Virus record (IMG/VR): IMGVR_UViG_3300010048_000014 | Location: 1-54,049 of that record | Strand: one strand, 5' to 3' | Origin: a virus | Lineage: Duplodnaviria > Caudoviricetes | Length of the DNA: 54,049 nt | Shown: one piece after another, positions 1-54,049 of the stretch | Numbering within the stretch: the first letter of the stretch is position 1 | Layout of the letters: every line of letters starts with the position of its first letter | Position numbers and translations under genes: made by a program | Notes under the pieces: model-generated | Database searches by the model: none | The model's input: the letters and a program-made list of their open reading frames with translations, nothing else | Told to the model about the DNA's origin: nothing

Positions 1-175
1 ACGCCCAAGGGACTAGGGTTCCACCGATCCAGCGCACCGCAGGGTCAGGCGATAAGGGTAACAGCCCGCGCCGCGCCTCACATGTGCCTGTAACCGGCCC
101 AGTAAGCCGCTTTGAAAGTCAAAGGCGGGCGACGGCAATATCCAATTCCCAAACAGTAAATCATTTTTATTTACA

Positions 176-208
176 GCCTCGCTAAGTCGCGGGGCGTTTG
201 TCAATTTG
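176..208 (+). promoter_or_regulatory. Repeated leader element, copy 1: GC hairpin (loop TAAGTC) followed by GTTTGTCAATTTG
   Basis: GCCTCGC-TAAGTC-GCGGGGC then GTTTGTCAATTTG; same loop and tail as 1929-1965. Confidence 0.6.
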
Positions 209-252
209 ACCCGCGTGCAGCGGACCTGCACTGCTTACAAGGTAGGTTAATC

Positions 253-1917
253 ATGTCTGATCTAACAAACACCACAGCCGACGCTGTGAACGTATCGGCG
301 CAAGTCGCACTTACCACTAAGTCACAACGCGTCATGGCCGACATCAAAGCGGCGTTGCAAGCGCGCATTGCCTTGCTTTGGGTCGTGACTAAAGAGGAAA
401 GCCGCGCCGAGCGTTACATCGCGCAAGCGGCAAACGCTGCGGCGTATCAGTGCCGCACGTGGGATATTGCGCAGGGACCATGCGAGTTGAGCGGCAAGCC
501 GTTGCAACTCACGCAATCAAATGACCCTAGCGAAATGCTAGGCGTCATCTTGAACAAGTCGCGGCAGACAATGCGTGACGGCGACAGCGACCGTAACGTG
601 TGGATCATGCGTGATCTGCCCGTGTGGCTCGAAGGCATGCCGGGCGCTAGCGTGCTCCGGGCGGTGCGAAATATCGCACTGGCACGGCCGCGCATGGCGC
701 AAAACACTGCGCAGGCTATCGTTGTGATCTCGCCGTCTGGCAAAGTGCCAGACGAGTTAAGTGACCATGCAACGGTTATTGATTGGCCGTTGCCGGACAA
801 AATCGAAATTGCCGCGATCCTCGACGCGGCGATTGCGACCAACGTCAACAAGCTTCCTGAACTTGCGAACCTGACAAACGGCAAACGTGATGCCGCTGTT
901 GACGCGGCGTTAGGTTTGTCCGAGGCGGACACGCAAAACGCCTATTCCACATCGCTGGTGAAGTGTCGGACCATTGATGCGTTGCTAGTGGCGAGCGAGA
1001 AAAAGCGCGTCATTAGTAAAGAACGAATAATGGAATGGTACGACCCAATTGCAGGCGGTCTCGACAGCGTAGGCGGTTTGGAAAACCTAAAGGCGTGGTT
1101 GTTGACCATTGCTGATGCATGGTCCGAAAAGGCGCGCCGATACGGTTTGAAACCGCGTAAAGGCTGCATGCTTGTCGGCGTTCCGGGTTGCGGCAAATCC
1201 CTAACGGCGAAAGCAATCGCGACGGCGTTAGGTATCCCGCTTATCCGGCTTGATCTGGGCGCGCTCAAAAGCAAGTTTGTCGGCGAGAGCGAACAGAACA
1301 TTCGCAAAGCGTTCCGCGTTATCGAAGCCATCGGCCGTTGCGTCGTTTGGTTAGACGAAGTGGAAAAAGCGCTTGCGGGCGCGACAGACGGGAGTGCGGA
1401 TGGTGGCGTATCAACCGACGCACTTGGTTCAGTGCTGACTTGGATGCAAGAGCGGCAAGGCGAAGCGTTCGTGATCGCCACTGCTAACGACGTGTCGAAA
1501 CTGCCTCCAGAACTAATGCGCAAGGGCCGGTTTGACGAAGTGTTTTTCGTGGACCTGCCGACAGTCTCAGAGCGTAAGTCAATCTTGCAAGCTTCACTGC
1601 GCACTAACGGGCGCGCGGCAGACGGTCTTGATTTGGACCGCGTTGCTAGCGCGTGCTTTCGTGATGCCGCGCAATACGGCTTTACGGGCAGCGAAGTTGC
1701 GGAGCTTATCCCGACGGCAATGTATGCCGCATACGCCGACAACGCGCGCGCGATCACCACAGCTGACTTGCTGGCGGCTGCGGAACAAACCGTCCCGCTC
1801 GCAAAAACTGCAAGTGACAAAATCGCAGGCTTGCGGCAATGGGCAATCGGCAAGGCGCGGCTAGCAACAGCGGCCGAGCAAGTAACAGCGCAGCAATTAA
1901 GCGGCGTTGAAATTTAA
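253..1917 (+). CDS. AAA+ ATPase, Ycf46-like (degenerate N-terminal AAA-like domain plus intact C-terminal AAA domain)
   Basis: Walker A GVPGCGKS, pore loop SKFVGESE, Walker B VVWLDEVEK, sensor-1 ATAN, SRH LPPELMRKGRFDEVFFVDLP. Confidence 0.9.
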   Translation: MSDLTNTTADAVNVSAQVALTTKSQRVMADIKAALQARIALLWVVTKEESRAERYIAQAANAAAYQCRTWDIAQGPCELSGKPLQLTQSNDPSEMLGVILNKSRQTMRDGDSDRNVWIMRDLPVWLEGMPGASVLRAVRNIALARPRMAQNTAQAIVVISPSGKVPDELSDHATVIDWPLPDKIEIAAILDAAIATNVNKLPELANLTNGKRDAAVDAALGLSEADTQNAYSTSLVKCRTIDALLVASEKKRVISKERIMEWYDPIAGGLDSVGGLENLKAWLLTIADAWSEKARRYGLKPRKGCMLVGVPGCGKSLTAKAIATALGIPLIRLDLGALKSKFVGESEQNIRKAFRVIEAIGRCVVWLDEVEKALAGATDGSADGGVSTDALGSVLTWMQERQGEAFVIATANDVSKLPPELMRKGRFDEVFFVDLPTVSERKSILQASLRTNGRAADGLDLDRVASACFRDAAQYGFTGSEVAELIPTAMYAAYADNARAITTADLLAAAEQTVPLAKTASDKIAGLRQWAIGKARLATAAEQVTAQQLSGVEI

Positions 1918-1928
1918 CAAATAACTTT

Positions 1929-2000
1929 GCCGCGCTCTAAGTCGGGCGCGGTGTTTGTCAATTTGCAATGGTGCAAGCTGACTTAAACCGAAAGGGGTTT
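1929..2000 (+). promoter_or_regulatory. Repeated leader element, copy 2 (hairpin, GTTTGTCAATTTG, RBS GAAAGGGGTTT)
   Basis: GCCGCGCTC-TAAGTC-GGGCGCGGT then GTTTGTCAATTTG; RBS before ATG 2004. Confidence 0.6.
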
Positions 2001-2003
2001 AAC

Positions 2004-2816
2004 ATGCGCGTTTCTACAATTCGACCCGGAACGCTGGTCACGCTAAAAACTTCGATCAGTGGCAATGTTCGCTACTTCAAAACAAATGTGGAAGCCGAAC
2101 ATTTGCTAGAGAACGGACAGACTAGCGAAGCGGAGTGGAATACTCGCCGCATCACGCTAGACAAAGCGGAACATGAGCTTGCGGTAAAAACCCGGAGCCG
2201 GTGCCGCTCGCTTATCACTGGCTGTTGCACCGTGGGCAACTTCCTGATTTGCCCCGTGGCAAATCGCGACAATCTGGAAAAGGCTATCGCGGAGGCGGAG
2301 GCATTAGCGCGCGATTTTAACGCTAAGGCAAACGTAACGCGGATTAGCGTTTACCCGGCTATGACGGAAGTTGCGCCCGACGACTTGCGTTGGATGCAAC
2401 TTATTAACAGCGAAGTCCGCGACTTGTTGGATGCAATGGCGCAAGGCGTCAAAAACCTTGACCCGGATGCAATCCGCAAAGCTGCAAACACTGCGCAGTC
2501 GGTCGGCAAATCTTTGACGCCGGAAGCGCAGGAACGCTTGCAAGCTTCGATTGATGCCGTGCGCAAACAGGCGCGCGCCATTACCAAGGCGGGCGAAACT
2601 GCGGCCGTTGAAATTGATGCGACCGTGTTCAAACAACTCGAAGAAAGTCGCACCGCGTTTCTGGAAATTGGCGACGACGTGCAAGCGCCAGTCGCCGCGC
2701 CGGAGGCGGAAGGCCGGGGCGTTGACTTTGACGCCGTGCAAGTCGGCCGCGACTTAGCCGAAACAATGAAACTAGAAGACGTGCAAGCCGCGATTGATCG
2801 AGGCATTGATCTGTAA
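2004..2816 (+). CDS. Hypothetical, largely alpha-helical protein; probable partner of the AAA+ ATPase
   Basis: Long ORF; start reassigned to ATG 2004 behind AAAGGGGTTT RBS. Confidence 0.8.
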   Translation: MRVSTIRPGTLVTLKTSISGNVRYFKTNVEAEHLLENGQTSEAEWNTRRITLDKAEHELAVKTRSRCRSLITGCCTVGNFLICPVANRDNLEKAIAEAEALARDFNAKANVTRISVYPAMTEVAPDDLRWMQLINSEVRDLLDAMAQGVKNLDPDAIRKAANTAQSVGKSLTPEAQERLQASIDAVRKQARAITKAGETAAVEIDATVFKQLEESRTAFLEIGDDVQAPVAAPEAEGRGVDFDAVQVGRDLAETMKLEDVQAAIDRGIDL

Positions 2817-2821
2817 ACTAT

Positions 2822-2892
2822 TGCGGCGGGACGTTTGCTCCGCCGCATTTGTCACTTTGCAACGTGACGGTAACGCAACAGGAAAGGGGTTT
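2822..2892 (+). promoter_or_regulatory. Repeated leader element, copy 3
   Basis: TGCGGCGG/CCGCCGCA stem, TTTGTCACTTTG, ACGCAAC, GAAAGGGGTTT. Confidence 0.6.
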
Positions 2893-2895
2893 ACC

Positions 2896-3240
2896 ATGCC
2901 ATGCAATACCAGATTAAAACCGCGCCAGACAATTCAGGAACGCGCGGCGGAAGTACGAAAAGCAGTGGACGCGCTAGCGCTAAAACTGCTTAAGCGACAA
3001 GTGCGCCCCGTTGTCGATAAGACCACGGGAGCGATCACGTTCGCGGGCTGGAGTGAAACGGATCGCGACGGCATCACTGACGCGTGCGCGTATCGGCGTA
3101 TCAAGACGCAAGGCAATGCACTGGTGCAAGCTGAGATCGCACGCGCCGAGGCAATGGCGGGTAGGCCAGTCAACACCAAGGCGCTAGCGCAGGGCGTTCA
3201 CTCACATGACGGGGGAGTGTCATGGCACCACGGGCATTAA
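2896..3240 (+). CDS. Hypothetical protein with His-rich C-terminus (HSHDGGVSWHHGH)
   Basis: ATG 2896 behind GAAAGGGGTTT RBS. Confidence 0.75.
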   Translation: MPCNTRLKPRQTIQERAAEVRKAVDALALKLLKRQVRPVVDKTTGAITFAGWSETDRDGITDACAYRRIKTQGNALVQAEIARAEAMAGRPVNTKALAQGVHSHDGGVSWHHGH

Positions 3241-3363
3241 ACGCGCTTTGGCAATGGGAGGAAACCAACCAACCATTGGAAGCAAAGCGCCAAATCGCCG
3301 CGCGACTTGCGGCTGTTGTCCTGACCTACCGTTATCGGAAAGTAGAAAATTGACTGCACTAAG

Positions 3364-3424
3364 CGGGGCGCATGCGCCCCGTCATAGTGTTGTCAACCGA
3401 CAGCACGCAACCGAAAGGGGTTTT
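3364..3424 (+). promoter_or_regulatory. Repeated leader element, variant copy 4
   Basis: Palindrome CGGGGCGCATGCGCCCCG, TTGTCAA, CAGCACGCAAC, GAAAGGGGTTTT. Confidence 0.5.
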
Positions 3425-3427
3425 GCT

Positions 3428-3700
3428 ATGCGAATAGGAACAACGGCAAACGAGTGGCAAATAACTTTTAATGGCAAGTCCTATAAAATAACCCGGCGTC
3501 ATTATCCCGCGCTCTACAAAGCGGCGACCGTGTACGGTCCCGCCGTTAGCACGCCGCCAAAAGACTACTGGCGCGTAGCTTCCGACGGTCGCACACATTG
3601 GCGCGACTTAGATGAAACAGGCGTAACCTATCAAAAAGTTTTGAAAGCGTTCAAAGATCACATCGGCGAGACAATGCTCTCCGATTGCATTGGCGCTTAA
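3428..3700 (+). CDS. Hypothetical protein
   Basis: ATG 3428 (MRIGTTANEW) behind GAAAGGGG RBS. Confidence 0.7.
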   Translation: MRIGTTANEWQITFNGKSYKITRRHYPALYKAATVYGPAVSTPPKDYWRVASDGRTHWRDLDETGVTYQKVLKAFKDHIGETMLSDCIGA

Positions 3701-3706
3701 CTTATT

Positions 3707-3780
3707 GCCGCGCGTTTCGACGCGCGGCGTTTGTCACTTTGTGACCGTGACGCAATCATGCGGCACGATTGAAAGAGGTT
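3707..3780 (+). promoter_or_regulatory. Repeated leader element, copy 5
   Basis: GCCGCGCGT-TTCG-ACGCGCGGC then GTTTGTCACTTTG; GAAAGAGGTT RBS. Confidence 0.6.
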
Positions 3781-3783
3781 GCT

Positions 3784-3861
3784 ATGGACTATCAGCCTTT
3801 GATTGACGCGCTAGCAATGTGCCTTTGCATTGCTTTCGCTGTCGGGATCGGTGCGCCATGA
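3784..3861 (+). CDS. 25-aa hydrophobic peptide (MDYQPLIDALAMCLCIAFAVGIGAP)
   Basis: Hand-translated; good RBS; ATGA overlap with next gene. Confidence 0.55.
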   Translation: MDYQPLIDALAMCLCIAFAVGIGAP

Positions 3862-4073
3862 AAAAGATCATCTTGGAAAAGCGCCGCGACTATTGGGGCG
3901 CTTGGCTATACGGCATTGATGGCATGCCGGAAGATGTAGAGTTGCCGTTGCCGTGGTCGCCGCAAGCGTATCTGATGACAGTTGCGCGCGATATGCGGAA
4001 ACGGTTTCCGGGCGCGCGCCTGCTTTACCGCGACACCTTGGGGCAACTTTCGCAAGTGGCGGAAACGCCATGA
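3858..4073 (+). CDS. Hypothetical protein
   Basis: ATGA overlaps at both ends. Confidence 0.65.
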   Translation: MKKIILEKRRDYWGAWLYGIDGMPEDVELPLPWSPQAYLMTVARDMRKRFPGARLLYRDTLGQLSQVAETP

Positions 4074-4438
4074 AACCGGCCGCGCTAATCCCGCGCGACA
4101 TCGCGCAACGCAAGCCGCCTCACGGGGCGGCTTGCAACCGTTGCGGGGTCTGTTGCCTCGTAACCCTATGCGAGATCGGCCGCGCCGTTCACGGGCGCGA
4201 CCGTGGCCCTTGCCCGTCACTGCGCTGGGAGGGCGCGGAGAGTAGCTGCGCCCTTACCCGGCTAGGCCCGCCGCACCTTAACGCGGCGGCGCTTACCTTG
4301 GTACGCGCGGGCGAGGGCTGTGACTGCCGCATAAACGGGGAACCGACTAACACGGCATTCCACGCCTACCAAGACAACCGCGACAAGGAACGCGCCGCCG
4401 AGATCAAAGCCGCGCGCAAGCTTTGGGGATTGGATTGA
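4070..4438 (+). CDS. CxxCxxCC cysteine-cluster protein (YkgJ-like, putative Fe-S or Zn binding)
   Basis: CNRCGVCC...C...CPSL...C motif; ATGA overlap. Confidence 0.65.
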   Translation: MKPAALIPRDIAQRKPPHGAACNRCGVCCLVTLCEIGRAVHGRDRGPCPSLRWEGAESSCALTRLGPPHLNAAALTLVRAGEGCDCRINGEPTNTAFHAYQDNRDKERAAEIKAARKLWGLD

Positions 4439-4540
4439 TCCGCTACGGGACAGGACGGCGCAAGCCGCCCTGCCCCGCGTCCGCCTCGCCTGATGGCGCG
4501 CGGGGCGCGCAATGGACGGCGGCAAATCCCGCGCCATAAA

Positions 4541-4638
4541 CTAAACGAGATTTCTAACCCAAACGTAATTTCTAACGTAAAACCTAATGCAAACATAAAA
4601 TCTAAACGAAAAACCTAACCCAAACGTAAAACCTAACG
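4541..4638. repeat. AT-rich, G-poor array of CTAA-anchored imperfect repeats
   Basis: CTAA units spaced 13/18/12/18/13/18 nt; 4541-4577 recurs nearly intact at 4602-4638. Confidence 0.75.
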
Positions 4639-4642
4639 CTAT

Positions 4643-4673
4643 TTGCCTTTCCAGGCGTAGTTTGATATACTAC
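4643..4673 (+). promoter_or_regulatory. Sigma70-type promoter overlapped by palindrome GTAGT-N7-ACTAC
   Basis: TTGCCT (4643-4648), 17 bp, TATACT (4666-4671). Confidence 0.6.
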
Positions 4674-4678
4674 ATGAC

Positions 4679-4765
4679 ATGGAAATCTTTCTACTGATTG
4701 TCATTGCTTATCTGGTGCTATGCGTCGCAACACAGCTAGCCGTTATTTCTGACCGCAATCGCTAG
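4679..4765 (+). CDS. 28-aa single-TM peptide, probably leaderless
   Basis: MEIFLLIVIAYLVLCVATQLAVISDRNR; ATG 7 nt after the -10 box. Confidence 0.5.
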   Translation: MEIFLLIVIAYLVLCVATQLAVISDRNR

Positions 4766-5031
4766 CCGCCGGGTGATTTCGGCTTGTTCTGTTCTTCGTA
4801 ACCTTCGGTTCGGCTTTTGCGCGCAGCGCCGATCTGCACCCATTCTGCGCATCGATCCTGACTGTCGATTACCCCACGCACTAGCTCGCAACTACCGATC
4901 AGGGGGCTGGCGGGATAGTACATATCGCAATTACCACAGCGGCGCGGACCATCGGCCCTACGATAGTTGACGGACGCCTTAGAGACTTTCTCTTTGCCTT
5001 CCATGGAGCGCCACAGGCTATAACCGGACAT
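4762..5031 (-). CDS. HiPIP-like small 4-Cys iron-sulfur protein
   Basis: KASVNY...CGNCDMY...GSCELVRGVI...CAEW resembles HiPIP Cys spacing; no Tat signal. Confidence 0.6.
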   Translation of the reverse strand: MSGYSLWRSMEGKEKVSKASVNYRRADGPRRCGNCDMYYPASPLIGSCELVRGVIDSQDRCAEWVQIGAARKSRTEGYEEQNKPKSPGG

Positions 5032-5356
5032 CCCAATCTTCCGGCGTCATAAACGATGGCAGCATACCAGCTTCCTTCAGCGCTTGCACCCTCTCTTCTT
5101 CGCGCTTCTTTTGGGCGCGATAGCGGCTGTTGATGATCCCCAGCCACTCCCGTAGCTCTAACTTAGGCTCCACTGGATCGACCTTCGATTGAGGGCGCGG
5201 CCACTTGCCGAAGATCGCCCTGAACTTGTGACAGACCCAGCCCCACTTGTAGCCCTTGTGCTGTGCTATCCATAACAGACCTGCATAAGTTTCGCGCGGA
5301 TCGCCGTTCTTCACCTTCAATTCAATCAGCCCGTTGTGCGAGAGCTTGCGCGACAT
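5018..5356 (-). CDS. Stand-alone protein resembling the C-terminal domain of phage SF2 helicases
   Basis: YAGLLWIAQHKGYKWGWVCHKFRAIFGKWP motif; start reassigned to ATG 5356. Confidence 0.6.
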   Translation of the reverse strand: MSRKLSHNGLIELKVKNGDPRETYAGLLWIAQHKGYKWGWVCHKFRAIFGKWPRPQSKVDPVEPKLELREWLGIINSRYRAQKKREEERVQALKEAGMLPSFMTPEDWDVRL

Positions 5357-5829
5357 CACAGCACCACAATTTTTGTCAGCGCGACTGGACATTGGTAGCA
5401 AGAAAACTCGTAACCTTTTTTTGTGTCCATGGTGGTTACAGTCGTCCACGACGGACGAGTTCTAGCCATAACTTGCACGGCATGGCTCATGGCTTGGTTC
5501 ACGATGTAATAACCGTCAGGTTCAGCCGCGTCTGATTTATCAATGCGATCTAAAAATACCGTGGGGAACGGATATTGATCGATAAACTCTAACTGTTTCC
5601 ACTTAACTTCGATCTTCCACCAACGAACACTATCTACCATTTGCAGTAGAATATCAGCATCATCACCATAACCATTACGCTGCTCGAAACTTGGTCTGAT
5701 CCGGAGTGGGTTAACCTGAACTAAACAATTCCCTTTGCTATGAAGATATTGAGCAACACGAAATACAGCCGCCCACTGTTTAACGACAGCTTCGCGAAAC
5801 CGTTGTTCCTCATCCACGGCGAACCTCAT
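5356..5829 (-). CDS. PD-(D/E)xK superfamily nuclease
   Basis: DDADIL...IEVK catalytic pattern. Confidence 0.6.
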   Translation of the reverse strand: MRFAVDEEQRFREAVVKQWAAVFRVAQYLHSKGNCLVQVNPLRIRPSFEQRNGYGDDADILLQMVDSVRWWKIEVKWKQLEFIDQYPFPTVFLDRIDKSDAAEPDGYYIVNQAMSHAVQVMARTRPSWTTVTTMDTKKGYEFSCYQCPVALTKIVVL

Positions 5830-6289
5830 AACCGCATTTTGGACAGATGATGCCTTTGTACTCCGGGCTGCGGCGCGGTTTCATAAATGCGCTGCGCTCG
5901 ACAGCGTGCTCAACATTGGCTCGACCATCGATCACAAACAGCTTGAACTCTTTGTCTGTTAGTTTGGCGAGCTTACGAGCGCGATGCGCCAATCCCTTAT
6001 CGATCCCGTTATCCCGAAGCGTAGGTAACGGGTTTTGCCGGTGCCCGTTTGGGCGTCCTTCCGGGGCGCGGTCACCACGACCGTTCGCCATCATCTCCCC
6101 AACCTTCCGTTCCGCCCGGACCCGTATTTCGAAGGCGTTTGCCTCTAAATTCTTGTTTTTAGCCTGCTTGGCATAGGCTTTGAGTACAAATGCCGCATCA
6201 CGTATTTTTTCCACTTCATCAATCGATCTAGCGATCTCCAATGCCCGACAGGCAGCGTCGTAATTCACCAGAACAATCTCGTTAGGCAT
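5810..6289 (-). CDS. Helical phage protein resembling the N-terminal domain often fused to phage DNA methyltransferases; C-terminal CxxC
   Basis: YDAACRAL...IDEVEKIRD...AYAKQAKN...EIRVRAERKVGEMM; no MTase motifs present. Confidence 0.65.
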   Translation of the reverse strand: MPNEIVLVNYDAACRALEIARSIDEVEKIRDAAFVLKAYAKQAKNKNLEANAFEIRVRAERKVGEMMANGRGDRAPEGRPNGHRQNPLPTLRDNGIDKGLAHRARKLAKLTDKEFKLFVIDGRANVEHAVERSAFMKPRRSPEYKGIICPKCGYEVRRG

Positions 6290-6310
6290 GTGCAGGAACC
6301 TCTAGTCTGA

Positions 6311-6512
6311 GTTACCGGCTTGGTATCCTCTCTTCCTCGCCAAGCCTCTTTCTTTATTGTGGCTCAGAGGTTTAGCGAAGTAAGAGGAGCAAGCCTCTTG
6401 GTAAGTAAGAGCACTAATCTTACGCACAGCAGGGACCAGCCCCGGAAGAGAGGGGTTACCTCTGCTCCGGGGTATGCCACCGCACCAGAGCGCTCTGGCA
6501 GTGGCGGTTTTC
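6311..6512 (+). ncRNA. Candidate structured RNA, antisense to the leftward operon
   Basis: Four successive stem-loops; G-U pairs favour the + strand; last hairpin followed by GTTTT. Confidence 0.35.
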
Positions 6513-6665
6513 GTCTTGCAGGGCTTGATTGGAACCGGCAGTTAGGATAAGAGTTCTGCCAATTCAGCCTCGATGTGCCTGCAAGCTAGCATCGAGTTTC
6601 GCGGCGGTCTGCCCCACCCGGTCAGATCGCCGCAATCTTTTTGTAATCCTCCTGACGTAATTCCG

Positions 6666-7022
6666 TCAAGTGGAAAGTGGTCGGATGGTGACGCGGCATT
6701 GCTCCGGTAGGTCGTCCGCCCATAAGACGTGGATGCTCTCGATGTGCTGCGGCCCGTCGTCGGAAACTGCCCCACGGGATACGCAATAATCCAGCAGGCA
6801 CTTCAGTATGTTGTCCGGGTCTTTTCTCATAGTGGTGCGACGGATATGGATTGTAATCTCGTAGGCCCCAACAATGGTTTCGTATTTATTTTGTCGATTA
6901 ACCATCAGGCGCTTGTCGTTGTCCTTACGCCAGTTTTCAGCTTTCTGATGCCCCCAGTAATCGACCCGCCGCGTCGTGTTCACTGACGGGGGCAGGGTCA
7001 GGTCTAATACCGTATCACTCAT
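6666..7022 (-). CDS. rusA: RusA-like Holliday junction resolvase
   Basis: LPPSVN, KDPDNILKCLLD, VSDD motifs. Confidence 0.85.
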   Translation of the reverse strand: MSDTVLDLTLPPSVNTTRRVDYWGHQKAENWRKDNDKRLMVNRQNKYETIVGAYEITIHIRRTTMRKDPDNILKCLLDYCVSRGAVSDDGPQHIESIHVLWADDLPEQCRVTIRPLST

Positions 7023-7242
7023 CCGCTAGCTCTGCCCCCTTGCCTACCGTGCAGCGGACAGCCCACACCGCCGACCCCTCATGGAATAGGGCAGCAAGGG
7101 CATAGGGGCTTGCGCCTATTTGTTTTAATTGACGGCAGGCAGCAAACAGCGGGCGCTGGGAACGCCCCTGTACGGGGCTTCCCGCCACCTTGTAATCGAA
7201 GACGCCCTTGCGGGAGGGCTTAATAATAACCCGGTATTCCAT
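7015..7242 (-). CDS. Hypothetical protein
   Basis: ATG 7242 coupled to the GcrA stop; overlaps RusA start. Confidence 0.6.
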   Translation of the reverse strand: MEYRVIIKPSRKGVFDYKVAGSPVQGRSQRPLFAACRQLKQIGASPYALAALFHEGSAVWAVRCTVGKGAELADE

Positions 7243-7763
7243 CACACCGCCCTCTTGATGACGAAGCCTCTGCCGCTGGGATAGCGCAAACCGTGGTAGG
7301 CAACTTTCTTGTGGATAACGCAATACGGGGAGAGATCATCCGAACAGGGGGCACCACAGTAGCCGAAGTCGGCAGTCTGGGGGTCGCCAATCGGCCATTT
7401 GCACATCCCCGGCCCCAGATCGAGGATGGTGACCTTGCCCCCCTCCCGGTAGCTAGTCTTGGCAGCTACGGAAGGTTCCGGCATCGGGATGTCCTTGACC
7501 GTCACCGGGTTCCCATCGGATCGCTTCTGGCCCAAGATTGCCTTAATTGACTTCCGCCCCACCGTACCCCGGTTCTCGCCATGGGTCATCGGGGCAGGGT
7601 TCTTGGGACGCGGTACCCGCATCAGCCCCAATCGCCAGACAAGGCCCATGATAGAACGCCGGGACTTGCCCAGCTTGTTCCCAATCCAGAGCGCCGAATA
7701 GCCCTGCATCCAATAGTCGCGCACCACTTTCTTGTTCTCATCAGTCCATAAGTCGCCGCGCAT
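7242..7763 (-). CDS. gcrA: GcrA cell-cycle regulator homolog
   Basis: N-terminal WTDE..W.QGYSA..IG..LG.SR..IMG.V.RLGL HTH; C-terminal CKWPIGDP..FGYCG...PYC..H; start uncertain (7763 or 7790). Confidence 0.9.
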   Translation of the reverse strand: MRGDLWTDENKKVVRDYWMQGYSALWIGNKLGKSRRSIMGLVWRLGLMRVPRPKNPAPMTHGENRGTVGRKSIKAILGQKRSDGNPVTVKDIPMPEPSVAAKTSYREGGKVTILDLGPGMCKWPIGDPQTADFGYCGAPCSDDLSPYCVIHKKVAYHGLRYPSGRGFVIKRAV

Positions 7764-7780
7764 CAGTAAGACTTTCTCAT

Positions 7781-7981
7781 TTACTTGCATTTGGGACAAT
7801 CCATAGAGCACCCGGTGCTCTGCCACCAATGAAGGATCAACTGGACCGCCGTTTCAGTTGGTGGACGCTGCTTGCGATGCCTCAACGGGATTACAGCCAT
7901 CCGCCGTCGGTGTCCGTTAGGACACTCAAACGTGGCTTTGTTGTTGCCGTGGTAGGCGATAACTTTGTGCCTGCACATCAT
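7781..7981 (-). CDS. Small putative Zn-binding protein
   Basis: CPNGH and CPKC motifs; first gene of leftward operon. Confidence 0.5.
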   Translation of the reverse strand: MMCRHKVIAYHGNNKATFECPNGHRRRMAVIPLRHRKQRPPTETAVQLILHWWQSTGCSMDCPKCK

Positions 7982-7993
7982 CGCACAACCCTC

Positions 7994-8021
7994 TTGACAG
8001 TGTAGTTAGACACGCTACACT
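7994..8021 (+). promoter_or_regulatory. Sigma70-type promoter in divergent region with palindromic operator candidate
   Basis: TTGACA (7994-7999), 16 bp, TACACT (8016-8021); AGTGTAG-N9-CTACACT inverted repeat. Confidence 0.65.
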
Positions 8022-8062
8022 AACAACGTCAATCACGCAACAACAAACCAAAGGGGTTTAAT

Positions 8063-8200
8063 ATGGCACGCAAAGCAGCAGCAGTCCCGGCATCCAAGGC
8101 AGAAATCGGCACTATCGGCTACAGCGGCGTGGATATCGCTCAGAACGCGGTTCGTCCGCTTTTAGAGGGGTTGCGCAAGTTGATGCAGGTTGACGCTTAG
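8063..8200 (+). CDS. 45-aa hypothetical protein
   Basis: Hand-translated MARKAAAVPASK...; AAAGGGGTTT RBS. Confidence 0.6.
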   Translation: MARKAAAVPASKAEIGTIGYSGVDIAQNAVRPLLEGLRKLMQVDA

Positions 8201-8208
8201 GGGTCGCC

Positions 8209-8334
8209 TAATCTCGGCCGGTGAACGCGGGCATCGGTAGACACAACACAAAGGTAGCCTGCTACAGCGGTGGCGATACCCCGGCGAAAGCCAGAGCATA
8301 GGACCGCTAAAGGCTATCAACCCGCGTAAGATTA
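8209..8334 (+). ncRNA. Candidate structured RNA (nested multi-stem rod with GAAA tetraloop)
   Basis: TAATCT/AGATTA, ACGCGGG/CCCGCGT, GGTAGCCT/AGGCTATC, AGCGGT/ACCGCT, GGC-GAAA-GCC. Confidence 0.5.
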
Positions 8335-8346
8335 TGGAGGCTTACT

Positions 8347-8529
8347 ATGAGCTACAGGTTTCGGAAGCACCGGAAGAAGCCAGAGACGTTGGACCTTACG
8401 AGCGCGAAGGATCGCGTCCTAGTTTTGCGCGCTTATCACAACTTGCTGTCCGAAGGCATGAGTGAGGAAGACGCCAAACTAAACGCCACCGCCTACGTCT
8501 TCGAACATTGGGACGAACTGGTGAACTGA
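8347..8529 (+). CDS. Hypothetical protein
   Basis: GGAGG RBS; 60 aa. Confidence 0.7.
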   Translation: MSYRFRKHRKKPETLDLTSAKDRVLVLRAYHNLLSEGMSEEDAKLNATAYVFEHWDELVN

Positions 8530-8575
8530 TGAAACGCGGCCCGCCGTCTGGACAACTGCCAAAAGGGGAACTCCG

Positions 8576-9307
8576 ATGCCGACAATCGATAACGCTGATC
8601 TCACCAAGGCAGCGAAGGAAATTCGCGGCCTGATGAAAGAGTGGGTCAATAACGCTCTCAAGATCGGAGCCGCGCTGGCACGCGCTCGCCTAGTTTTTGC
8701 CGAAAGATCGGCCGCGAAACCGATTAGGCGAAGGGGCGACCATCTACCGGGGTGGTCACAGTGGCTTAAGGCCGAAGTCAATCTCAGCGCTGACTACGCT
8801 TCAAGGATGATCCGCTGCCACGAACGGTTGTCTGGCAGACCCGGCGCTGAAAATCTCAGCGTCAAGGTTATGAAGTTATTGGCTCAGGAACAGACGCCTG
8901 ACGAAGCGATTGCGGAGGTTATTGATCTGGCTAAACGGCGATCAGTCAAGCCACGCGAAGCCAAGGAAGTCGTCAAGAAACATTTACCCAAGCCAGCGGA
9001 AGCCAATCAAAAAGCACGCGATACCGGTAAGCCGCATCTGGCAAGCGACGGCAATTATTACTTCGGTCACACCAAGGAAGAGGCAGAGGCCGTAGAACAA
9101 CAACGCACGCTGATCTACGGTGTTCGCCGTGCCGTCAAAGCGCTCTCTGACGTGGCAGACGAAATTACGCCGCTGCAATTTCTATCCAAGGCGCATTTGC
9201 ATCAGCTATGGAACCGCGACAACGAACGTGAATTAGAAAACGCAACGCGGTGGCTCGCTGAGCTGTCGGAGCAGTGGGAGAAACGCTATGCCCAACGCAC
9301 CGCGTAA
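8576..9307 (+). CDS. DUF3102-like phage protein
   Basis: IGAALARAR...GWSQWLKAEVNLSADYASRMIR pattern. Confidence 0.65.
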   Translation: MPTIDNADLTKAAKEIRGLMKEWVNNALKIGAALARARLVFAERSAAKPIRRRGDHLPGWSQWLKAEVNLSADYASRMIRCHERLSGRPGAENLSVKVMKLLAQEQTPDEAIAEVIDLAKRRSVKPREAKEVVKKHLPKPAEANQKARDTGKPHLASDGNYYFGHTKEEAEAVEQQRTLIYGVRRAVKALSDVADEITPLQFLSKAHLHQLWNRDNERELENATRWLAELSEQWEKRYAQRTA

Positions 9308-9785
9308 AATACAGCAACTGGTCACAAGCACCCTGCGACGGGAAGCGGCCAATCGAGGCCGCACTACCCTGAATAATATCGTGACTATGGTTTACTCCCA
9401 GATCGAGCGGCGCGGTGGTTATCAGGCGTTCGGTATCGGGCGCGCTGATATAGTGATGGCAGTGCGGAGCATTATTGCCCGCGAAGCCAAATCGCAGTTG
9501 ATTAAAACCCTGCCGGAAGACAGCTTTCGCGCTGTTCTGAACAACGGTGCTCCACCCGAACTTCGCGCCATTCTGCCGCGATTACCACAGTGGATCGCCA
9601 TCGAGAAAGGCAGCGATGCGCAGTGGGTGCCGTCATTGCAGGCGACCTACCAAGAATGGCTAGCCAATGCCGAAATGAAAAACATACTCGCTAACCAAAC
9701 TATCCGCAGGGCTGATTTTTCCGTTAACGTCGCGGATTATTTGAAGCAGTACGGACTAACCAGCCTCTCTGAGGTTCTTGATTAA
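9288..9785 (+). CDS. Hypothetical protein
   Basis: Overlaps upstream gene and abuts downstream gene in operon. Confidence 0.75.
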   Translation: MPNAPRKIQQLVTSTLRREAANRGRTTLNNIVTMVYSQIERRGGYQAFGIGRADIVMAVRSIIAREAKSQLIKTLPEDSFRAVLNNGAPPELRAILPRLPQWIAIEKGSDAQWVPSLQATYQEWLANAEMKNILANQTIRRADFSVNVADYLKQYGLTSLSEVLD

Positions 9786-10583
9786 ATGGCACTGACCGAT
9801 AAACAACGTGAACTGCGCAAGGGTCACTTCACAGGATCAGAAGCGAACATCCTGATGAACGGTGATCCGTACAAGATCAACGATCTGTGGCTCATGCACA
9901 CAGGCGATCCGCGCTACGTCGAACCGGACTTTAGTGACAATTGGCCGGTTCGATTGGGGGAGGTTACCGAAGAGCTAAACTTAGAGTTTGCTGCCAAAAA
10001 GTTTGGCCCGGTAACCAGAAAGGGGGAGGTCGTCGTTGGTGTCGGCAGTCTCGATTGGACTGCTGCCACCCTCGACGGCTGGTTGCACGCCCGATCCTGC
10101 CCAATAGAAGCTAAGTGTGTAAACCTTCGATATAACATCACTGACGTTATCGCGCGCTATCAGCCCCAACTCCACTGGCAGATGATGGTGTGCAAGGCGC
10201 AAGAGTGCGCGATCTCCGTTATCATCGGCGGGGCGGAACCGATAATCGAGTTTATCCCGTATGATCGCAAATATGGCCGGGAGCTATGGTCGCGGGCGGC
10301 AGCGTTCTGGCTGTGCGTCCGCAGCAGGACACCTCCGGTAGAGCTACCGGCAGCCCCACCTCCGCCAGTGCTTGCCGTCAAAGAATATGACATGGGCCAA
10401 GACCCGAAATGGAAGATACTGGCTGATGGCTGGATACAGGCTTACGGCGCTGCGGAAATAGCCAAGAAGGCTGAACGAGAGATCAAGGGTATGGTCCCGC
10501 CTGACGCCAAGCTGTGCTTTGGCCACGGCATCACTGTCACCCGCAACCGCGCAGGCGCGCTATCCCTAAGACAGGCGACGTGA
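9786..10583 (+). CDS. YqaJ/lambda-exonuclease-family recombination nuclease
   Basis: RKGHFTGSEA, ATLDG, IEAKC, YQPQLHWQM motifs; next to Bet. Confidence 0.9.
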   Translation: MALTDKQRELRKGHFTGSEANILMNGDPYKINDLWLMHTGDPRYVEPDFSDNWPVRLGEVTEELNLEFAAKKFGPVTRKGEVVVGVGSLDWTAATLDGWLHARSCPIEAKCVNLRYNITDVIARYQPQLHWQMMVCKAQECAISVIIGGAEPIIEFIPYDRKYGRELWSRAAAFWLCVRSRTPPVELPAAPPPPVLAVKEYDMGQDPKWKILADGWIQAYGAAEIAKKAEREIKGMVPPDAKLCFGHGITVTRNRAGALSLRQAT

Positions 10584-10593
10584 GAGAAGCAAA

Positions 10594-11676
10594 ATGAACA
10601 AGCTTGTTGTTAAGAAAACCGATGTCTCAATCACCGCTTCGTGGACCACAGAGGAAATCCAACTCATCAAGGAAACCGTCTGCAAAGGCGCGTCCGACAA
10701 CGAGTTCAAGCTATTCCTCTACCAAGCCAATAAAACCGGCCTTGATCCGCTCGCCCGACAAATCTACTCGATCAAGCGCCGGGAGCGCCGCGAAGATGGT
10801 TCGTGGGCGGATGTTCGCACCATCCAGACTGCAATTGACGGATTTAGAGTAGTCGCCGAACGGCACGGCAAATACGCCGGTCAGGTAGGTCCGTTCTGGT
10901 GCGGCCCGGACGGTGTCTGGCAGGACGTCTGGGTGAACGCCGAACCGCCCGCCGCTGCCCGTATTGGCGTTCTCCGTAGCGATTTCAAAGAGACGTGCTG
11001 GGGCGTAGCCCGCTTCGACGCCTACGCCCAGAAGAAGGATAACCGCCCAATCGCCATGTGGGCAAAGATGGGTGACGTGATGGTCGCCAAGTGCGCAGAA
11101 GCGCTAGCCCTAAGAAAAGCGTTCCCGCAGGACTTGTCTGGTGTCTATACCCACGACGAGATGCAGCAGGCCGGGCCTACGGAAGAGATAATTGAGCCTG
11201 CGCCCGCAATCGAGCCGCCCAGTAAGGCAGCAGAAGCGCTAGTCGATATCGCCTCGCAAGAACAGGAATACAGCAAGCCGGAACAAATAGCGGACGACAT
11301 CGCGGCGTCCAAGGTTGATTGGAAAGCCTTCGGGGAGAAAGTGCTTGAAGCCTATCGGACAGGCGCGGACCTGACACCAGAGCAACTTGCCATGCTTGAC
11401 CGCATGGAGCAGGAAAAGCCGAGGTCTTACCAAAATCTGATGAAAGCGGCCGAAAAGGCGCGTTCTAAACCAGAGACGCCGCCGCAGCCCAAGCCGGAAG
11501 ACGATCCTGACGCTTACCGGGTTTGGCTGATCGATCAGATGTCGCGCTTCGACACGGCGGCAGGGTTGAACGACTTCTTCGCTGCCCAGCAGAAGTTATG
11601 GGAACCCTGTTTCCCCCCGGATATCGAAGACTGGGACAACTTGTTTAAGGAACGCGCAGCAGAGCTAGGGAAATGA
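10594..11676 (+). CDS. bet: Phage recombination protein Bet (RecT/Redbeta ssDNA-annealing family)
   Basis: GLDPLARQIY, IQTAIDGFRVVAER, WAKMGDVMVAKCAEALALRKAFP, GVYTHDEM. Confidence 0.92.
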   Translation: MNKLVVKKTDVSITASWTTEEIQLIKETVCKGASDNEFKLFLYQANKTGLDPLARQIYSIKRRERREDGSWADVRTIQTAIDGFRVVAERHGKYAGQVGPFWCGPDGVWQDVWVNAEPPAAARIGVLRSDFKETCWGVARFDAYAQKKDNRPIAMWAKMGDVMVAKCAEALALRKAFPQDLSGVYTHDEMQQAGPTEEIIEPAPAIEPPSKAAEALVDIASQEQEYSKPEQIADDIAASKVDWKAFGEKVLEAYRTGADLTPEQLAMLDRMEQEKPRSYQNLMKAAEKARSKPETPPQPKPEDDPDAYRVWLIDQMSRFDTAAGLNDFFAAQQKLWEPCFPPDIEDWDNLFKERAAELGK

Positions 11677-12098
11677 TCGAGTTCGCTTGCGCAAAACGAA
11701 AGGCCAAGTTCGCGGGCGAGGTCGGCATCTTCGGCATCGATCAGGTATCGGACGAGGAGATCAAGCAGTTACCGGATGATATGGTCTGGGCCGAAATCAC
11801 CGTGCCGCGTAACCTTAAACAGATAAGATATCTGTGGGCCATCGCGTCGAAACTAGCAGAGGGTGGCGTCTATGAAAGTAAAGAGGACGCCATGGATGAC
11901 TTAAAGATACGCGCACGGTTCGCGCGCTGGGGGGTGGAGAATGAGCGCACCATTGTTGTTCCTAGATCGCTTTCTCGACAACGTGGCGATGTTCTGCATC
12001 GGCTTATCAACAGGATTGTTTATATCGTGTGCAGCGATCTTCTCCCACATATCAAAGAAGCGGACCTTCGGGCCGAAATCGAAGAGATGGTGACTTAG
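11673..12098 (+). CDS. Hypothetical protein (DUF1367/NinB-like, tentative)
   Basis: PRNLKQIRYLWA...VPRSLS pattern; position after Bet. Confidence 0.6.
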   Translation: MIEFACAKRKAKFAGEVGIFGIDQVSDEEIKQLPDDMVWAEITVPRNLKQIRYLWAIASKLAEGGVYESKEDAMDDLKIRARFARWGVENERTIVVPRSLSRQRGDVLHRLINRIVYIVCSDLLPHIKEADLRAEIEEMVT

Positions 12099-12130
12099 AT
12101 GAGACTGCATGGCGATTTTGCGAGGTTTGC

Positions 12131-12529
12131 ATGACACCGCGCCGGGAGTTCTCCGCAGCAACACGCCGCGCCGCATGGGAGCGGGCGAATGGTTGCTGCG
12201 AAGGCAGGGTGATGTCCACTTCCCTAAGCGAAGGCGGCTTCTGGAAAATGGTTAGGTGCAATGCGCCACTGGACCACGGCAATTTCCATTACGACCACAT
12301 CGATCCCGATTTCTTCGGCGCTGATGACCGCGCAGAACTGGAGAACTGCCAGCTATTGTGTTGGGTATGCCATAAGACGAAGACCAAGCGAGATATGAGA
12401 GGCATCGCCAAGTCCAAGCGGATACAGGACAAGCGCATCAAGGCGCGCAAGCCCAAGGGGCGGCCACTGCCGGGGACCAAGCGCAGCGGCTTGCGCAAGC
12501 GCATGGATGGAACGGTAGAACGCCGATGA
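12131..12529 (+). CDS. HNH endonuclease
   Basis: RREFS...CEG...C...HYDHIDP...NCQLLCWVCHKTKT. Confidence 0.85.
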   Translation: MTPRREFSAATRRAAWERANGCCEGRVMSTSLSEGGFWKMVRCNAPLDHGNFHYDHIDPDFFGADDRAELENCQLLCWVCHKTKTKRDMRGIAKSKRIQDKRIKARKPKGRPLPGTKRSGLRKRMDGTVERR

Positions 12530-12612
12530 CAGAGTTCGACCATTTCATAAGCGGTGTCATCTTTATCTTTGGTGCAATGGCGTTGTTTGCGTTGTTGGCA
12601 ATTTTTCGGTGA
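12526..12612 (+). CDS. 28-aa single-TM peptide
   Basis: MTEFDHFISGVIFIFGAMALFALLAIFR; ATGA overlap with HNH. Confidence 0.55.
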   Translation: MTEFDHFISGVIFIFGAMALFALLAIFR

Positions 12613-12630
12613 AGCAAAGGAGGATGGGAA

Positions 12631-13110
12631 ATGAGTGAACTTGGACAAATACCGGAAGCCATGATGCCGTATGAGGCACCGCCAGTGCCCACGGTGGTGC
12701 AAGACCCGGACAAGCAGGCCGCTATCCGCGCAGCCACCTACTACGACCGCGTGGAAGCGGAACGGGAACAGCACCGTCAACTGCTAGAGCAGGCCAAGAT
12801 AGCGCTAGAAATTCAGATCACACGAAACGGCGATCTGCAAAAGCTGTTAGACGCAGAACGAGACCGCTATGCGTTGATTGAGAGAGCCTATCACGACGCC
12901 ATTCAAGATCGCGCCGATCTGGAGGCGATACTGGCAGACGAGAGAGATCACCATGAAGACCGCGCGTCACGTCTTGGTCGCTTTGACTTTAGCCGCTTGC
13001 GCAAGCGTAACGGCAAACATCCCAAGCGCAATGGCGACACCGTGTCTGACAATGCAGGAAGCACGGTCGAAGTGGCCATCGACCCACATGTACTGGCATC
13101 AGGGTCCTGA
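12631..13110 (+). CDS. Coiled-coil hypothetical protein
   Basis: AGGAGG RBS; heptad-rich. Confidence 0.7.
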   Translation: MSELGQIPEAMMPYEAPPVPTVVQDPDKQAAIRAATYYDRVEAEREQHRQLLEQAKIALEIQITRNGDLQKLLDAERDRYALIERAYHDAIQDRADLEAILADERDHHEDRASRLGRFDFSRLRKRNGKHPKRNGDTVSDNAGSTVEVAIDPHVLASGS

Positions 13111-13426
13111 CGGCCGCTGTTGGGACAATCACGCAAAGGGCGCGGAGCACTACGACCCGCGCCCACACCTCAAGATGACGCCGCCTCCTGTTCCCAGCAA
13201 CGTGGCAGCGTCACCGCCATCGGAGCTAGAGCGACCAGCCGCCCACGCTCCGGTGGCGGAGTTCTACTACCCAGTGCTGGTGCATGATCGCAGCATGCTG
13301 GACGACTACCATGTGCTGGTCTGGCCGCAGCCGTGGCTCAATCCGGACAGCATTATGCATTGGCCGCTACTGCTTGATGCGGATCGGACGCCATTCACAA
13401 CTTGGAATAAGCGGGTTGGTCAGTAA
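12953..13426 (+). CDS. Putative exported protein or lipoprotein
   Basis: MKTARHVLVALTLAAC signal/lipobox-like; CLTMQEARSKWP...YWH...CWD motif. Confidence 0.6.
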   Translation: MKTARHVLVALTLAACASVTANIPSAMATPCLTMQEARSKWPSTHMYWHQGPDGRCWDNHAKGAEHYDPRPHLKMTPPPVPSNVAASPPSELERPAAHAPVAEFYYPVLVHDRSMLDDYHVLVWPQPWLNPDSIMHWPLLLDADRTPFTTWNKRVGQ

Positions 13427-13760
13427 TTCGCCATCAGCAAGGCCCAGAGCACAATGCAGGCGACGGCGATCCAAAACATCGGATTAAAATAAATTTGTGT
13501 GAAAGTTGTTTCGATAAACCGGGCACTTCTGTCAGAAACTTTGTTTGCTCACGTTCAGGTTAGGCCCGTTACGCCTGAAGTCAAGTCGGCCAAAACAGCC
13601 AACAAGTCCTTATGTGGTGTGACTGTAGTTGCCGAAACTACAAAAACCACGGACCCCTCATGTTAGACTATGTCATCGGTTGGAATGAACCAGCCGGTCG
13701 GGGTCACCCCCGGTTGTTTGACAACTTAATCAGCACGCAACGTGCAGAGGAAGGTGCGTC

Positions 13761-14054
13761 ATGGCAAAACGGCGCACAAAGAATATCGACACGATGATCG
13801 AGACGCTTGAGGCCAGACTGTTCCGGACAGTCAATGCTCTCTACCGGTACAAGCTGGCGAAGCGGCGGATCGCAGCCCGGCTACAGAAGGAGAAGGAAGC
13901 GCTCCGGAAGCCCAAGGCTGTAGCACTCAAGCTGCCCAAGCCGCCCAAGCCGGTCGATCTAACCAAGCCGAAGAAGATGCCCAAGGCGCTCCGCCCGCAA
14001 GGAACGAGCGTCGAGGTGTGGGAACCGGAAGCCCCGGTTCCCCCGATTGCCTAG
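13761..14054 (+). CDS. Basic Lys/Pro-rich hypothetical protein
   Basis: GAGGAAGG RBS; preceded by hairpin, TTTGACAAC and CAGCACGCAAC leader variant. Confidence 0.7.
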   Translation: MAKRRTKNIDTMIETLEARLFRTVNALYRYKLAKRRIAARLQKEKEALRKPKAVALKLPKPPKPVDLTKPKKMPKALRPQGTSVEVWEPEAPVPPIA

Positions 14055-14060
14055 CCAACT

Positions 14061-14090
14061 CAGCCGCCCTCCGGGGCGGCTGTCTTTTTG
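14061..14090 (+). terminator. Rho-independent terminator
   Basis: CAGCCGCCC-TCCG-GGGCGGCTG followed by TCTTTTT. Confidence 0.8.
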
Positions 14091-14111
14091 CCGCAATGCA
14101 ACTTGAGGATT

Positions 14112-14252
14112 AAGCCGCCGCCCAGTCTACGGGGGCTGGGGGGCTTGAAGTGACCGGACGGCGGCCGCGAACCGAAAGCAATCGTGGGTTTGTCGGGGGA
14201 TGGGATCAATTGCTTCCGGCAAGCACCATCAGTAACGCGGTTGCCGTCCGGT
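14112..14252 (+). ncRNA. Candidate structured RNA
   Basis: 17-bp stem 14153-14169/14236-14252 with two G-U pairs on + strand, inner stem, upstream hairpin. Confidence 0.35.
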
Positions 14253-14287
14253 TCCAAGCTATACGATAGGTTATAAGCCAAATATTT

Positions 14288-15259
14288 TCAGGCGACCTCT
14301 TCTCCCGGGGCTACGGGATAAATCACTTGTACGAGGTCGTCAGTGTCTATGGCTAATTCGCGTAGTACGGCAGGACTGGTATCACATACCCTCTGAGTGC
14401 TGACGTGAGGACCCCAATCTGCCGGTCGAGCAGTTACCGAACGGCCTGTCTTGGGAGCATAAATCCTCGCCACTTCCTTGCCCGCCAACCGTGTTTTAGG
14501 AAACTGCGAGTAATCCCAGCGCAGCGCCAGATAATGCTTGTTGGGGTCCAACCGCCGGGCCAAGCCGGTTGTGCCTTTAGGCTGATGCGGGAGGAAGAGT
14601 TCCGGAGCCGTCTCGTATTTATAAATGAACGCCAGCCCTTCTGATGGCGTAACCCCGGTATCATCCGGGCCGCCGAACCATGAGACCTTACCGGATACGT
14701 TGAGGACATCTTCCGCAACCGGCGCCTCCTCTGCCGATGGCGCTACAGTGTTGGCGATAGCTTCGCATATACCGTCGAAGTGCTGGGTATAAGCTTCAAC
14801 ATCGGCCGCGGCGTCTACGAAGCATATTTCCAGAAGCACAGCGGGCTTGTTAGTGCCGTTCAGGAAGTACAAGTCTGAGCGCTTCTTGGCACCCCGGTTT
14901 ATCAGTCCGCTTACGGAGCAAATGGCATTGGTAATCTTGCTCGCCAGCGCCTGCTGAGTGACATACAAGGTCTCGTCGCCACGCCCCAGTTCAGTCGGGA
15001 CATAGGCATTGAAGTGGACCGAAATATCTAACTCCCGGTCCTGCTTGTTATGCCAGTTGACGATGGTATTGAGGTTCTGCTGCTGGGTGGTCGAACTGTC
15101 GTCGTTGAAGGTGTGAACGGTATTACCGTTCGCCCGCAGGAACTCCGCCACCTTGGGGACAACCCGGCGGGCTTCGTTTACCTCGTCCAATCCCCAGCCC
15201 TGTGGCCCCACCGCTCCCCTGACGTATTTCCCGTGGCCACTACTGATGGCTATCTTCAT
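14288..15259 (-). CDS. Endolysin: N-acetylmuramoyl-L-alanine amidase (Amidase_3) plus C-terminal RlpA/DPBB-like domain
   Basis: ISSGHG, E, ISVHFNA, AVLLEICFVD; C-terminal VSWFGG...ADWGP...CDTSP. Confidence 0.9.
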   Translation of the reverse strand: MKIAISSGHGKYVRGAVGPQGWGLDEVNEARRVVPKVAEFLRANGNTVHTFNDDSSTTQQQNLNTIVNWHNKQDRELDISVHFNAYVPTELGRGDETLYVTQQALASKITNAICSVSGLINRGAKKRSDLYFLNGTNKPAVLLEICFVDAAADVEAYTQHFDGICEAIANTVAPSAEEAPVAEDVLNVSGKVSWFGGPDDTGVTPSEGLAFIYKYETAPELFLPHQPKGTTGLARRLDPNKHYLALRWDYSQFPKTRLAGKEVARIYAPKTGRSVTARPADWGPHVSTQRVCDTSPAVLRELAIDTDDLVQVIYPVAPGEEVA

Positions 15260-15464
15260 GTGCGCACCTCCTCAATTCTTTGACGCCCTCTATAATCTCA
15301 ATCACATCGCTTCGGCAAAGCGACAGGGCATCTTCATGATCTTCGTTACGCCACCAGTTCAAAGCCTTCATTAACCCATCGAACCTTTTTTCAAGATCGT
15401 GCCTATATGGCCGCGTTGGCGACATCGGACCAGATGACGGTCCACTACTGATGGCTATCTTCAT
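15237..15464. repeat. 23-bp perfect direct repeat (CCACTACTGATGGCTATCTTCAT) at 15237-15259 and 15442-15464
   Basis: Exact match, 205 bp apart. Confidence 0.95.
15240..15464 (-). CDS. 74-aa hypothetical protein between the direct repeats
   Basis: Begins MKIAISSG like the endolysin and ends EDSHQ like the upstream gene. Confidence 0.55.
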   Translation of the reverse strand: MKIAISSGPSSGPMSPTRPYRHDLEKRFDGLMKALNWWRNEDHEDALSLCRSDVIEIIEGVKELRRCAHEDSHQ

Positions 15465-15720
15465 CGACTGGTCCCTTCAGGGTTGGAGCGAGGAAGAACG
15501 TTTTCTTGGTATTGCATTGGTCGATCAGCTTATGGATCAACTCATCCTGCGCTGCATAGCGCGCGGTAGTGCGAATGTTGAGTTCGTGCGAGGCATAGGT
15601 GATTGCGCCGACGAAGATAACGTTCATCACGATCAGCGCCAGCGCAATAGGCTGGGATTTTAAGCCCTCGATGACGCCAGTCGCAACCTTCGCGCCTTCC
15701 TCTACCGGGCCGGGGGTCAT
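15445..15720 (-). CDS. Single-TM protein, putative holin
   Basis: IALALIVMNVIFVGAITY TM segment; position in lysis cluster. Confidence 0.55.
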   Translation of the reverse strand: MTPGPVEEGAKVATGVIEGLKSQPIALALIVMNVIFVGAITYASHELNIRTTARYAAQDELIHKLIDQCNTKKTFFLAPTLKGPVDEDSHQ

Positions 15721-15929
15721 TTTTGCAGTCTTTCCCTGACTTCGTCACAACTGATGCCAACAGCGATGTGCTTGCCATCGATCATGTTAATGATGCACTT
15801 CACCCTCGCATCAAACCTCGTTCCATGTGGCGTCGCCAAAGATACAACATCTTCACTATTGATAGTCACTACTGGTCCGCCATTTGGCCCAGCGAACGTG
15901 ACCAGATGAAGTGCCAGCAGGAATATCAC
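15717..15929 (-). CDS. Small protein, FlbD-like pattern (tentative)
   Basis: GPNG..V.IN.E.VVSL...IINMIDGK.IAV..S.DEV..RL. Confidence 0.55.
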   Translation of the reverse strand: MIFLLALHLVTFAGPNGGPVVTINSEDVVSLATPHGTRFDARVKCIINMIDGKHIAVGISCDEVRERLQK

Positions 15930-16240
15930 CGGGCCATCCGTAGGATCATAGCGTGACTGCGCGGATCGTTGACAACGCTAAGATGATCTCTACCCAAAGC
16001 CGCCGCCGAAATGACTGTGCTGCCCGCCATGGGCGGTACCGGATCAAGGGCAATGAACGTGCCGTGGTTTGCGGCCGCCATAGCAGCGCAAGTTCCGGCC
16101 CCTATGCTATGGCCGACATACAGCGCACCGGGTATTGGCCGCTCTATTGCTACGCGAACATGATGAGATGTTAGCCAGCTAGCAAGATAATCAACCGGCT
16201 GATGTATCAATAGACCATAGCAAAGCACGACAGTTTTCAT
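15926..16240 (-). CDS. Minimal alpha/beta-hydrolase-like protein
   Basis: VGHSIGA nucleophile elbow, ALDPV, C-terminal His (DHLSV). Confidence 0.6.
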   Translation of the reverse strand: MKTVVLCYGLLIHQPVDYLASWLTSHHVRVAIERPIPGALYVGHSIGAGTCAAMAAANHGTFIALDPVPPMAGSTVISAAALGRDHLSVVNDPRSHAMILRMAR

Positions 16241-16247
16241 GGCTCAC

Positions 16248-18143
16248 CTATTGTGGCGACATCGGCATGCGCTTGATCGACATTTTGCTGCCTTTAAGCA
16301 CAACGGTATCAACCCCGGTGGCAGTATTCTTGGCAAACTGAACGCTTAGGGTTCCGGCGCTAGTACCGGGAATTATTGTGCCCTCGATTTTTACTATTCC
16401 TGCGGTTCCAGTCAGTGTTGAGCTTGCAACCACACTTCCCAGCGATGTGGCTTGCGTGTTGCCTTTGATGCCGTTGCCATCGCTATCGATAATATAACCG
16501 GCATAGATGCAAGTTGTCGTGTTCAACCCGCCGCTTGCCGTCATTTGACACTGGATGCCACCCGCTGCCGCGCAGGTAAAGAAAAGCGTTGCCTCGAAAT
16601 TGTAAGCTACCGCTGGAACGGCGGACGCGCCAGCAAGGGTTTGCAGCACAGCCGAAAGCCCGGTCGCGGTAACCATGGTGGCGTTAGTGACATGGACGTC
16701 AGCAGGCGCGTATAGCTGATAGTCCTCGTTCCACGCCGGGATGGAACCGTTGGGATCGACCAGCCCTTTGCACGCGCCGCCTAGCAGGGCGACGTTGTTG
16801 ATGGAAATCTGATTAGCCCCGCTGTCGAACCGGAACATGTAACAGCCGACAGACGGCTCATTCATCATCAGGTTAACAAAACAAGAAGTGGCACAGTTAT
16901 TGACGTAAATGATCCGGCCTGTACTGCCGCCGCCAATGGTCTGCAAATTGCTGATCATGGCGTTACCGAGGTTGGTGCAATTAAGCGCGTGATTTAGAAA
17001 GTTCTCCATTGAGCAGTTGGTAAGCAAAAAATCGCTAGTCAGTGTCAAATTGATATTGCAACAGTCAACAAAACCGAATGTGCCCTCTCCGTTAAATTTG
17101 CAGTTCGCGATCTTTCCGCCACCGCTGTTGACCTGCTTAAGTCCGGTCGCAGAGCTACCGCTGCGGGCATTAAAGGTGCAGTTCATAACGCACCAGTCGC
17201 CCGCGTCCGCGTTAACTGTATTAGTGATGCTCAGGCCAATATTGACGGGGTGATTGAGGATGCAGCTTTCCATCACCCAGCCAGCGCCAACGTTGACCTC
17301 AACGTTGATATAAAATTCCGCAACATACAGATTGAAAAAGTTTACTGTCGGGTCGAGTTGCGCAAATGTGGTTGTGATGCCCTTTGACCCCGCCACCGCC
17401 GTCGATGAAGCGTTGCAGATGATGGCCAGATTGTTGAAAGTCAGTTGCCCGCTGTTAACACTGAAGACCGCGACCGAATTACTGTTGCATTTTACACAGC
17501 TTGAAACATATGGGCCGCTAACATCGTGAACACTGTCCCAATAGTTACCGCCGCCCTGACCGCTCACTAGACCATGGGCAGTAATAGTAGTGAGCGCCCC
17601 GGTGACTTGATACCAATTTGCCGTAGCAGGGAAAAGCAACTCACCAGCGCCAGCGGAATTAAAAGCGGCAATGGCGGCATTGATAGCGGCGGTATCGTCA
17701 GTGACGCCGTTGCCGACCGCGCCATAGACCTGAACATTGAAAACACCAGCACTGCCGGGATTTGTTAAAACACCAGCGGCAAAATTAAGACCGGCACCGA
17801 CTGTCGCCTCTCCTACTATCCCCGCATTGTCGTAAATTATCTTATTGGTGGTGCCGCCGGTTATCGGTGATGTGCCGATGGCCAAGCCTATTCCGGTATT
17901 GCTGAGGACACCGCCGCTAAAGCTTAGACCAGCACCTACCGTTCCTTCCGCAAGCACCTGATTATTGTCGTACAGTATCTTGTTGTTGACGCCGCCGGTA
18001 ATGACGGTCGTGCCCGGCTGGAGATTGGCTGAAAATGTTGACCCCCCGTCTTGGATCACACCATCGGTCACCCACGTACTTAGATGCCCCGGTGTGACAT
18101 TACCGGATTGCAGGATTTTGTTTGAAGGGTTGCCGTCAGTCAT
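16248..18143 (-). CDS. Tailspike with pectate-lyase-like right-handed beta-helix
   Basis: FNVQVYGAVGNGVTDDTAAINAAI motif followed by Asn/Cys ladder repeats. Confidence 0.85.
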   Translation of the reverse strand: MTDGNPSNKILQSGNVTPGHLSTWVTDGVIQDGGSTFSANLQPGTTVITGGVNNKILYDNNQVLAEGTVGAGLSFSGGVLSNTGIGLAIGTSPITGGTTNKIIYDNAGIVGEATVGAGLNFAAGVLTNPGSAGVFNVQVYGAVGNGVTDDTAAINAAIAAFNSAGAGELLFPATANWYQVTGALTTITAHGLVSGQGGGNYWDSVHDVSGPYVSSCVKCNSNSVAVFSVNSGQLTFNNLAIICNASSTAVAGSKGITTTFAQLDPTVNFFNLYVAEFYINVEVNVGAGWVMESCILNHPVNIGLSITNTVNADAGDWCVMNCTFNARSGSSATGLKQVNSGGGKIANCKFNGEGTFGFVDCCNINLTLTSDFLLTNCSMENFLNHALNCTNLGNAMISNLQTIGGGSTGRIIYVNNCATSCFVNLMMNEPSVGCYMFRFDSGANQISINNVALLGGACKGLVDPNGSIPAWNEDYQLYAPADVHVTNATMVTATGLSAVLQTLAGASAVPAVAYNFEATLFFTCAAAGGIQCQMTASGGLNTTTCIYAGYIIDSDGNGIKGNTQATSLGSVVASSTLTGTAGIVKIEGTIIPGTSAGTLSVQFAKNTATGVDTVVLKGSKMSIKRMPMSPQ

Positions 18144-18418
18144 CCGATCCTCCAGTTTGTACCGTCAGAATACACAGGAACAGTATTGGACCCGCCGCCT
18201 GAAACTACACTGGCGAAGGTAGTGGCCGTCGCGTCACTCACCATTGTCCGCAGTCCTGGGTTATCGAGCGCAAGGGGCAGAGCTGAAACCAGCATAGGAA
18301 GCGCGCCGAAATCGCTGATCGGAACACCGCTGTCCTGTACGACGCCGTCCGTTACCCAAACCGGAATATGGCCCGGAGTGACAAACCCGCACTGCAAAAC
18401 CTTGTTGTGCGCTGCCAT
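18140..18418 (-). CDS. Small tail accessory protein sharing its N-terminal motif with the tailspike
   Basis: KVLQCGFVTPGHIPVWVTDGVVQDSG versus KILQSGNVTPGHLSTWVTDGVIQDGG. Confidence 0.75.
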   Translation of the reverse strand: MAAHNKVLQCGFVTPGHIPVWVTDGVVQDSGVPISDFGALPMLVSALPLALDNPGLRTMVSDATATTFASVVSGGGSNTVPVYSDGTNWRIG

Positions 18419-18433
18419 GGGGTGAAGAATACC

Positions 18434-21400
18434 CTAGCAGACAGGGGTGGGCAAAACCGTAAAGCTGTAGGTATTTGAGAAGAAATTGGCGGCAATTGCA
18501 GAGACCTTCCAAGTGCCGACTTGGTTAAGCTCGTTCTGAGCGAAGGTATAAACGATATACTCACCGCCGATCTCGTCGTTAATCCGTATCTGAGTTATTG
18601 TCGGTTTACCGATGAAAGCGAAATCCGGATCGCCAACTTGGAGCGTCCCGTCCGGGCGCGTGAATGTCAGCAGTATTCGTCCGCCAGTCAGGAATGGGCC
18701 GACATAGAAGATCATCGTCCATGGCTTGTTCACTATTGGCTGATTGCCAAGGATGTAGCCCTGCACGGTGTCGATGGTGAACAGCCCTTGAGAACGGCGG
18801 CTGCGGACGGGCGGGATAACTGGCGGGATGAACGGGAAGACGATCCCGGTATCGCCAATGACCAGCGCCGATCCCTTGCGTCCATAAGAAGCTGGCCAGC
18901 GGAATGTAACCGGGGGGCCTTCGTAGAACGGTGGGGGCGGTGCTGGCGCAACGAAGATAAACGGCGCTTCGGTGCCGTCGTCGCCCCTGAGAATGCCACC
19001 TCGCCACTGTCGCGGCCAATGCGGGGGTTGGGCGAAGGTCTGTTCCCAGCCCCAGTTAAACCACGGGGTAAGCGGGACCTGATTGCCAACATCGCCGAAC
19101 AGGAAGGCCCCGCGCCTCTCCCAGCGGTTCCTGGGCGGCGGCGGCGGCTGTATCTCCCAACCCCAATTGCGCCACTGTACGTAGGGAGCCTCGTTGCCCG
19201 GATCGCCGATAAGGATCGCTCCTCGACGCTCCCACGGTCGCCGGGGTGGTGGAGGCGGCTGAACCTCCCATCCCCAGTTCCGCCACATCTGGTAGATGTT
19301 CTCGCTGCCGTCATCGCCACGCAGGAAGGCACCACGGTATTGCCGGGGCCAATGCGGCGGTTGCCACGGCTGCACCTCCCAGCCCGCATTGTTCCAAAAG
19401 ATAAACGGAAGCTCGTTGCCCTGATCGCCGCCGACTAGCGCCGCGAACCGTTCCGGTCGCGGATGCCGATCCTGGCTCTCCATGACCTCAAAGAAGTTAA
19501 GCGGCACCTGCGCCGGGGGGACGAAGATAAAGACGGCCTCAGTGCCGGTATCTCCGGTATCCGGGGATTTCCACAGCGGATGCTTGGGCTGTGCTTGGGT
19601 TTGCTCCCAGCCGAAGTTAAGCCAGTAGTTGAAGATGTTTTCCGATCCGTCATCGCCGCGCATCAAAGCGCCTGATCGCTCTGGGCGCGGATGTGGCGGC
19701 TGCGGCGGGATGATCTCCCAGCCACCATTGATCCAGTTGTAAAAGACGTAGCTAGTGCCGTCGTCGCCCTTTAGCGTATGGCCACGGAACAGCCGGTGCG
19801 GCGGCTGCGGGTGCTGGACCTCCCAGCCCCAGTTTCTCCATTGCTGGTAGGGAAGCTCGATTGCATCGACGCCCGCTAGGCCGTGTCCCCTTCGCACAGG
19901 ATGCGGTGGCGGCGGGGGCTGTATATCCCAGCCCCAGTTAAACCAATTGATCAGCGGGGCATCGGTGCCGTCTGGACCGCGCATAAACGCGGCAGATCGC
20001 TCCCAGCGCCGCCGGGGGTCCTGACTGAAGGTCGGGTCGAACGGCCATGCGACGAAGCCGGGCGGGATGAAGGTAAACGTAGCCTCGTTGCCAGCGTCCC
20101 CCACGTCAGGAGACTTCCAGAACCTGTGAACCGGTTGGGTGGCCGTCTGCTCAAAACCGAACGGGAAGAAATTGATAAGGCCAAAATCTATCCCCAGTGG
20201 GTCGCCGATAGATGGCGCTTTCCAGATTGGGTGGCGGGTATAGGCATGGGATTGTTCCCAGCCCCAGTTCAGCCAATTGACAAATGGCAGCGTAGTGCCG
20301 TCATCGCCGCGCAGACCGTGCCCCCTGAACCATCTGTGAGGCGGCTGTGGAGGCTGTACTTCCCATCCGGCATTACGCCAGAATTGATAGAACGGCAGTC
20401 CGCTGGTGTCGCCTACTTCTAAGATACTGGGCAGTGTGTAACGCGACTGCCTGAACAGCGGTGGGGCAACCTCCCATCCGGTGTTGATCCATTGTCGGAA
20501 CGGAAACTGGATGCCCTGATCGCCAAAGTCAGGCTGCTTCCACCATTTGTGTATTGGTTGGGTGTAAATCTGATCGAACGGCCACGCGACAAGTACTGGT
20601 GCGGCCGCCACAAATGGAGCTTCCGTCCCGGTGTCGCCAATATCTGGCGAGTTAAACCTACGATGCGGCGGCTGCGCAAAAGTCTGTTCCCAGCCAAAGT
20701 TGATCCAGCGGTCAAAGAACGCGAACTCGCTGCGGTGCTTGAGCGCGGACATCGTGCGCGCTGGTCGGCGCTGCATGTAGTATGCAGTTTCAAAGAAATT
20801 CAATTGAGGAACGACTGCTGCTGCTACGGGCGGAAAGACCCCCTCTGGAAACAAGGAAGGTCTAGTTAGGGGCGGCTTCCAAAAGGCAGTCGGCTGCATC
20901 TCCCAGCCAAAATTCTGCCAATTGATCAGCGGCCACTCCTGCCCGTCTTCCTTTGGCATGACCGCCCCTGCGCGCCTCTCTATCGCCAAGTGTGGCGGTG
21001 GAGGCGGCTGCACTTCCCAGCCAAAATTATTCCAGAGAATGAATGGCCACTCTTGGCCATCCTCCTTTGGCATCATCGCTCCGCGCCGCTCTTTCGGTAG
21101 ATGCGGTGGCGGGGGCGGCTGTATCTCCCACCCGGCATTGATCCACAGGGGATAGAACGCAAATCCGGGGGTTTGCCTTAAGCCAGAACTACGGTTGTTG
21201 AAGGCAATGCGAGGTGGTGGCGGTTGCACTTCCCAGCCTGCATTCCGCCATAGTTGAAACGGCAGTTCGTTGCTATCAATACCCCGCATAACCGCAGCGG
21301 CAGCCTTACGGCGCGTCGGTTGCTGAACCAACGGCATTGTTTCGCGACTGCCTTGCTGATCAAACCCCCCTATCACTTGCTGCAATCCGGTAACAACAGC

Positions 21401-22021
21401 CCCCCAAACACCAGTCGTACCCAAGGTCGGATTGAAAATAATGGTGGCTACGGTAGCGCCACCGATTTGATTGCCGCCGCCAAGACCGCGTGTGGTACTG
21501 CCGGTAACAGCAGTAAATGGCGTCGCCCAGTTATGTGTCGCATCTTGAGTATAGGTCCCGCTATTGCCGTAGCCCACGCAGGCAATGAACAGTGAACCGC
21601 TTCGTTGTGGCGTCCCTGACGTAACCGAAGGCGAAGTGCTGGAGCCGGTAGCGGTATTGTTTATTCCGGTATCGATAAGGCCGAGTGTGCCTTGAGCAAA
21701 GAATGCCGAAACGCAAGCGACGGTGCCGGAAGCACCCTTCGTATAGGTGATAGTATTTGCCGCTGTAAGTGCGGTTTTAACTGGTGCGGTGAAGATACGA
21801 ACGAACCCGTTGGTTCCCTGCGCATTGTTAAGTCCAACTAACGTACCGCCAGTATAAACATTGCTGCCGCTATCAGTGCATGACCCGCTGCCGCTGGTCG
21901 AGGCATCACAGACCGCGATAACAATCATTGCACCTACCGGCACGGCAATACCGGTAGTGATCGCAACAGTCGCGCCGCTGGTTGACGAACCGGTCGTGAT
22001 ATTGGTGACGGATATCGTCAT
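18434..22021 (-). CDS. 1195-aa protein with Ser/Thr-rich beta domain, over 20 Trp/Pro-rich repeats and a C-terminal BppU-like domain (tentative)
   Basis: 16 WxNxGW[ED] motifs counted, plus degenerate copies; C-terminal FTRPDGT...YTFAQNELNQVGTWKV. Confidence 0.8.
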   Translation of the reverse strand: MTISVTNITTGSSTSGATVAITTGIAVPVGAMIVIAVCDASTSGSGSCTDSGSNVYTGGTLVGLNNAQGTNGFVRIFTAPVKTALTAANTITYTKGASGTVACVSAFFAQGTLGLIDTGINNTATGSSTSPSVTSGTPQRSGSLFIACVGYGNSGTYTQDATHNWATPFTAVTGSTTRGLGGGNQIGGATVATIIFNPTLGTTGVWGAVVTGLQQVIGGFDQQGSRETMPLVQQPTRRKAAAAVMRGIDSNELPFQLWRNAGWEVQPPPPRIAFNNRSSGLRQTPGFAFYPLWINAGWEIQPPPPPHLPKERRGAMMPKEDGQEWPFILWNNFGWEVQPPPPPHLAIERRAGAVMPKEDGQEWPLINWQNFGWEMQPTAFWKPPLTRPSLFPEGVFPPVAAAVVPQLNFFETAYYMQRRPARTMSALKHRSEFAFFDRWINFGWEQTFAQPPHRRFNSPDIGDTGTEAPFVAAAPVLVAWPFDQIYTQPIHKWWKQPDFGDQGIQFPFRQWINTGWEVAPPLFRQSRYTLPSILEVGDTSGLPFYQFWRNAGWEVQPPQPPHRWFRGHGLRGDDGTTLPFVNWLNWGWEQSHAYTRHPIWKAPSIGDPLGIDFGLINFFPFGFEQTATQPVHRFWKSPDVGDAGNEATFTFIPPGFVAWPFDPTFSQDPRRRWERSAAFMRGPDGTDAPLINWFNWGWDIQPPPPPHPVRRGHGLAGVDAIELPYQQWRNWGWEVQHPQPPHRLFRGHTLKGDDGTSYVFYNWINGGWEIIPPQPPHPRPERSGALMRGDDGSENIFNYWLNFGWEQTQAQPKHPLWKSPDTGDTGTEAVFIFVPPAQVPLNFFEVMESQDRHPRPERFAALVGGDQGNELPFIFWNNAGWEVQPWQPPHWPRQYRGAFLRGDDGSENIYQMWRNWGWEVQPPPPPRRPWERRGAILIGDPGNEAPYVQWRNWGWEIQPPPPPRNRWERRGAFLFGDVGNQVPLTPWFNWGWEQTFAQPPHWPRQWRGGILRGDDGTEAPFIFVAPAPPPPFYEGPPVTFRWPASYGRKGSALVIGDTGIVFPFIPPVIPPVRSRRSQGLFTIDTVQGYILGNQPIVNKPWTMIFYVGPFLTGGRILLTFTRPDGTLQVGDPDFAFIGKPTITQIRINDEIGGEYIVYTFAQNELNQVGTWKVSAIAANFFSNTYSFTVLPTPVC

Positions 22022-22033
22022 AGACCGATTTTA

Positions 22034-22966
22034 TCACAGGACGTTCTGCACCCATCCGGCGACGTCATACGTCACTATTACTGTCGGCAATGCCTCTGAC
22101 AGAGAGATAATCCAAATTTCCCCTCTAGCCCCGTTACCTCCAGCCCCAGAAACAATGCCAGTATTACTGGCACCACCGCCCCCGCCCGCCCCGCCGGGAG
22201 CGCCGCCATTACCGCCAACACCTGGATTGGTGGCATCTGCGGCCCCGCCACCACCGGCCGATCCGGCGGTCATGAAAGCAGACCCAGATGAGCCATTACC
22301 TCCAGGCAGCGTACCGCCAGCAACCCCGGCAGTACCTCCCGTCAGAAACTTGGCTGTGCCACCGGCACCGCCACTGAAATAGGTGATAGTTGCATCATGG
22401 CCTCCACCAGCACCGGCTCCGCCTCCGCCCGCATATCCGGGTCCGCCAGCAAGCCCAGTATTGCCGTTTTGACCGCTACCACCACCGCCGCCAGTAAAGA
22501 AAGCTCCAGCACCGCCAACAGTATTGACAGTAGCGCCGCCGCCGCCGCCGTTTGTAAATTGAGAAGCACCATTGCCGCCGTTTGACGATCCCGACTGTCC
22601 TGCCCCTCCAGAGCCGCCGCCGAACGCTGTAACCGTGACGCCGTTGATGGTAAAAGTCGTATTGTTGCCGGTAGTCCCAGCATTACCATTGCCATCCGCC
22701 ACCGCACCAGCACCGCCGCTAACTTGCGCGGCTACGCTGTAACTTTCTGTCGATGCGAATTGGCTCGCTGGGTATGTTCGGTCGAAACAAAACGCTCCAC
22801 CACCACCACCGCCGCCAGAACGAACAAGAGCACCTGCCCTAGCGCCAGAACCACCGCTGCCGCCGCCGCCAATAAGAATGACGCGGATATATTTCACACC
22901 CCATGACGGCATGGTCCACGTACCGGAGCCGCTGGTGTAATTATCAACCTGACAGGTGATCGCCAC
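22034..22966 (-). CDS. Glycine-rich tail/adhesin protein, paralog 3
   Basis: YTSGSGTWT.P...IRVILIGGGGSGG...GARGEIWIIS framework. Confidence 0.8.
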   Translation of the reverse strand: MAITCQVDNYTSGSGTWTMPSWGVKYIRVILIGGGGSGGSGARAGALVRSGGGGGGGAFCFDRTYPASQFASTESYSVAAQVSGGAGAVADGNGNAGTTGNNTTFTINGVTVTAFGGGSGGAGQSGSSNGGNGASQFTNGGGGGATVNTVGGAGAFFTGGGGGSGQNGNTGLAGGPGYAGGGGAGAGGGHDATITYFSGGAGGTAKFLTGGTAGVAGGTLPGGNGSSGSAFMTAGSAGGGGAADATNPGVGGNGGAPGGAGGGGGASNTGIVSGAGGNGARGEIWIISLSEALPTVIVTYDVAGWVQNVL

Positions 22967-22973
22967 AGATCAC

Positions 22974-23864
22974 CTATGGCCCATCTTCGGCAATAGAAAT
23001 GATCCAAATTTCGCCACGCGCGCCCGCGCCGCCAGCGCCGGAATTAACGCCGTTATTCGAGGCCCCGCCGCCGCCACCAGCGCCCCCAGGAGCGCCGCCA
23101 TCGCCGCCCTTGCCGGGAGTTGTTGCATCGGCAGCGCCACCTCCGCCGCCAGCACCAGACGTCATAAAGGCGGACCCGGAGGCCCCATTACCTCCTGCCG
23201 TAGCGCCAGCAGTAACTCCAGCGGTTCCTCCGGTTAGAAATTTGGCCGTACCTCCAGCGCTAGCGCTAAAATAAGTGATGGTCGCGTCATGACCACCTGC
23301 GCCCCCTCCGCCACCGCCACCTGCATATGCTGGACCGCCAGCGCCATTTGCGTTGCCAGTAACCGATACTCCGCCCCCGCCGCCACCAGTAAAGAAAGCT
23401 GATGCGCCACCCACACCGCCGCTGGTCCCACCACCGCCACCGCCGCCATTTGTAAATTGAGAAGCCCCGTTGCCACCATTAGAGGCGGTCGTATTGCCTC
23501 CATTTCCGGAACCACCGCCGAAGGCCGTGACCGTAACGCCATTGATCGTAAACGTAGTATTGCTGCCAGTAGTGCCAACCGCACCAAGGGTGTTGTCAGT
23601 CGTTATCGCCGCCCCGCCGTTGACCTGCGCGCCAACAGTATATGTTTCGGTCGCCGCAAATTGACTGGCTGGATAAGTACGATCAAAACAAAAACCACCA
23701 CCGCCGCCAGAACCGCCAGTTGAGGCGGCTGATCCACGACGACCAGAACCGCCAGAGCCACCACCACCGACAAGAATAACGCGGATATATTTCGCGAAAG
23801 CCGGTTTAGTCCAAGTCAATCCAGAACCAGAGGTATAATTGTCTACCTGACATGTCACTGGCAC
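22974..23864 (-). CDS. Glycine-rich tail/adhesin protein, paralog 2
   Basis: Closely similar to 22034-22966. Confidence 0.8.
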   Translation of the reverse strand: MPVTCQVDNYTSGSGLTWTKPAFAKYIRVILVGGGGSGGSGRRGSAASTGGSGGGGGFCFDRTYPASQFAATETYTVGAQVNGGAAITTDNTLGAVGTTGSNTTFTINGVTVTAFGGGSGNGGNTTASNGGNGASQFTNGGGGGGGTSGGVGGASAFFTGGGGGGVSVTGNANGAGGPAYAGGGGGGGAGGHDATITYFSASAGGTAKFLTGGTAGVTAGATAGGNGASGSAFMTSGAGGGGGAADATTPGKGGDGGAPGGAGGGGGASNNGVNSGAGGAGARGEIWIISIAEDGP

Positions 23865-24769
23865 ACCACCACAACGAGGCCGCCGCCGCCAGCGCCGCCA
23901 GCAGAAGCTGTGCCACTAGTAATAGAGGCCGCGCCACCCCCGCCACCGGCAGCAGGAAAGCCACCGGGTTGACCGGCAACCGCTACCGTTGCGCTTGCTT
24001 GTCCGCCAGTACCAGACGAACCAAACCCAGCACACTGATACAAAAACATAATGATATCGCCGTTAAAGCCAGGAATACCCTGACTAGCGCCAGCACCAGC
24101 AGCAATTAAACCAGAATTGCCGCCGAAGCCGCCGCCATTGTAAGCGGGGACCGTTGTCTTGCCGCCACCACTTGCCCCAGCGGCACCGCCAAAACCAGAA
24201 TTACTGCTATTCCCTTGAGTGCCTCCACCGCCAGTATTACTGGAACCACTCCCGCCTGGAATACTCATGGTTCCACCACCTCCCTGTCCAGTTGTTCCCC
24301 CACCACCGACCAAAGTTGAACCGGCTGCGCCAGCAGTGTTCGATGAACTTCCCGAACCGCCAGCCGCTGATGGAGCACCCGCGCCGCCGCCGCCAGCGCC
24401 GGTCGTGCCGCCACCGCCACCACCACCACCGCCGAATGAACTGATCTGCGCCAACACATTGCCGCCGAACGTTGACGTGCCGCCTACTCCACCCGCACCA
24501 CCACCAGTGCCTGTACCCGCCGTGCCCGCCGATCCGGCCGCGCCGACAGCATACGGCTCAGTCGCTCCCATGTTGGAGATCAGACAGGTCACATCGACCA
24601 AACAACTACCCCCACCGCCGCCGCCACCAGTCGCCGCAGTCGCAGACGCTTGAGTGTCTCCACCACCCCCGCCACCGCCGCCGCCAACAATAAAGATACG
24701 GGCGATGGTCGCCCCGGCTGGTTTATTCCAGTTACCGCTGCCGGTTGTAAAACACTGAATATCGAGCAT
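23855..24769 (-). CDS. Glycine-rich tail/adhesin protein, paralog 1
   Basis: FTTGSGNWNKP...IFIVGGGGGGG...GGGGLVVVV. Confidence 0.8.
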   Translation of the reverse strand: MLDIQCFTTGSGNWNKPAGATIARIFIVGGGGGGGGGDTQASATAATGGGGGGGSCLVDVTCLISNMGATEPYAVGAAGSAGTAGTGTGGGAGGVGGTSTFGGNVLAQISSFGGGGGGGGGTTGAGGGGAGAPSAAGGSGSSSNTAGAAGSTLVGGGGTTGQGGGGTMSIPGGSGSSNTGGGGTQGNSSNSGFGGAAGASGGGKTTVPAYNGGGFGGNSGLIAAGAGASQGIPGFNGDIIMFLYQCAGFGSSGTGGQASATVAVAGQPGGFPAAGGGGGAASITSGTASAGGAGGGGLVVVVCQ

Positions 24770-25252
24770 TTATTGCCACCACCATGGATGGGAGACAGCG
24801 TGGGTGTAGACCTTGGATATTTTCCCGGCCGCCCAAAACAGACTGTCTATTTGTGAGTTTGTAAAAACCGCAGCGGTGTAGATCGTCACCCAGTTTGGGT
24901 CCATCCGCTCGAATTGATCAATGGTGTACCACCACGTCTGAACTGACGGGTTATTGGTAACGTCATTTTCGATCTGAGTTTTGACATTAGCGTTGATAAT
25001 CGCTTGCCGGATTGCCCATGTCGGCTGCGGCGACACCACGGTTGCCAACCCAATATTTTCTGCCGCAGCAATCGCCGCTGCCAAGTTGGCTGGAACTGCA
25101 TTAGGAGGAACACGGTCCTGTGGGACATAGGTAACGTAGCCATCGGTCATGGTCAGAACGAATGTATAATTGACCGAGTTGTCCGGGTTGTGGCCGCGTA
25201 TCTGCCACGTAGTGCTCTGGACGGTCGGCGGCGTCAGCAAAACAATCGTCAT
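24770..25252 (-). CDS. Hypothetical tail-fibre-associated protein
   Basis: Operon position; start reassigned to ATG 25252. Confidence 0.65.
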   Translation of the reverse strand: MTIVLLTPPTVQSTTWQIRGHNPDNSVNYTFVLTMTDGYVTYVPQDRVPPNAVPANLAAAIAAAENIGLATVVSPQPTWAIRQAIINANVKTQIENDVTNNPSVQTWWYTIDQFERMDPNWVTIYTAAVFTNSQIDSLFWAAGKISKVYTHAVSHPWWWQ

Positions 25253-25256
25253 TTCA

Positions 25257-25973
25257 TCACCACTCAGCCCAAGCAAATCCGGTTAACAATGGCGGCGGCG
25301 GTGGAGGAGCAGGGAAAAATCCTGTCCACCGTGGCGTCTGCGGCGCAAAAGGCGCACCAAAAGCGAGGGCAGTGCCGGTCAGAGTGCCATTGCGCGCCCC
25401 ACCGCTCAAATCCGCCTCTGGCGATTGCAGTCCATCAATCGGCAACCACCAAACCATATTTGGTTCTCTGATAGTAAATGGACGGGCGCCTTGGGAAAGG
25501 CTTTTGACCTCAGCGGCAGTCAGTACCACATTCCAAACCGCACAGTCGGTCGCCCTCCCGGCTAGAAACCCAGTACCATCAGTGCCAACAGTTAAATTTC
25601 CAGTTGGAGCATTAGGCGCTGTAGTCGCAATAATGACGCCGGTTCCATTGACATAAATAATCGAATTGCCGCCGCCTGGATAAGTTATGGCAATGTGATA
25701 CCAAGTATTGGCGCTCGGTGGTGACGGAGCGCCAACAACATCAAGCCATGCTATGCCGCCAAACAATGCAGCAAATCTAGTACCGCCGCCGCTGCCGGTG
25801 ACAATGAATAAACCGTAACCGTTGCTAGCGCCGCTCCCCAAATACACAATTGGTTGCCGCGTCGTCGCAGTATTTGTTGTGTATCCCCAACCAGAGACAG
25901 TAAACGGCCCCGTAGTGGTTGTCGGCAATGAAGCCGTGATCTTATCCGTGGTGCCGTTGAAGCTGCGCGCCAT
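25257..25973 (-). CDS. LamG / concanavalin-A-like lectin domain protein
   Basis: SFNGT, FTVSGW, TWYHIAITY, IYVNG, CAVWNVVLTAAEV. Confidence 0.85.
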   Translation of the reverse strand: MARSFNGTTDKITASLPTTTTGPFTVSGWGYTTNTATTRQPIVYLGSGASNGYGLFIVTGSGGGTRFAALFGGIAWLDVVGAPSPPSANTWYHIAITYPGGGNSIIYVNGTGVIIATTAPNAPTGNLTVGTDGTGFLAGRATDCAVWNVVLTAAEVKSLSQGARPFTIREPNMVWWLPIDGLQSPEADLSGGARNGTLTGTALAFGAPFAPQTPRWTGFFPAPPPPPPLLTGFAWAEW

Positions 25974-26270
25974 TCAGATCAGCCCATAGCGTTTCATAAT
26001 CGCAAAGCAGATGAGTTCGGCTTTTTGCTGTGCTGTTGCGCTAGATACCGGGGCTGGTATTACAGAGTTCAGCGCCTGCACAACCGTCTGCGCGCCATGA
26101 CCGGCAGAGACAGCAGCGTTCAGTGTGGTATCAAAAGCATTGTCCACCGCTTGCACTGCGGCGTTGAGATCATCGACGGAGTAAATCGCTGTAAGTTGCG
26201 CGGCAACGAAGTGAATGTTAGCCCAATAAACCGAAGTGTCTCGAATTTGCTGCGGAGTAAGCGCGGCCAT
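25974..26270 (-). CDS. Hypothetical protein
   Basis: Abutting genes in late operon. Confidence 0.75.
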   Translation of the reverse strand: MAALTPQQIRDTSVYWANIHFVAAQLTAIYSVDDLNAAVQAVDNAFDTTLNAAVSAGHGAQTVVQALNSVIPAPVSSATAQQKAELICFAIMKRYGLI

Positions 26271-26274
26271 GAAC

Positions 26275-26772
26275 TCACTCCCATACCAGAGAGAACTGCC
26301 ACACTGACGCCTGCGCCAGCGTCCAGCTTGCAGTTCGAAACGTCGCCACTACTGTATAAATATCATTGGCGGTCGGTTGCTGGGTTAGGGTAACTTTATT
26401 TTCAACGATGATATCCGCTGTAGTCCACGTCTGAGAAATTGTTGGACTGCCCGCTTCAGTTGTGAATGTAGCGTTAGCGATGTTCGACCCGGCGGGTGTT
26501 CGACCATCAATAATGTCAAGCTTTGCAACACCACTCGTCGCGTTAGCCCACGCCAATACTCGACATTTGAGCGTACCGGTAGGAATAACTTCTGGCATGT
26601 TGAACTGCAAAACCGCAGAGGCATCTCCGGTCAGAGACGCGATCACGCCGATGCCCTCAATAGTACTATTGACTGTCGTTGTACCCGCGCCCGACGTATA
26701 GAAAGTTGGCGACAAAAGTCCGGATGCGCCGCCGACATAAACCGATGATGGAAGGATCGGGCCGCCAGCCAT
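26275..26772 (-). CDS. Hypothetical beta-rich virion-type protein
   Basis: Thr/Ala/Val-rich; abutting genes. Confidence 0.75.
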   Translation of the reverse strand: MAGGPILPSSVYVGGASGLLSPTFYTSGAGTTTVNSTIEGIGVIASLTGDASAVLQFNMPEVIPTGTLKCRVLAWANATSGVAKLDIIDGRTPAGSNIANATFTTEAGSPTISQTWTTADIIVENKVTLTQQPTANDIYTVVATFRTASWTLAQASVWQFSLVWE

Positions 26773-29067
26773 TTATGCCACCTTTGCTAGCGACAACCTC
26801 TGTACTGCATCAGCGACATCAGAAACCACTTCATACCATACGTGCGGCTCATTAAACCGATGCTGCCGGAACAGCCGGGCCGAAGGATACCACGGGCTAG
26901 CTTCGTTCCAAGCGAACCCCTGATGCCAGCACATGAAGTGAAAACTAGCGCCGTCGCGCTGTGCCATAATCCATACCGGCTTGCCCATAGCTCCTGCCAG
27001 ATGAGCAACCGCAGTGTCTACCGTGATTACCAAATCGAGGTTGGCGATCAGCGCTGCCGTATCGTCAAACGAAGGATTTGCAGGCAGCAGGTCCGCCACT
27101 AATGGGCTGGGGCGGAACAACTGCTTTCGCTCTGGCCCGGTCTGAAGGCTGACCATACAAGCGTGCATCGTGCCCAACTGCACCACAATCGGCGCGATCT
27201 GGTCGTAGTGCATGGATTTGCGCTTGCCGTACTCCATCAACCAAATGCCGTATTCCCGAATACCGGACGACCAGCACAGCCCCACCTTTAAGTTACGTTT
27301 TGGCAGCATCCGGCCATACCAATCCGTCAACTCCGGATCAGGCTTTAGGTACGGACCCTCCCACGGGACAGTGTCGATATCCGTCCCCAGCAGATGCGGG
27401 ATCGTTCCAATCGGGATGTGATAATCGAAATTCTTAATCCCAACTGCGCCGGGGTAATCAGCGGCGCGCTTGACGACCTCGACATCGGGGAAGCTGCGCT
27501 GCATCAGCGACATCAGGGCTTCATGAGTTTCGTATCGGACTTGATAGCCGCGCCTGACAAACTCACTCAGAAATCGCGCATAGCAAATGTTATCGCCCGC
27601 TCCCGCTTCGGCATGGATATGCAACAAAGCAGGCGGAGGTTCGTGATCCCATAGCGGACGGGTAAAGCGCTGGAAGCAGATTGACAGCGCCGGGTTGTTA
27701 GTCTCCTGCCGCCGCCATTCATGCTCCGTCCAGCCTTCCTTGTAGCGGCCAAGCGCATGCAGCGAGAGCGACTTGTTCCAATGCGCAGTTGCCTGATTAT
27801 TGCATCCGGCTTCCAACGCCTGATCGAACAGGCCGATTGCCTTCTCATGCTCTCCGGTACGGTTGGCAATCATTGCAAGAACATGCAGCCCGTCCGCCCT
27901 GCGGTCGGTTTGCAGTACCTTGGCCGCAAGCTTCCGCACCAAGTCGTAATCGGCCATATCCAGCGCAATCACACAGCGGTCCAGCATGGCGTGCGGATCG
28001 CCGGGAGCTAGCTCCATTTCCTTATCGTAAGCCTTCGCCGCCTTTGCCGGGTCGCACATCGACACGGCGATATCGCCCAAGATGCGCCATGCATTGTGAT
28101 TGTCCGGTTCGATCTCGATGCAGCGCTCGCACTCTTGTTCGGCAAGCTGCCAGTTCAATTGCGGGCGATACGCTTTGGTGACCAGTTCCAGGCGGTAATC
28201 AACCGCCCTGGGATCGGACATGATGGCGTCACGATACCAATCCGCCGCCGTCCCGTATTGTCCGACAGACGCGGCCAATCGTGCATAAAACGCGCACGCC
28301 TCGCCTCTAGCTACACGATCCACCCCGCTCTTGGGCGGTCGCGTCTTATGGATAACTGCCCGATAGCAGGCTTCCGCTTCAGCGGTCAGGCTGGCTTCGA
28401 CGTGCTTTCTGGCGCGGCCGATTAGCTGGTCAACATCCTCGTCCACTGTTCTCGCAGCAGAACCGTTCATTCTTGTCCAGCCGGTCTGCCACGCATTGAA
28501 CAGGCAGTCCGCACCAACCGCTCTGGCATGGGCCGCCACGAACATCCCCTTACCGGAGAACTCTACGACCGGGATAACACCTTTGGTGAACGTGCTTGGC
28601 GTGTCGTCACAGGCAACCAGCGTGTCGGCGCGCAATACCGGGCGAATGGCAAAGAACTCGTTGGCGCAATGCAGGGCCGTCCAGAACGGGTCCTGCTCCA
28701 TGACGTCTAGGCTATCAAGGTAGACCAGATCGGGACTTATATCGGCGTCGGCTAATTGCTTCAGCCGGGTGACGCTGTCTCCAGTATGTACATCGGTCTG
28801 TCCACTAACCAACCGCCGCGCGACGCTGGTATGTTCCGGGTCGATATCGACAGAGTAAACCTTGCCGCCCCGGTCCTGTACGTAATGGTCGAACAACAGC
28901 GTGCTTTGACCGTCACCGGCAAAATTGCCCTCCAGACGCAAACAGCCGGTCTCAACAATCGTGACCGGCCGTTTTAGCGTATCCAGATACTCGAATATCT
29001 GGGTGAAGGTGACTGCCCGGTTTTTTAATGTTGGTTTGACCTTATTAAACTCATCCCAGAAGCTCAT
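26773..29067 (-). CDS. Fusion: class I SAM methyltransferase, TPR repeats and GT-B (GT9-like) glycosyltransferase
   Basis: IVETG, YSVDID, GDS, DLVYLDS; TPR helices; EAGAGDNI, FDDTAALIANLDLVITVDTAVAHLAGAMGKP, SPWYPSARLFRQ. Confidence 0.88.
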   Translation of the reverse strand: MSFWDEFNKVKPTLKNRAVTFTQIFEYLDTLKRPVTIVETGCLRLEGNFAGDGQSTLLFDHYVQDRGGKVYSVDIDPEHTSVARRLVSGQTDVHTGDSVTRLKQLADADISPDLVYLDSLDVMEQDPFWTALHCANEFFAIRPVLRADTLVACDDTPSTFTKGVIPVVEFSGKGMFVAAHARAVGADCLFNAWQTGWTRMNGSAARTVDEDVDQLIGRARKHVEASLTAEAEACYRAVIHKTRPPKSGVDRVARGEACAFYARLAASVGQYGTAADWYRDAIMSDPRAVDYRLELVTKAYRPQLNWQLAEQECERCIEIEPDNHNAWRILGDIAVSMCDPAKAAKAYDKEMELAPGDPHAMLDRCVIALDMADYDLVRKLAAKVLQTDRRADGLHVLAMIANRTGEHEKAIGLFDQALEAGCNNQATAHWNKSLSLHALGRYKEGWTEHEWRRQETNNPALSICFQRFTRPLWDHEPPPALLHIHAEAGAGDNICYARFLSEFVRRGYQVRYETHEALMSLMQRSFPDVEVVKRAADYPGAVGIKNFDYHIPIGTIPHLLGTDIDTVPWEGPYLKPDPELTDWYGRMLPKRNLKVGLCWSSGIREYGIWLMEYGKRKSMHYDQIAPIVVQLGTMHACMVSLQTGPERKQLFRPSPLVADLLPANPSFDDTAALIANLDLVITVDTAVAHLAGAMGKPVWIMAQRDGASFHFMCWHQGFAWNEASPWYPSARLFRQHRFNEPHVWYEVVSDVADAVQRLSLAKVA

Positions 29068-29564
29068 AACGTCCCGCCCTCAAGCACCCCTTCATCACGT
29101 TTTTTGAACTCCGAAAGGATCAGGCCGGGATCGGATAGAGAAGCCGGATCAACAATACCCTGCTCCCGTAGCCGCTTCTTTATTTCCTTTTCCTTGGGAT
29201 GGTCCCAACTCTTATCAGCAATGTAGCCGTCGTCGTAATAACGGACCTTACCCAAGCCAGCACAATGGCCGCAGGCGGGCCGCAGCTCGACCATGTGGCA
29301 TCCAACGCCCTTACAATCGGGGCACGGGCCATACTTCCAGTTCTGCCACGGAGCGCCGGTCTTATAGGTTACCTGTTCGTGATTGTTACCTTCAGCGTAT
29401 CGATTGCAGCCGAAGTCGCACACGGTATCCAAATTCAATTGCTCACAATGACCGTACCCAGACGGAGCCAGGAAAGTATTAATAACGGAATTATCGTCGT
29501 AGCTGTTAACCCGGCTAGTAATCCAAAAGCGGCAGGCCGCGCATTGCATCAGTAACATCTCCAA
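29064..29564 (-). CDS. Cys-rich putative Zn-binding protein
   Basis: CAAC, CPDCKGVG, CGHCAGLG motifs; start may be 29549. Confidence 0.7.
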   Translation of the reverse strand: MEMLLMQCAACRFWITSRVNSYDDNSVINTFLAPSGYGHCEQLNLDTVCDFGCNRYAEGNNHEQVTYKTGAPWQNWKYGPCPDCKGVGCHMVELRPACGHCAGLGKVRYYDDGYIADKSWDHPKEKEIKKRLREQGIVDPASLSDPGLILSEFKKRDEGVLEGGTL

Positions 29565-29881
29565 CTGGCGCGAATAAGCTTGGCCTCAAGGTAAGCGCGC
29601 TCCTGATATTCACACTGCTTTTCCCACGGCATGCAAGGCTTTCTTGCGCAGTGCAGGCAAATCAAGTGCATGCAGCCCCGGCAAATGTCGGTGTTCTCCC
29701 GCATTTCCTTGCCGTTCTTGGCGTAGGTAATGCGCTGGCAGTGCTTACAAGTCGAGGTGTAAAACGCCCGGTAGCCTAGCTCGTCATAAATTTCGGCGAT
29801 GCCGCCGGGCTTAAGACGTGGGCCTTTGGGTATGCTGCGGACATCGGGCAAGCTGGCCCGCAATATATCCTTCCGCAGCAT
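29549..29881 (-). CDS. Cys-rich putative Zn-finger protein
   Basis: CKHC...CRGC...CLHC...C. Confidence 0.7.
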   Translation of the reverse strand: MLRKDILRASLPDVRSIPKGPRLKPGGIAEIYDELGYRAFYTSTCKHCQRITYAKNGKEMRENTDICRGCMHLICLHCARKPCMPWEKQCEYQERAYLEAKLIRASWRCY

Positions 29882-29886
29882 TGATC

Positions 29887-30375
29887 TTATCTTTCAACAA
29901 AAGAAATATTGCCGACCGCAGACGAGGCAAACGAGGTCGAGAGCACTCGTATACCGATCCCGGTGCCAGCAGTCGCGGCAATAAGGATGTTGTCGCCATC
30001 GTCCAGGGCTCGCCAGCGGTAAGAACCGCGCTGGTTGATTCCCCAGTTCTTGATGGAAAGTCCGAAGTTGACGCCAGTGAAGGTCAGTTCGGTCGTGATA
30101 TTGTTGAAGTAAAGCGAGAGCGGACTGACATCGGCAGGATCAAGCAAGTTCGGCACCACTGCCGATCCAGCGAGAGCGTTAGTGGCGGAAAACCGAGACA
30201 CGTCCCATTGGCATTGGCAATCTGACGATGACAGACCACCAGTCTGCCCCATCTCGATCTCGTACACCATGATCCGGCGGGCGGTGTTCGCCGCCGTATT
30301 GCAGTACAAGATGCCTGTTGATTTGTAAGTCGTCGCAACCGTGCTTTGCAGTAACGGCGCTTCATAGTTTGCCAT
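29887..30375 (-). CDS. Hypothetical beta-rich virion-type protein
   Basis: 162 aa ORF in late operon. Confidence 0.75.
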   Translation of the reverse strand: MANYEAPLLQSTVATTYKSTGILYCNTAANTARRIMVYEIEMGQTGGLSSSDCQCQWDVSRFSATNALAGSAVVPNLLDPADVSPLSLYFNNITTELTFTGVNFGLSIKNWGINQRGSYRWRALDDGDNILIAATAGTGIGIRVLSTSFASSAVGNISFVER

Positions 30376-30564
30376 CTAAGCTCTCCTACTTCTCCTGCGG
30401 CTGCGCCGCCCTCTCTTCACAACGGCATTGGCGGCCCGGATCGCACTGCCTTCGGACGCGCCCCTTTTTAGCATACTGTTAGCGACATGCGACCATTGCC
30501 GCTTGGATTTAGCCGACCCCGCCTTGCGGGTATGCCGTTTAGCGTCTGATGCGGACCATGGCAT
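30376..30564 (-). CDS. Small basic protein, ChaB-like (tentative), with Arg-rich tail
   Basis: KRQWSHVANSML..G.SEGSAIRAANAVVK; start reassigned to ATG 30564. Confidence 0.6.
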   Translation of the reverse strand: MPWSASDAKRHTRKAGSAKSKRQWSHVANSMLKRGASEGSAIRAANAVVKRGRRSRRRSRRA

Positions 30565-30854
30565 CAAAGCTTCCGAACGATAACCGATGCCGCCAGCACG
30601 AACAGCGCGTAGATCGACAGCCCGACAAGCTGGAGGATCGACGGGCTGGGCATGACCGACCACCACAGGGCGAACGCTGAAGCTGTGGCGAGCAATACAA
30701 AAGCGCTTTGCAGAGCGATGATCGCGCGCTTGGACAAGGCCCCAAGGCCAAGCATCAGCGCCTGCATCCCGGCGGCCTCAAGCGCCTGATCAGTCCTCGA
30801 CGGCCTCTTCGGCTCGTCCTCGTCGCTTATGATCCGGAACGGCTCGCCTGCCAT
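30564..30854 (-). CDS. Two-TM membrane protein
   Basis: Two hydrophobic segments in C-terminal half. Confidence 0.7.
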   Translation of the reverse strand: MAGEPFRIISDEDEPKRPSRTDQALEAAGMQALMLGLGALSKRAIIALQSAFVLLATASAFALWWSVMPSPSILQLVGLSIYALFVLAASVIVRKL

Positions 30855-31077
30855 TGCCTTCCTCTGCGCTGCGCACTGCGTTTTGCAGGTGACTGATGGT
30901 TATTTCGTCGGTTTCGTCAGCAGTCGCATGAACTTTATGCTTCTTCAACGCGGTATAGTACGGAGCCAAAACCCGTAAAGCTTCCATCTGTTCGCGCAAG
31001 TTCTTTGCGGATTTTGCCGCTTTTTCAGCAATCACCAATACCAGTTTCTCGATGGCTATAGCCGCGTCCTGCCTCAT
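30790..31077 (-). CDS. Hypothetical protein
   Basis: Follows ejection protein in operon. Confidence 0.65.
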   Translation of the reverse strand: MRQDAAIAIEKLVLVIAEKAAKSAKNLREQMEALRVLAPYYTALKKHKVHATADETDEITISHLQNAVRSAEEGNGRRAVPDHKRRGRAEEAVED

Positions 31078-31078
31078 T

Positions 31079-34000
31079 CTATTGCTGCCCTTGCAATTGC
31101 TGTCCTTTTAACACCCCTACCGCCCCGCCCGTCATTACACCAGCCTTAAGACGCGATTGTAGCGTCCGCTTTGCCATTTCCCGCTCTGCGCCACCCTTAG
31201 CAAGCTCGCCCGCAAGCCAATTGATAAAATTCGGATGGGACACGCCGTCCATGATGGTCTTGAAGAATTTACCAAGTACAAAACGCCCTACGGCTTCGGA
31301 GCCGGGAACGAACGTCATCCATCGGGTCGCACCTGATCTTATTAGCGGAATATGACCGAACGGATTTAACACACGGGATGCAGCCGCAAGCGATCCACCG
31401 ATATCGCCCTTAACACCGCCGAACAAAAACTCTACATCCTTTACCAATTGCAGCATCGTCTTCCGAGTAACGCCAGGAAACATGATCGCTTGCACTTCCT
31501 CTGGGATGCCCCTACGCCCTTCCCGCTCTCCTGCGCCGCCGATCTCTGTTCGCAAATGGCCAATCTTTTCCCATGGACGCTGGAATAGACGCTGAACATA
31601 GACTTGTCGCAGCGCATCCATTTCTTTCGACTTGATGCCGAAACGATTTGCAGCCGAAACGATAAGGTCCGGGTCTGATAAAATCTTGTTGGCGGCTCGA
31701 ATAGGCAATGCCGTCATGCTTTTCTCATACAGAAAGTGCAGCGGCTCCTGCCGTCGCGCTTGCCGCATTGCTTTCACTTGATTGTTAAAGTCCTTGTCAA
31801 CACGCGATACTCCTTCCGCTAGCGCTTTTAACGGATCGGTGTCCGCCATCGTCTTGATCTGCGCTGCCATTAATTCGGCACGGTCAATCAGAGACTGTAA
31901 AGTATCGTTGTTCCCCTGCTTAAGTGTGATGTTGCCATCTAATTGCTCAATATTGCGCGCTGCCCGCATAAGGCGATCAGCAAAGTCTCTGCTGTAGCCG
32001 CGTTCCAGAGTGCCATCTTGAAACATGCCAAGAATACTGCGGGCAAAGCCTTTTGTATCGACTTCGTTGAGCAAGTTCAGGTTTTTCTGAATGATCCCTT
32101 GTGTGTGCGCAGCCTGGACGTATCGCCACAACGTCGGTCCTACAATTTCCCTTGCTCGTCCCATTGCCTCGCTGCGCGCCGGATCAAACAAGACATCAGC
32201 AAGCATTTTTGGGTCAGGCGGAACACCATCTTGCAATCCCTTCATCACCGTCCTGACGATACTGTCGTTCAGGAACGGAATATTCTCCCGATAAAATGTA
32301 TCGGCTATATCCAATAGGCGAGACGCATCTGCCAATCGCGGGTCCAAACTAACGTCCCGCAGAGCTTCATCAATCCGCCTTGCAAATAATTTGACCGATC
32401 CTGCACGCATGTTAGGCGTTAAATCGGCGTAATCGATGCCACTACGTAGCCACGAACGAAGTTGCCGTAATTGCTTGAAGGTCAAATCAGCCGAGGGCAC
32501 CGCAGGAACCGCCTTAGCGGTTGCGGTCGCTTCTTGGGCTTCCCGCCCCGCCAGTTTCTCCAACAACGTCACTTCCGGATATTTAGACCGCAAGATTTGC
32601 GGCATTTCCGCAAGGAAGTCTGACGCCCCACCGCCCAGCCTCTCGCCAACCCCGGCGATTGCAGTTGCGCCACCAGCGCTATCGGAGGTGTCATACAGAA
32701 CGCTAGCCCGCTGCCTGACCCCGGCCCCCCATGATCGAAATCTGCGACCAACCATGCGCCACAGCGTACCGGCGCGTCCGCCCTGCTCTGCCTGCTGGGC
32801 CGCAACCTCAACATCGTTGCGAATATCATCGATACCGGCGCGCACTAATCCTCTTGCTTCACCGGCCGCCAATTCTTGCGCGCGAACTAACCGCTGTCGT
32901 GCCGCTTGCTGTTGGGCAAGAAACGCTTCCTCGCCACCCGCTTCAACCACAGGACGACGGACCTCGCTTGTTGCGGCGCGACGCGCCTGATCCAGCAAAG
33001 CGTCTGCCGCCGCCATACGCTCTTGAAAACTCGACAGTGCTAGTTCTCCAGCTCGTTTGGACGACACACTCTTTGTTGCCGCAGTTAAGTTTTCGTCCAA
33101 TTTCACACCGATTTCCGGGTCTTCAACCAATTCCTTGCCGCCCTTCTCATAAAAATCTCTAGCGGCCTCAGCGAAACGATTACGTCCTTGGAATACTTGA
33201 TCAAACTCCTCGATCTTCTTCAGCATCGGTGCTTCAGGAGCAAGAATAGAAGGACCGACAATACCACCGCCAAAACGCTCCGTTATGCTCTGGGCTTGCT
33301 CCATTGTCTCCGGAGTAGTGCCAAAAAAGTAGCGCACCTGTTCCGGCGTGATCCCGAAGCTTTCTAAAATTTCGTGCAAACCTTGACCGGCCCCTTTTAG
33401 TTTTTTCCCGGCGGCTCTCGATTTCAAGTACAGATCAGCCACCCCGCTGCCAACCTTAGCGCCAACATAACCTGCGGTTTCACCGCCCCCGGTCCAGGCC
33501 GCTTCCGTTGCCATGCTGCCAATTTGTGCGCCCAGTCCTTGATGAATACCGGCAAGCGCTAGCACGGCATTGTTGAATTGCCGTCCTGCCGCCGCACCCA
33601 ACATGCCGCCGCCAGCAACGCCTGCGGGGCCGAGTTCCGCGCCCGCAACACCACCCGCCATCATGCCGCCCAGTGGCGCAGCCTCTGCCGCAATATGCCC
33701 AACTAGTTCGCCAGCCCCCCTCTCAGCACCGGGGCGGCGCAGCGTCCCATCATCATCGACATACAATCCCCCGGCATCTTCCTTGACCTGTCCAGGGTAG
33801 AATTTCTCCAGAACCTCTCGCTGCGCTTCTGGAGTGACCGCCATTTCATGCAGCGTTTCCGCCGTAAACCCTATCCCCTCGTAACGCGGCTTGGTGCGCG
33901 GGATTTTGTCGGGGCCGACATAAAGCGCACCCTCTGGGACGGAAGCGTAATCCTCGTCCCCTGTCACTTCATATGGTTTAGTTCTAGTTTTACCCTCTGG

Positions 34001-34141
34001 ATCGCGAAACTTCGTGCCGGGGTCAAGCGAACGGTAGCCTTCGTCGTCTTTAATTTGAGGAAGCAATGCGGAAGGCTGAAAGACCGCGCCCTCCGCAACT
34101 TCCGGCATATCGTCATTAAGGAGTTCCGGTCGGGACGCCAC
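31079..34141 (-). CDS. Large internal virion / DNA ejection protein
   Basis: 1020 aa, helical, Gly/Ala hydrophobic stretch; third of three genes after nozzle; duplicated N-terminal motif ending RTKP. Confidence 0.7.
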   Translation of the reverse strand: MASRPELLNDDMPEVAEGAVFQPSALLPQIKDDEGYRSLDPGTKFRDPEGKTRTKPYEVTGDEDYASVPEGALYVGPDKIPRTKPRYEGIGFTAETLHEMAVTPEAQREVLEKFYPGQVKEDAGGLYVDDDGTLRRPGAERGAGELVGHIAAEAAPLGGMMAGGVAGAELGPAGVAGGGMLGAAAGRQFNNAVLALAGIHQGLGAQIGSMATEAAWTGGGETAGYVGAKVGSGVADLYLKSRAAGKKLKGAGQGLHEILESFGITPEQVRYFFGTTPETMEQAQSITERFGGGIVGPSILAPEAPMLKKIEEFDQVFQGRNRFAEAARDFYEKGGKELVEDPEIGVKLDENLTAATKSVSSKRAGELALSSFQERMAAADALLDQARRAATSEVRRPVVEAGGEEAFLAQQQAARQRLVRAQELAAGEARGLVRAGIDDIRNDVEVAAQQAEQGGRAGTLWRMVGRRFRSWGAGVRQRASVLYDTSDSAGGATAIAGVGERLGGGASDFLAEMPQILRSKYPEVTLLEKLAGREAQEATATAKAVPAVPSADLTFKQLRQLRSWLRSGIDYADLTPNMRAGSVKLFARRIDEALRDVSLDPRLADASRLLDIADTFYRENIPFLNDSIVRTVMKGLQDGVPPDPKMLADVLFDPARSEAMGRAREIVGPTLWRYVQAAHTQGIIQKNLNLLNEVDTKGFARSILGMFQDGTLERGYSRDFADRLMRAARNIEQLDGNITLKQGNNDTLQSLIDRAELMAAQIKTMADTDPLKALAEGVSRVDKDFNNQVKAMRQARRQEPLHFLYEKSMTALPIRAANKILSDPDLIVSAANRFGIKSKEMDALRQVYVQRLFQRPWEKIGHLRTEIGGAGEREGRRGIPEEVQAIMFPGVTRKTMLQLVKDVEFLFGGVKGDIGGSLAAASRVLNPFGHIPLIRSGATRWMTFVPGSEAVGRFVLGKFFKTIMDGVSHPNFINWLAGELAKGGAEREMAKRTLQSRLKAGVMTGGAVGVLKGQQLQGQQ

Positions 34142-36035
34142 GGGTCCACTCCGGTTTGCTATCTGGTTGTTCCGTCTTGTCTGCTGGCTTATCCGGTTCG
34201 AACGGCTTGCCCATAATTATATCTTCCAAATTACTCTTCATTCGCGACAGTTGTGAGCGCAAGTCTTCCATGTTGCGCAAGACATTGGGTCTAGTGTCAC
34301 CCGGCCCCAGTCCGCCAACGACCTTATTAACATGCTCATGTTCACTTGCCATTGGGCGGGCCGTACTTTCAGTAATGAGCCGGGGTGCAATCATCTGGAG
34401 TTCGTTAAGCAGTCGTTCCAACTCCCTTCTGTCGCTCTCTTTTGACCCGGACAAAACATTGGACATGCTTTCCGCTGCTCTTGTTGCGTATCCAGCAACG
34501 CCAACAGAACCAACATGCTTCTTAATGAGAGCAACGATCTTATCGATTGTTTCTATTCCGGTTGTATAACGATCAGTAGCCACTCTAAGTTCTGCGGACT
34601 TGTTGGCAGTAAGTTGCGTCTTAGCAAATTTTTGAAGTTCCTCCCATACTCTATCGTGACGCTCCTTTTCGGCTTCTGCCGTAATTTCTTTCGCCAACCT
34701 GCCAGCTTTAATGTCATCATCAATCTGTTTATGTTTCTCGTTCTCCTGTGCCTTTGCCTCTTCAAGGGTCATCTTCCTACTGGCAAGGTTCTCCATAAAT
34801 TGCTTGTGTTCCTCGTCCTTCTGCGCCTTCCATTCTGCAAGGTTCAATCTTTTCGCTTCAAGCGGCTTATAAGGGGTCAGCACTTCACTGACATGGGCGT
34901 CGTGCGTCACCTGTCGCCGCTTCTCAAAATCCTCATCGCTTTCATCGTCCTTCTTCGGATTGGCTGCAAGATATGCAGCATCTCTCCTTGCAATCTCTGC
35001 TGTTTGCTGTGCAGTCAGTGTCTGCCCGTAGCGACCGGCATTCTTAGCTAGGTTCAGTTTTTCCAAAGCGGCGGTATATGCGGCAAACCAATTTCCCTTG
35101 TTTAACGGTAATTGCCGCTGTACCTCATCAAACAACGCCTTGTTCTCAAGATGCGCCTGATAATTATTTTCGATTTGGCCGCGTAATTTCTCCAAGCTCT
35201 CGTAAGACTTGATAACATCTTCATCCATCCCGGCTTCCAAAAGCGCTTTCTTGCGCCTGTCGCCGTACTGATCCATTTTCAGCGCCAGTTCCTCCTTCCA
35301 GCGCGTGTAATTACTAGAACGAAGCTTATCGACATTATTGAACATGTCTTCTTCGGTTCTCATTCGCTTGAGAACCAATTCAGTGTTTTGTTTCCAAGCA
35401 TCAAATGCCTTGTCATAGCCATCAAGATCGCCCTGATTGATGGCGTTCATTGCCGCCGCACCGCCGTTTAGCGCAGACACCATCGGCATTGCCGTAAACG
35501 CGCTGCCAAGCATGGCAATAAGGAACCCCGGCGAGCCAAACTCCTCCCATAAGTCATGCTTACGAGCCGCCATCTCCCGTTCAGGGTTCCACGGGTGCAT
35601 GTCATCCAGGCCGTGACCGATTGCAGAATTTAAGCGTTCCATCCTCGCTTCAAATTCGCGATCTCTGCGCTCCAGCTGTCGTTGCGCTGCCGCGCGTGCG
35701 CCAATCTGTTCGTCAAGGATGGTCATACCCTGCTGACGAAAAGTTTCAGCCTGTTGCGGTGTCATACCGGGTGGCATAAACGGAAGAGTAAGCTCGGTAG
35801 CAACACTTTGGTCGCCAGCATCCGTCGTTGCTACGGGCAGGTTCCCGTAACTCCCTCCCGGTACATCAGGAACATCCGGAGTTAACGAAGCCGCAATGCT
35901 TGGCACCGGACTAAGCCTTGGATCGGGAACGTTGGGATCGCGGTATGAGGTCGTGACTTCCGGAGACGCATCATCCCCGGCAATAGGCGGCGGATTGGGG
36001 TCTACTTTGGTAACGTCACCAGTTTCTAGGGCCAT
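34116..36035 (-). CDS. Internal virion / DNA ejection protein
   Basis: 639 aa, coiled-coil with one hydrophobic segment; position. Confidence 0.65.
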   Translation of the reverse strand: MALETGDVTKVDPNPPPIAGDDASPEVTTSYRDPNVPDPRLSPVPSIAASLTPDVPDVPGGSYGNLPVATTDAGDQSVATELTLPFMPPGMTPQQAETFRQQGMTILDEQIGARAAAQRQLERRDREFEARMERLNSAIGHGLDDMHPWNPEREMAARKHDLWEEFGSPGFLIAMLGSAFTAMPMVSALNGGAAAMNAINQGDLDGYDKAFDAWKQNTELVLKRMRTEEDMFNNVDKLRSSNYTRWKEELALKMDQYGDRRKKALLEAGMDEDVIKSYESLEKLRGQIENNYQAHLENKALFDEVQRQLPLNKGNWFAAYTAALEKLNLAKNAGRYGQTLTAQQTAEIARRDAAYLAANPKKDDESDEDFEKRRQVTHDAHVSEVLTPYKPLEAKRLNLAEWKAQKDEEHKQFMENLASRKMTLEEAKAQENEKHKQIDDDIKAGRLAKEITAEAEKERHDRVWEELQKFAKTQLTANKSAELRVATDRYTTGIETIDKIVALIKKHVGSVGVAGYATRAAESMSNVLSGSKESDRRELERLLNELQMIAPRLITESTARPMASEHEHVNKVVGGLGPGDTRPNVLRNMEDLRSQLSRMKSNLEDIIMGKPFEPDKPADKTEQPDSKPEWTRGVPTGTP

Positions 36036-36038
36036 GGC

Positions 36039-37418
36039 TTACCCCGTTAACAACGGATTGCCGCCCGTGGTGATGTTAATATTCTGACCGCTACCCAGAC
36101 CGGCAACTTTCATCGTTCCGCCACTCATGGCCGCAGCGAAGTTGGTGATGGCATTCCCGGTCATCTGCTGAAGCTGTATATCCAGACGCTGCATCATCAT
36201 CGGCAACTCGGCTGCAATCTGGGTAGCTGAAGCGCCCGTAGACAACATCCGATTTGCGGTATCCGTAATCTGCTGACCAAGCTGTTCGCGCAGCGCCAGC
36301 ATCTGGTTATCAACGGCATTCAAGTCCTGCGCTAATGCCGTATTCTTTTGCGGGTCGGTAGACAGGCTTTGACCGCCGTAGCTCTGGATCACCCGCGCTC
36401 GTTGAGCATTGCGGAAGCTATCCAACAGCGCCTGCATCGGTGCTGGCACTGGGCCGCCAGTCATCAGCGCTTCACCGGCTTGCAACATCGGTCGTGCGGC
36501 AGATAAAGACGCCTGACCGGCTTGAGCGATCCGGTTCTGGTAATCTGTCTCTTGCTGTTGCAAGTTCTTCAATGCCTGCTGGCCTTGATAGCCCTGGAAC
36601 ATGTTCCAGCCCAGCCCGGCAATGCCAATATCAGTCAACGGATTGCCAAGCGCTTTGCCTACTTGTCCGGGGAAAGCGCTTAAGCTTTGCGCAAAATTAG
36701 CTGCAAACCCACCACCATCTGCTGCGGCGGCAGGTGGCGCGGTTGCAGCAACGCCACCCGGCCCTAACCAACCCGCACCACCAGAAACAGGCGCGGCACC
36801 CATGCCTGGATCAAATGGCGTAGGACCGGGACCAAAAACATTAGGAGGACCAGCGGCTGCGCCCGGAGGTCCGACCGCAAAGTCTCCGCCCGTAAAAGCC
36901 GTATCCGTGCCAACCGGAGTGTTTAAGAAAGATGGCCCCATAGCCGTGTCGCCAGCGCCTATAGCGCTGCCAAGAGACGGAGCGACCGTGGTGTCGCCAG
37001 CGGGCGCAAGTCCTAACCCTGGAGTTGGCGGTACAACATCAGGACCAATTGCCGCCTCTCCGGTTATTTGTCCCCATGTTGCCGGGTCGAAGAAGCTCAC
37101 AGCTTCGGGGGTAAGCGCGCTAAGGGCACCCCCGCCTGCCGTGCCTGCGGCTTCACCGCCAGCCAATAGATCAAGCGGAGCGGCAGCTTCCGTAGCTGCC
37201 AGACCCCCCTCTGCGGCAAACCCTGCCCCAGCCGCTGGCAGCAGTTCCGGTAGCGCCAGACCCGCAGACAGGACGGCAGGTGCAGCAAACTCAGCGATCT
37301 TCGCCCATTCCGGTTGGTTGGCGAACGACGAGCCAAAGTCCTTGAAAATGTTCTGTGGAGCGATGTCTTCGCCCAAATTGCCGAAGTTGCCGTGGAACAA
37401 ATCCGACAGAAAACTCAT
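36039..37418 (-). CDS. Internal virion / DNA ejection (pilot-type) protein
   Basis: Gly/Ala-rich N-terminus, Gln-rich helical C-terminus; start reassigned to ATG 37418. Confidence 0.65.
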   Translation of the reverse strand: MSFLSDLFHGNFGNLGEDIAPQNIFKDFGSSFANQPEWAKIAEFAAPAVLSAGLALPELLPAAGAGFAAEGGLAATEAAAPLDLLAGGEAAGTAGGGALSALTPEAVSFFDPATWGQITGEAAIGPDVVPPTPGLGLAPAGDTTVAPSLGSAIGAGDTAMGPSFLNTPVGTDTAFTGGDFAVGPPGAAAGPPNVFGPGPTPFDPGMGAAPVSGGAGWLGPGGVAATAPPAAAADGGGFAANFAQSLSAFPGQVGKALGNPLTDIGIAGLGWNMFQGYQGQQALKNLQQQETDYQNRIAQAGQASLSAARPMLQAGEALMTGGPVPAPMQALLDSFRNAQRARVIQSYGGQSLSTDPQKNTALAQDLNAVDNQMLALREQLGQQITDTANRMLSTGASATQIAAELPMMMQRLDIQLQQMTGNAITNFAAAMSGGTMKVAGLGSGQNINITTGGNPLLTG

Positions 37419-37765
37419 CAGCCAACTCCTAGCGCAGCCGATATACGCTGATGCTCCGCGCCGTTGAGGCGCAACCACATAGCGAACTGATCCTCGTCCT
37501 GCCAATCGAGCGACAGAAGATTATACCCCTGCGTGCCAAGGGCAAAGTTGGCTTGATCGTGGGCCGCCTGATGCTCATACAGCCACATACCCAAGTCGTT
37601 TGGATCAAGCGGATCAAGCAGGTATTGCTGCGCAATCTGGTTCTTCAGGCGCAATATCTGCGGTATCCAGTCATAGTGGTTGGCAGCATGATTGAACGAC
37701 CATGACGACCATTCTTCTTCGGTCTGCGGGCGACCGTAAATCGCTGGCAAGCTCACGATGCCCAC
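37418..37765 (-). CDS. Hypothetical protein with three W-x3-(H/N)-x3-H repeats
   Basis: WSFNHAANH, WLYEHQAAH, WLRLNGAEH. Confidence 0.7.
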   Translation of the reverse strand: MGIVSLPAIYGRPQTEEEWSSWSFNHAANHYDWIPQILRLKNQIAQQYLLDPLDPNDLGMWLYEHQAAHDQANFALGTQGYNLLSLDWQDEDQFAMWLRLNGAEHQRISAALGVG

Positions 37766-38562
37766 CCGATATCGCTGACCCGGATCGCCAAGGTATTGGG
37801 AACCAGCGACACAGGCGAAAAAGCGTTGATCACCACGGTACCGTTGGCAGACACATACGGGACAAAGTTAACGGCAGTAGGAACGTTGGACGGCAACCCA
37901 AGCATGATGTTGTCGCCGGGCTGCGCGGCAGCAAAACTGACCGACGCCGACGAAACAGCGTTGGCGGCAGCACCGGCAAACACCACCGATGCAACCAAGG
38001 TCGAGGTCATGCGGGTAATGAAGTCGCCGCTTCCGATCTGCAACGACACCGCTTGTGCAGTAATGGCGTTAAGCGATGCGATTGACGCCTGCGCTAGCGT
38101 GCCGCGCGTAGTAACCGCCAATGTAGCGGTCGTCACAAAATTAAACACAGGGCTTAGACCAACCGCGCTACTTGCCGTCCCAGATAGCAGGTGAAATCCG
38201 CCAGCATTCAAGTTCAAAGACTGGTCGTATGACAACGTAAGCTGGCACAGGTTGATGATTTCCGACCCGGTCAACGCCACCGGCCCGCCGGAAGTGTCCT
38301 TGTAAATATTGAACGTGCCACCAAATCCGACAACTCCCGCCGTTGCTGCTCCGGTGTTGGTCGCTATAGCAACCCCGGTAAACTGCATTCCGGTTTGATA
38401 GGTACTCAACGGACTAGCAGCATTAACTGGCGTCAGTGTCAGCGCGTTAGCCGAACCACTGATATTGCATTGGATCGGAGCCAGTGCTGTCAGAATAGCG
38501 AAATTGCCGTCTAATTGCGGCGTGGTCGCGGTCGTCAGATTGGCAAACGTCGTCCAAGCCAT
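37753..38562 (-). CDS. Tail-associated structural protein
   Basis: Ala/Thr/Ser-rich; QLDGNF N-terminal motif; follows nozzle. Confidence 0.7.
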   Translation of the reverse strand: MAWTTFANLTTATTPQLDGNFAILTALAPIQCNISGSANALTLTPVNAASPLSTYQTGMQFTGVAIATNTGAATAGVVGFGGTFNIYKDTSGGPVALTGSEIINLCQLTLSYDQSLNLNAGGFHLLSGTASSAVGLSPVFNFVTTATLAVTTRGTLAQASIASLNAITAQAVSLQIGSGDFITRMTSTLVASVVFAGAAANAVSSASVSFAAAQPGDNIMLGLPSNVPTAVNFVPYVSANGTVVINAFSPVSLVPNTLAIRVSDIGWAS

Positions 38563-38566
38563 TGTG

Positions 38567-40906
38567 TCACCCGCGATACTGTACGATCTCGTCCTGCATC
38601 ATTTCCGATATTAAAATCATATCATCGCACTGCGTGACTGTCGTCATACCCGTCAGAACGCCAAACTGACCGATAGCTGTGGACGGCAGCACCAAAATGA
38701 AATTCGATCCAGTGGTGTACCATGTCAATGGAGCCGCGAAGTTGTTAAACCACGGAACAACAGCCCCGCTGGCATTGAACCAAGTAAAAGACGGCGGCAG
38801 ACCGATATATGGCCCAGCCTCGTTTCCCAAACCGTTCTCATTATCGATCCGGATGCTGTACGAGAGGTTTTGCGAACCCAGAAATTCCGCAAGAGCAAAC
38901 AGTCGCACTGAACTCTTGGTGTGGTCGTAACCGGCAGGAGTGTCCCAAAGTCTTGTCGCCATAACCTTGGGAAATGCGGACGAAGGTTGCGAAAACAATG
39001 GAAACAGGCTCGATCCGTCGGTCCCCCAAGCAGTAAACACAGAATTGATTTCCTGCCCGCAAATATACGTTAGCTGCACATCCTGCGCAGAAGACCACCA
39101 GAATTTACCGTTAAACATGAACAATTCATTATCGCCAGACCCACTAATCGGATCGATGATAGGAACCAATACCATCCAAACCCGCTGGCCAAAGATCGTC
39201 GCCTTAGCCGACGCCAGCTCTACGTTATTGAAATTAGGAAAAGTATTGTATACGCCGTCGAGATCATCACTCTTCTTCACAAACGTCCCGCCCGAAGAAA
39301 CAAACACTCCAGCAGAATTGGCGACTAAAATATCCGCGCCAAAGGTGGTCACAGTCGCTGGATATGGCGTGCCGATTTCCGGATCGGAATTGTTATTGGT
39401 AAACGTCGTTGTCGGGTTGCCGCCTTGCGGCGTATTGGTTTGCACCCCGGAAATGTAATTCATCGAGCTATCGCCGACGAGGAACAGAAATCCGTTGCTC
39501 TGGATCAGGGCGGTATACTTCACTCTCAAAAAATTATCGGAAGACGAGATCGCGCCACCACCATCTGACGTAGCAAAATCACTAACTGAGCCCGGCGCGG
39601 TAAACTGAATAACGTTGCCATTGGCAACCCAAACATGACCGGCATAGGTCTGAACCGCAGTGCCCTGCACCCCGAACGGCATCAGGGCAATAGTTCCAGC
39701 GGCGGTTACCGCCGTGTCGTTCACCGCCAATGTTGGGGCGGTGCTTGTCGTATAAACACCTTGGTTGGTAACATTGACGGCGATGATAGACCCGCCAGAA
39801 ACAACTGGAGACATCACTGCCTGTGTCTGTGCGCTACCACCAGTTACGGTAATTGTTGGAGACGAACTATAGTTCGAGCCACCGCTAATAATCCCTACCG
39901 ACGAAACAAACCAAAAGCCCGTATCCGTAATGGACACAGTAGTACCTAAAGAAAAATAATCCCCACCATTTTTGACGGTTATGGCAGTAATCGCGCCATT
40001 AACAATAGTTACTGACAGAACTGCTGGATTGTTGTTGGCGACACTGCCCGAAACGTGAGCCTGCGTTAGCGAAGAATAACCAGACCCACCCGCATTCACA
40101 GTCACCTTCAGAACATGGAAAACCGAATTTCCGCCAGATGACCCCTGCTGGAAAATTGTTGCAGTAGCCGAAGCCCCAGTACCTGTCCCGCTAAATGTCA
40201 TATTGGCGGCTAGTACCGCGCCGCTGCCAGATTGATTGCCCCCGGTAAACGTCAGTGTCGGTTGATCTCCAACCTGATAACCCGAACCGGGGTTAGTCAT
40301 GGTTACACTGGTAACCGACCCGTTATTGATGGCGGCAACAAAGCTAGCTCCAGAACCGTTACCGCCGGTAGCAGTAACAACTGGGGGGCTGGTATAACCG
40401 CTGCCAACGTTGGTAAGCGTAACTCCCGGCTCTAACGATCCTGACCCGTAAAGATTTGTCCCATCCCACACCCAATAGCCGTTAGTCTGATTGGCAACAA
40501 TAATGAGATACTGGCTGGCATATTGCGTAACCCCTAGACTGGTGACGGACGGAGAACTGATCGTGCCCGGCGGCATGATCTGTGTAACAGCGTAGTTTGT
40601 AGTGTTAACCTGTATTGCAGAACCGTCTGCCAAAAAGACTACCGCATAAGGCGTGGCCCCAAGATTGTAGAAGTAGAAGCAAACAATCCCCTCACTGGGC
40701 GTATACTTCGAGCCGATGCCCCACAGTGTGCGCAGCTTGCGCGGCGCAACCGGCATCCAGCCGTCGCACCAGAACATCTGCTGATCAGGTACGCCTGCGC
40801 GGGTAGTCTTGGTTTGAATACCCTGGAATGCCTCACAGACAAGCGGAGTTGGACCGCGCCTTGCCGCTCCGGTATCGCCTTCGTCGCGCTGTTGTTCAGA
40901 GGGCAC
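38567..40906 (-). CDS. Tail nozzle / stabilisation protein (P22 gp10- or T7 gp12-like position) with inserted GSGY repeats
   Basis: 779 aa, beta-rich; downstream of adaptors. Confidence 0.7.
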   Translation of the reverse strand: MPSEQQRDEGDTGAARRGPTPLVCEAFQGIQTKTTRAGVPDQQMFWCDGWMPVAPRKLRTLWGIGSKYTPSEGIVCFYFYNLGATPYAVVFLADGSAIQVNTTNYAVTQIMPPGTISSPSVTSLGVTQYASQYLIIVANQTNGYWVWDGTNLYGSGSLEPGVTLTNVGSGYTSPPVVTATGGNGSGASFVAAINNGSVTSVTMTNPGSGYQVGDQPTLTFTGGNQSGSGAVLAANMTFSGTGTGASATATIFQQGSSGGNSVFHVLKVTVNAGGSGYSSLTQAHVSGSVANNNPAVLSVTIVNGAITAITVKNGGDYFSLGTTVSITDTGFWFVSSVGIISGGSNYSSSPTITVTGGSAQTQAVMSPVVSGGSIIAVNVTNQGVYTTSTAPTLAVNDTAVTAAGTIALMPFGVQGTAVQTYAGHVWVANGNVIQFTAPGSVSDFATSDGGGAISSSDNFLRVKYTALIQSNGFLFLVGDSSMNYISGVQTNTPQGGNPTTTFTNNNSDPEIGTPYPATVTTFGADILVANSAGVFVSSGGTFVKKSDDLDGVYNTFPNFNNVELASAKATIFGQRVWMVLVPIIDPISGSGDNELFMFNGKFWWSSAQDVQLTYICGQEINSVFTAWGTDGSSLFPLFSQPSSAFPKVMATRLWDTPAGYDHTKSSVRLFALAEFLGSQNLSYSIRIDNENGLGNEAGPYIGLPPSFTWFNASGAVVPWFNNFAAPLTWYTTGSNFILVLPSTAIGQFGVLTGMTTVTQCDDMILISEMMQDEIVQYRG

Positions 40907-41341
40907 TTACACCCTCGCAAATGTTATGTCTTCCGTGGACAATCGCCTAAATACTTCCTTGATGCGTTCTCTTGGCACGTCGCTAAATTGATTGACGATC
41001 ACTTTCTCAATCGACATTGACTTGGCCCAGCGCTTGAACTCCTCGTAGAAGATAACCGCCTCGTCAATGTGATTGATGCTCTGCCGGTTCTCGCAGTAGA
41101 CAAACCGTTCGTAAACAACCGGGTGCTCGTCCATCAGATCAATAACAACCACCTCCGCCAGCGCTATCGCGTGATCAGTGCGGATACAAAGGCAGTCATT
41201 GCGATTGGCCAGCTGGCGCATCCAATTGGCAATGGTGACCTCGCTCTTGTGCGGATAGCGGGTCTGCAAGCGCTGCATGATCCACCCCGCCCTGTCACTC
41301 AGATCAGCGGAACTGAAGCGTCTAATTGTCGGAGCTAGCAT
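40907..41341 (-). CDS. GNAT-like virion assembly protein (tentative)
   Basis: FYEEFKRWAKSMSIEKVIV pattern; GGAGG RBS before ATG 41341. Confidence 0.55.
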   Translation of the reverse strand: MLAPTIRRFSSADLSDRAGWIMQRLQTRYPHKSEVTIANWMRQLANRNDCLCIRTDHAIALAEVVVIDLMDEHPVVYERFVYCENRQSINHIDEAVIFYEEFKRWAKSMSIEKVIVNQFSDVPRERIKEVFRRLSTEDITFARV

Positions 41342-41383
41342 CGTATGACCTCCCAGATAGCCGTACACCCAGTACCACAATCT

Positions 41384-42313
41384 TCAGTAACGTCCGTAAG
41401 GATTGACAACTCGCCCTATGCGCGCCTCGCCAGAGTACTCCTGTGCCATCTTGGTATAGAGGTCCAAGTAATATTTGCTGGCATTAAGGTTCTGAAGCTT
41501 GGCGTAGCCCAAATGCGCAGCAAAATACGGCGGCAGTTCATCCCATGGCGGCTGTAAGATTTCTACGCTCTGATCATCAATCAATTCTTGCGGGAGACAC
41601 TGCATGTCCCATTCCATCTGATAAGTCTGTGACGGCAGCGGGTAAACGTAGAGCGAACCGTTACCACCTTGCCCATACTGAGAGCAGAACGTAGGCACGT
41701 ACTGATACTGGAACGGGTACTGCCGGATCATCGCCTGATAGGTCGAGAACGAATACATCGGCAGCGAATATCGGTAATTGGAGTAGATGATTGATACGCT
41801 ACGAATTGCATAAACCGACGCTACGCCGGGAAATTCCGACAAATCCACATCAGCAAAATTGTATACTTCCTGCCCGCGATTGAGCGTCATCACAAACGAC
41901 ACGACAGGCGTTGCGGTTGCTCCGGTGCCACTGGCATCAGTAATCGTCATTACCGGCTGGAAGTAGCCCGCACCGCCATAGACGTTATTGATCGACGTAA
42001 TCACTCCGCCGACAACATTGGCGGTAGCGAAAGCCTGCGCGCCATTCGGCAATGGCAATTGCCCGGAAGGGAAATCCGGTGGAGTAATCGCCAAAGTCGG
42101 GTTCGCCGTATAGCCAGTACCGCCACTGGTTACCGTCCAACTTAACACCTGCCCGCTGATCGAGGACTTGACCCGCACGCACTGGCATTGGCTTGCCACC
42201 TTGCGGCGGCCCCGGTTAACCCAGCGGATCATGTCCTGCGGGTTGACGCGCTGCTGATTTTCGTCACCCAGAAACTGCTGGGTCATCTTCAAGTGATCGA
42301 ACAGGGCGGTCAT
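41384..42313 (-). CDS. Head-tail adaptor paralog B with inserted GxGY repeat domain
   Basis: Aligns by eye with 42310-43089 (SQYGQG, GS.Y..P.P, C.P..L..D, W...P..AA). Confidence 0.7.
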   Translation of the reverse strand: MTALFDHLKMTQQFLGDENQQRVNPQDMIRWVNRGRRKVASQCQCVRVKSSISGQVLSWTVTSGGTGYTANPTLAITPPDFPSGQLPLPNGAQAFATANVVGGVITSINNVYGGAGYFQPVMTITDASGTGATATPVVSFVMTLNRGQEVYNFADVDLSEFPGVASVYAIRSVSIIYSNYRYSLPMYSFSTYQAMIRQYPFQYQYVPTFCSQYGQGGNGSLYVYPLPSQTYQMEWDMQCLPQELIDDQSVEILQPPWDELPPYFAAHLGYAKLQNLNASKYYLDLYTKMAQEYSGEARIGRVVNPYGRY

Positions 42314-43089
42314 TGCGAAGCTCCTCGCCCCTGCGGCAAGCCCATCTGATTGAGTGCCGTGGGGTCAGGGACCTGTTCGTACTCGTAACGCAGAACGTCT
42401 GGCGTCGCTGCGCTGCGCGCCCGCTGCACAAACTGCGTGTAATATTGATAATACCGCTCCCCGTCTTGCATCCGCGCCGAAGTCTGCGCCGACAACAAAG
42501 CGTAATAGGCAGCATAGAACGGGACCGCATCTGTCCACAGATAGGGGATGGCCTCGATATCGGTGTCGGTGGCCAAGGCGTTTGGATAGCAAACGCAATC
42601 ACAGGTCAAAGCATAGATCGCATCCGGTATCGGATCGATATAGAAGCTGCCGGAAAGCATAGTGCCGCTGCCGACATTGGTGACACCGCCACCTCCAGAC
42701 GAACCCTGCCCGTACTGGGACCAGATCACAGGGAAGCTAGACGGAGGTACAGGATTGTTGAGGTGGTAAAGCTCAAACCAAGGCCACGCGCGCGGCTGAA
42801 GCTCCTTGAAGCCAAGACCAACAGCGTACCGGATCGAGCGAATATGGATGACGCCTTGAATGCCGGTAGCGGCTGGCGAACCGCCAAGATTTATCGCTGA
42901 AAATAAATAATTGCGCTGTCCAACAACCGTAGAGATAGTCCCCTGAACTCGGATACAACGCGCCTCCCCCGCTAATTGCCCGCGCGCGGTATTCACGTAG
43001 GAAGTGATGTCGCTGGTCGAATATAGCCCGGTAGGGGCACCGGGGTTCTGAAGCAATCTAGCGGTCTGAGTTTGATAGTATGTGAGCAC
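42310..43089 (-). CDS. Head-tail adaptor paralog A
   Basis: Position after capsid; DITSYVNTAR...EAIPYLWTDAVPFYAAYYA. Confidence 0.7.
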   Translation of the reverse strand: MLTYYQTQTARLLQNPGAPTGLYSTSDITSYVNTARGQLAGEARCIRVQGTISTVVGQRNYLFSAINLGGSPAATGIQGVIHIRSIRYAVGLGFKELQPRAWPWFELYHLNNPVPPSSFPVIWSQYGQGSSGGGGVTNVGSGTMLSGSFYIDPIPDAIYALTCDCVCYPNALATDTDIEAIPYLWTDAVPFYAAYYALLSAQTSARMQDGERYYQYYTQFVQRARSAATPDVLRYEYEQVPDPTALNQMGLPQGRGASQ

Positions 43090-43113
43090 GGCACACGCTC
43101 CTGTGCCGTACCA

Positions 43114-43356
43114 TCATACCGGAATTACAACGATGTAGCCGGGCGTAGAACGCTCTGCATCAATCCGATGCGCCCGCATCATGCCGTCCGCTCCCCGCGT
43201 CAAGAACACATCTCCACGGGACATAGCGCCCAAAAAGTTAGTATTGGCGATGGAGTTGTTACCGCCAATCTCCGCGTCAGGCAGCGTAATCTTCACCCCG
43301 AACGGATTGCGCGGGCGAAATCCTGTCGTGCCTACCGAATAGGTTGCTGATGCCAT
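43114..43356 (-). CDS. Hypothetical virion-associated protein
   Basis: TAATG overlap with upstream gene. Confidence 0.7.
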   Translation of the reverse strand: MASATYSVGTTGFRPRNPFGVKITLPDAEIGGNNSIANTNFLGAMSRGDVFLTRGADGMMRAHRIDAERSTPGYIVVIPV

Positions 43357-44513
43357 TATGTCTTGAACGGTTGAATGACAATGATGTCCTGCGTAGTTCC
43401 CATTGTCAGGGCGATGGTATTGCCAACCGGAGTTCCAGCCGCACCGCCAGCCATCTGAGAAGGCTGCGGTGTGCCTTCGAACAAGCCGCCGTCGATAATG
43501 GTCGCAAGCTGCGCCGCCACCGTGCCCAGTGCCGTTACGGCGGCTGTCGCCTGCAATGGACGTGGCTTGAAGGTCAAATGCTCAAAGTCCGGGCCGTTGG
43601 TGATAGTGCCAACACTGGGAGCGCCGCCGGTAGAGGTAACGCCAGCGCCCAACGTGCCCCATCCAGTTCCCGTGCCGCTCAAGCTGACCGCTGTCGTGGT
43701 CATCATAAACACGGGCGCGATAGTGGCATTGGACCCAACACCGGCAGGCGTCAGCGTCAGGTTGCCTGGAGTAAGCGTGTTGCCGTTGTTGGTGCAGAGA
43801 ACGGCCGTGATCGACCCAGCACCCACTGTCTGGACCGTGATGGTCGCTGCCGTGATACCGGTCGCAAGGTTGGGATCGAACGGCGACGGCACCACAACCA
43901 CGGTAGGAGCAGTCGGATACCCTGCGCCTGGATTGTTGAAGGTAAAACCTGAAACCGTACCGGATGCGATATTGGCCCAGCCAGACGCCTGAATACCGCC
44001 GATCCCATTCGGGTTGGTTTCGTTACTTGGGGGAGGCGGAATAAAGACCAGCGGCGCAATACCGTATCCGGCTCCAGCAGAAGTCACAGTGGCGTTGCCG
44101 AGTTGCCCGCCAACGATAGGTGCCCACGTTGAGCCACCGCCGCCGGTTACCGTTACCGTAGTCGAGGACTGTACCCAGCCGCCACCGTATTGGATGATAG
44201 TCGCCGCAACCGGACATCCGGTCAGATTGGCGATGCGAACGTCAAAGCCGTCGCTGTCGATAATGCGGTTGCCCGGTTCCCAAGCTCCCGACGCGCCCGT
44301 AACCCATGTGTTGGTAACGGGATCAAGATACTGGAGGACGCAGTACATGCCCTCCGTGAGTATCCATGTGCCGCGCGGCACAACCAGTGACTGCCCTCCT
44401 GCCAAACAAATACGGTTTGACGAGGCGTCATAGGTCGATTGTGACAGTTCTGAAGGATACAGGTTCTGTGGGAACTGTAATCCTTGGCCGGGGCCTTGGA
44501 GCGGACCAGACAT
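43356..44513 (-). CDS. Putative capsid decoration / head fibre protein with GAGY repeats
   Basis: Directly after MCP; Gly/Thr-rich. Confidence 0.65.
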   Translation of the reverse strand: MSGPLQGPGQGLQFPQNLYPSELSQSTYDASSNRICLAGGQSLVVPRGTWILTEGMYCVLQYLDPVTNTWVTGASGAWEPGNRIIDSDGFDVRIANLTGCPVAATIIQYGGGWVQSSTTVTVTGGGGSTWAPIVGGQLGNATVTSAGAGYGIAPLVFIPPPPSNETNPNGIGGIQASGWANIASGTVSGFTFNNPGAGYPTAPTVVVVPSPFDPNLATGITAATITVQTVGAGSITAVLCTNNGNTLTPGNLTLTPAGVGSNATIAPVFMMTTTAVSLSGTGTGWGTLGAGVTSTGGAPSVGTITNGPDFEHLTFKPRPLQATAAVTALGTVAAQLATIIDGGLFEGTPQPSQMAGGAAGTPVGNTIALTMGTTQDIIVIQPFKT

Positions 44514-44528
44514 TGTGCTTTTTCTCCG

Positions 44529-45581
44529 TTAGAACTGCGCGCCGCCGACGTTCGATGTCGTCACCGCATTCGCTGATGGCTTTCCAGTACAGACCTCATA
44601 GCCAACAACGGTCACCCCCTGCTGACCGATTTGTCCAAGGGGGACCAAGCTATAAAATCCTGAAAAATCAAAGGCTGCGTCTTCTGATAAATACATAGCC
44701 GTGTACTTACAGTTGACCGCGAAAACCTGCCCTTTCGGACAGAAGTGATCGTTAAAGACCGGCACCCCCGATACCACTAAGTTCGGGAAGCTGGTGCGAA
44801 CCTGCGTATCCATGTTGTAGGCATTGCCAACCACCGGGTTCAATTGCTCGATCCCGATGAAGCTGTTGTTCAACGTGGCATAATCGCCGGGCGACATGAC
44901 CACAAATGTCGGGGCCTCACCGCCCGCTGCGTCCGTTACCTGCGCGACAAAAGTCGCCATGGTCGAACGGTTGAAGCCCAGAGTGGTGACAGTCGCGGTC
45001 GAATAGGCACCAGTGGCTACGTTAATCAACTGACCTTGGAACGCGCTGTTGCCCTGTGCTGTCCGGTTAATGCCGCCGTAGATCGGGAAATTGGTCCCGT
45101 TATCGAAGGCGTTCAGGAAGCTGTCAGGGAACAGTCCGTTGGTGGTGTTGTTCGTATACAGCAACCGCGCCATTTGCTGCCGCGTTACCGCATACACGTC
45201 ATTCATGCGGGCCTTGAGAAGGCTGATCTCCCGATCCGTGGCTTGGATCACCGTCTCGCCGAACGGCAATGGTACCGGGACAACCCAGTAGGAAATAGCG
45301 AACTGAAGGTTCTGTATCCCCGGCGTTATGACCGGCGAGTTAAACCCGCCGCCATAGCCGACGAACTGACCCTGCACCATGCTCTGGCCTTGCGCCGGGA
45401 TGGTGATCTGGTTCAGGCCGCCTGCCGCCCGTTGGGCGTTGCCGATCATGTAGTACAGACTGGCAGACCCGAAATAAATCTGGACGAACAAGCGCGGGAC
45501 GAAGGCGCGGCGCGTAACAGCGGCTAGCTCGTTATAGAGCGAACCCGCAGCGGGGGTTGCGCCAATACCGGGAAGGGGCAT
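44529..45581 (-). CDS. Major capsid protein
   Basis: 350 aa after scaffold; ELAAVTRRAFVPRL, GGINRT, VSGVPVFNDHFCP. Confidence 0.85.
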   Translation of the reverse strand: MPLPGIGATPAAGSLYNELAAVTRRAFVPRLFVQIYFGSASLYYMIGNAQRAAGGLNQITIPAQGQSMVQGQFVGYGGGFNSPVITPGIQNLQFAISYWVVPVPLPFGETVIQATDREISLLKARMNDVYAVTRQQMARLLYTNNTTNGLFPDSFLNAFDNGTNFPIYGGINRTAQGNSAFQGQLINVATGAYSTATVTTLGFNRSTMATFVAQVTDAAGGEAPTFVVMSPGDYATLNNSFIGIEQLNPVVGNAYNMDTQVRTSFPNLVVSGVPVFNDHFCPKGQVFAVNCKYTAMYLSEDAAFDFSGFYSLVPLGQIGQQGVTVVGYEVCTGKPSANAVTTSNVGGAQF

Positions 45582-45593
45582 CTCTTATCTCCT

Positions 45594-46202
45594 CTACCTC
45601 CGCCTGTTCGCTTGGGCGACCTGTTGACGGAACTCATTGAGAGCTTCGCGCGCCATCTTGTCCGTAAGGACGTCGCTATTGCCGCGACTGTCGATCAGAC
45701 GCTTGATGTCGCTGTCTTTGTCTTCGGGTGGTGTTTCGAGGAAGTTCCACGCACCGACGCCGCCGGGCATGGTGGGAGGAGGCGGCGGGTTCTGCTTCTC
45801 CCAGTAGGCGGCTGCGGCTTCGTGATTAACGATGCCTTCCTTCTCCATGATCTCTTTTTCTATTTTTTCGATTGCAGTTTCGCTGTAGCCCTGATCACGA
45901 AGTTTCTGGCGGCCTGTCTCCCACTTGGACCTCAGTAGCCCCTGCGCCCTTTCCTCCTCGTCCTTCTTCCTCTCGTCATCATGCTTCTTCTCCATTTCGG
46001 CAATCTGTTTTTCCAGCGCCTCGACGCGGGTATTGGCAACCTTGTCGGCATCCGCCAGCGGAGTAGCTACGTTGGGATCGACTTCCTTATGCATCGCTTC
46101 CAGCGCGCGCGCGTTCTTCGGGTTCGATGCGATCTTGCGCATCGTCTGCAAAGTACGCATGCCCAGATTGTACTGTTCCTCGTCTACTTCGATCTTAGCC
46201 AT
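45594..46202 (-). CDS. Capsid scaffolding protein
   Basis: Charged coiled-coil immediately upstream of MCP. Confidence 0.7.
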   Translation of the reverse strand: MAKIEVDEEQYNLGMRTLQTMRKIASNPKNARALEAMHKEVDPNVATPLADADKVANTRVEALEKQIAEMEKKHDDERKKDEEERAQGLLRSKWETGRQKLRDQGYSETAIEKIEKEIMEKEGIVNHEAAAAYWEKQNPPPPPTMPGGVGAWNFLETPPEDKDSDIKRLIDSRGNSDVLTDKMAREALNEFRQQVAQANRRR

Positions 46203-46208
46203 GACGAG

Positions 46209-46400
46209 TTACTTCGTGTTACCCGGCGCTGAACCAGCATTCGGAACGTGAGAAAGCGGCAGTTCCTTAGACACATGCTTTGCAGGCAAATGACTGTGCC
46301 GACCACCGATGTCGGCTTGCATCAAGTCAACCCGCACGATCTGTTCGTCGCTCTCAGGGACTGACTTGGTGTTATTCTGAAAAATATTCAGATTACTCAT
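46209..46400 (-). CDS. Hypothetical protein
   Basis: GGAGG RBS. Confidence 0.7.
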   Translation of the reverse strand: MSNLNIFQNNTKSVPESDEQIVRVDLMQADIGGRHSHLPAKHVSKELPLSHVPNAGSAPGNTK

Positions 46401-46412
46401 TGGATGCCTCCG

Positions 46413-46610
46413 TTACTTTTCACCGTCCCTGTTCGGGATATTGCGCACATGGCGATCCCACTGATCGCTGTGCTGATTGCCCCAGCCGCCCTGACCATAA
46501 AAACCATAGAGATCACCGCTGCCCTCTTCCGGGGCTTGCAGCGAGCGAACCGGCTTTGATCCGTTGTAGATCAACCGACCGCGATGATTTTTATTTTCAA
46601 AGATATCCAT
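46413..46610 (-). CDS. Hypothetical protein
   Basis: Abuts upstream gene. Confidence 0.65.
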   Translation of the reverse strand: MDIFENKNHRGRLIYNGSKPVRSLQAPEEGSGDLYGFYGQGGWGNQHSDQWDRHVRNIPNRDGEK

Positions 46611-47042
46611 TTAGCCCGCCATTCCCGGCGGCACACCACCACCACCGCCACCACCGGCCATGCCAGGAGGAGCGCCGCCTCCGCCGCCGCCTTGCTTCAT
46701 CATCTGTGCGCGCATTTGCTGCGCCATCTGATTTTGCTGGGCATTGCGGAGTTGCGCTTGGTCCATGACGTTCTTTTGCCCGGCAGGACTGGATGCGCCG
46801 GGAGGTGCTATTTTATTTAAGCTTTTCAAAATATCCAAAAGCTTGCCGCCTATTTCCGACGTGGCCCCAGCCTGCGTCAGAGCATGCGTCAGTATCTGCG
46901 CCGCAGCGGACACCGCCTGAATTGCCGCTGCCTCACCACCACGATTAGCAGTCGGGGTTGTTGCCCCGGTAGACCCCAAAGGAGCACCGCCCGCGCCAGC
47001 GGTCGGAGTTGGTCTAGCAGCAGGCGGTGCAATTTGAGGCAT
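46611..47042 (-). CDS. Hypothetical Gly/Pro/Gln-rich head-associated protein
   Basis: Position between portal and scaffold. Confidence 0.7.
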   Translation of the reverse strand: MPQIAPPAARPTPTAGAGGAPLGSTGATTPTANRGGEAAAIQAVSAAAQILTHALTQAGATSEIGGKLLDILKSLNKIAPPGASSPAGQKNVMDQAQLRNAQQNQMAQQMRAQMMKQGGGGGGAPPGMAGGGGGGGVPPGMAG

Positions 47043-47108
47043 CGTGTCAACAACAAAGCGGCGACCCGCTATCGCAAGGCCGCCGCATCTTTTCCACCCA
47101 AGAAGGGT

Positions 47109-47156
47109 CTACTTGCGGCGGTGTTTACGACCACGCCGATAGCGAAGCGTTTCCAT
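47109..47156 (-). CDS. 15-aa Arg-rich micropeptide (METLRYRRGRKHRRK)
   Basis: GGAG RBS 7 nt upstream of ATG; followed by hairpin 47058-47086. Confidence 0.45.
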   Translation of the reverse strand: METLRYRRGRKHRRK

Positions 47157-47241
47157 CGTGTCACTCCATCTTGACAGGGCGAGCGATCAGCCCTGCGGTG
47201 AACGGCTTACCGCCGCAACGAAACGACAATCGTTCTACGGA

Positions 47242-47270
47242 TTGACAAACTCCACCATTTTTATCTATTG
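47242..47270 (+). promoter_or_regulatory. Candidate promoter for HTH gene
   Basis: TTGACA, 17 bp, CTATTG in AT-rich divergent gap. Confidence 0.4.
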
Positions 47271-47319
47271 GTTGATTACTATTTACGTAAGAACGCCAGA
47301 GTTCTCACCGGATTTGGCA

Positions 47320-47523
47320 ATGGCAGCGCCAAACTTACAAGAGCCGTTCTTCTGGACCACCAAAGACGCCGCGAAATTCCTGCGCATATCCCCGACAACG
47401 CTCTACCTTTTGTGCCAATTACCCCGGAAGAAGGGCGGCCCGCCAATAGTGTACGTATCGAAAACGCGGATACGGTTCCCGCGCACTGAATTCATTGAGT
47501 GGGCGCTATCGAGGAGGAACTGA
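47320..47523 (+). CDS. AlpA/excisionase-like (HTH_17-type) DNA-binding protein
   Basis: WTTKDAAKFLRISPTTLY...GPP......IRFPRTEFIEW. Confidence 0.8.
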   Translation: MAAPNLQEPFFWTTKDAAKFLRISPTTLYLLCQLPRKKGGPPIVYVSKTRIRFPRTEFIEWALSRRN

Positions 47524-47524
47524 A

Positions 47525-47899
47525 ATGTTCTCCATGACCATCATTTTTGGCAACGCATGCGTGCCGTTCACGCTGCTGTTCAAAAACCAAGACACATTCA
47601 ATCAAGCAGTTATCGCTTTCAAGAACCCTGCCACATTTGACAGCAAGGACTTCGACATCACCGACGATTACGGACAGCACGCCTGCGTGCGACGGGAGAT
47701 CATCCAGGGGGTCATGTTTGAGGACCTGACGAAGTCCAAGCTGGCGCAGATCGAGCGCGGCATGCATCAAATGCGAACACAGGTCGAAGCGAACAACATG
47801 GCCAAGGCTGATCCCGCCCTGATGGCGGCAATGCGGATGCAACAACAAGCTCCCGGAGTAATCACACCGTTTGGCCCGAACGGAGCGTTCCGCCAGTAG
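47525..47899 (+). CDS. Hypothetical protein
   Basis: GAGGAGG RBS; start reassigned to ATG 47525. Confidence 0.75.
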   Translation: MFSMTIIFGNACVPFTLLFKNQDTFNQAVIAFKNPATFDSKDFDITDDYGQHACVRREIIQGVMFEDLTKSKLAQIERGMHQMRTQVEANNMAKADPALMAAMRMQQQAPGVITPFGPNGAFRQ

Positions 47900-49663
47900 C
47901 TATCTCTTCTTGCCGCCGCCAAGCTGTTTTTCCATCAGCTTCTCAGCCAAGGCTGGATCGGTCTGCTTCAGTTGCTCGAACATCTGCTGTTGCTGCTTCT
48001 TGCGATCACGGTTGCCGACTTTGGCAATCTCCTTGTTTGGCAGCGGCGTGTTGTCGATCACATACTCATCATCGACAATACCGCGCTGATGCGCGGCAAA
48101 TACCAGTTGCGTATTCTCGTCGCTGAAGATCGGCGATGACGAATGGCTGTCTACGGTAATGCGCCAATCGGGCGGCAGGTCGGTGAGCAGGAACTTGGTC
48201 TTCTCGATATTCTCAATGACCGGCGCGTCGCCGCTGGTCCAATAGAACGTCTCGTCCTTGAGTTCACGCAATGACGCGGTGAGATCGGCGCACTCCGCGC
48301 ATTGCCGTTCGATAATCAGCGCCCGGTCGCGCAAGGTCGGCGAGGCCGTCTTCATCAGCATGTTGGCATGACTGCCCGCGCGCACTCCCGGCTCGCCCTG
48401 CCCCTGCATGATCTTGGGGAACCCGCGCAGGATGTTGACCTGTTCCTGTATCCACTCCAGTAGCTCCAAAGCTTCCGGCGGTATCTTGGGCGTCATATCG
48501 TTGACTTGCGCGCCTTGCGGCAAGTTACCGTAACCGGCACTACGGAATTGGGCATAGAGTTCGTCAGTGATAGTCGTATCGGCGGAGAAAAAGATCAGCT
48601 TATCGACCTGCAAGCCGTACATGCGCTTGAGGTCCTCGCACCATTGCGACAGCAACGCTTGCGGCTCGATTAGATCAACAAGCTCAGATCGACCCCAGAA
48701 CCAGCCAGTTGTCTCATTAGGTTGGATAAGGCGGTAAGGTTGTAAGCCGCTACCGCGTCCCAGAAGGTTGCCCTTCCTGAACACGACATCGCCGTCCATG
48801 TGCGGAGTGACGATGATGTCCGGTTCAATGAATTGGAGGGTTGTATAGTCGTGCTCATCCTTGACCCATAGCTCATGCATCTGCACCAGTTCGGTATTGA
48901 TGACCGGACCCATCAATGAGTAATTCGGGTCGTTGTTGAGCTGCACGATGCCGCCGGGAACCGGCGTCGTCATAGATTGAATGCCGGTATTGAGTTGCGA
49001 AGTGGATAATATCTGGTGAAAGAAGCTTGATGGCTCCCCTGTGGCGATACCCTTGCGGGCATTAGTCATAATCTGGATGTAGAGCTTTTCGGCATTGGGC
49101 ATGCGCCAAATGCGCTGCCAGACCTCCGGTCCTGTTAGTGCGGAAGTCTCACAGAGGATTTCCTGCCGGTCGATCCGGTTCTCATCCTCCCGATAAACCC
49201 CAAAGTTCCATGGCATCACCAGCTTATCGAAATAAACCGGATGCTCATCCCTGCCCTCGCCCTCAAAAATGACGAACTGCTTCAGCAGGCAAGCACCGTA
49301 TTTGAGGCTTTCGAATACCCCTCGACCAAAGGTGACGTCCGTTGAATTGCGCTCCCAGATGCGGGTAACGCCCTTCGCCGCCTCTGCCCCACGCTGATAG
49401 ATGATCTTGTCGTAGGGCTTCTCGAAATCCATCGAGAACTTGAGTTCCACCGGAGAGAACAGATGCGCTGCGGTCTCATCCAGCGCCTTATGCAGCATGT
49501 TGATCAGCGACTTGGTGCCGTCGTAGCGGCCAGTTTCCGCCAATGCGTTCATGGTGCGGTAGTAGGCGGCGCGCATGCCTTGGCTGGCGCGGCAAATATC
49601 CACCCACTCTTGAACCTTGCCGACCAGATCGCGCTTACGTGTCGGAACGCCGCCGGGGATCAT
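47900..49663 (-). CDS. Portal protein
   Basis: 587 aa downstream of terminase; GWFWGRSELVDLIEPQ, QGQGEPGVRAG. Confidence 0.85.
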   Translation of the reverse strand: MIPGGVPTRKRDLVGKVQEWVDICRASQGMRAAYYRTMNALAETGRYDGTKSLINMLHKALDETAAHLFSPVELKFSMDFEKPYDKIIYQRGAEAAKGVTRIWERNSTDVTFGRGVFESLKYGACLLKQFVIFEGEGRDEHPVYFDKLVMPWNFGVYREDENRIDRQEILCETSALTGPEVWQRIWRMPNAEKLYIQIMTNARKGIATGEPSSFFHQILSTSQLNTGIQSMTTPVPGGIVQLNNDPNYSLMGPVINTELVQMHELWVKDEHDYTTLQFIEPDIIVTPHMDGDVVFRKGNLLGRGSGLQPYRLIQPNETTGWFWGRSELVDLIEPQALLSQWCEDLKRMYGLQVDKLIFFSADTTITDELYAQFRSAGYGNLPQGAQVNDMTPKIPPEALELLEWIQEQVNILRGFPKIMQGQGEPGVRAGSHANMLMKTASPTLRDRALIIERQCAECADLTASLRELKDETFYWTSGDAPVIENIEKTKFLLTDLPPDWRITVDSHSSSPIFSDENTQLVFAAHQRGIVDDEYVIDNTPLPNKEIAKVGNRDRKKQQQQMFEQLKQTDPALAEKLMEKQLGGGKKR

Positions 49664-50166
49664 TTGAACTGCGCATTAAGCTTGTTGCCACGGGCATTAG
49701 GATTGATCCTATCCAATACACCAGCCCCGGATCGGGGGGCAAAGCCTTGGTTGACGTTGGCGGCAAAGCTGGAACCATCCACAAAACCAGCCTGAATGCC
49801 TCTGGCGCGCATGGCATCCATCGCGTCCGTAACAGAGTTCTTTACCGGCATCGCATAAGTCTCGCCGATCTGCACGTTATCGCGCAGGTTGGTTATCTTG
49901 AGATGGGACATTTCAGAAACGGGCACCCCAGCCATCCTCGCCGCTTCTTCGGCGCGGTGGATCGAAGACGTTTCCATGTCCCGGTAGACTTTATCGGTCG
50001 CCTTGGTGGTAGCGGAGCGAAGTGAGGGCATCGGAATGACGGTGTCGTCCGGTTCCTGATACTCATAGGCGCAATTGGGGCAGCACTCCGGAAACGCCGT
50101 CTTGGCGTAGAACTTATGGGCGCACTCTGGACACTGAAGCCGCACCTTAACCCTCGTCTCTACCAT
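49660..50166 (-). CDS. Zn-ribbon protein
   Basis: CPEC...CPNC; between terminase and portal. Confidence 0.7.
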   Translation of the reverse strand: MVETRVKVRLQCPECAHKFYAKTAFPECCPNCAYEYQEPDDTVIPMPSLRSATTKATDKVYRDMETSSIHRAEEAARMAGVPVSEMSHLKITNLRDNVQIGETYAMPVKNSVTDAMDAMRARGIQAGFVDGSSFAANVNQGFAPRSGAGVLDRINPNARGNKLNAQFK

Positions 50167-52091
50167 CTCCGACCCTGAGTTCGCCAAGAGTTCCGCATTA
50201 TCTGCGCTTGCAAGGCATTGCGCCGCTGCCGCTTGGCCGAAAAGAACATCTCCAAGTGATTTTGGTTAAACAGCGCTACTTGGTCAACGATAGAAAGCCT
50301 TCTGCGGGCCGCCTCCGCCTCTCTGGTGCGCCTTTGCGCCACCAGCGGGATAACCACCTTGGTTTCCCAATAATGCACCGCCAGCGCCATGGCGAACGTG
50401 CGGTCGTCGCGCATACCACGCGGGGCGGAAATGCTGTCCCCCTCCCGCGCCACTGACTTCATTTCGGTCAACAGGGCATGCGAGCGCACCTGTAGCTTGC
50501 CGTTGCCGACGAAGTCACGTAGCCGTTCCATGACCGTGACTTTGAGGCTGATGTTGGTCTTCCAATGATAGTTGAAACCCGCCCCCATCGCGTCAGGGCG
50601 GTTGTAGATGTAGGTCCTGACGTTACGGAATATATCCGCCAACCCCTTATCGTCCGCCCCTGCCGTGTACTTGGTTGCTTCGATCTTGCCCCGTAGGTTC
50701 TTTAGCTCATTGAAGACGGCTGTTCCGGGTCCGTTAAGCTCAAGTATGTATCTAATTTCAGAACGACTTTGCCCATACCAACCAAGAAGACTGGCGATAA
50801 CCCAAGCAAGCTGATAAGTCGTGACGAGTGGCCAAGAATATTCCGCGACCTGATCAAGACCATCCGCGTAACACCGGCACACCTGAATTGCCGAGTGATC
50901 ATTATCCTCATTCTCCCCATAGGCCGGATCACACGCTAGCACATACACCCCGTCCGGGTCCGGTTCCTCCCAGACCTTCAATTCGGTCATCTTCAGGTTT
51001 TCTGCGTGAAATATACGAGGTGGGAACTCCTCCCCAGCCCAGTACATGTAGGCCTTGAACTTGTTAGACGAACTCTTACGGGTTACCTCGGTGAGCGCTT
51101 TCGCACCAAAGAACTTTGAGCCAGTCTGCTGAAACGCCTCTTCGGCAGTCCAAGCCTGCTCGGCGAGCATGACGTTGTCTTCGGCCTCAAAGCCTGCGTC
51201 TGTGTCTCCGTCTGGTCGCGCGGTTGGATCAACCTTTCTTCGTATCCAAGCCAATTGCTCAGGCGATATCTCCACCCCGTAAAGCTTGCGAACTTCGGCA
51301 ATTCGCTCCCGCTCTCGTTGCGACGGCGGCTCTCTGCCATATACTTCAAAATCGCCTTCATCCTCGTTGATGCGTTGGTCTTCCCGCGACCACCACCCCA
51401 AGAAAAGAGTTGCGCAATGGACATCATCGGCACACGCATTGTCCCACAGGTCCTTCCATTGGTTATAACCCCGCGCCGTGCTTTCGTATATGTAAAGCCT
51501 GTCCGGATGAAACTCGGACATGGATTGCTCAAATGCCTTCAGGCCCTCCGGATTATCGTATGAGCAAAGCTCCGACAGGTGAGCCATCGACAGACCTTCG
51601 GAGCGTCCTAGAGTGCCTGAAGTGCTGCGCTGTTGTGTACCTGCTGAAAGAAACAAGATACGGGCATCATTTTCCAACTGTAAGCTGTCCCTATTGCCTG
51701 ACCCTCCCACCCCCAACACGCGCGGAAACTTCAGGGACGGATCGAGGTTGCGGATGAGTTTGCCAAGCTCGATGCGAGCGCTGTCACGGTGGGGCATGGT
51801 GTCAAACACCAAGGCTCCCTGCATTCCATCATGCATTCCGATATAGAAGGCCGATAACGCTCTGGAAATAGTAGAAAGGCCCAATTGCCGCGATTTAAGC
51901 ACGAACACTTTGTGCTTATCATTTTCCAAGGCATCAAAGACGGTCCTGATAAATCGCTTCTGTCCGTCATAAAGCTTCTCGCCAAGGCAGATGCGGCCAT
52001 ACTCTTTGGAATTGACCCATGTGCGGGACAGGAACGCGTAGAAGCCGCGTTCCATGACCCGACGCTTTTGCTTGCTCCAGCCCTTAGCCAC
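50160..52091 (-). CDS. terL: Terminase large subunit
   Basis: LKSRQLGLST (Walker A), AHLSE (Walker B), ESTARG, LACDPAYG and DDRTFAMALA nuclease motifs. Confidence 0.92.
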   Translation of the reverse strand: MAKGWSKQKRRVMERGFYAFLSRTWVNSKEYGRICLGEKLYDGQKRFIRTVFDALENDKHKVFVLKSRQLGLSTISRALSAFYIGMHDGMQGALVFDTMPHRDSARIELGKLIRNLDPSLKFPRVLGVGGSGNRDSLQLENDARILFLSAGTQQRSTSGTLGRSEGLSMAHLSELCSYDNPEGLKAFEQSMSEFHPDRLYIYESTARGYNQWKDLWDNACADDVHCATLFLGWWSREDQRINEDEGDFEVYGREPPSQRERERIAEVRKLYGVEISPEQLAWIRRKVDPTARPDGDTDAGFEAEDNVMLAEQAWTAEEAFQQTGSKFFGAKALTEVTRKSSSNKFKAYMYWAGEEFPPRIFHAENLKMTELKVWEEPDPDGVYVLACDPAYGENEDNDHSAIQVCRCYADGLDQVAEYSWPLVTTYQLAWVIASLLGWYGQSRSEIRYILELNGPGTAVFNELKNLRGKIEATKYTAGADDKGLADIFRNVRTYIYNRPDAMGAGFNYHWKTNISLKVTVMERLRDFVGNGKLQVRSHALLTEMKSVAREGDSISAPRGMRDDRTFAMALAVHYWETKVVIPLVAQRRTREAEAARRRLSIVDQVALFNQNHLEMFFSAKRQRRNALQAQIMRNSWRTQGRRW

Positions 52092-53232
52092 CGGTTTCCT
52101 CGCTTGGTGGGGCTAGATACGGTTGCTGTTGCAGCCCTTTGGTAAACTCCCCGCGTTTTACACGCTCGATCATTTCTTGCAGGGCTGGATTGATGGTGAT
52201 CGGCGGCTTAGGCTTTTCCTTCTTCGCCATCGCTACCTTCATGCCTGGAATATCCGAGTGTATCCCTTCGCCGGTAGGCTTGCGCGGCTTGGGCATGGGT
52301 TCGTCCGGCAAGATCGGGAGTACCGGTTCTCTAGGCCCTGTCTGCTTGGGCGGTTCGTCGCCGTGTCCAAGCTTCGGAAACAGACCAGCGGCCATTAACC
52401 CAGCGGCCCATGGAGGCGGTTCGCCCGGAGCAGCAGGATCGGGACGCATGATTTTCGGCGGAGCAACCCACTGCATGGCTTGATCGAAATCTCTGAACTG
52501 ATAAGCCTCGCCTTCAATGGGACTTGTAGCAACGTAGGTAGGCCAGCGGCCCGACTTCTGAAGTTTGTGAATAGTGGCTCCGTTTTCATCAAATACTTTC
52601 TCAGCGTTTTTCAAGCTTCCATTAAAGGCCAATGGCACAGCGAGCTTGCGACTGCCGGAACCAAAAGTTTCATCAAGGCTGTAACCGCGTGTTAATCCGA
52701 GTTGTTCAAATATCTTGTCCCACATAACCTCTTGAGCAATGCGCTGATCCGACCATGCACTTTCGATTTTCTGCGCCGTGATCTCTTCCGGGGTCATTGC
52801 GCTTTGTTCTTCCCGAAACAACTCCCCCTGCGTAACCTTCCTCTCGGCTTGTTTACTGCCGCCGCTCGCCCGCTTCGCCGCTCTGCGTGCGTTTAGGTAT
52901 TCAATCGACGGGCGACCCATGGCCACGGAAGCCTCTGCGGGCGCTCCACCAGCGCCCATCATTGTGAGCGCCGTCTGTGGTCCCCACTGGTATTGCTGTG
53001 CGATATTGGCTTGCCGGGTTGCCTCATCCACATCGGACCACTGACCGGGTGTCTGCGGTTGCTGCGGTGCCATAACTTGACCGGGCACTGCCGCCCATGA
53101 CGCTAAGTCTTGGGCAATAGCGGGTGGTTGCAGCGGTTGGCTGGGCACCGGACCAACACCGGGGACGTTCCACAAGCCGTCCGTAACAGCGCCGTTAGTA
53201 TCGGATACGACGTTCTTGGAACCGTAGGGCAT
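52084..53232 (-). CDS. Hypothetical modular Pro/Gln-rich protein
   Basis: 382 aa; overlaps terminase start. Confidence 0.7.
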   Translation of the reverse strand: MPYGSKNVVSDTNGAVTDGLWNVPGVGPVPSQPLQPPAIAQDLASWAAVPGQVMAPQQPQTPGQWSDVDEATRQANIAQQYQWGPQTALTMMGAGGAPAEASVAMGRPSIEYLNARRAAKRASGGSKQAERKVTQGELFREEQSAMTPEEITAQKIESAWSDQRIAQEVMWDKIFEQLGLTRGYSLDETFGSGSRKLAVPLAFNGSLKNAEKVFDENGATIHKLQKSGRWPTYVATSPIEGEAYQFRDFDQAMQWVAPPKIMRPDPAAPGEPPPWAAGLMAAGLFPKLGHGDEPPKQTGPREPVLPILPDEPMPKPRKPTGEGIHSDIPGMKVAMAKKEKPKPPITINPALQEMIERVKRGEFTKGLQQQPYLAPPSEETGG

Positions 53233-53251
53233 AGGCGGAACTTATCAGGAT

Positions 53252-53461
53252 ATGATGGCAACGCTAATCCAGATCGTTATAGCGTTAATAGTCGCCGGTT
53301 TCATCCTGTGGGCGGTGCGGTTAATCCTTGGCTTGATCCCGATGGATGCTTGGATCAAGCAGGTCGTGGACGTGATCCTGATTATCGCGGTGGTGGCAAT
53401 CGTCCTGTTCTATGTCCTGATCCCCCTGTTGAAGATGCTGCCTAGCGCCCTGCACATCTAA
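53252..53461 (+). CDS. Small two-TM membrane protein (Thivi_2564-like, tentative)
   Basis: Two long hydrophobic helices joined by IPMDAWIKQ. Confidence 0.75.
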   Translation: MMATLIQIVIALIVAGFILWAVRLILGLIPMDAWIKQVVDVILIIAVVAIVLFYVLIPLLKMLPSALHI

Positions 53462-53694
53462 CGCATCTGGCCAAATCCTGACTGCATCCGTGCGCGTTCG
53501 TCCAGGCGCTGAATGATGGCGTCGATGTCGGTCTTGAGCTTCACCCAGAACCGCAGAATATCGCTTTTGTCATCCACGATCAGCCACGTCACAGCCTCTT
53601 CCTGACCGGGCGGGACAATGACCACAGCGCCACCGAACTCAGGATTGCGCTCGATCTTCTCCGCCATCTGGGTAAATGGTTCGCTTTGCTTCAT
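53458..53694 (-). CDS. Hypothetical protein
   Basis: 78 aa; FGGAVVIVPP. Confidence 0.65.
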   Translation of the reverse strand: MKQSEPFTQMAEKIERNPEFGGAVVIVPPGQEEAVTWLIVDDKSDILRFWVKLKTDIDAIIQRLDERARMQSGFGQMR

Positions 53695-53792
53695 TGATTT
53701 CCCGTATTAGCCGCAACGCCGAATAGCCGTAACACTCCGCAGCCGCCCATTCCTTGCGCACCATGGCATCCCGCCCTAGCTTGCGCATGCTT

Positions 53793-54008
53793 TCATAGAC
53801 GGCGAAAGCTGTAGCGGCCTTTGATGTTGTCATTGATAAACTCGCCAACACTCGCCGCGTTCGCCGTGTCCCTAGCCACCTCTTCAGGCACGCCAGCATA
53901 GGCGTATGACTTTCCGGAGTTGTACGTGATTATCATAGTCTGGCTGTCGGCGTCATACGAGACTGACGATGCCATGGACGAGAAAACATCCTGCGAGAAA
54001 CTAGGCAT
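53793..54008 (-). CDS. KTSC domain protein
   Basis: SS...V.YD.....M.I.YNSG..Y.Y.GVP........A.SVG.F.N.NIKG.Y. Confidence 0.9.
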   Translation of the reverse strand: MPSFSQDVFSSMASSVSYDADSQTMIITYNSGKSYAYAGVPEEVARDTANAASVGEFINDNIKGRYSFRRL

Positions 54009-54049
54009 GGAGCACTCTCATAGCGGCAACCTATCACTATCGCTCTAAC

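Follow-up and report, generated by a model that had tools for sequence, protein, structure and literature searches.

Among described systems, the nearest to the leaders reported here are the PeSL cassettes of T4-type phages. In the parts of the reports on which we draw (PMC2839356, PMC4122927), a stable stem-loop with G.T pairs is repeated before small accessory genes of unassigned function, indel and replacement junctions between close relatives fall inside the units, and the stem-loop is accompanied by consensus sigma-70 -35 and -10 elements and an A/T-rich upstream region; both the stem-loop and the promoter activities were shown (excerpts of PMC2839356). The RNase III sites of the T7 early region are similar hairpins found ahead of the first gene, and again between each gene and the next, in a co-directional operon at one end of the genome (PMC4858673, in the portion used here). 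The SAS/ESAS elements of Cluster K mycobacteriophages are described, in the sections of PMC3203893 that bear on them, as a conserved, extended ribosome-site motif a few bases 5' of the ATG of non-structural genes only, in one orientation, often with an inverted repeat of conserved 17-bp consensus and a variable spacer on the 5' side. In intrinsic (Rho-independent) terminators within operons, the stop codon is immediately succeeded by a GC-rich hairpin and then U residues, often with a complementary A tract on the 5' side.

We compared with these a group of spacers of about 80 bases from an uncultured soil podophage (GC, ~55%). The window, meaning the whole stretch of DNA analyzed, is 54 kb long, and the spacers, which consist of a variable hairpin, a fixed 12-base box, and a ribosome site, stand before genes at one end of it. 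They recall PeSLs in their stable stem-loops with G.T pairs, their repetition before small accessory genes, and the indels and replacements inside the units, but they have no -10 element, TTGTCA is too near the start codon in some copies, and the fixed box abuts the hairpin; the PeSL host and phage type are also unrelated to a soil podophage. Their placement is that of the T7 sites, and the irregular helix of one leader type (type B) can be likened to those sites; however, the sequences are unrelated, and the stems of the main type (type A) have 9-10 bp and come with a U-rich box. As with SAS/ESAS, an extended ribosome-site motif precedes non-structural genes only, in one orientation, and frequently has an inverted repeat on its 5' side at a variable spacing. 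Here, though, the stem sequences are unconstrained and co-vary, and what is conserved is a linear box on the 3' side of the hairpin. Terminator-like scores are among the window's best and a complementary A tract is frequent, but the U tract is just UUUG followed by UCAMUUUG, type B has none, and the tail is invariant, which terminators do not require.

Our preferred reading, held tentatively, is that the leaders may be RNA-level intercistronic punctuation (leaky terminators or stabilizing hairpins plus a common translation leader on one polycistronic transcript) and at the same time recombination joints, PeSL-like without the promoter. They probably tune a shared transcript and mark the sites of gene swaps among related phages, as a variant of the cassettes of T4-like phages.

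Leaders of the operon

The leaders belong to a co-directional + strand operon (253-4438). Its own promoter was not found, the contig starting 175 bases upstream, and the label "early" for the leader-bearing genes was an assumption of a previous sequence-only reading. The features are listed below; z refers to folding, R1 is the type A covariance model, and terminator-like ranks are among 211 + strand hairpins.

155..252, + strand: leader 1 (type A), before gene 1; fold -30.7 kcal/mol, z -2.55; R1 47.8 bits
253..1917, + strand: gene 1, AAA ATPase, 554 aa (PF00004, 1.4e-29; phrog_8638, 7e-163)
1918..2003, + strand: leader 2 (type A); z -4.60; terminator-like rank 3; R1 61.6 bits
2004..2816, + strand: gene 2, 270 aa, no function assigned (phrog_11021, 7e-40)
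2817..2895, + strand: leader 3 (type A); z -2.38; terminator-like rank 5; R1 61.1 bits
2896..3240, + strand: gene 3, 114 aa, N-terminus MPCNTR (phrog_11784, 5.5e-29), kept 3' of gene 2 in relatives
3237..3350, + strand: 114 bases missing from relative L005 (blastn blocks), most of a small ORF at 3222-3353
3350..3427, + strand: leader 4 (type B, one copy); z -3.39; unmatched by R1
3428..3700, + strand: gene 4, 90 aa, accessory, absent from L005
3701..3783, + strand: leader 5 (type A); z -2.12; terminator-like rank 2, score 15.4; R1 64.5 bits
3784..3861, + strand: gene 5, 25 aa, accessory
3858..4073, + strand: gene 6, 71 aa, accessory
4070..4438, + strand: gene 7, 122 aa, Cys-rich, conserved last gene of the operon
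4445..4478, no strand assigned: perfect 15-bp hairpin between convergent operons, -31.4 kcal/mol on the - strand
7994..8062, + strand: promoter and leader piece; TTGACA-16-TACACT at 7994-8021, 10/12
13686..13760, + strand: related leader; z -2.08; unmatched by R1

Gene 1 has 43 related IMG/VR loci, and homologues of gene 2 adjoin the ATPase gene in all relatives and in Mycobacterium Corndogvirus phages. Gene 7, whose start overlaps the gene 6 stop, has no leader of its own, and the hairpin at 4445-4478 carries no U run on either strand.

Type A leaders follow one order: a stop codon, a short A/T-rich stretch, a GC-rich hairpin (7-10 bp, free in sequence), the box UUUGUCA(A/C)UUUG, a weak second hairpin whose 5' arm (GUCAM) lies in the box, a short linker often containing CGCAAC, and then the extended Shine-Dalgarno sequence AAAGGGGUU and AUG. 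The gap between hairpin and TTTG is 0-1 nt in the 15 aligned copies. The box pattern TTTGTCAMTTTG has four exact copies in the window, all on the + strand and all within 197-3741, each with a stop codon and GC-rich hairpin directly 5' and AAAG(G/A)GGTT and ATG downstream. With up to two mismatches it has 16 matches against 6.8 expected, a count that none of 100 shuffles reached, and the reversed-pattern control gave none. AAAGRGGTT occurs five times (0.6 expected), four times as the ribosome site of leaders 2-5 and once at 8050. ACGCAAC, which the sequence-only reading had counted as part of the leader, is notable by its position there; taken alone it is not enriched (9 matches versus 9.9 expected).

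Leader 1 opens with an A/T-rich flank (155-175) and continues with a hairpin (176-195; GCCTCGC/GCGGGGC, loop TAAGTC), box TTTGTCAATTTG (197-208), a palindrome, GTCAAtTTGAC (200-210), and a weak ribosome site, AAGGTAGG (239-246). The same loop and box recur in leader 2 (hairpin 1928-1953, box TTTGTCAATTTG 1954-1965), where a second hairpin (1957-1982, GTCA..TTGCA atgg TGCAA..TGAC) is followed by a ribosome-site hairpin (1983-2003) containing AAAGGGGTT at 1991-1999. In leader 3, hairpin 2822-2847 precedes box TTTGTCACTTTG (2848-2859), a second hairpin, GTCAC..GTGAC (2851-2868), ACGCAAC (2873-2879), and the ribosome site (2883-2891); leader 5 has hairpin 3706-3729, box TTTGTCACTTTG (3730-3741), second and third hairpins (3733-3745, GTCAC ttt GTGAC; 3746-3767), and ribosome site AAAGAGGTT (3772-3780). 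The hairpin-and-TTTGTCA(A/C)TTTG units, the TAAGTC loop common to copies 1 and 2, and GAAAG(G/A)GGTT in copies 2-5 can thus be read in the sequence as had been claimed. The - strand z-scores of the five leaders are likewise low (-0.98, -4.67, -3.54, -2.37, and -4.64), so folding energies do not separate the strands.

The unit at 3364 had been taken for a variant of the same element, but leader 4 belongs to a second type that the type A model misses. It has neither box nor U run and consists of a two-tier hairpin (TTGAC/GTCAA and GCACTA/TAGTGT, with CACTA...TAGTG; upper stem 3363-3382), a small hairpin (TTGTC aacc GACAG, 3390-3403), CAGCACGCAAC (3401-3411), and a ribosome site (3414-3422). The two-tier hairpin is a helix of ~19 bp with internal loops, whose lower stem is 100% paired in six sequences with two compensatory changes. 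Conservation of the lower-stem and loop bases extends from the clade of the window to L007, to whose leaders the flanks are homologous.

Stems co-vary beside a fixed box

The same leaders stand at the same gene junctions in six related contigs, where the stems differ and co-vary and the box is fixed. Across 15 type A copies from seven contigs, 96.5% of cells are paired against 72.1% in shuffles, and none of 500 shuffles reached 96.5%; because the copies are akin, these controls overstate the significance. Both sides have changed in 7 of 10 stem pairs, and sliding the partner by 1-3 columns lowers pairing to 31-61%. The claim that stem structure is kept while sequence varies thus holds formally once relatives are added; some orthologous leaders even have unrelated stems (e.g., window 3706-3729 versus L060). 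Read from the opposite strand, the 23 G.U or U.G cells would turn into A.C mismatches, so they fit the sense strand.

Model R1 matches the window copies (47.8-64.5 bits) and, in a relative, L064 953-1005. That copy alone was found independently, from the structure model; twelve other type A copies in relatives were found via the box, so that box invariance is partly built in. U-richness does not explain the invariance of GUCAMUUUG, which suggests that something reads the sequence. The 4-nt arm of the second hairpin has a partner within 30 nt in 14 of 17 copies (shuffle mean, 1.8; maximum, 7/17) and the hairpin is absent in the other three; one copy with an altered arm, GCTCAT, has a matching ATGAGC. 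The small hairpin that corresponds to it in L035 and L047 has an unchanged loop and a co-varying stem (100% paired, 3 of 5 pairs compensatory). Since the second hairpin starts inside the box, the transcript must cross the box. An RNA-level element, as had been proposed, is therefore supported in part: co-varying stems, G.U pairs, and a second hairpin spanning the box agree with it, and they do not distinguish among cutting, termination, and read-through.

Genes are gained, lost, and replaced at the leaders

Comparison of gene content among the six related contigs bore out the suggestion of recombination joints between exchangeable cassettes, with weak extra hints besides: accessory genes are gained, lost, or replaced at leaders, and homology breaks at or inside them. 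Before gene 1, L062 has a type C leader, an extra gene, and a type A leader; of these, the window has just the type A leader and L005 just that of type C. The window nonetheless has flank 155-175 in common with L005 and L062. By blastn, L005 3-3263 corresponds to window 1-3236 and L005 3265-3344 to window 3351-3430, and window 3431-4068 is missing from L005. L060 and L062 have other genes there, including unrelated ones at the position of genes 5 and 6, where L005 has nothing. In L064 an extra gene follows a leader between genes 2 and 3. The crossover points vary, which argues for homologous exchange between repeats and not for a site-specific system; RecE/RecT and RusA are encoded by the phage. 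Of 40 distinct gene 1-gene 2 and gene 2-gene 3 junctions in relatives, at least 13 lack a hairpin and span at most 45 nt, and a polycistronic operon is the likely shared state of the relatives.

Possible functions of the leaders

In a d'Aubenton-Carafa-type scoring of the 211 hairpins, type A hairpins with their tails ranked 2, 3, 5, and 9 (15.4, 2.6, -1.1, and, poorly, -25.3 for leader 1), behind the operon-end terminator at 14061 (17.9). In 11 of 17 copies GTTTGT has a pairing partner in an A-rich tract upstream, and L021, L027, L029, and L039 have at the same junction a hairpin with a U5-6 tail only ~25-30 nt before the ATG. The type A U tract, UUUG, is short and interrupted; a terminator scan with a threshold of 5 T in 8 picks up none of these five leaders, and among 22 scored hairpins in relatives only 9 are followed by at least 4 T in the next 8 bases. 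As type B, type C, L007, L035, and L047 leaders have no U run, termination cannot be the function common to the whole group. Under the punctuation reading, the leaders would work at the level of sense-strand RNA, within a polycistronic transcript. There, hairpin 1 with UUUG could cause weak intrinsic termination or pausing and so attenuate read-through stepwise, and might leave the upstream cistron with a hairpin at its 3' end, or protect one there. From GUCA onward, the sequence would serve as a shared translation leader, of the kind also predicted to start at the 7994 promoter. Being similar repeats of ~80 nt, the leaders would also be the sites at which accessory genes are added, removed, and swapped by homologous recombination.

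It is unlikely that the leaders are instead endonucleolytic processing sites resembling those of the T7 early region. In that case a host enzyme, either RNase III acting on the long, irregular helices or RNase E acting on the UUUGUCAMUUUG single strand that separates two hairpins, would cleave a polycistronic RNA at each leader into monocistronic mRNAs ending in hairpin 1 and beginning near GUCA. A site before the first gene and between the following ones is T7-like, the type B helix has a conserved lower stem with compensatory changes, and processing accounts better than termination for the leaders of L007, L035, and L047, which have no U run. GUCAAUC, predicted as the primary 5' end at the 7994 promoter, is moreover the point at which the conserved part of the type A box starts. 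A lower stem lengthens hairpin 1 in 11 of 17 type A copies but is missing in six, and hairpin 1 itself has only 9-10 bp, which is short for RNase III; for RNase E an A/U-rich single strand would suffice, with no need of a fixed 12-mer. Leaders that recur in front of non-structural phage genes are in most cases promoters, which speaks for a true PeSL-type cassette: hairpin 1 would end the upstream unit, and the box would be a single-element promoter for host core polymerase with an unrecognized phage factor, making each gene its own transcription unit. We rate this as quite unlikely. TTGTCA as a sigma-70 -35 element was rejected, since no base is conserved at the -10 distance in 16 anchored copies; with as few as 37 nt from box to ATG, a sigma-70 start would fall past the ribosome site. 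Among leaders only 3731 (TTGTCA-17-AATCAT) reaches 9/12, and promoter-like sites in the window are not above chance (4 versus 6.9 expected), in line with the earlier remark that no properly spaced -10 follows.

A different kind of promoter has a precedent in phiEco32-like podophages, which have a divergent sigma and promoters consisting of a single 9-base element, tAATGTAtA, from which transcription starts 6-8 bp farther downstream (PMC8948821, in the part cited). The window encodes SU10-type adaptor proteins, box invariance at the sequence level fits a promoter, and a start 6-8 nt past the box would leave room for the ribosome site in every copy. Against it, no sigma or RNA polymerase gene was detected among the window ORFs (Pfam, PHROGs), and PF04542 and PF00940 are absent from the records of five relatives (three at least 90% complete; the PF00940 search had no positive control), although a very divergent sigma would escape such searches. 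The box always has a hairpin directly 5' (17/17) and occurs at no other operon, the second hairpin requires the box within RNA, and the U-tailed hairpins of relatives leave no room for a promoter before the ATG; a hairpin promoter, also suggested before, is further disfavored by the loops, which have 4-8 bases and vary in sequence. Very unlikely, in our estimate, is an operator for a sequence-specific protein, either a DNA roadblock or repressor or an RNA-binding translational regulator or antiterminator that reads box and second hairpin. The box would suit it as a fixed, asymmetric 12-15-mer that always lies in short intergenic gaps, has a single orientation, and does not change although the sequence around it drifts, and so would the small hairpin directly 3' of the box and its counterpart in L035 and L047; a boxA/boxB pair is a possible antiterminator parallel. 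The mycobacteriophage L5 stoperators, a possible parallel for the DNA form, are likewise asymmetric but spread over the genome, whereas these sites are confined to one operon, and no repressor, integrase, NusG-like, or RNA-binding candidate was recognized among the window ORFs (Pfam, PHROGs). Finally, the repeats might have no regulatory role, having spread with cassettes by gene conversion or duplication and been kept only for a good ribosome site. The leaders of one genome are more alike than function alone seems to need, and each relative has its own extended ribosome-site consensus of 10-13 nt; yet homogenization would even out the stems too, and these diverge with compensation beside a fixed box, while type B flanks are kept between phages whose ATPases are only 57% identical, making this account highly improbable.

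Related pieces elsewhere in the window

Both related pieces noted previously, at 8034-8059 and 13716-13741, are present. The first lies behind the sole strong sigma-70-type promoter found in the window, the canonical-looking one at 7994, whose start by the usual 7-nt spacing is predicted at G8028; a leader from there would begin GTCAATCACGCAAC...AAAGGGGTTT and run to ATG 8063. The second (13686-13760) comprises a hairpin, GTTTGACAAC (13716-13725), CAGCACGCAAC (13731-13741), ribosome site GAGGAAGG, and ATG 13761, and its CAGCACGCAAC is identical to that of leader 4 at 3401-3411.

Repeated leaders in the left operon

The window is a linear virus record of 54,049 bases with an estimated completeness of 84%; since the public sequence runs that contain it are soil metagenomes only, we assign it to soil. 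No RNA run is among those listed for 1-4500. Relatives reach 73 to 81 kb, which would leave about a quarter of the genome outside the record. Its genes fall into four blocks.

253-4438, + strand: left operon genes (gene prediction and profile matches)
5018-7829, - strand: second gene block, including RusA-like and GcrA-like proteins (profile matches)
8063-14054, + strand: middle operon, including RecE-like, RecT, and HNH genes (profile matches)
14288-53232, - strand: long block with endolysin, tail genes, two SU10-type adaptors, and large terminase (profile matches)

Gene 1, the first of the left operon, encodes an AAA ATPase; genes 2 and 3 come next and have no assigned function. All 43 related IMG/VR loci have these three genes together, and so, at a greater distance, do Mycobacterium Corndogvirus phages. 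The trio (253-3240; the ATPase and proteins of 270 and 114 aa) is a conserved module common to the soil and Mycobacterium Corndogvirus phages and matches Catdawg genes 95-97; its 114-aa protein mostly begins MPCDTR.

Each of genes 1 to 5 is preceded by a spacer (leaders 1 to 5), for which a sequence-only reading had proposed a repeated unit of hairpin, box, and ribosome-binding site (RBS). The box TTTGTCAMTTTG does occur exactly four times, always on the + strand (at 197, 1954, 2848, and 3730), and a reversed-pattern control gave no hits. Every copy lies immediately 3' of a GC-rich hairpin, which begins 6 to 11 bases past the upstream stop codon or, in copy 1, instead follows a non-coding stretch. 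The RBS is likewise shared: AAAGRGGTT was found 5 times versus 0.6 expected, four of these being the ribosome sites of leaders 2 to 5 and the fifth lying at 8050, and all five precede + strand starts (2004, 2896, 3428, 3784, and 8063). ACGCAAC, also listed as part of the leader, could be kept only in qualified form, as the motif by itself is not enriched (9 versus 9.9 expected). Whole leaders fold better than shuffled sequences (z of -2.1 to -4.6); the opposite strand folds about equally well in three of the five, so folding energy alone cannot assign the strand.

A covariance model of the boxed leaders (type A; leaders 1, 2, 3, and 5) recovered these four in the window and no other match. The unit at 3364, which had been taken for a variant copy, thus has to be set apart: 3350-3427 is a separate, boxless leader (type B) that the type A model misses. 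Its helix has three tiers (TTGAC/GTCAA, GCACTA/TAGTGT, and a GC stem; ~19 bp in total), and its lower stem is paired in six of six sequences, with two compensatory changes and one G.U pair. The leaders of L007, a related locus with a 57% identical ATPase, have the type B flanks CACTAAG and TCATAGTG around GC stems of unrelated sequence.

Stem structure is maintained while stem sequence diverges

Among the 43 IMG/VR relatives, the box was found only in L005, whose ATPase is 93% identical; a pattern scan of metagenome contigs added five loci (L060, L061, L062, L064, and L069). The exact box-plus-RBS pattern matched 10 stretches in IMG/VR, two of them on the L005 contig, and 15 in metagenomes, of which 7 are real loci (two of them, L067 and L068, again represent the L005 contig). 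In each set, the remaining 8 stretches lacked the hairpin and were rejected as chance-like. In total, 17 type A copies at orthologous junctions were collected, with three deviant boxes, TTTGTCACTTTA, TTTGCTCATTTG, and TTTGGCAATTTG, the last found by the model alone. Most of the relatives' copies were retrieved with the box as the query, so the invariance of the box is partly built in; the free divergence of the neighboring stems is not.

In a 15-sequence alignment, 96.5% of stem cells are paired, compared to 72.1% in shuffles (0 of 500 reached the observed value) and 31 to 61% when partners were slid. Seven of 10 pairs have changed on both sides, upholding the earlier proposal that structure is kept while sequence varies. 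The 23 cells with G.U or U.G pairs would be mismatched on the other strand, which argues that selection acts on the transcript (sense strand). The covariance search of related phages, suggested as a check, yielded one extra type A copy and none in 29 more distant relatives or in Catdawg. The leaders are real, are structured in the sense-strand RNA, and are conserved within a small clade, with analogues across the wider phage group.

Similar leader design in distant relatives

Distant relatives follow the same design in other sequence: behind the stop codon come a GC hairpin free in sequence and a small conserved one, then an extended ribosome site specific to the phage. In two such loci (L035 and L047), all 11 copies keep the small hairpin paired; three of five pairs show compensatory changes, representing two independent events. 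Across 40 distinct short junctions between genes 1 and 2 or 2 and 3, at least 22 carry a perfect-stem hairpin of -10 kcal/mol or better, and five more have hairpins with bulges. The remaining 13 are hairpin-free with gaps of 45 nt or less, and the trio is therefore basically one operon in which hairpin leaders are optional insertions. Textbook U5-6 tails follow the junction hairpins of L021, L027, L029, and L039, ~25 to 30 nt ahead of the next ATG; only 9 of the 22 hairpins have at least four T residues in the next 8 bases, and the others include some with no U run. Five relatives (L043, L029, L035, L007, and L038) each have their own extended ribosome-site consensus of 10 to 13 nt, repeated ahead of many genes (for example, TCAATGGAGAAC, TCAAAGGAGATCAA, GATTGGAGACAAA, and CGAAGGAGTCGAA); in L043, the consensus is present and hairpins are absent.

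The start-associated sequences (SAS/ESAS) of Cluster K mycobacteriophages are comparable in that an extended RBS motif lies 3 to 7 nt before the start, in one orientation and only at non-structural genes, as in the leaders here. However, their inverted repeat has a conserved consensus, whereas the present stems vary and co-vary.

Leaders bound exchanged genes

The suggestion that each early gene is an exchangeable cassette is supported by close relatives (the window, L005, L060, L062, and L064), between which accessory-gene insertions and deletions are bounded by leaders. Before gene 1, the window joins a shared A/T-rich flank to a type A hairpin, L005 joins another kind of leader (type C) directly to gene 1, and L062 carries first a type C and then a type A leader with an extra gene between them. 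After gene 3, 114 bases of the window are absent in L005. Leader 4 is followed in the window by gene 4, leader 5, and genes 5 and 6 (3431-4068); L005 has only 23 bases at this place, which in L062 is taken by three other genes that have a type A-like leader of their own. A different gene lies behind the leader 5 orthologue in L060, and in L064 an extra gene follows a leader between genes 2 and 3. DNA contigs from three soil runs give hints of further joints: loose ends lie at 155, 180, and 3727, and one junction links 3216 and 3703, each of them at a leader, with low likeness allowed and short sides.

The crossover points differ from case to case, the junctions of the window, L005, and L062 lying at different positions within the leader, which argues for exchange between repeats rather than site-specific recombination. 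The phage's own RecE/RecT and RusA would be the obvious agents. An integron attC array depends on an integron integrase and a fixed crossover at a GTT core; no tyrosine recombinase was found among the scanned open reading frames (ORFs), the junctions vary in position, and this possibility was rejected.

The promoter-early stem-loop (PeSL) cassettes of T4-type phages (PMC2839356, PMC4122927) likewise flank variable accessory genes and bound their insertions and deletions. They share with the leaders a stable stem-loop that includes G.T pairs. PeSLs contain consensus sigma-70 -35 and -10 elements, whereas a conserved -10 is absent from the 16 anchored copies of the leaders, which we would class as PeSL-like units lacking the promoter.

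Promoter signals

The absence of a properly spaced -10 noted earlier was confirmed: with TTGTCA taken as a -35, no base is conserved at the -10 position in the 16 anchored copies, and among the leader units only 3731 scores 9 of 12 as a sigma-70 site. In the relative L069, the ATG is 37 nt from the box start, so a start site set by the box as a -35 would lie past the conserved ribosome site. The window and L005 differ between the second, weak hairpin of the leader and the ribosome site, where a putative -10 would end. Inspection by eye found no consistent partner element for TTGTCA, a second TTGCAA-type hexamer, or the hairpin loop as a -35, or for TGTCAMTTT as an extended -10; an ECF-type reading, with AAC taken from the 5' flank and GTC from the box, requires a spacing of ~31 nt, which is too long. 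To our knowledge, FNR/CRP, IHF, CtrA, and Pho boxes and GcrA/GANTC sites do not fit the box either. The box may somewhat resemble the ribosomal boxA. Its pairing with the RBS amounts to 4 bp only.

N4-type hairpin promoters have a 5- to 7-bp stem and a 3-base loop and are read by a virion RNA polymerase. Here, the loops of the first hairpin are 4 to 8 bases and the largest ORF is 1,195 aa, so the hairpin-promoter option is not supported; PF00940 was absent from the records of five relatives in a search run without a positive control.

The sole convincing sigma-70-type promoter in the window, canonical in appearance, is TTGACA-16-TACACT (7994-8021, +); none was seen there for the left operon or the long - strand structural block. 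The expected start is G8028, giving an inferred leader that begins GTCAATCACGCAAC...AAAGGGGTTT, and the order of elements from this predicted start is that of the leaders from GTCA onward. The sequence suggests that GTCA may begin the leader proper and that the upstream part (the promoter at 7994; the hairpin and TTT in the leaders) may serve as punctuation. The context of the 7994 promoter, CTCTTGACA, recurs in L062, and CTCTTGCCA lies at a likely promoter in L007 (8670).

The phage encodes a GcrA-like regulator (7242-7829, -; PF07750, 4e-25), whose look-alike clusters in a protein atlas come mostly from viruses. Since the 54 kb show a single canonical sigma-70 promoter, this regulator might act on promoters of the phage. 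RNA polymerase and sigma domains were found neither in the window ORFs (Pfam, PHROGs) nor in five relatives' records, three of them 90 to 95% complete. In phiEco32-type phages, a very divergent sigma reads a single 9-base element (PMC8948821); a sigma of that kind may escape these domain searches. A neighboring gene pair in the structural block (41384-43089, -), each member matching an SU10 adaptor family, points to a distant link to SU10/phiEco32-type podophages.

Termination, processing, and other readings

We tentatively favor, as a quite possible mechanism, leaky termination or attenuation at the leaders combined with protection of 3' ends and a shared translation leader in a polycistronic RNA. 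Ranked among 211 + strand hairpins by a d'Aubenton-Carafa-type score, the four type A units take places 2, 3, 5, and 9. Their scores are typical of weak terminators (15.4, 2.6, -1.1, and -25.3, versus 17.9 for the rank-1 plain terminator that closes the middle operon at 14061), and a terminator scan of the window lists none of the five leaders. The hairpin-to-box spacing is 0 to 1 nt in every aligned copy, and the box never occurs without the hairpin. Pairing of an upstream A tract is a terminator feature; in 11 of 17 copies, GTTTGT pairs with such an A-rich stretch, in most cases ACAAAC or ACAAAT. The second hairpin has its 5' arm inside the box: GTCA has a partner within 30 nt in 14 of 17 copies (shuffle mean, 1.8), with a geometry that varies by copy, and a changed arm, GCTCAT, is matched by a downstream ATGAGC. 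For such pairing, the RNA has to extend over the box, as expected under read-through or processing but not if transcription began downstream of it. Since three copies have no second hairpin, it is not essential.

Several observations weaken the termination-attenuation mechanism. In intrinsic terminators, a U tract follows the GC-rich hairpin at once, whereas the type A tail is short, UUUG and then an interrupted U-rich run; type B leaders and some relatives have no U tract, and the letter-by-letter conservation of GUCAMUUUG is left unexplained. T7-like processing at the leaders is a less likely alternative. T7-type RNase III sites are irregular helices of about two turns with an internal loop between cistrons, to which type B comes near with ~19 bp in three tiers, whereas type A helices are 9 to 10 bp, with an optional lower stem of 5 to 6 bp in 11 of 17 copies. 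An unconventional promoter is doubtful. Still less probable is a protein operator. The L5-type stoperator is an asymmetric site bound by the phage repressor; the box is also asymmetric and intergenic but is confined to one operon, whereas stoperators are genome-wide, and no repressor or integrase was recognized in the 54 kb.

It is conceivable, if rather improbable, that box and hairpin form the recognition site of a dedicated lineage factor, be it an endoribonuclease, a short-range antiterminator, or a sigma-like protein with a single-element promoter. Each cassette would then be switched individually, the array would be an integrase-free, integron-like gene-cassette system, and leaders would travel with genes between soil phages. 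Should the reading of the leaders as a promoter-less variant of PeSL hold, the idea that regulatory punctuation doubles as recombination joints would reach beyond T4-like coliphages to unrelated, uncultured GC-rich soil phages, the conserved part being an RNA-level signal, unlike the promoter in PeSL. The finding opens no long-standing question, and we infer the mechanism; the free-sequence hairpin with its fixed 12-mer offers a compact element for studying attenuation or processing in polycistronic phage operons, and the leaders are also useful for following accessory-gene movement between phages.

Other features of the window

A genome scan gave two metagenome-assembled genome contigs, from Acidobacteriaceae and Gemmatimonadales, as host candidates. 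No tRNA genes were found in the window, and Rfam gave no relevant match in 1-15000 at E up to 1; a GC-rich gap of ~145 nt between two small ORFs in that region (8201-8346, +), likewise unmatched at this threshold, appears structured. The window and the 31-kb contig of L005 terminate within 2 bases of each other (window 1-3; L005 1-5), and L062 and other soil contigs part from the window at ~155-180; more likely than a real genome end is that assembly broke where the sequence is hypervariable or repeated. U-less hairpins also occur at operon ends in this phage, as a perfect 15-bp hairpin between the convergent operons (4445-4478) has no U run on either strand. The best terminator-like hairpin on the - strand (47058-47086; score, 20.9; tail, TTTGTTGTTGACAC) is followed after 15 nt by the ATG at 47042, with no Shine-Dalgarno sequence visible. 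Within the structural block, a 764-aa protein (26773-29067, -) combines methyltransferase, TPR, and glycosyltransferase-9 matches.

Follow-up and report, generated by a model that had tools for sequence, protein, structure and literature searches.

Organisation of the locus

The window analysed here is the whole 54,049-nucleotide stretch of one viral record (IMGVR_UViG_3300010048_000014; Duplodnaviria, Caudoviricetes). Three genes at its beginning, hereafter referred to as A, B and C, are encoded on the same strand:

253..1917, + strand: gene A, an AAA+ ATPase of 554 aa (ORF call, Pfam, PHROG, solved relatives and alignments)
2004..2816, + strand: gene B, 270 aa (PHROG 11021), whose alpha/beta N-domain and four-helix bundle precede an acidic, disordered tail
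2896..3240, + strand: gene C, 114 aa, opening with MPC and carrying a His-rich end (PHROG 11784)

The products match their PHROG families with E-values of 7e-163 (A), 7.5e-40 (B) and 1.3e-28 (C), and the ORFs are thus not due to chance. The true start of B is the ATG at 2004, its homologues starting at the same place and an RBS, GAAAGGGG, lying upstream. Gene C starts with the ATG at 2896 and its C-terminal end is HSHDGGVSWHHGH, in agreement with the original prediction of a 114-aa protein with a His-rich end. Gene A had been described as leading an early module; it is indeed the first gene of the linear contig (estimated 84% complete), but the word early rests on this position only.

The intergenic regions carry recurrent elements, all of them on the + strand:

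165..252: region preceding A, for which an alignment was made with four other intergenic regions
about 176-195: GC-rich hairpin upstream of A (-14.3 kcal/mol, z -2.8)
196-208: motif GTTTGTCAATTTG upstream of A, an exact motif match
within 165..252: RBS-like sequence AAGGTAGG preceding the ATG of A
1929..1965: hairpin between A and B (-19.3 kcal/mol, z -3.8), followed by an exact match to GTTTGTCAATTTG (1953-1965)
2822..2859: hairpin between B and C (-17.7 kcal/mol, z -2.9), followed by the motif match ATTTGTCACTTTG (2847-2859)

Since such hairpin elements stand between them, the three genes perhaps do not form one simple operon. A scan of positions 1-4700 for sigma-70 promoters and terminators yielded counts equal to the shuffled expectation.

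Gene A: the AAA+ ATPase

The product of gene A consists of an AAA-like N-terminal half (residues 1-262), an active AAA module of the classical clade (residues about 266-520) and a C-terminal tail. The module matches the Pfam AAA family (PF00004) over residues 306-434 with an E-value of 1.4e-29 and 103.6 bits (cut-off 21.2), and among solved structures it is most closely related to the Cdc48/p97 D2 rings (residues 270-497, E 7.5e-52). The nucleotide-binding loop and the variant tail of the window's protein are located as follows:

1177..1200, + strand: Walker A motif GVPGCGKS, residues 309-316 (G309-S316), from alignments of A homologues
1897..1914, + strand: C-terminal tail LSGVEI, the window's variant, which meets only the looser form of the tail motif described below

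G309, G312, G314 and K315 of the Walker A motif are invariant in two alignments of A. The sequence and the alignments also identify a Walker B motif (VVWLDEVE, with D368 and E369), a pore loop of the aromatic-hydrophobic-Gly type (KFVG, 341-344, followed by GESE), the sensor-1 residue N412 and the arginines R423 and R426 within RKGRFD, the second region of homology. All of these, the Walker motifs included, fall in invariant columns across 30 homologues, as anticipated from the claim that a classical-clade AAA+ with intact motifs opens the locus. The lid reads GFTGSE and the sensor-2 arginine is absent. The functional assignment of these motifs is established for the classical AAA+ clade, and by its sequence A carries the full motif set of a substrate-threading member of it.

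Profile-profile comparison of the N-terminal half with the AAA half of the same protein aligned 84 columns, from the sensor-1 strand to the lid (P 8.9e-5, probability 60%). The P-loop and the arginine fingers are absent from this half, and no relative of it was found in the PDB by sequence profile. The suggestion that A bears a degenerate AAA-like N-terminal domain is thereby moderately supported.

Gene B

The AlphaFold2 model of B (pLDDT 82.5) places an alpha/beta domain at residues 9-123 and a bundle of four helices at 128-222, beyond which the tail is disordered. B had been considered a helical 270-aa protein; the length holds, but the protein is not simply helical, in view of the alpha/beta domain modelled at its N-terminus, and the helical part is predicted to form a compact bundle rather than a long hairpin. 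The family is large, with at least 1000 clusters at 50% identity in a profile search of 1.84 billion representatives, where the best 150 matches are all close relatives. No match to B was found in Pfam, NCBIfam or PADLOC, by sequence profile in the PDB, or by tblastn among plasmids. The VIA-align wide search returned only generic helical bundles (best Z 9.6, residues 131-222), the N-domain being barely covered. Longer forms of B arise from tail extensions, internal duplication or a chimera with DUF4942 and a methyltransferase-like part, and none of them is joined to C.

Among the resemblances originally proposed for the partners, DUF3150 (PF11348) emerged for B as a weak structural lead. A mostly viral DUF3150 cluster is structurally nearest to B in the ESM Atlas, with TM scores of 0.50/0.47 over residues 1-226, which lie under the bar set by the tool. 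A DUF3150 protein ranks sixth among the viral predicted structures (Foldseek against BFVD, E 2.6e-3, TM 0.36), in a group of full-length phage proteins of about 270-340 aa with E-values from 1.6e-4 to 8e-3. One of the 30 B homologues matches PF11348 (E 5.7e-4), but the window's own B does not, even at E 10 (Pfam cut-off 24.9 bits); nor does any of 149 diverse sequences of the family, namely the window's B and 148 representatives, at E 0.01. PF11348 was not found in the three cassette-bearing genomes searched, and it had no match in 301 genomes of one class, where the control genomes gave none either. DUF3150 is itself without known function. The proposed similarity to PspA/ESCRT-III was not found in these searches: neither B nor its 29 aligned homologues nor the 148 representatives match PspA, Vipp1 or ESCRT-III in Pfam, and none of these appears among the listed fold matches.

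Gene C

Of the three proteins, C shows the strongest conservation. Its family comprises 518 clusters at 90% identity with a constant length of 112-115 aa, and Cys3, Cys64, His102 and His104 are invariant. Two of these four candidate metal ligands are contained in a short conserved element near the end of the protein:

3199..3225, + strand: HSHDGGVSW, an Asp-box-like hairpin of the HSHDGGxxW type, residues 102-110, with H102, H104, D105, G106, G107 and W110 invariant

From these residues, C probably has a Cys2His2 metal site (C3, C64, H102 and H104). The BNR/Asp-box family, matched weakly by 25 of 30 members (best E 0.0064), is the only recurrent signal among the curated families, and beyond it C has no match in Pfam, NCBIfam or PADLOC. 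Likewise, nothing was found for the sequence profile of C in the PDB, the ESM Atlas held neither a model nor a match, and the best Z in the VIA-align wide search was 4.2. The Foldseek check of both partners against solved structures, advised in the original prediction, gave no match at E 0.001 for the model of B or for that of C. Proteins of more than 200 aa that contain C were not found, which is weak evidence against fusions.

A tail motif shared by A and B

The C-terminal ends of A and the tails of B have in common a short motif, [RK]-x-hydrophobic-[DE]-hydrophobic, which in A is usually R-A-L-D-L. It occurs in the last nine residues of 55 of the 64 distinct A C-termini and in 59 of the 67 distinct B tails, compared with four of 1152 other ORFs of the same loci and none of 72 C ends. 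The looser form, hydrophobic-[DE]-hydrophobic, is found in 61/64 distinct A ends, and 48/67 distinct B tails finish in it. In the window itself, A ends in a weak version of the motif (SGVEI) and B carries two copies:

2712..2729, + strand: copy 1, GRGVDF, residues 237-242 (R238 nearly invariant, D241 invariant)
2796..2813, + strand: copy 2, DRGIDL, residues 265-270, at the extreme C-terminus

This shared motif, the invariant residues of C with its Asp-box, and the N-domain that A has in common with the sister cassette treated below are new in this analysis.

Distribution and conservation of the gene cluster

A total of 397 viral loci encode relatives of A, and the best 80 of them were examined for gene order. 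The arrangement is A-B-C in 57, B-C-A in ten, C-A-B in two and A with C in two; the remaining loci could not be judged, the contig ending in or just after B in eight and right after A in one. All three genes are therefore present in 69 of the 71 judgeable loci. A sample of 80 viral loci seeded with C gave 62 A-B-C, 11 B-C-A, three A-C and four with C only (two of these four being cut at the contig end), so that 73/80 have all three genes. Only cyclic permutations of A-B-C were observed in the sampled loci. Clustering of 1535 flanking ORFs revealed no fourth conserved gene in more than nine loci, antisense artefacts aside. Among Corndog-like mycobacteriophages, each of the 34 records with A has B and C as well, in unchanged order, with identities to the window of 47-48% (A), 34% (B) and 51% (C). 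The original prediction had staked itself on the partners being conserved beside homologues of the ATPase, and this is what the 69/71 A-seeded loci and the 34/34 mycobacteriophage records display: A, B and C form one conserved unit.

A and C without B characterise one lineage (loci L028, L029 and L032). Two loci with room for B lack it, so that at least one lineage can dispense with it. At another locus, L048, an intact C is closely preceded by a 118-aa ORF with the tail motifs of B; this record, estimated to be 61% complete, shows no A and may lack the gene. Both of these minimal survivors keep C beside a motif-bearing protein.

The cassette moves between unrelated phage backbones, including those of Mycobacterium, probably of alphaproteobacteria (as judged from a GcrA gene) and of other hosts. 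A search of 185,579 species genomes recovered it on only six contigs, all from metagenome-assembled genomes, and it is thus not a prophage feature. For the mycobacteriophages concerned, one published study reports that no lysogens were obtained and that no integrase is encoded (PMC4351075). In the same study, infected cells yielded peptides of Corndog gp96, and lysate yielded peptides of the Catdawg proteins gp97 (A), gp95 (B) and gp93 (C); all three products have been shown to be expressed during mycobacteriophage infection. Full-text searching retrieved no description or function of the A-B-C cassette in the passages covered.

Comparison with known systems

A resembles Cdc48/p97/VAT and FtsH in its Pfam AAA domain, its classical motifs and its two-tier layout. 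It differs from them in having one active tier, the N-terminal tier being a degenerate AAA without a P-loop, and in lacking a double-psi-barrel N-domain, a protease domain and a membrane anchor. The scores are 94.5 against a cut-off of 802.65 bits for CDC48 (NCBIfam TIGR01243) and 89.9 against the NCBIfam cut-off of 600 bits for FtsH, and the tail of A is not an HbYX motif. Membership of A in the Cdc48/p97 family was rejected on account of the score, the single P-loop tier and the missing double-psi-barrel. The AAA module also matches the IetA/IteA models of the anti-phage IetAS system (PADLOC, E 1.9e-24; NCBIfam, E 1.5e-20), but the match spans the generic AAA module alone and reaches 73.7 bits against a cut-off of 510 (NF042959). 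There is no IetS-like partner, B and C have no PADLOC match, and the cassette is borne by lytic phages and not by host defence islands. The assignment to IetAS was accordingly discarded, A being under the cut-off and the IetS partner absent.

Another close parallel is a sister cassette, found for example in Rhizobium phage RHph_I4, Aeromonas phage HJ05 and Agrobacterium phage JP1, which consists of a Ycf46-type ATPase, an unknown protein of 210-270 aa, DUF1257 (Ycf35) and DUF2997. The sister ATPases align with A over its full length, N-domain included, at 29-30% identity, and R51, W70, G75, P166, P181, E185 and G221 of the N-terminal half are invariant. The order is also the same, with the ATPase followed by a mid-sized protein of no family and then by small proteins, in 13 of 13 loci. 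Genes next to the ATPases of RHph_I4, HJ05 and JP1 score above the Pfam cut-offs of DUF1257 and DUF2997, and the expectation that relatives of A travel with small conserved partners is upheld by the presence of these two in all 13 sister loci. Moreover, the sister ATPase and its second protein share a related, arginine-rich C-terminal tail motif. At their N-termini, DUF1257 reads M-S-H-x-T and C reads M-P-C-x-T.

The sister cassette has two small proteins in place of the single C, and no profile similarity was detected between B and the sister second protein or between C and phage DUF1257 (P 0.13). DUF1257 (PF06868) has no match anywhere in the window, and at E 1 neither C nor any of its 29 aligned homologues matches it; similarity of the partners to this family, as had been suggested, was not found. 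C and its aligned homologues have no Pfam match to DUF2997; when the profile of C was compared with 12 phage sequences of DUF2997, it gave only an 18-column match (P 0.0046), at a beta-hairpin before a conserved Cys. B and C, taken as single-sequence profiles, showed no similarity to the RHph_I4 partners. No Ycf46 model in the libraries used matched A. The Ycf46 label goes back to the original prediction and to the generic COG name SpoVK/Ycf46/Vps4, which appears in PMC12870095. In the portions of the literature retrieved, the Ycf46, Ycf35 and DUF2997 proteins of cyanobacteria and plastids appear only as hypothetical or putative proteins.

Probable function of the cassette

Protein quality control relies centrally on AAA+ unfoldases that work with dedicated adaptors, and Cdc48-type cofactors use short peptide motifs, to which the cassette of A offers an analogy. 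We favour, with some reserve, the view that A-B-C is a self-contained protein-remodelling cassette of non-temperate phages in which B and C are dedicated cofactors of A. A would most likely form a Cdc48/FtsH-type ring, in which the single active tier would thread a protein substrate through the KFVG pore loops and the inactive N-terminal AAA-like tier would serve as a scaffold and docking surface. B may be an adaptor or regulator, its disordered tail displaying one to three copies of the terminal motif of A. Because A and B share this short tail motif, they may compete for, or be bridged by, one receptor, for which C would be the preferred candidate and the N-terminal tier of A the alternative. 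The cassette would act in lytic growth. Physical binding among A, B and C, and binding of metal by C, are presumed in this scheme, and the cofactor roles are proposed by analogy, as neither B nor C has a detectable relative whose function is known. A joint complex prediction of A, B and C, with C as the scored partner and without controls, gave no answer (score 0.00), which has no bearing either way on binding.

A host-takeover or counter-defence unfoldase, as put forward in the original prediction, would be a special case of this explanation rather than contrary to it; the ring, aimed by B and C, would extract or destroy a specific host protein early in infection, for example one involved in defence, nucleoid structure or replication. 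The carriage of the cassette by non-temperate phages, its passage across unrelated backbones of phages with very different hosts, and its position in the window and its close relative L003, where small unknown genes surround it and the contig end is about 250 bases away, would all suit such a role. The reading is nevertheless rather doubtful, as neither B nor C matches PADLOC, the cassette is core in 34/34 Corndog-like records, unlike the variable accessory genes typical of most counter-defence, and the conservation of motif and partners across actinobacterial and proteobacterial hosts argues against a host-specific target. That conservation would be explained by a universal receptor, as in a DNA-metabolism helper that remodels or unloads a protein-DNA complex (a sliding clamp, a recombinase filament or a ParB/Ku-type complex) and docks a conserved DNA-replication protein through the tail motif. 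The bacterial clamp-binding consensus is QL[SD]LF, and the x-L-D-L core of the tails resembles its middle, but the tails have neither the glutamine nor the final aromatic residue of clamp-binding peptides. ParB-like and Ku-like genes lie downstream in Corndog, RusA, a YqaJ/RecE-like exonuclease and RecT are encoded in the window, and an ORF read from its sequence as an SMC/RecF-like P-loop protein directly follows C in L028. Corndog is also unusual in having both a beta clamp and an A-type ATPase, according to PMC4351075. On the other side, the flanking genes vary across loci, no clamp or polymerase was recognised by PHROGs or Pfam in the 53 of 72 called ORFs scanned, and the sister tails are basic where those of the A-B-C cassette are acidic, which suits a receptor within the cassette better; a DNA-metabolism role is hence considered unlikely.

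It is least probable, and indeed very improbable, that A, B and C are merely co-inherited with separate functions and that the tail motif is, for instance, a degradation or localisation signal for a host factor. Each gene does have its own hairpin-plus-motif element and RBS, and lineages without B exist, but synteny in 69/71 loci, in cyclic orders only and across otherwise unrelated backbones, makes a functional link hard to avoid, and the sister cassette keeps its architecture in 13/13 loci.

To our knowledge, phage-encoded AAA+ unfoldases with adaptors have remained almost unstudied. The cassette considered here is widespread, its A relatives being encoded by the 397 viral loci, confined to non-temperate phages and intact across host phyla, and both of its partners, B and C, are without a curated family or solved fold. 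Corndog-like phages have Mycobacterium smegmatis as a host and are amenable to engineering, which makes the function of the cassette directly testable, with the shared tail motif and the Cys2His2 residues of C as precise mutation targets.

The sister cassette ties the question to Ycf46, Ycf35 and DUF2997. A speculative and rather improbable extension is that the cassette is a portable segregase of phages assembled through a peptide code, in which C is a new small zinc protein that reads the tails of the ring and of B and clamps B onto the ring for the extraction of a universally conserved bacterial protein in lytic growth, C being also the condensed counterpart of DUF1257 and DUF2997. If C were such a counterpart, the readily engineered mycobacteriophages would provide the first experimental handle on the Ycf46/Ycf35 of cyanobacteria and plastids, which have long lacked an explanation.

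Gene organisation at the start of the window

The window is one entire IMG/VR virus record (54,049 bases, linear, completeness estimated at 84%), and its three leading genes, hereafter A, B and C and collectively the cassette, are as follows.

253-1917, plus strand: gene A, AAA+ ATPase of 554 aa, first of the three leading genes
2004-2816, plus strand: gene B, partner protein of 270 aa, start set by homologues and GAAAGGGG
2896-3240, plus strand: gene C, partner protein of 114 aa, start set by the same reasoning as that of B

The longest open reading frame of B opens at 1968; its homologues start at the ATG at 2004 (M-x-x-S-T-[IL]-R-P-G), 5' of which lies GAAAGGGG, and B was therefore taken as 2004-2816. 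All three products match PHROG families without assigned function (A, E 7e-163; B, E 7.5e-40; C, E 1.3e-28) and, to judge by these matches, are encoded by genuine genes rather than chance ORFs. Upstream of A, the window and L003, the viral locus most closely related to it (A 93% identical), both run for only about 250 bases (window 1-252; L003 1-243), and this shared stop could reflect the end of the genome itself, not a break in the assembly.

Conservation of the three genes as one unit

The three genes form one unit. Viral loci were collected by relatives of C (C-seeded) and, as the unbiased test, by relatives of A (A-seeded, the best 80 of 397 viral relatives). The A-seeded sample holds 57 loci with the order A-B-C, ten with B-C-A, two with C-A-B and two with A and C without B; in the remainder the contig stops in or just past B (eight loci) or directly past A (one locus). 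All three genes are present in 69 of the 71 judgeable loci among these best 80 of 397, and C is absent from none with room for it, which bears out the expectation of the original prediction that the partners would be conserved beside the ATPase homologues. The 80 C-seeded loci comprise 62 A-B-C, 11 B-C-A, three A-C without B (one lineage) and four with C alone, two of which end at a contig edge. The three gene orders seen are all cyclic permutations of a single order. Clustering of all 1535 ORFs from the C-seeded loci revealed phage backbones unrelated apart from the cassette, with no fourth gene in more than nine loci, antisense artefacts aside. A Cys-rich 161-aa ORF (window 3953-4438, plus strand; CNRCGVCC...) with no Pfam family lies near the cassette in 8/80 C-seeded loci and may be an occasional accessory.

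The ATPase

Pfam AAA matches residues 306-434 of A (E 1.4e-29), and the closest solved relatives are the Cdc48/p97 D2 rings (E 7.5e-52, residues 270-497). Walker A (GVPGCGKS), Walker B (WLDEVE), the sensor-1 residue N412 and the arginines of RKGRFD are invariant in 30 homologues, as are the columns of the pore loop KFVG and the succeeding GESE. A falls below every specific family cut-off (CDC48, 94.5 vs 802.65 bits; FtsH, 89.9 vs 600) and scores 73.7 bits against the IteA model, for which the cut-off is 510. The N-half (residues 1-262) has no match in Pfam and none among PDB sequences. An alignment of 69 family members was cut into the N-half and the AAA half and the two were compared as profiles; residues 139-230 aligned over 84 columns (P 8.9e-5, probability 60%) to the sensor-1 strand-to-lid portion of the AAA half, with no N-half counterpart of the P-loop and the arginine fingers. 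The profile alignment thus lends moderate support to the degenerate N-terminal AAA-like domain proposed earlier, and A resembles a two-tier ATPase of which a single tier is active.

The partner proteins

Neither B nor C belongs to a family in Pfam, NCBIfam or PADLOC, and Foldseek searches of their models against solved structures returned no match at E 0.001. In the AlphaFold2 model of B (30 sequences, pLDDT 82.5) an alpha/beta N-domain leads into a four-helix bundle and the tail is disordered; a wide VIA-align search matched the helical part to generic bundles only (Z <=9.6). Of the likenesses that the original prediction had listed for checking, PspA/ESCRT-III was looked for and not seen, and DUF3150 is a weak lead for B: a DUF3150 protein is a structural neighbour in the ESM Atlas (TM 0.50), another ranks sixth in the BFVD search (E 2.6e-3) amid similar unnamed phage proteins, and one of 30 homologues has a sequence match (E 5.7e-4), but none of 149 diverse B-family sequences does. 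A protein of 670 aa (P0292) begins as a B homologue for about 200 residues and continues into DUF4942 (E 3.3e-39) and then a methyltransferase-like end that contains an NPPF motif; it may be a true chimera or a gene-calling artefact.

C is modelled as a small alpha/beta protein (pLDDT 86.2; best Z 4.2 in the wide VIA-align search). Its family of 518 clusters, nearly all of 112-115 aa, is strikingly conserved, with M1, C3, C64, H102, H104, D105, G106, G107 and W110 invariant among 30 diverse members; the two Cys and two His, all invariant, suggest a candidate metal site. Weak Asp-box matches fall on HSHDGGxxW in 25/30 members. No fused forms of C were found, which is weak evidence. One homologue (P0134) is labelled 'restriction endonuclease Mrr' at source, a label unsupported by the present searches.

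A tail motif shared by A and B

Among 64 distinct A C-termini, 55 carry [RK]-x-hydrophobic-[DE]-hydrophobic within the last nine residues, typically R-A-L-D-L, and 61 carry the looser hydrophobic-[DE]-hydrophobic, the form in which the A of the window ends (SGVEI). The disordered tail of B bears one or two copies past the last helix in 59/67 distinct sequences (typically G-R-A-[LIV]-D-[LF]), 48/67 ending in hydrophobic-[DE]-hydrophobic; longer forms of B have extra copies, and in the window B bears GRGVDF and ends in DRGIDL. As background, the motif occurs in 4/1152 ORFs of the same loci, and in 0/72 C proteins. The same terminal peptide on two proteins of one cassette would imply a common receptor. 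The B-less lineage keeps C and an A ending in LRALDL; one record (61% complete), in which A was not found, has an intact C after a 118-aa ORF consisting of the end of the last helix of B and both tail motifs. Since C adjoins a motif-bearing protein in both reduced versions, we favour C as the candidate receptor, with the N-tier of A as the alternative. In a locus of the B-less lineage (L028), the gene directly 3' of C (2863-4164, plus strand) encodes a 433-aa protein that carries a P-loop (GANGQGKTS) at its N-terminal end and long stretches resembling coiled coil, and that by eye looks SMC/RecF/SbcC-like.

A sister cassette

The ATPases of Rhizobium phage RHph_I4, Aeromonas phage HJ05 and Agrobacterium phage JP1 share 29-30% full-length identity with A, N-half included, and their genes are followed by those for a 208-243-aa familyless protein, DUF1257 (Ycf35) and DUF2997. 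In the Pfam scan each of the three phages has DUF2997 above cut-off, and RHph_I4 and HJ05 have DUF1257 as well; the 167-aa JP1 protein at the DUF1257 position has no DUF1257 match and is assigned only by alignment to the other two. This order holds in 13/13 loci (the three phages and ten viral loci, two of which are overlapping stretches of one contig). A review lists a cyanobacterial cluster of DUF2997, Ycf35 and fed7 (PMC4284462), and another paper describes the joint loss of ycf35 and ycf46 from red-algal plastids (PMC5940233). These observations bear out the statement of the original prediction that ATPases of this clade travel with small partners, the partner set of the window being a different one.

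Compared as profiles, B and the familyless protein of the sister cassette gave nothing, nor was the suggested DUF1257 likeness of C seen; C and DUF2997 aligned over an 18-column hairpin with P 0.0046. The first residues are M-S-H-x-T in DUF1257 and M-P-C-x-T in C, a conserved Cys comes after a hairpin in DUF2997 as in C, and the ATPases of the sister cassettes share arginine-rich tails with the familyless proteins encoded next to them. These parallels between the cassettes are suggestive.

Intergenic elements

The gaps before the genes at 253, 2004, 2896, 3431 and ~3797 have a common layout (window 165-3742, plus strand), in which GTTTGTCA(A/C)TTTG comes directly after a GC-rich hairpin of -14 to -28 kcal/mol, and GAAAGGGGTTT and ATG lie ~30-40 nt further 3'.

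196, 1953, 2847 and 3729, plus strand: GTTTGTCA(A/C)TTTG sites; a degenerate copy lies in the gap before 3431

L003 carries the same element at 1957-1968 and 2865-2876. No further site with 0 or 1 mismatch occurs in the 54 kb, and the element looks like a putative terminator/attenuator fused to a promoter/operator, punctuating the first 4 kb.

Distribution and probable function

Among GenBank phages, B and C are confined to 34 Corndog-like Mycobacterium phage records, all with A, B and C in order (47-48%, 34% and 51% identical to the window, respectively); Corndog has an additional 86-aa gene separating B from C. The Cluster O paper reports that infected cells contained peptides from gp96 of Corndog and that lysate contained peptides from gp97, gp95 and gp93 of Catdawg, and describes integrase and stable lysogens as absent (PMC4351075); judged by their coordinates, the detected proteins are A, B and C homologues. 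In 185,579 species genomes C occurs in just six contigs, all from MAGs. The cassette belongs to phages not resident in genomes.

The gene context is mixed. In the window the cassette has as neighbours RusA, RecT, an exonuclease of YqaJ/RecE-like type and a regulator of the GcrA family; in Corndog the neighbours are ParB-like and Ku-like genes, and in two sister phages a lysis module lies upstream. A rival reading, that the cassette is a helper of DNA metabolism, we consider unlikely. Mere co-inheritance of A, B and C, set beside a single cyclic order on unrelated backbones, is very improbable. The reading we prefer, with some reserve, is that A would act as a ring unfoldase with B and C as two dedicated cofactors, active in lytic growth. 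Host takeover is a special case of this ring-unfoldase reading and, taken by itself, a doubtful one. Given the mixed context, our commitment is limited to a ring unfoldase with cofactors in lytic growth.

GenBank annotates the cassette genes as 'AAA-ATPase' and hypothetical proteins, and full-text literature searches found no description of the cassette. We class it with the AAA+ unfoldases that work with adaptors, as a probable member, and as the sister of an uncharacterised Ycf46-type cassette. New here are the synteny counted from A-seeded loci, the motif shared by the tails of A and B, the residues of C that are candidate metal ligands, the degenerate N-tier of A and the sister cassette that carries DUF1257 and DUF2997.

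GcrA is an alphaproteobacterial family, and the GcrA-family cell-cycle regulator gene of the window (7242-7829, minus strand; PF07750, E 4.4e-25, above cut-off) therefore points to an alphaproteobacterial host.
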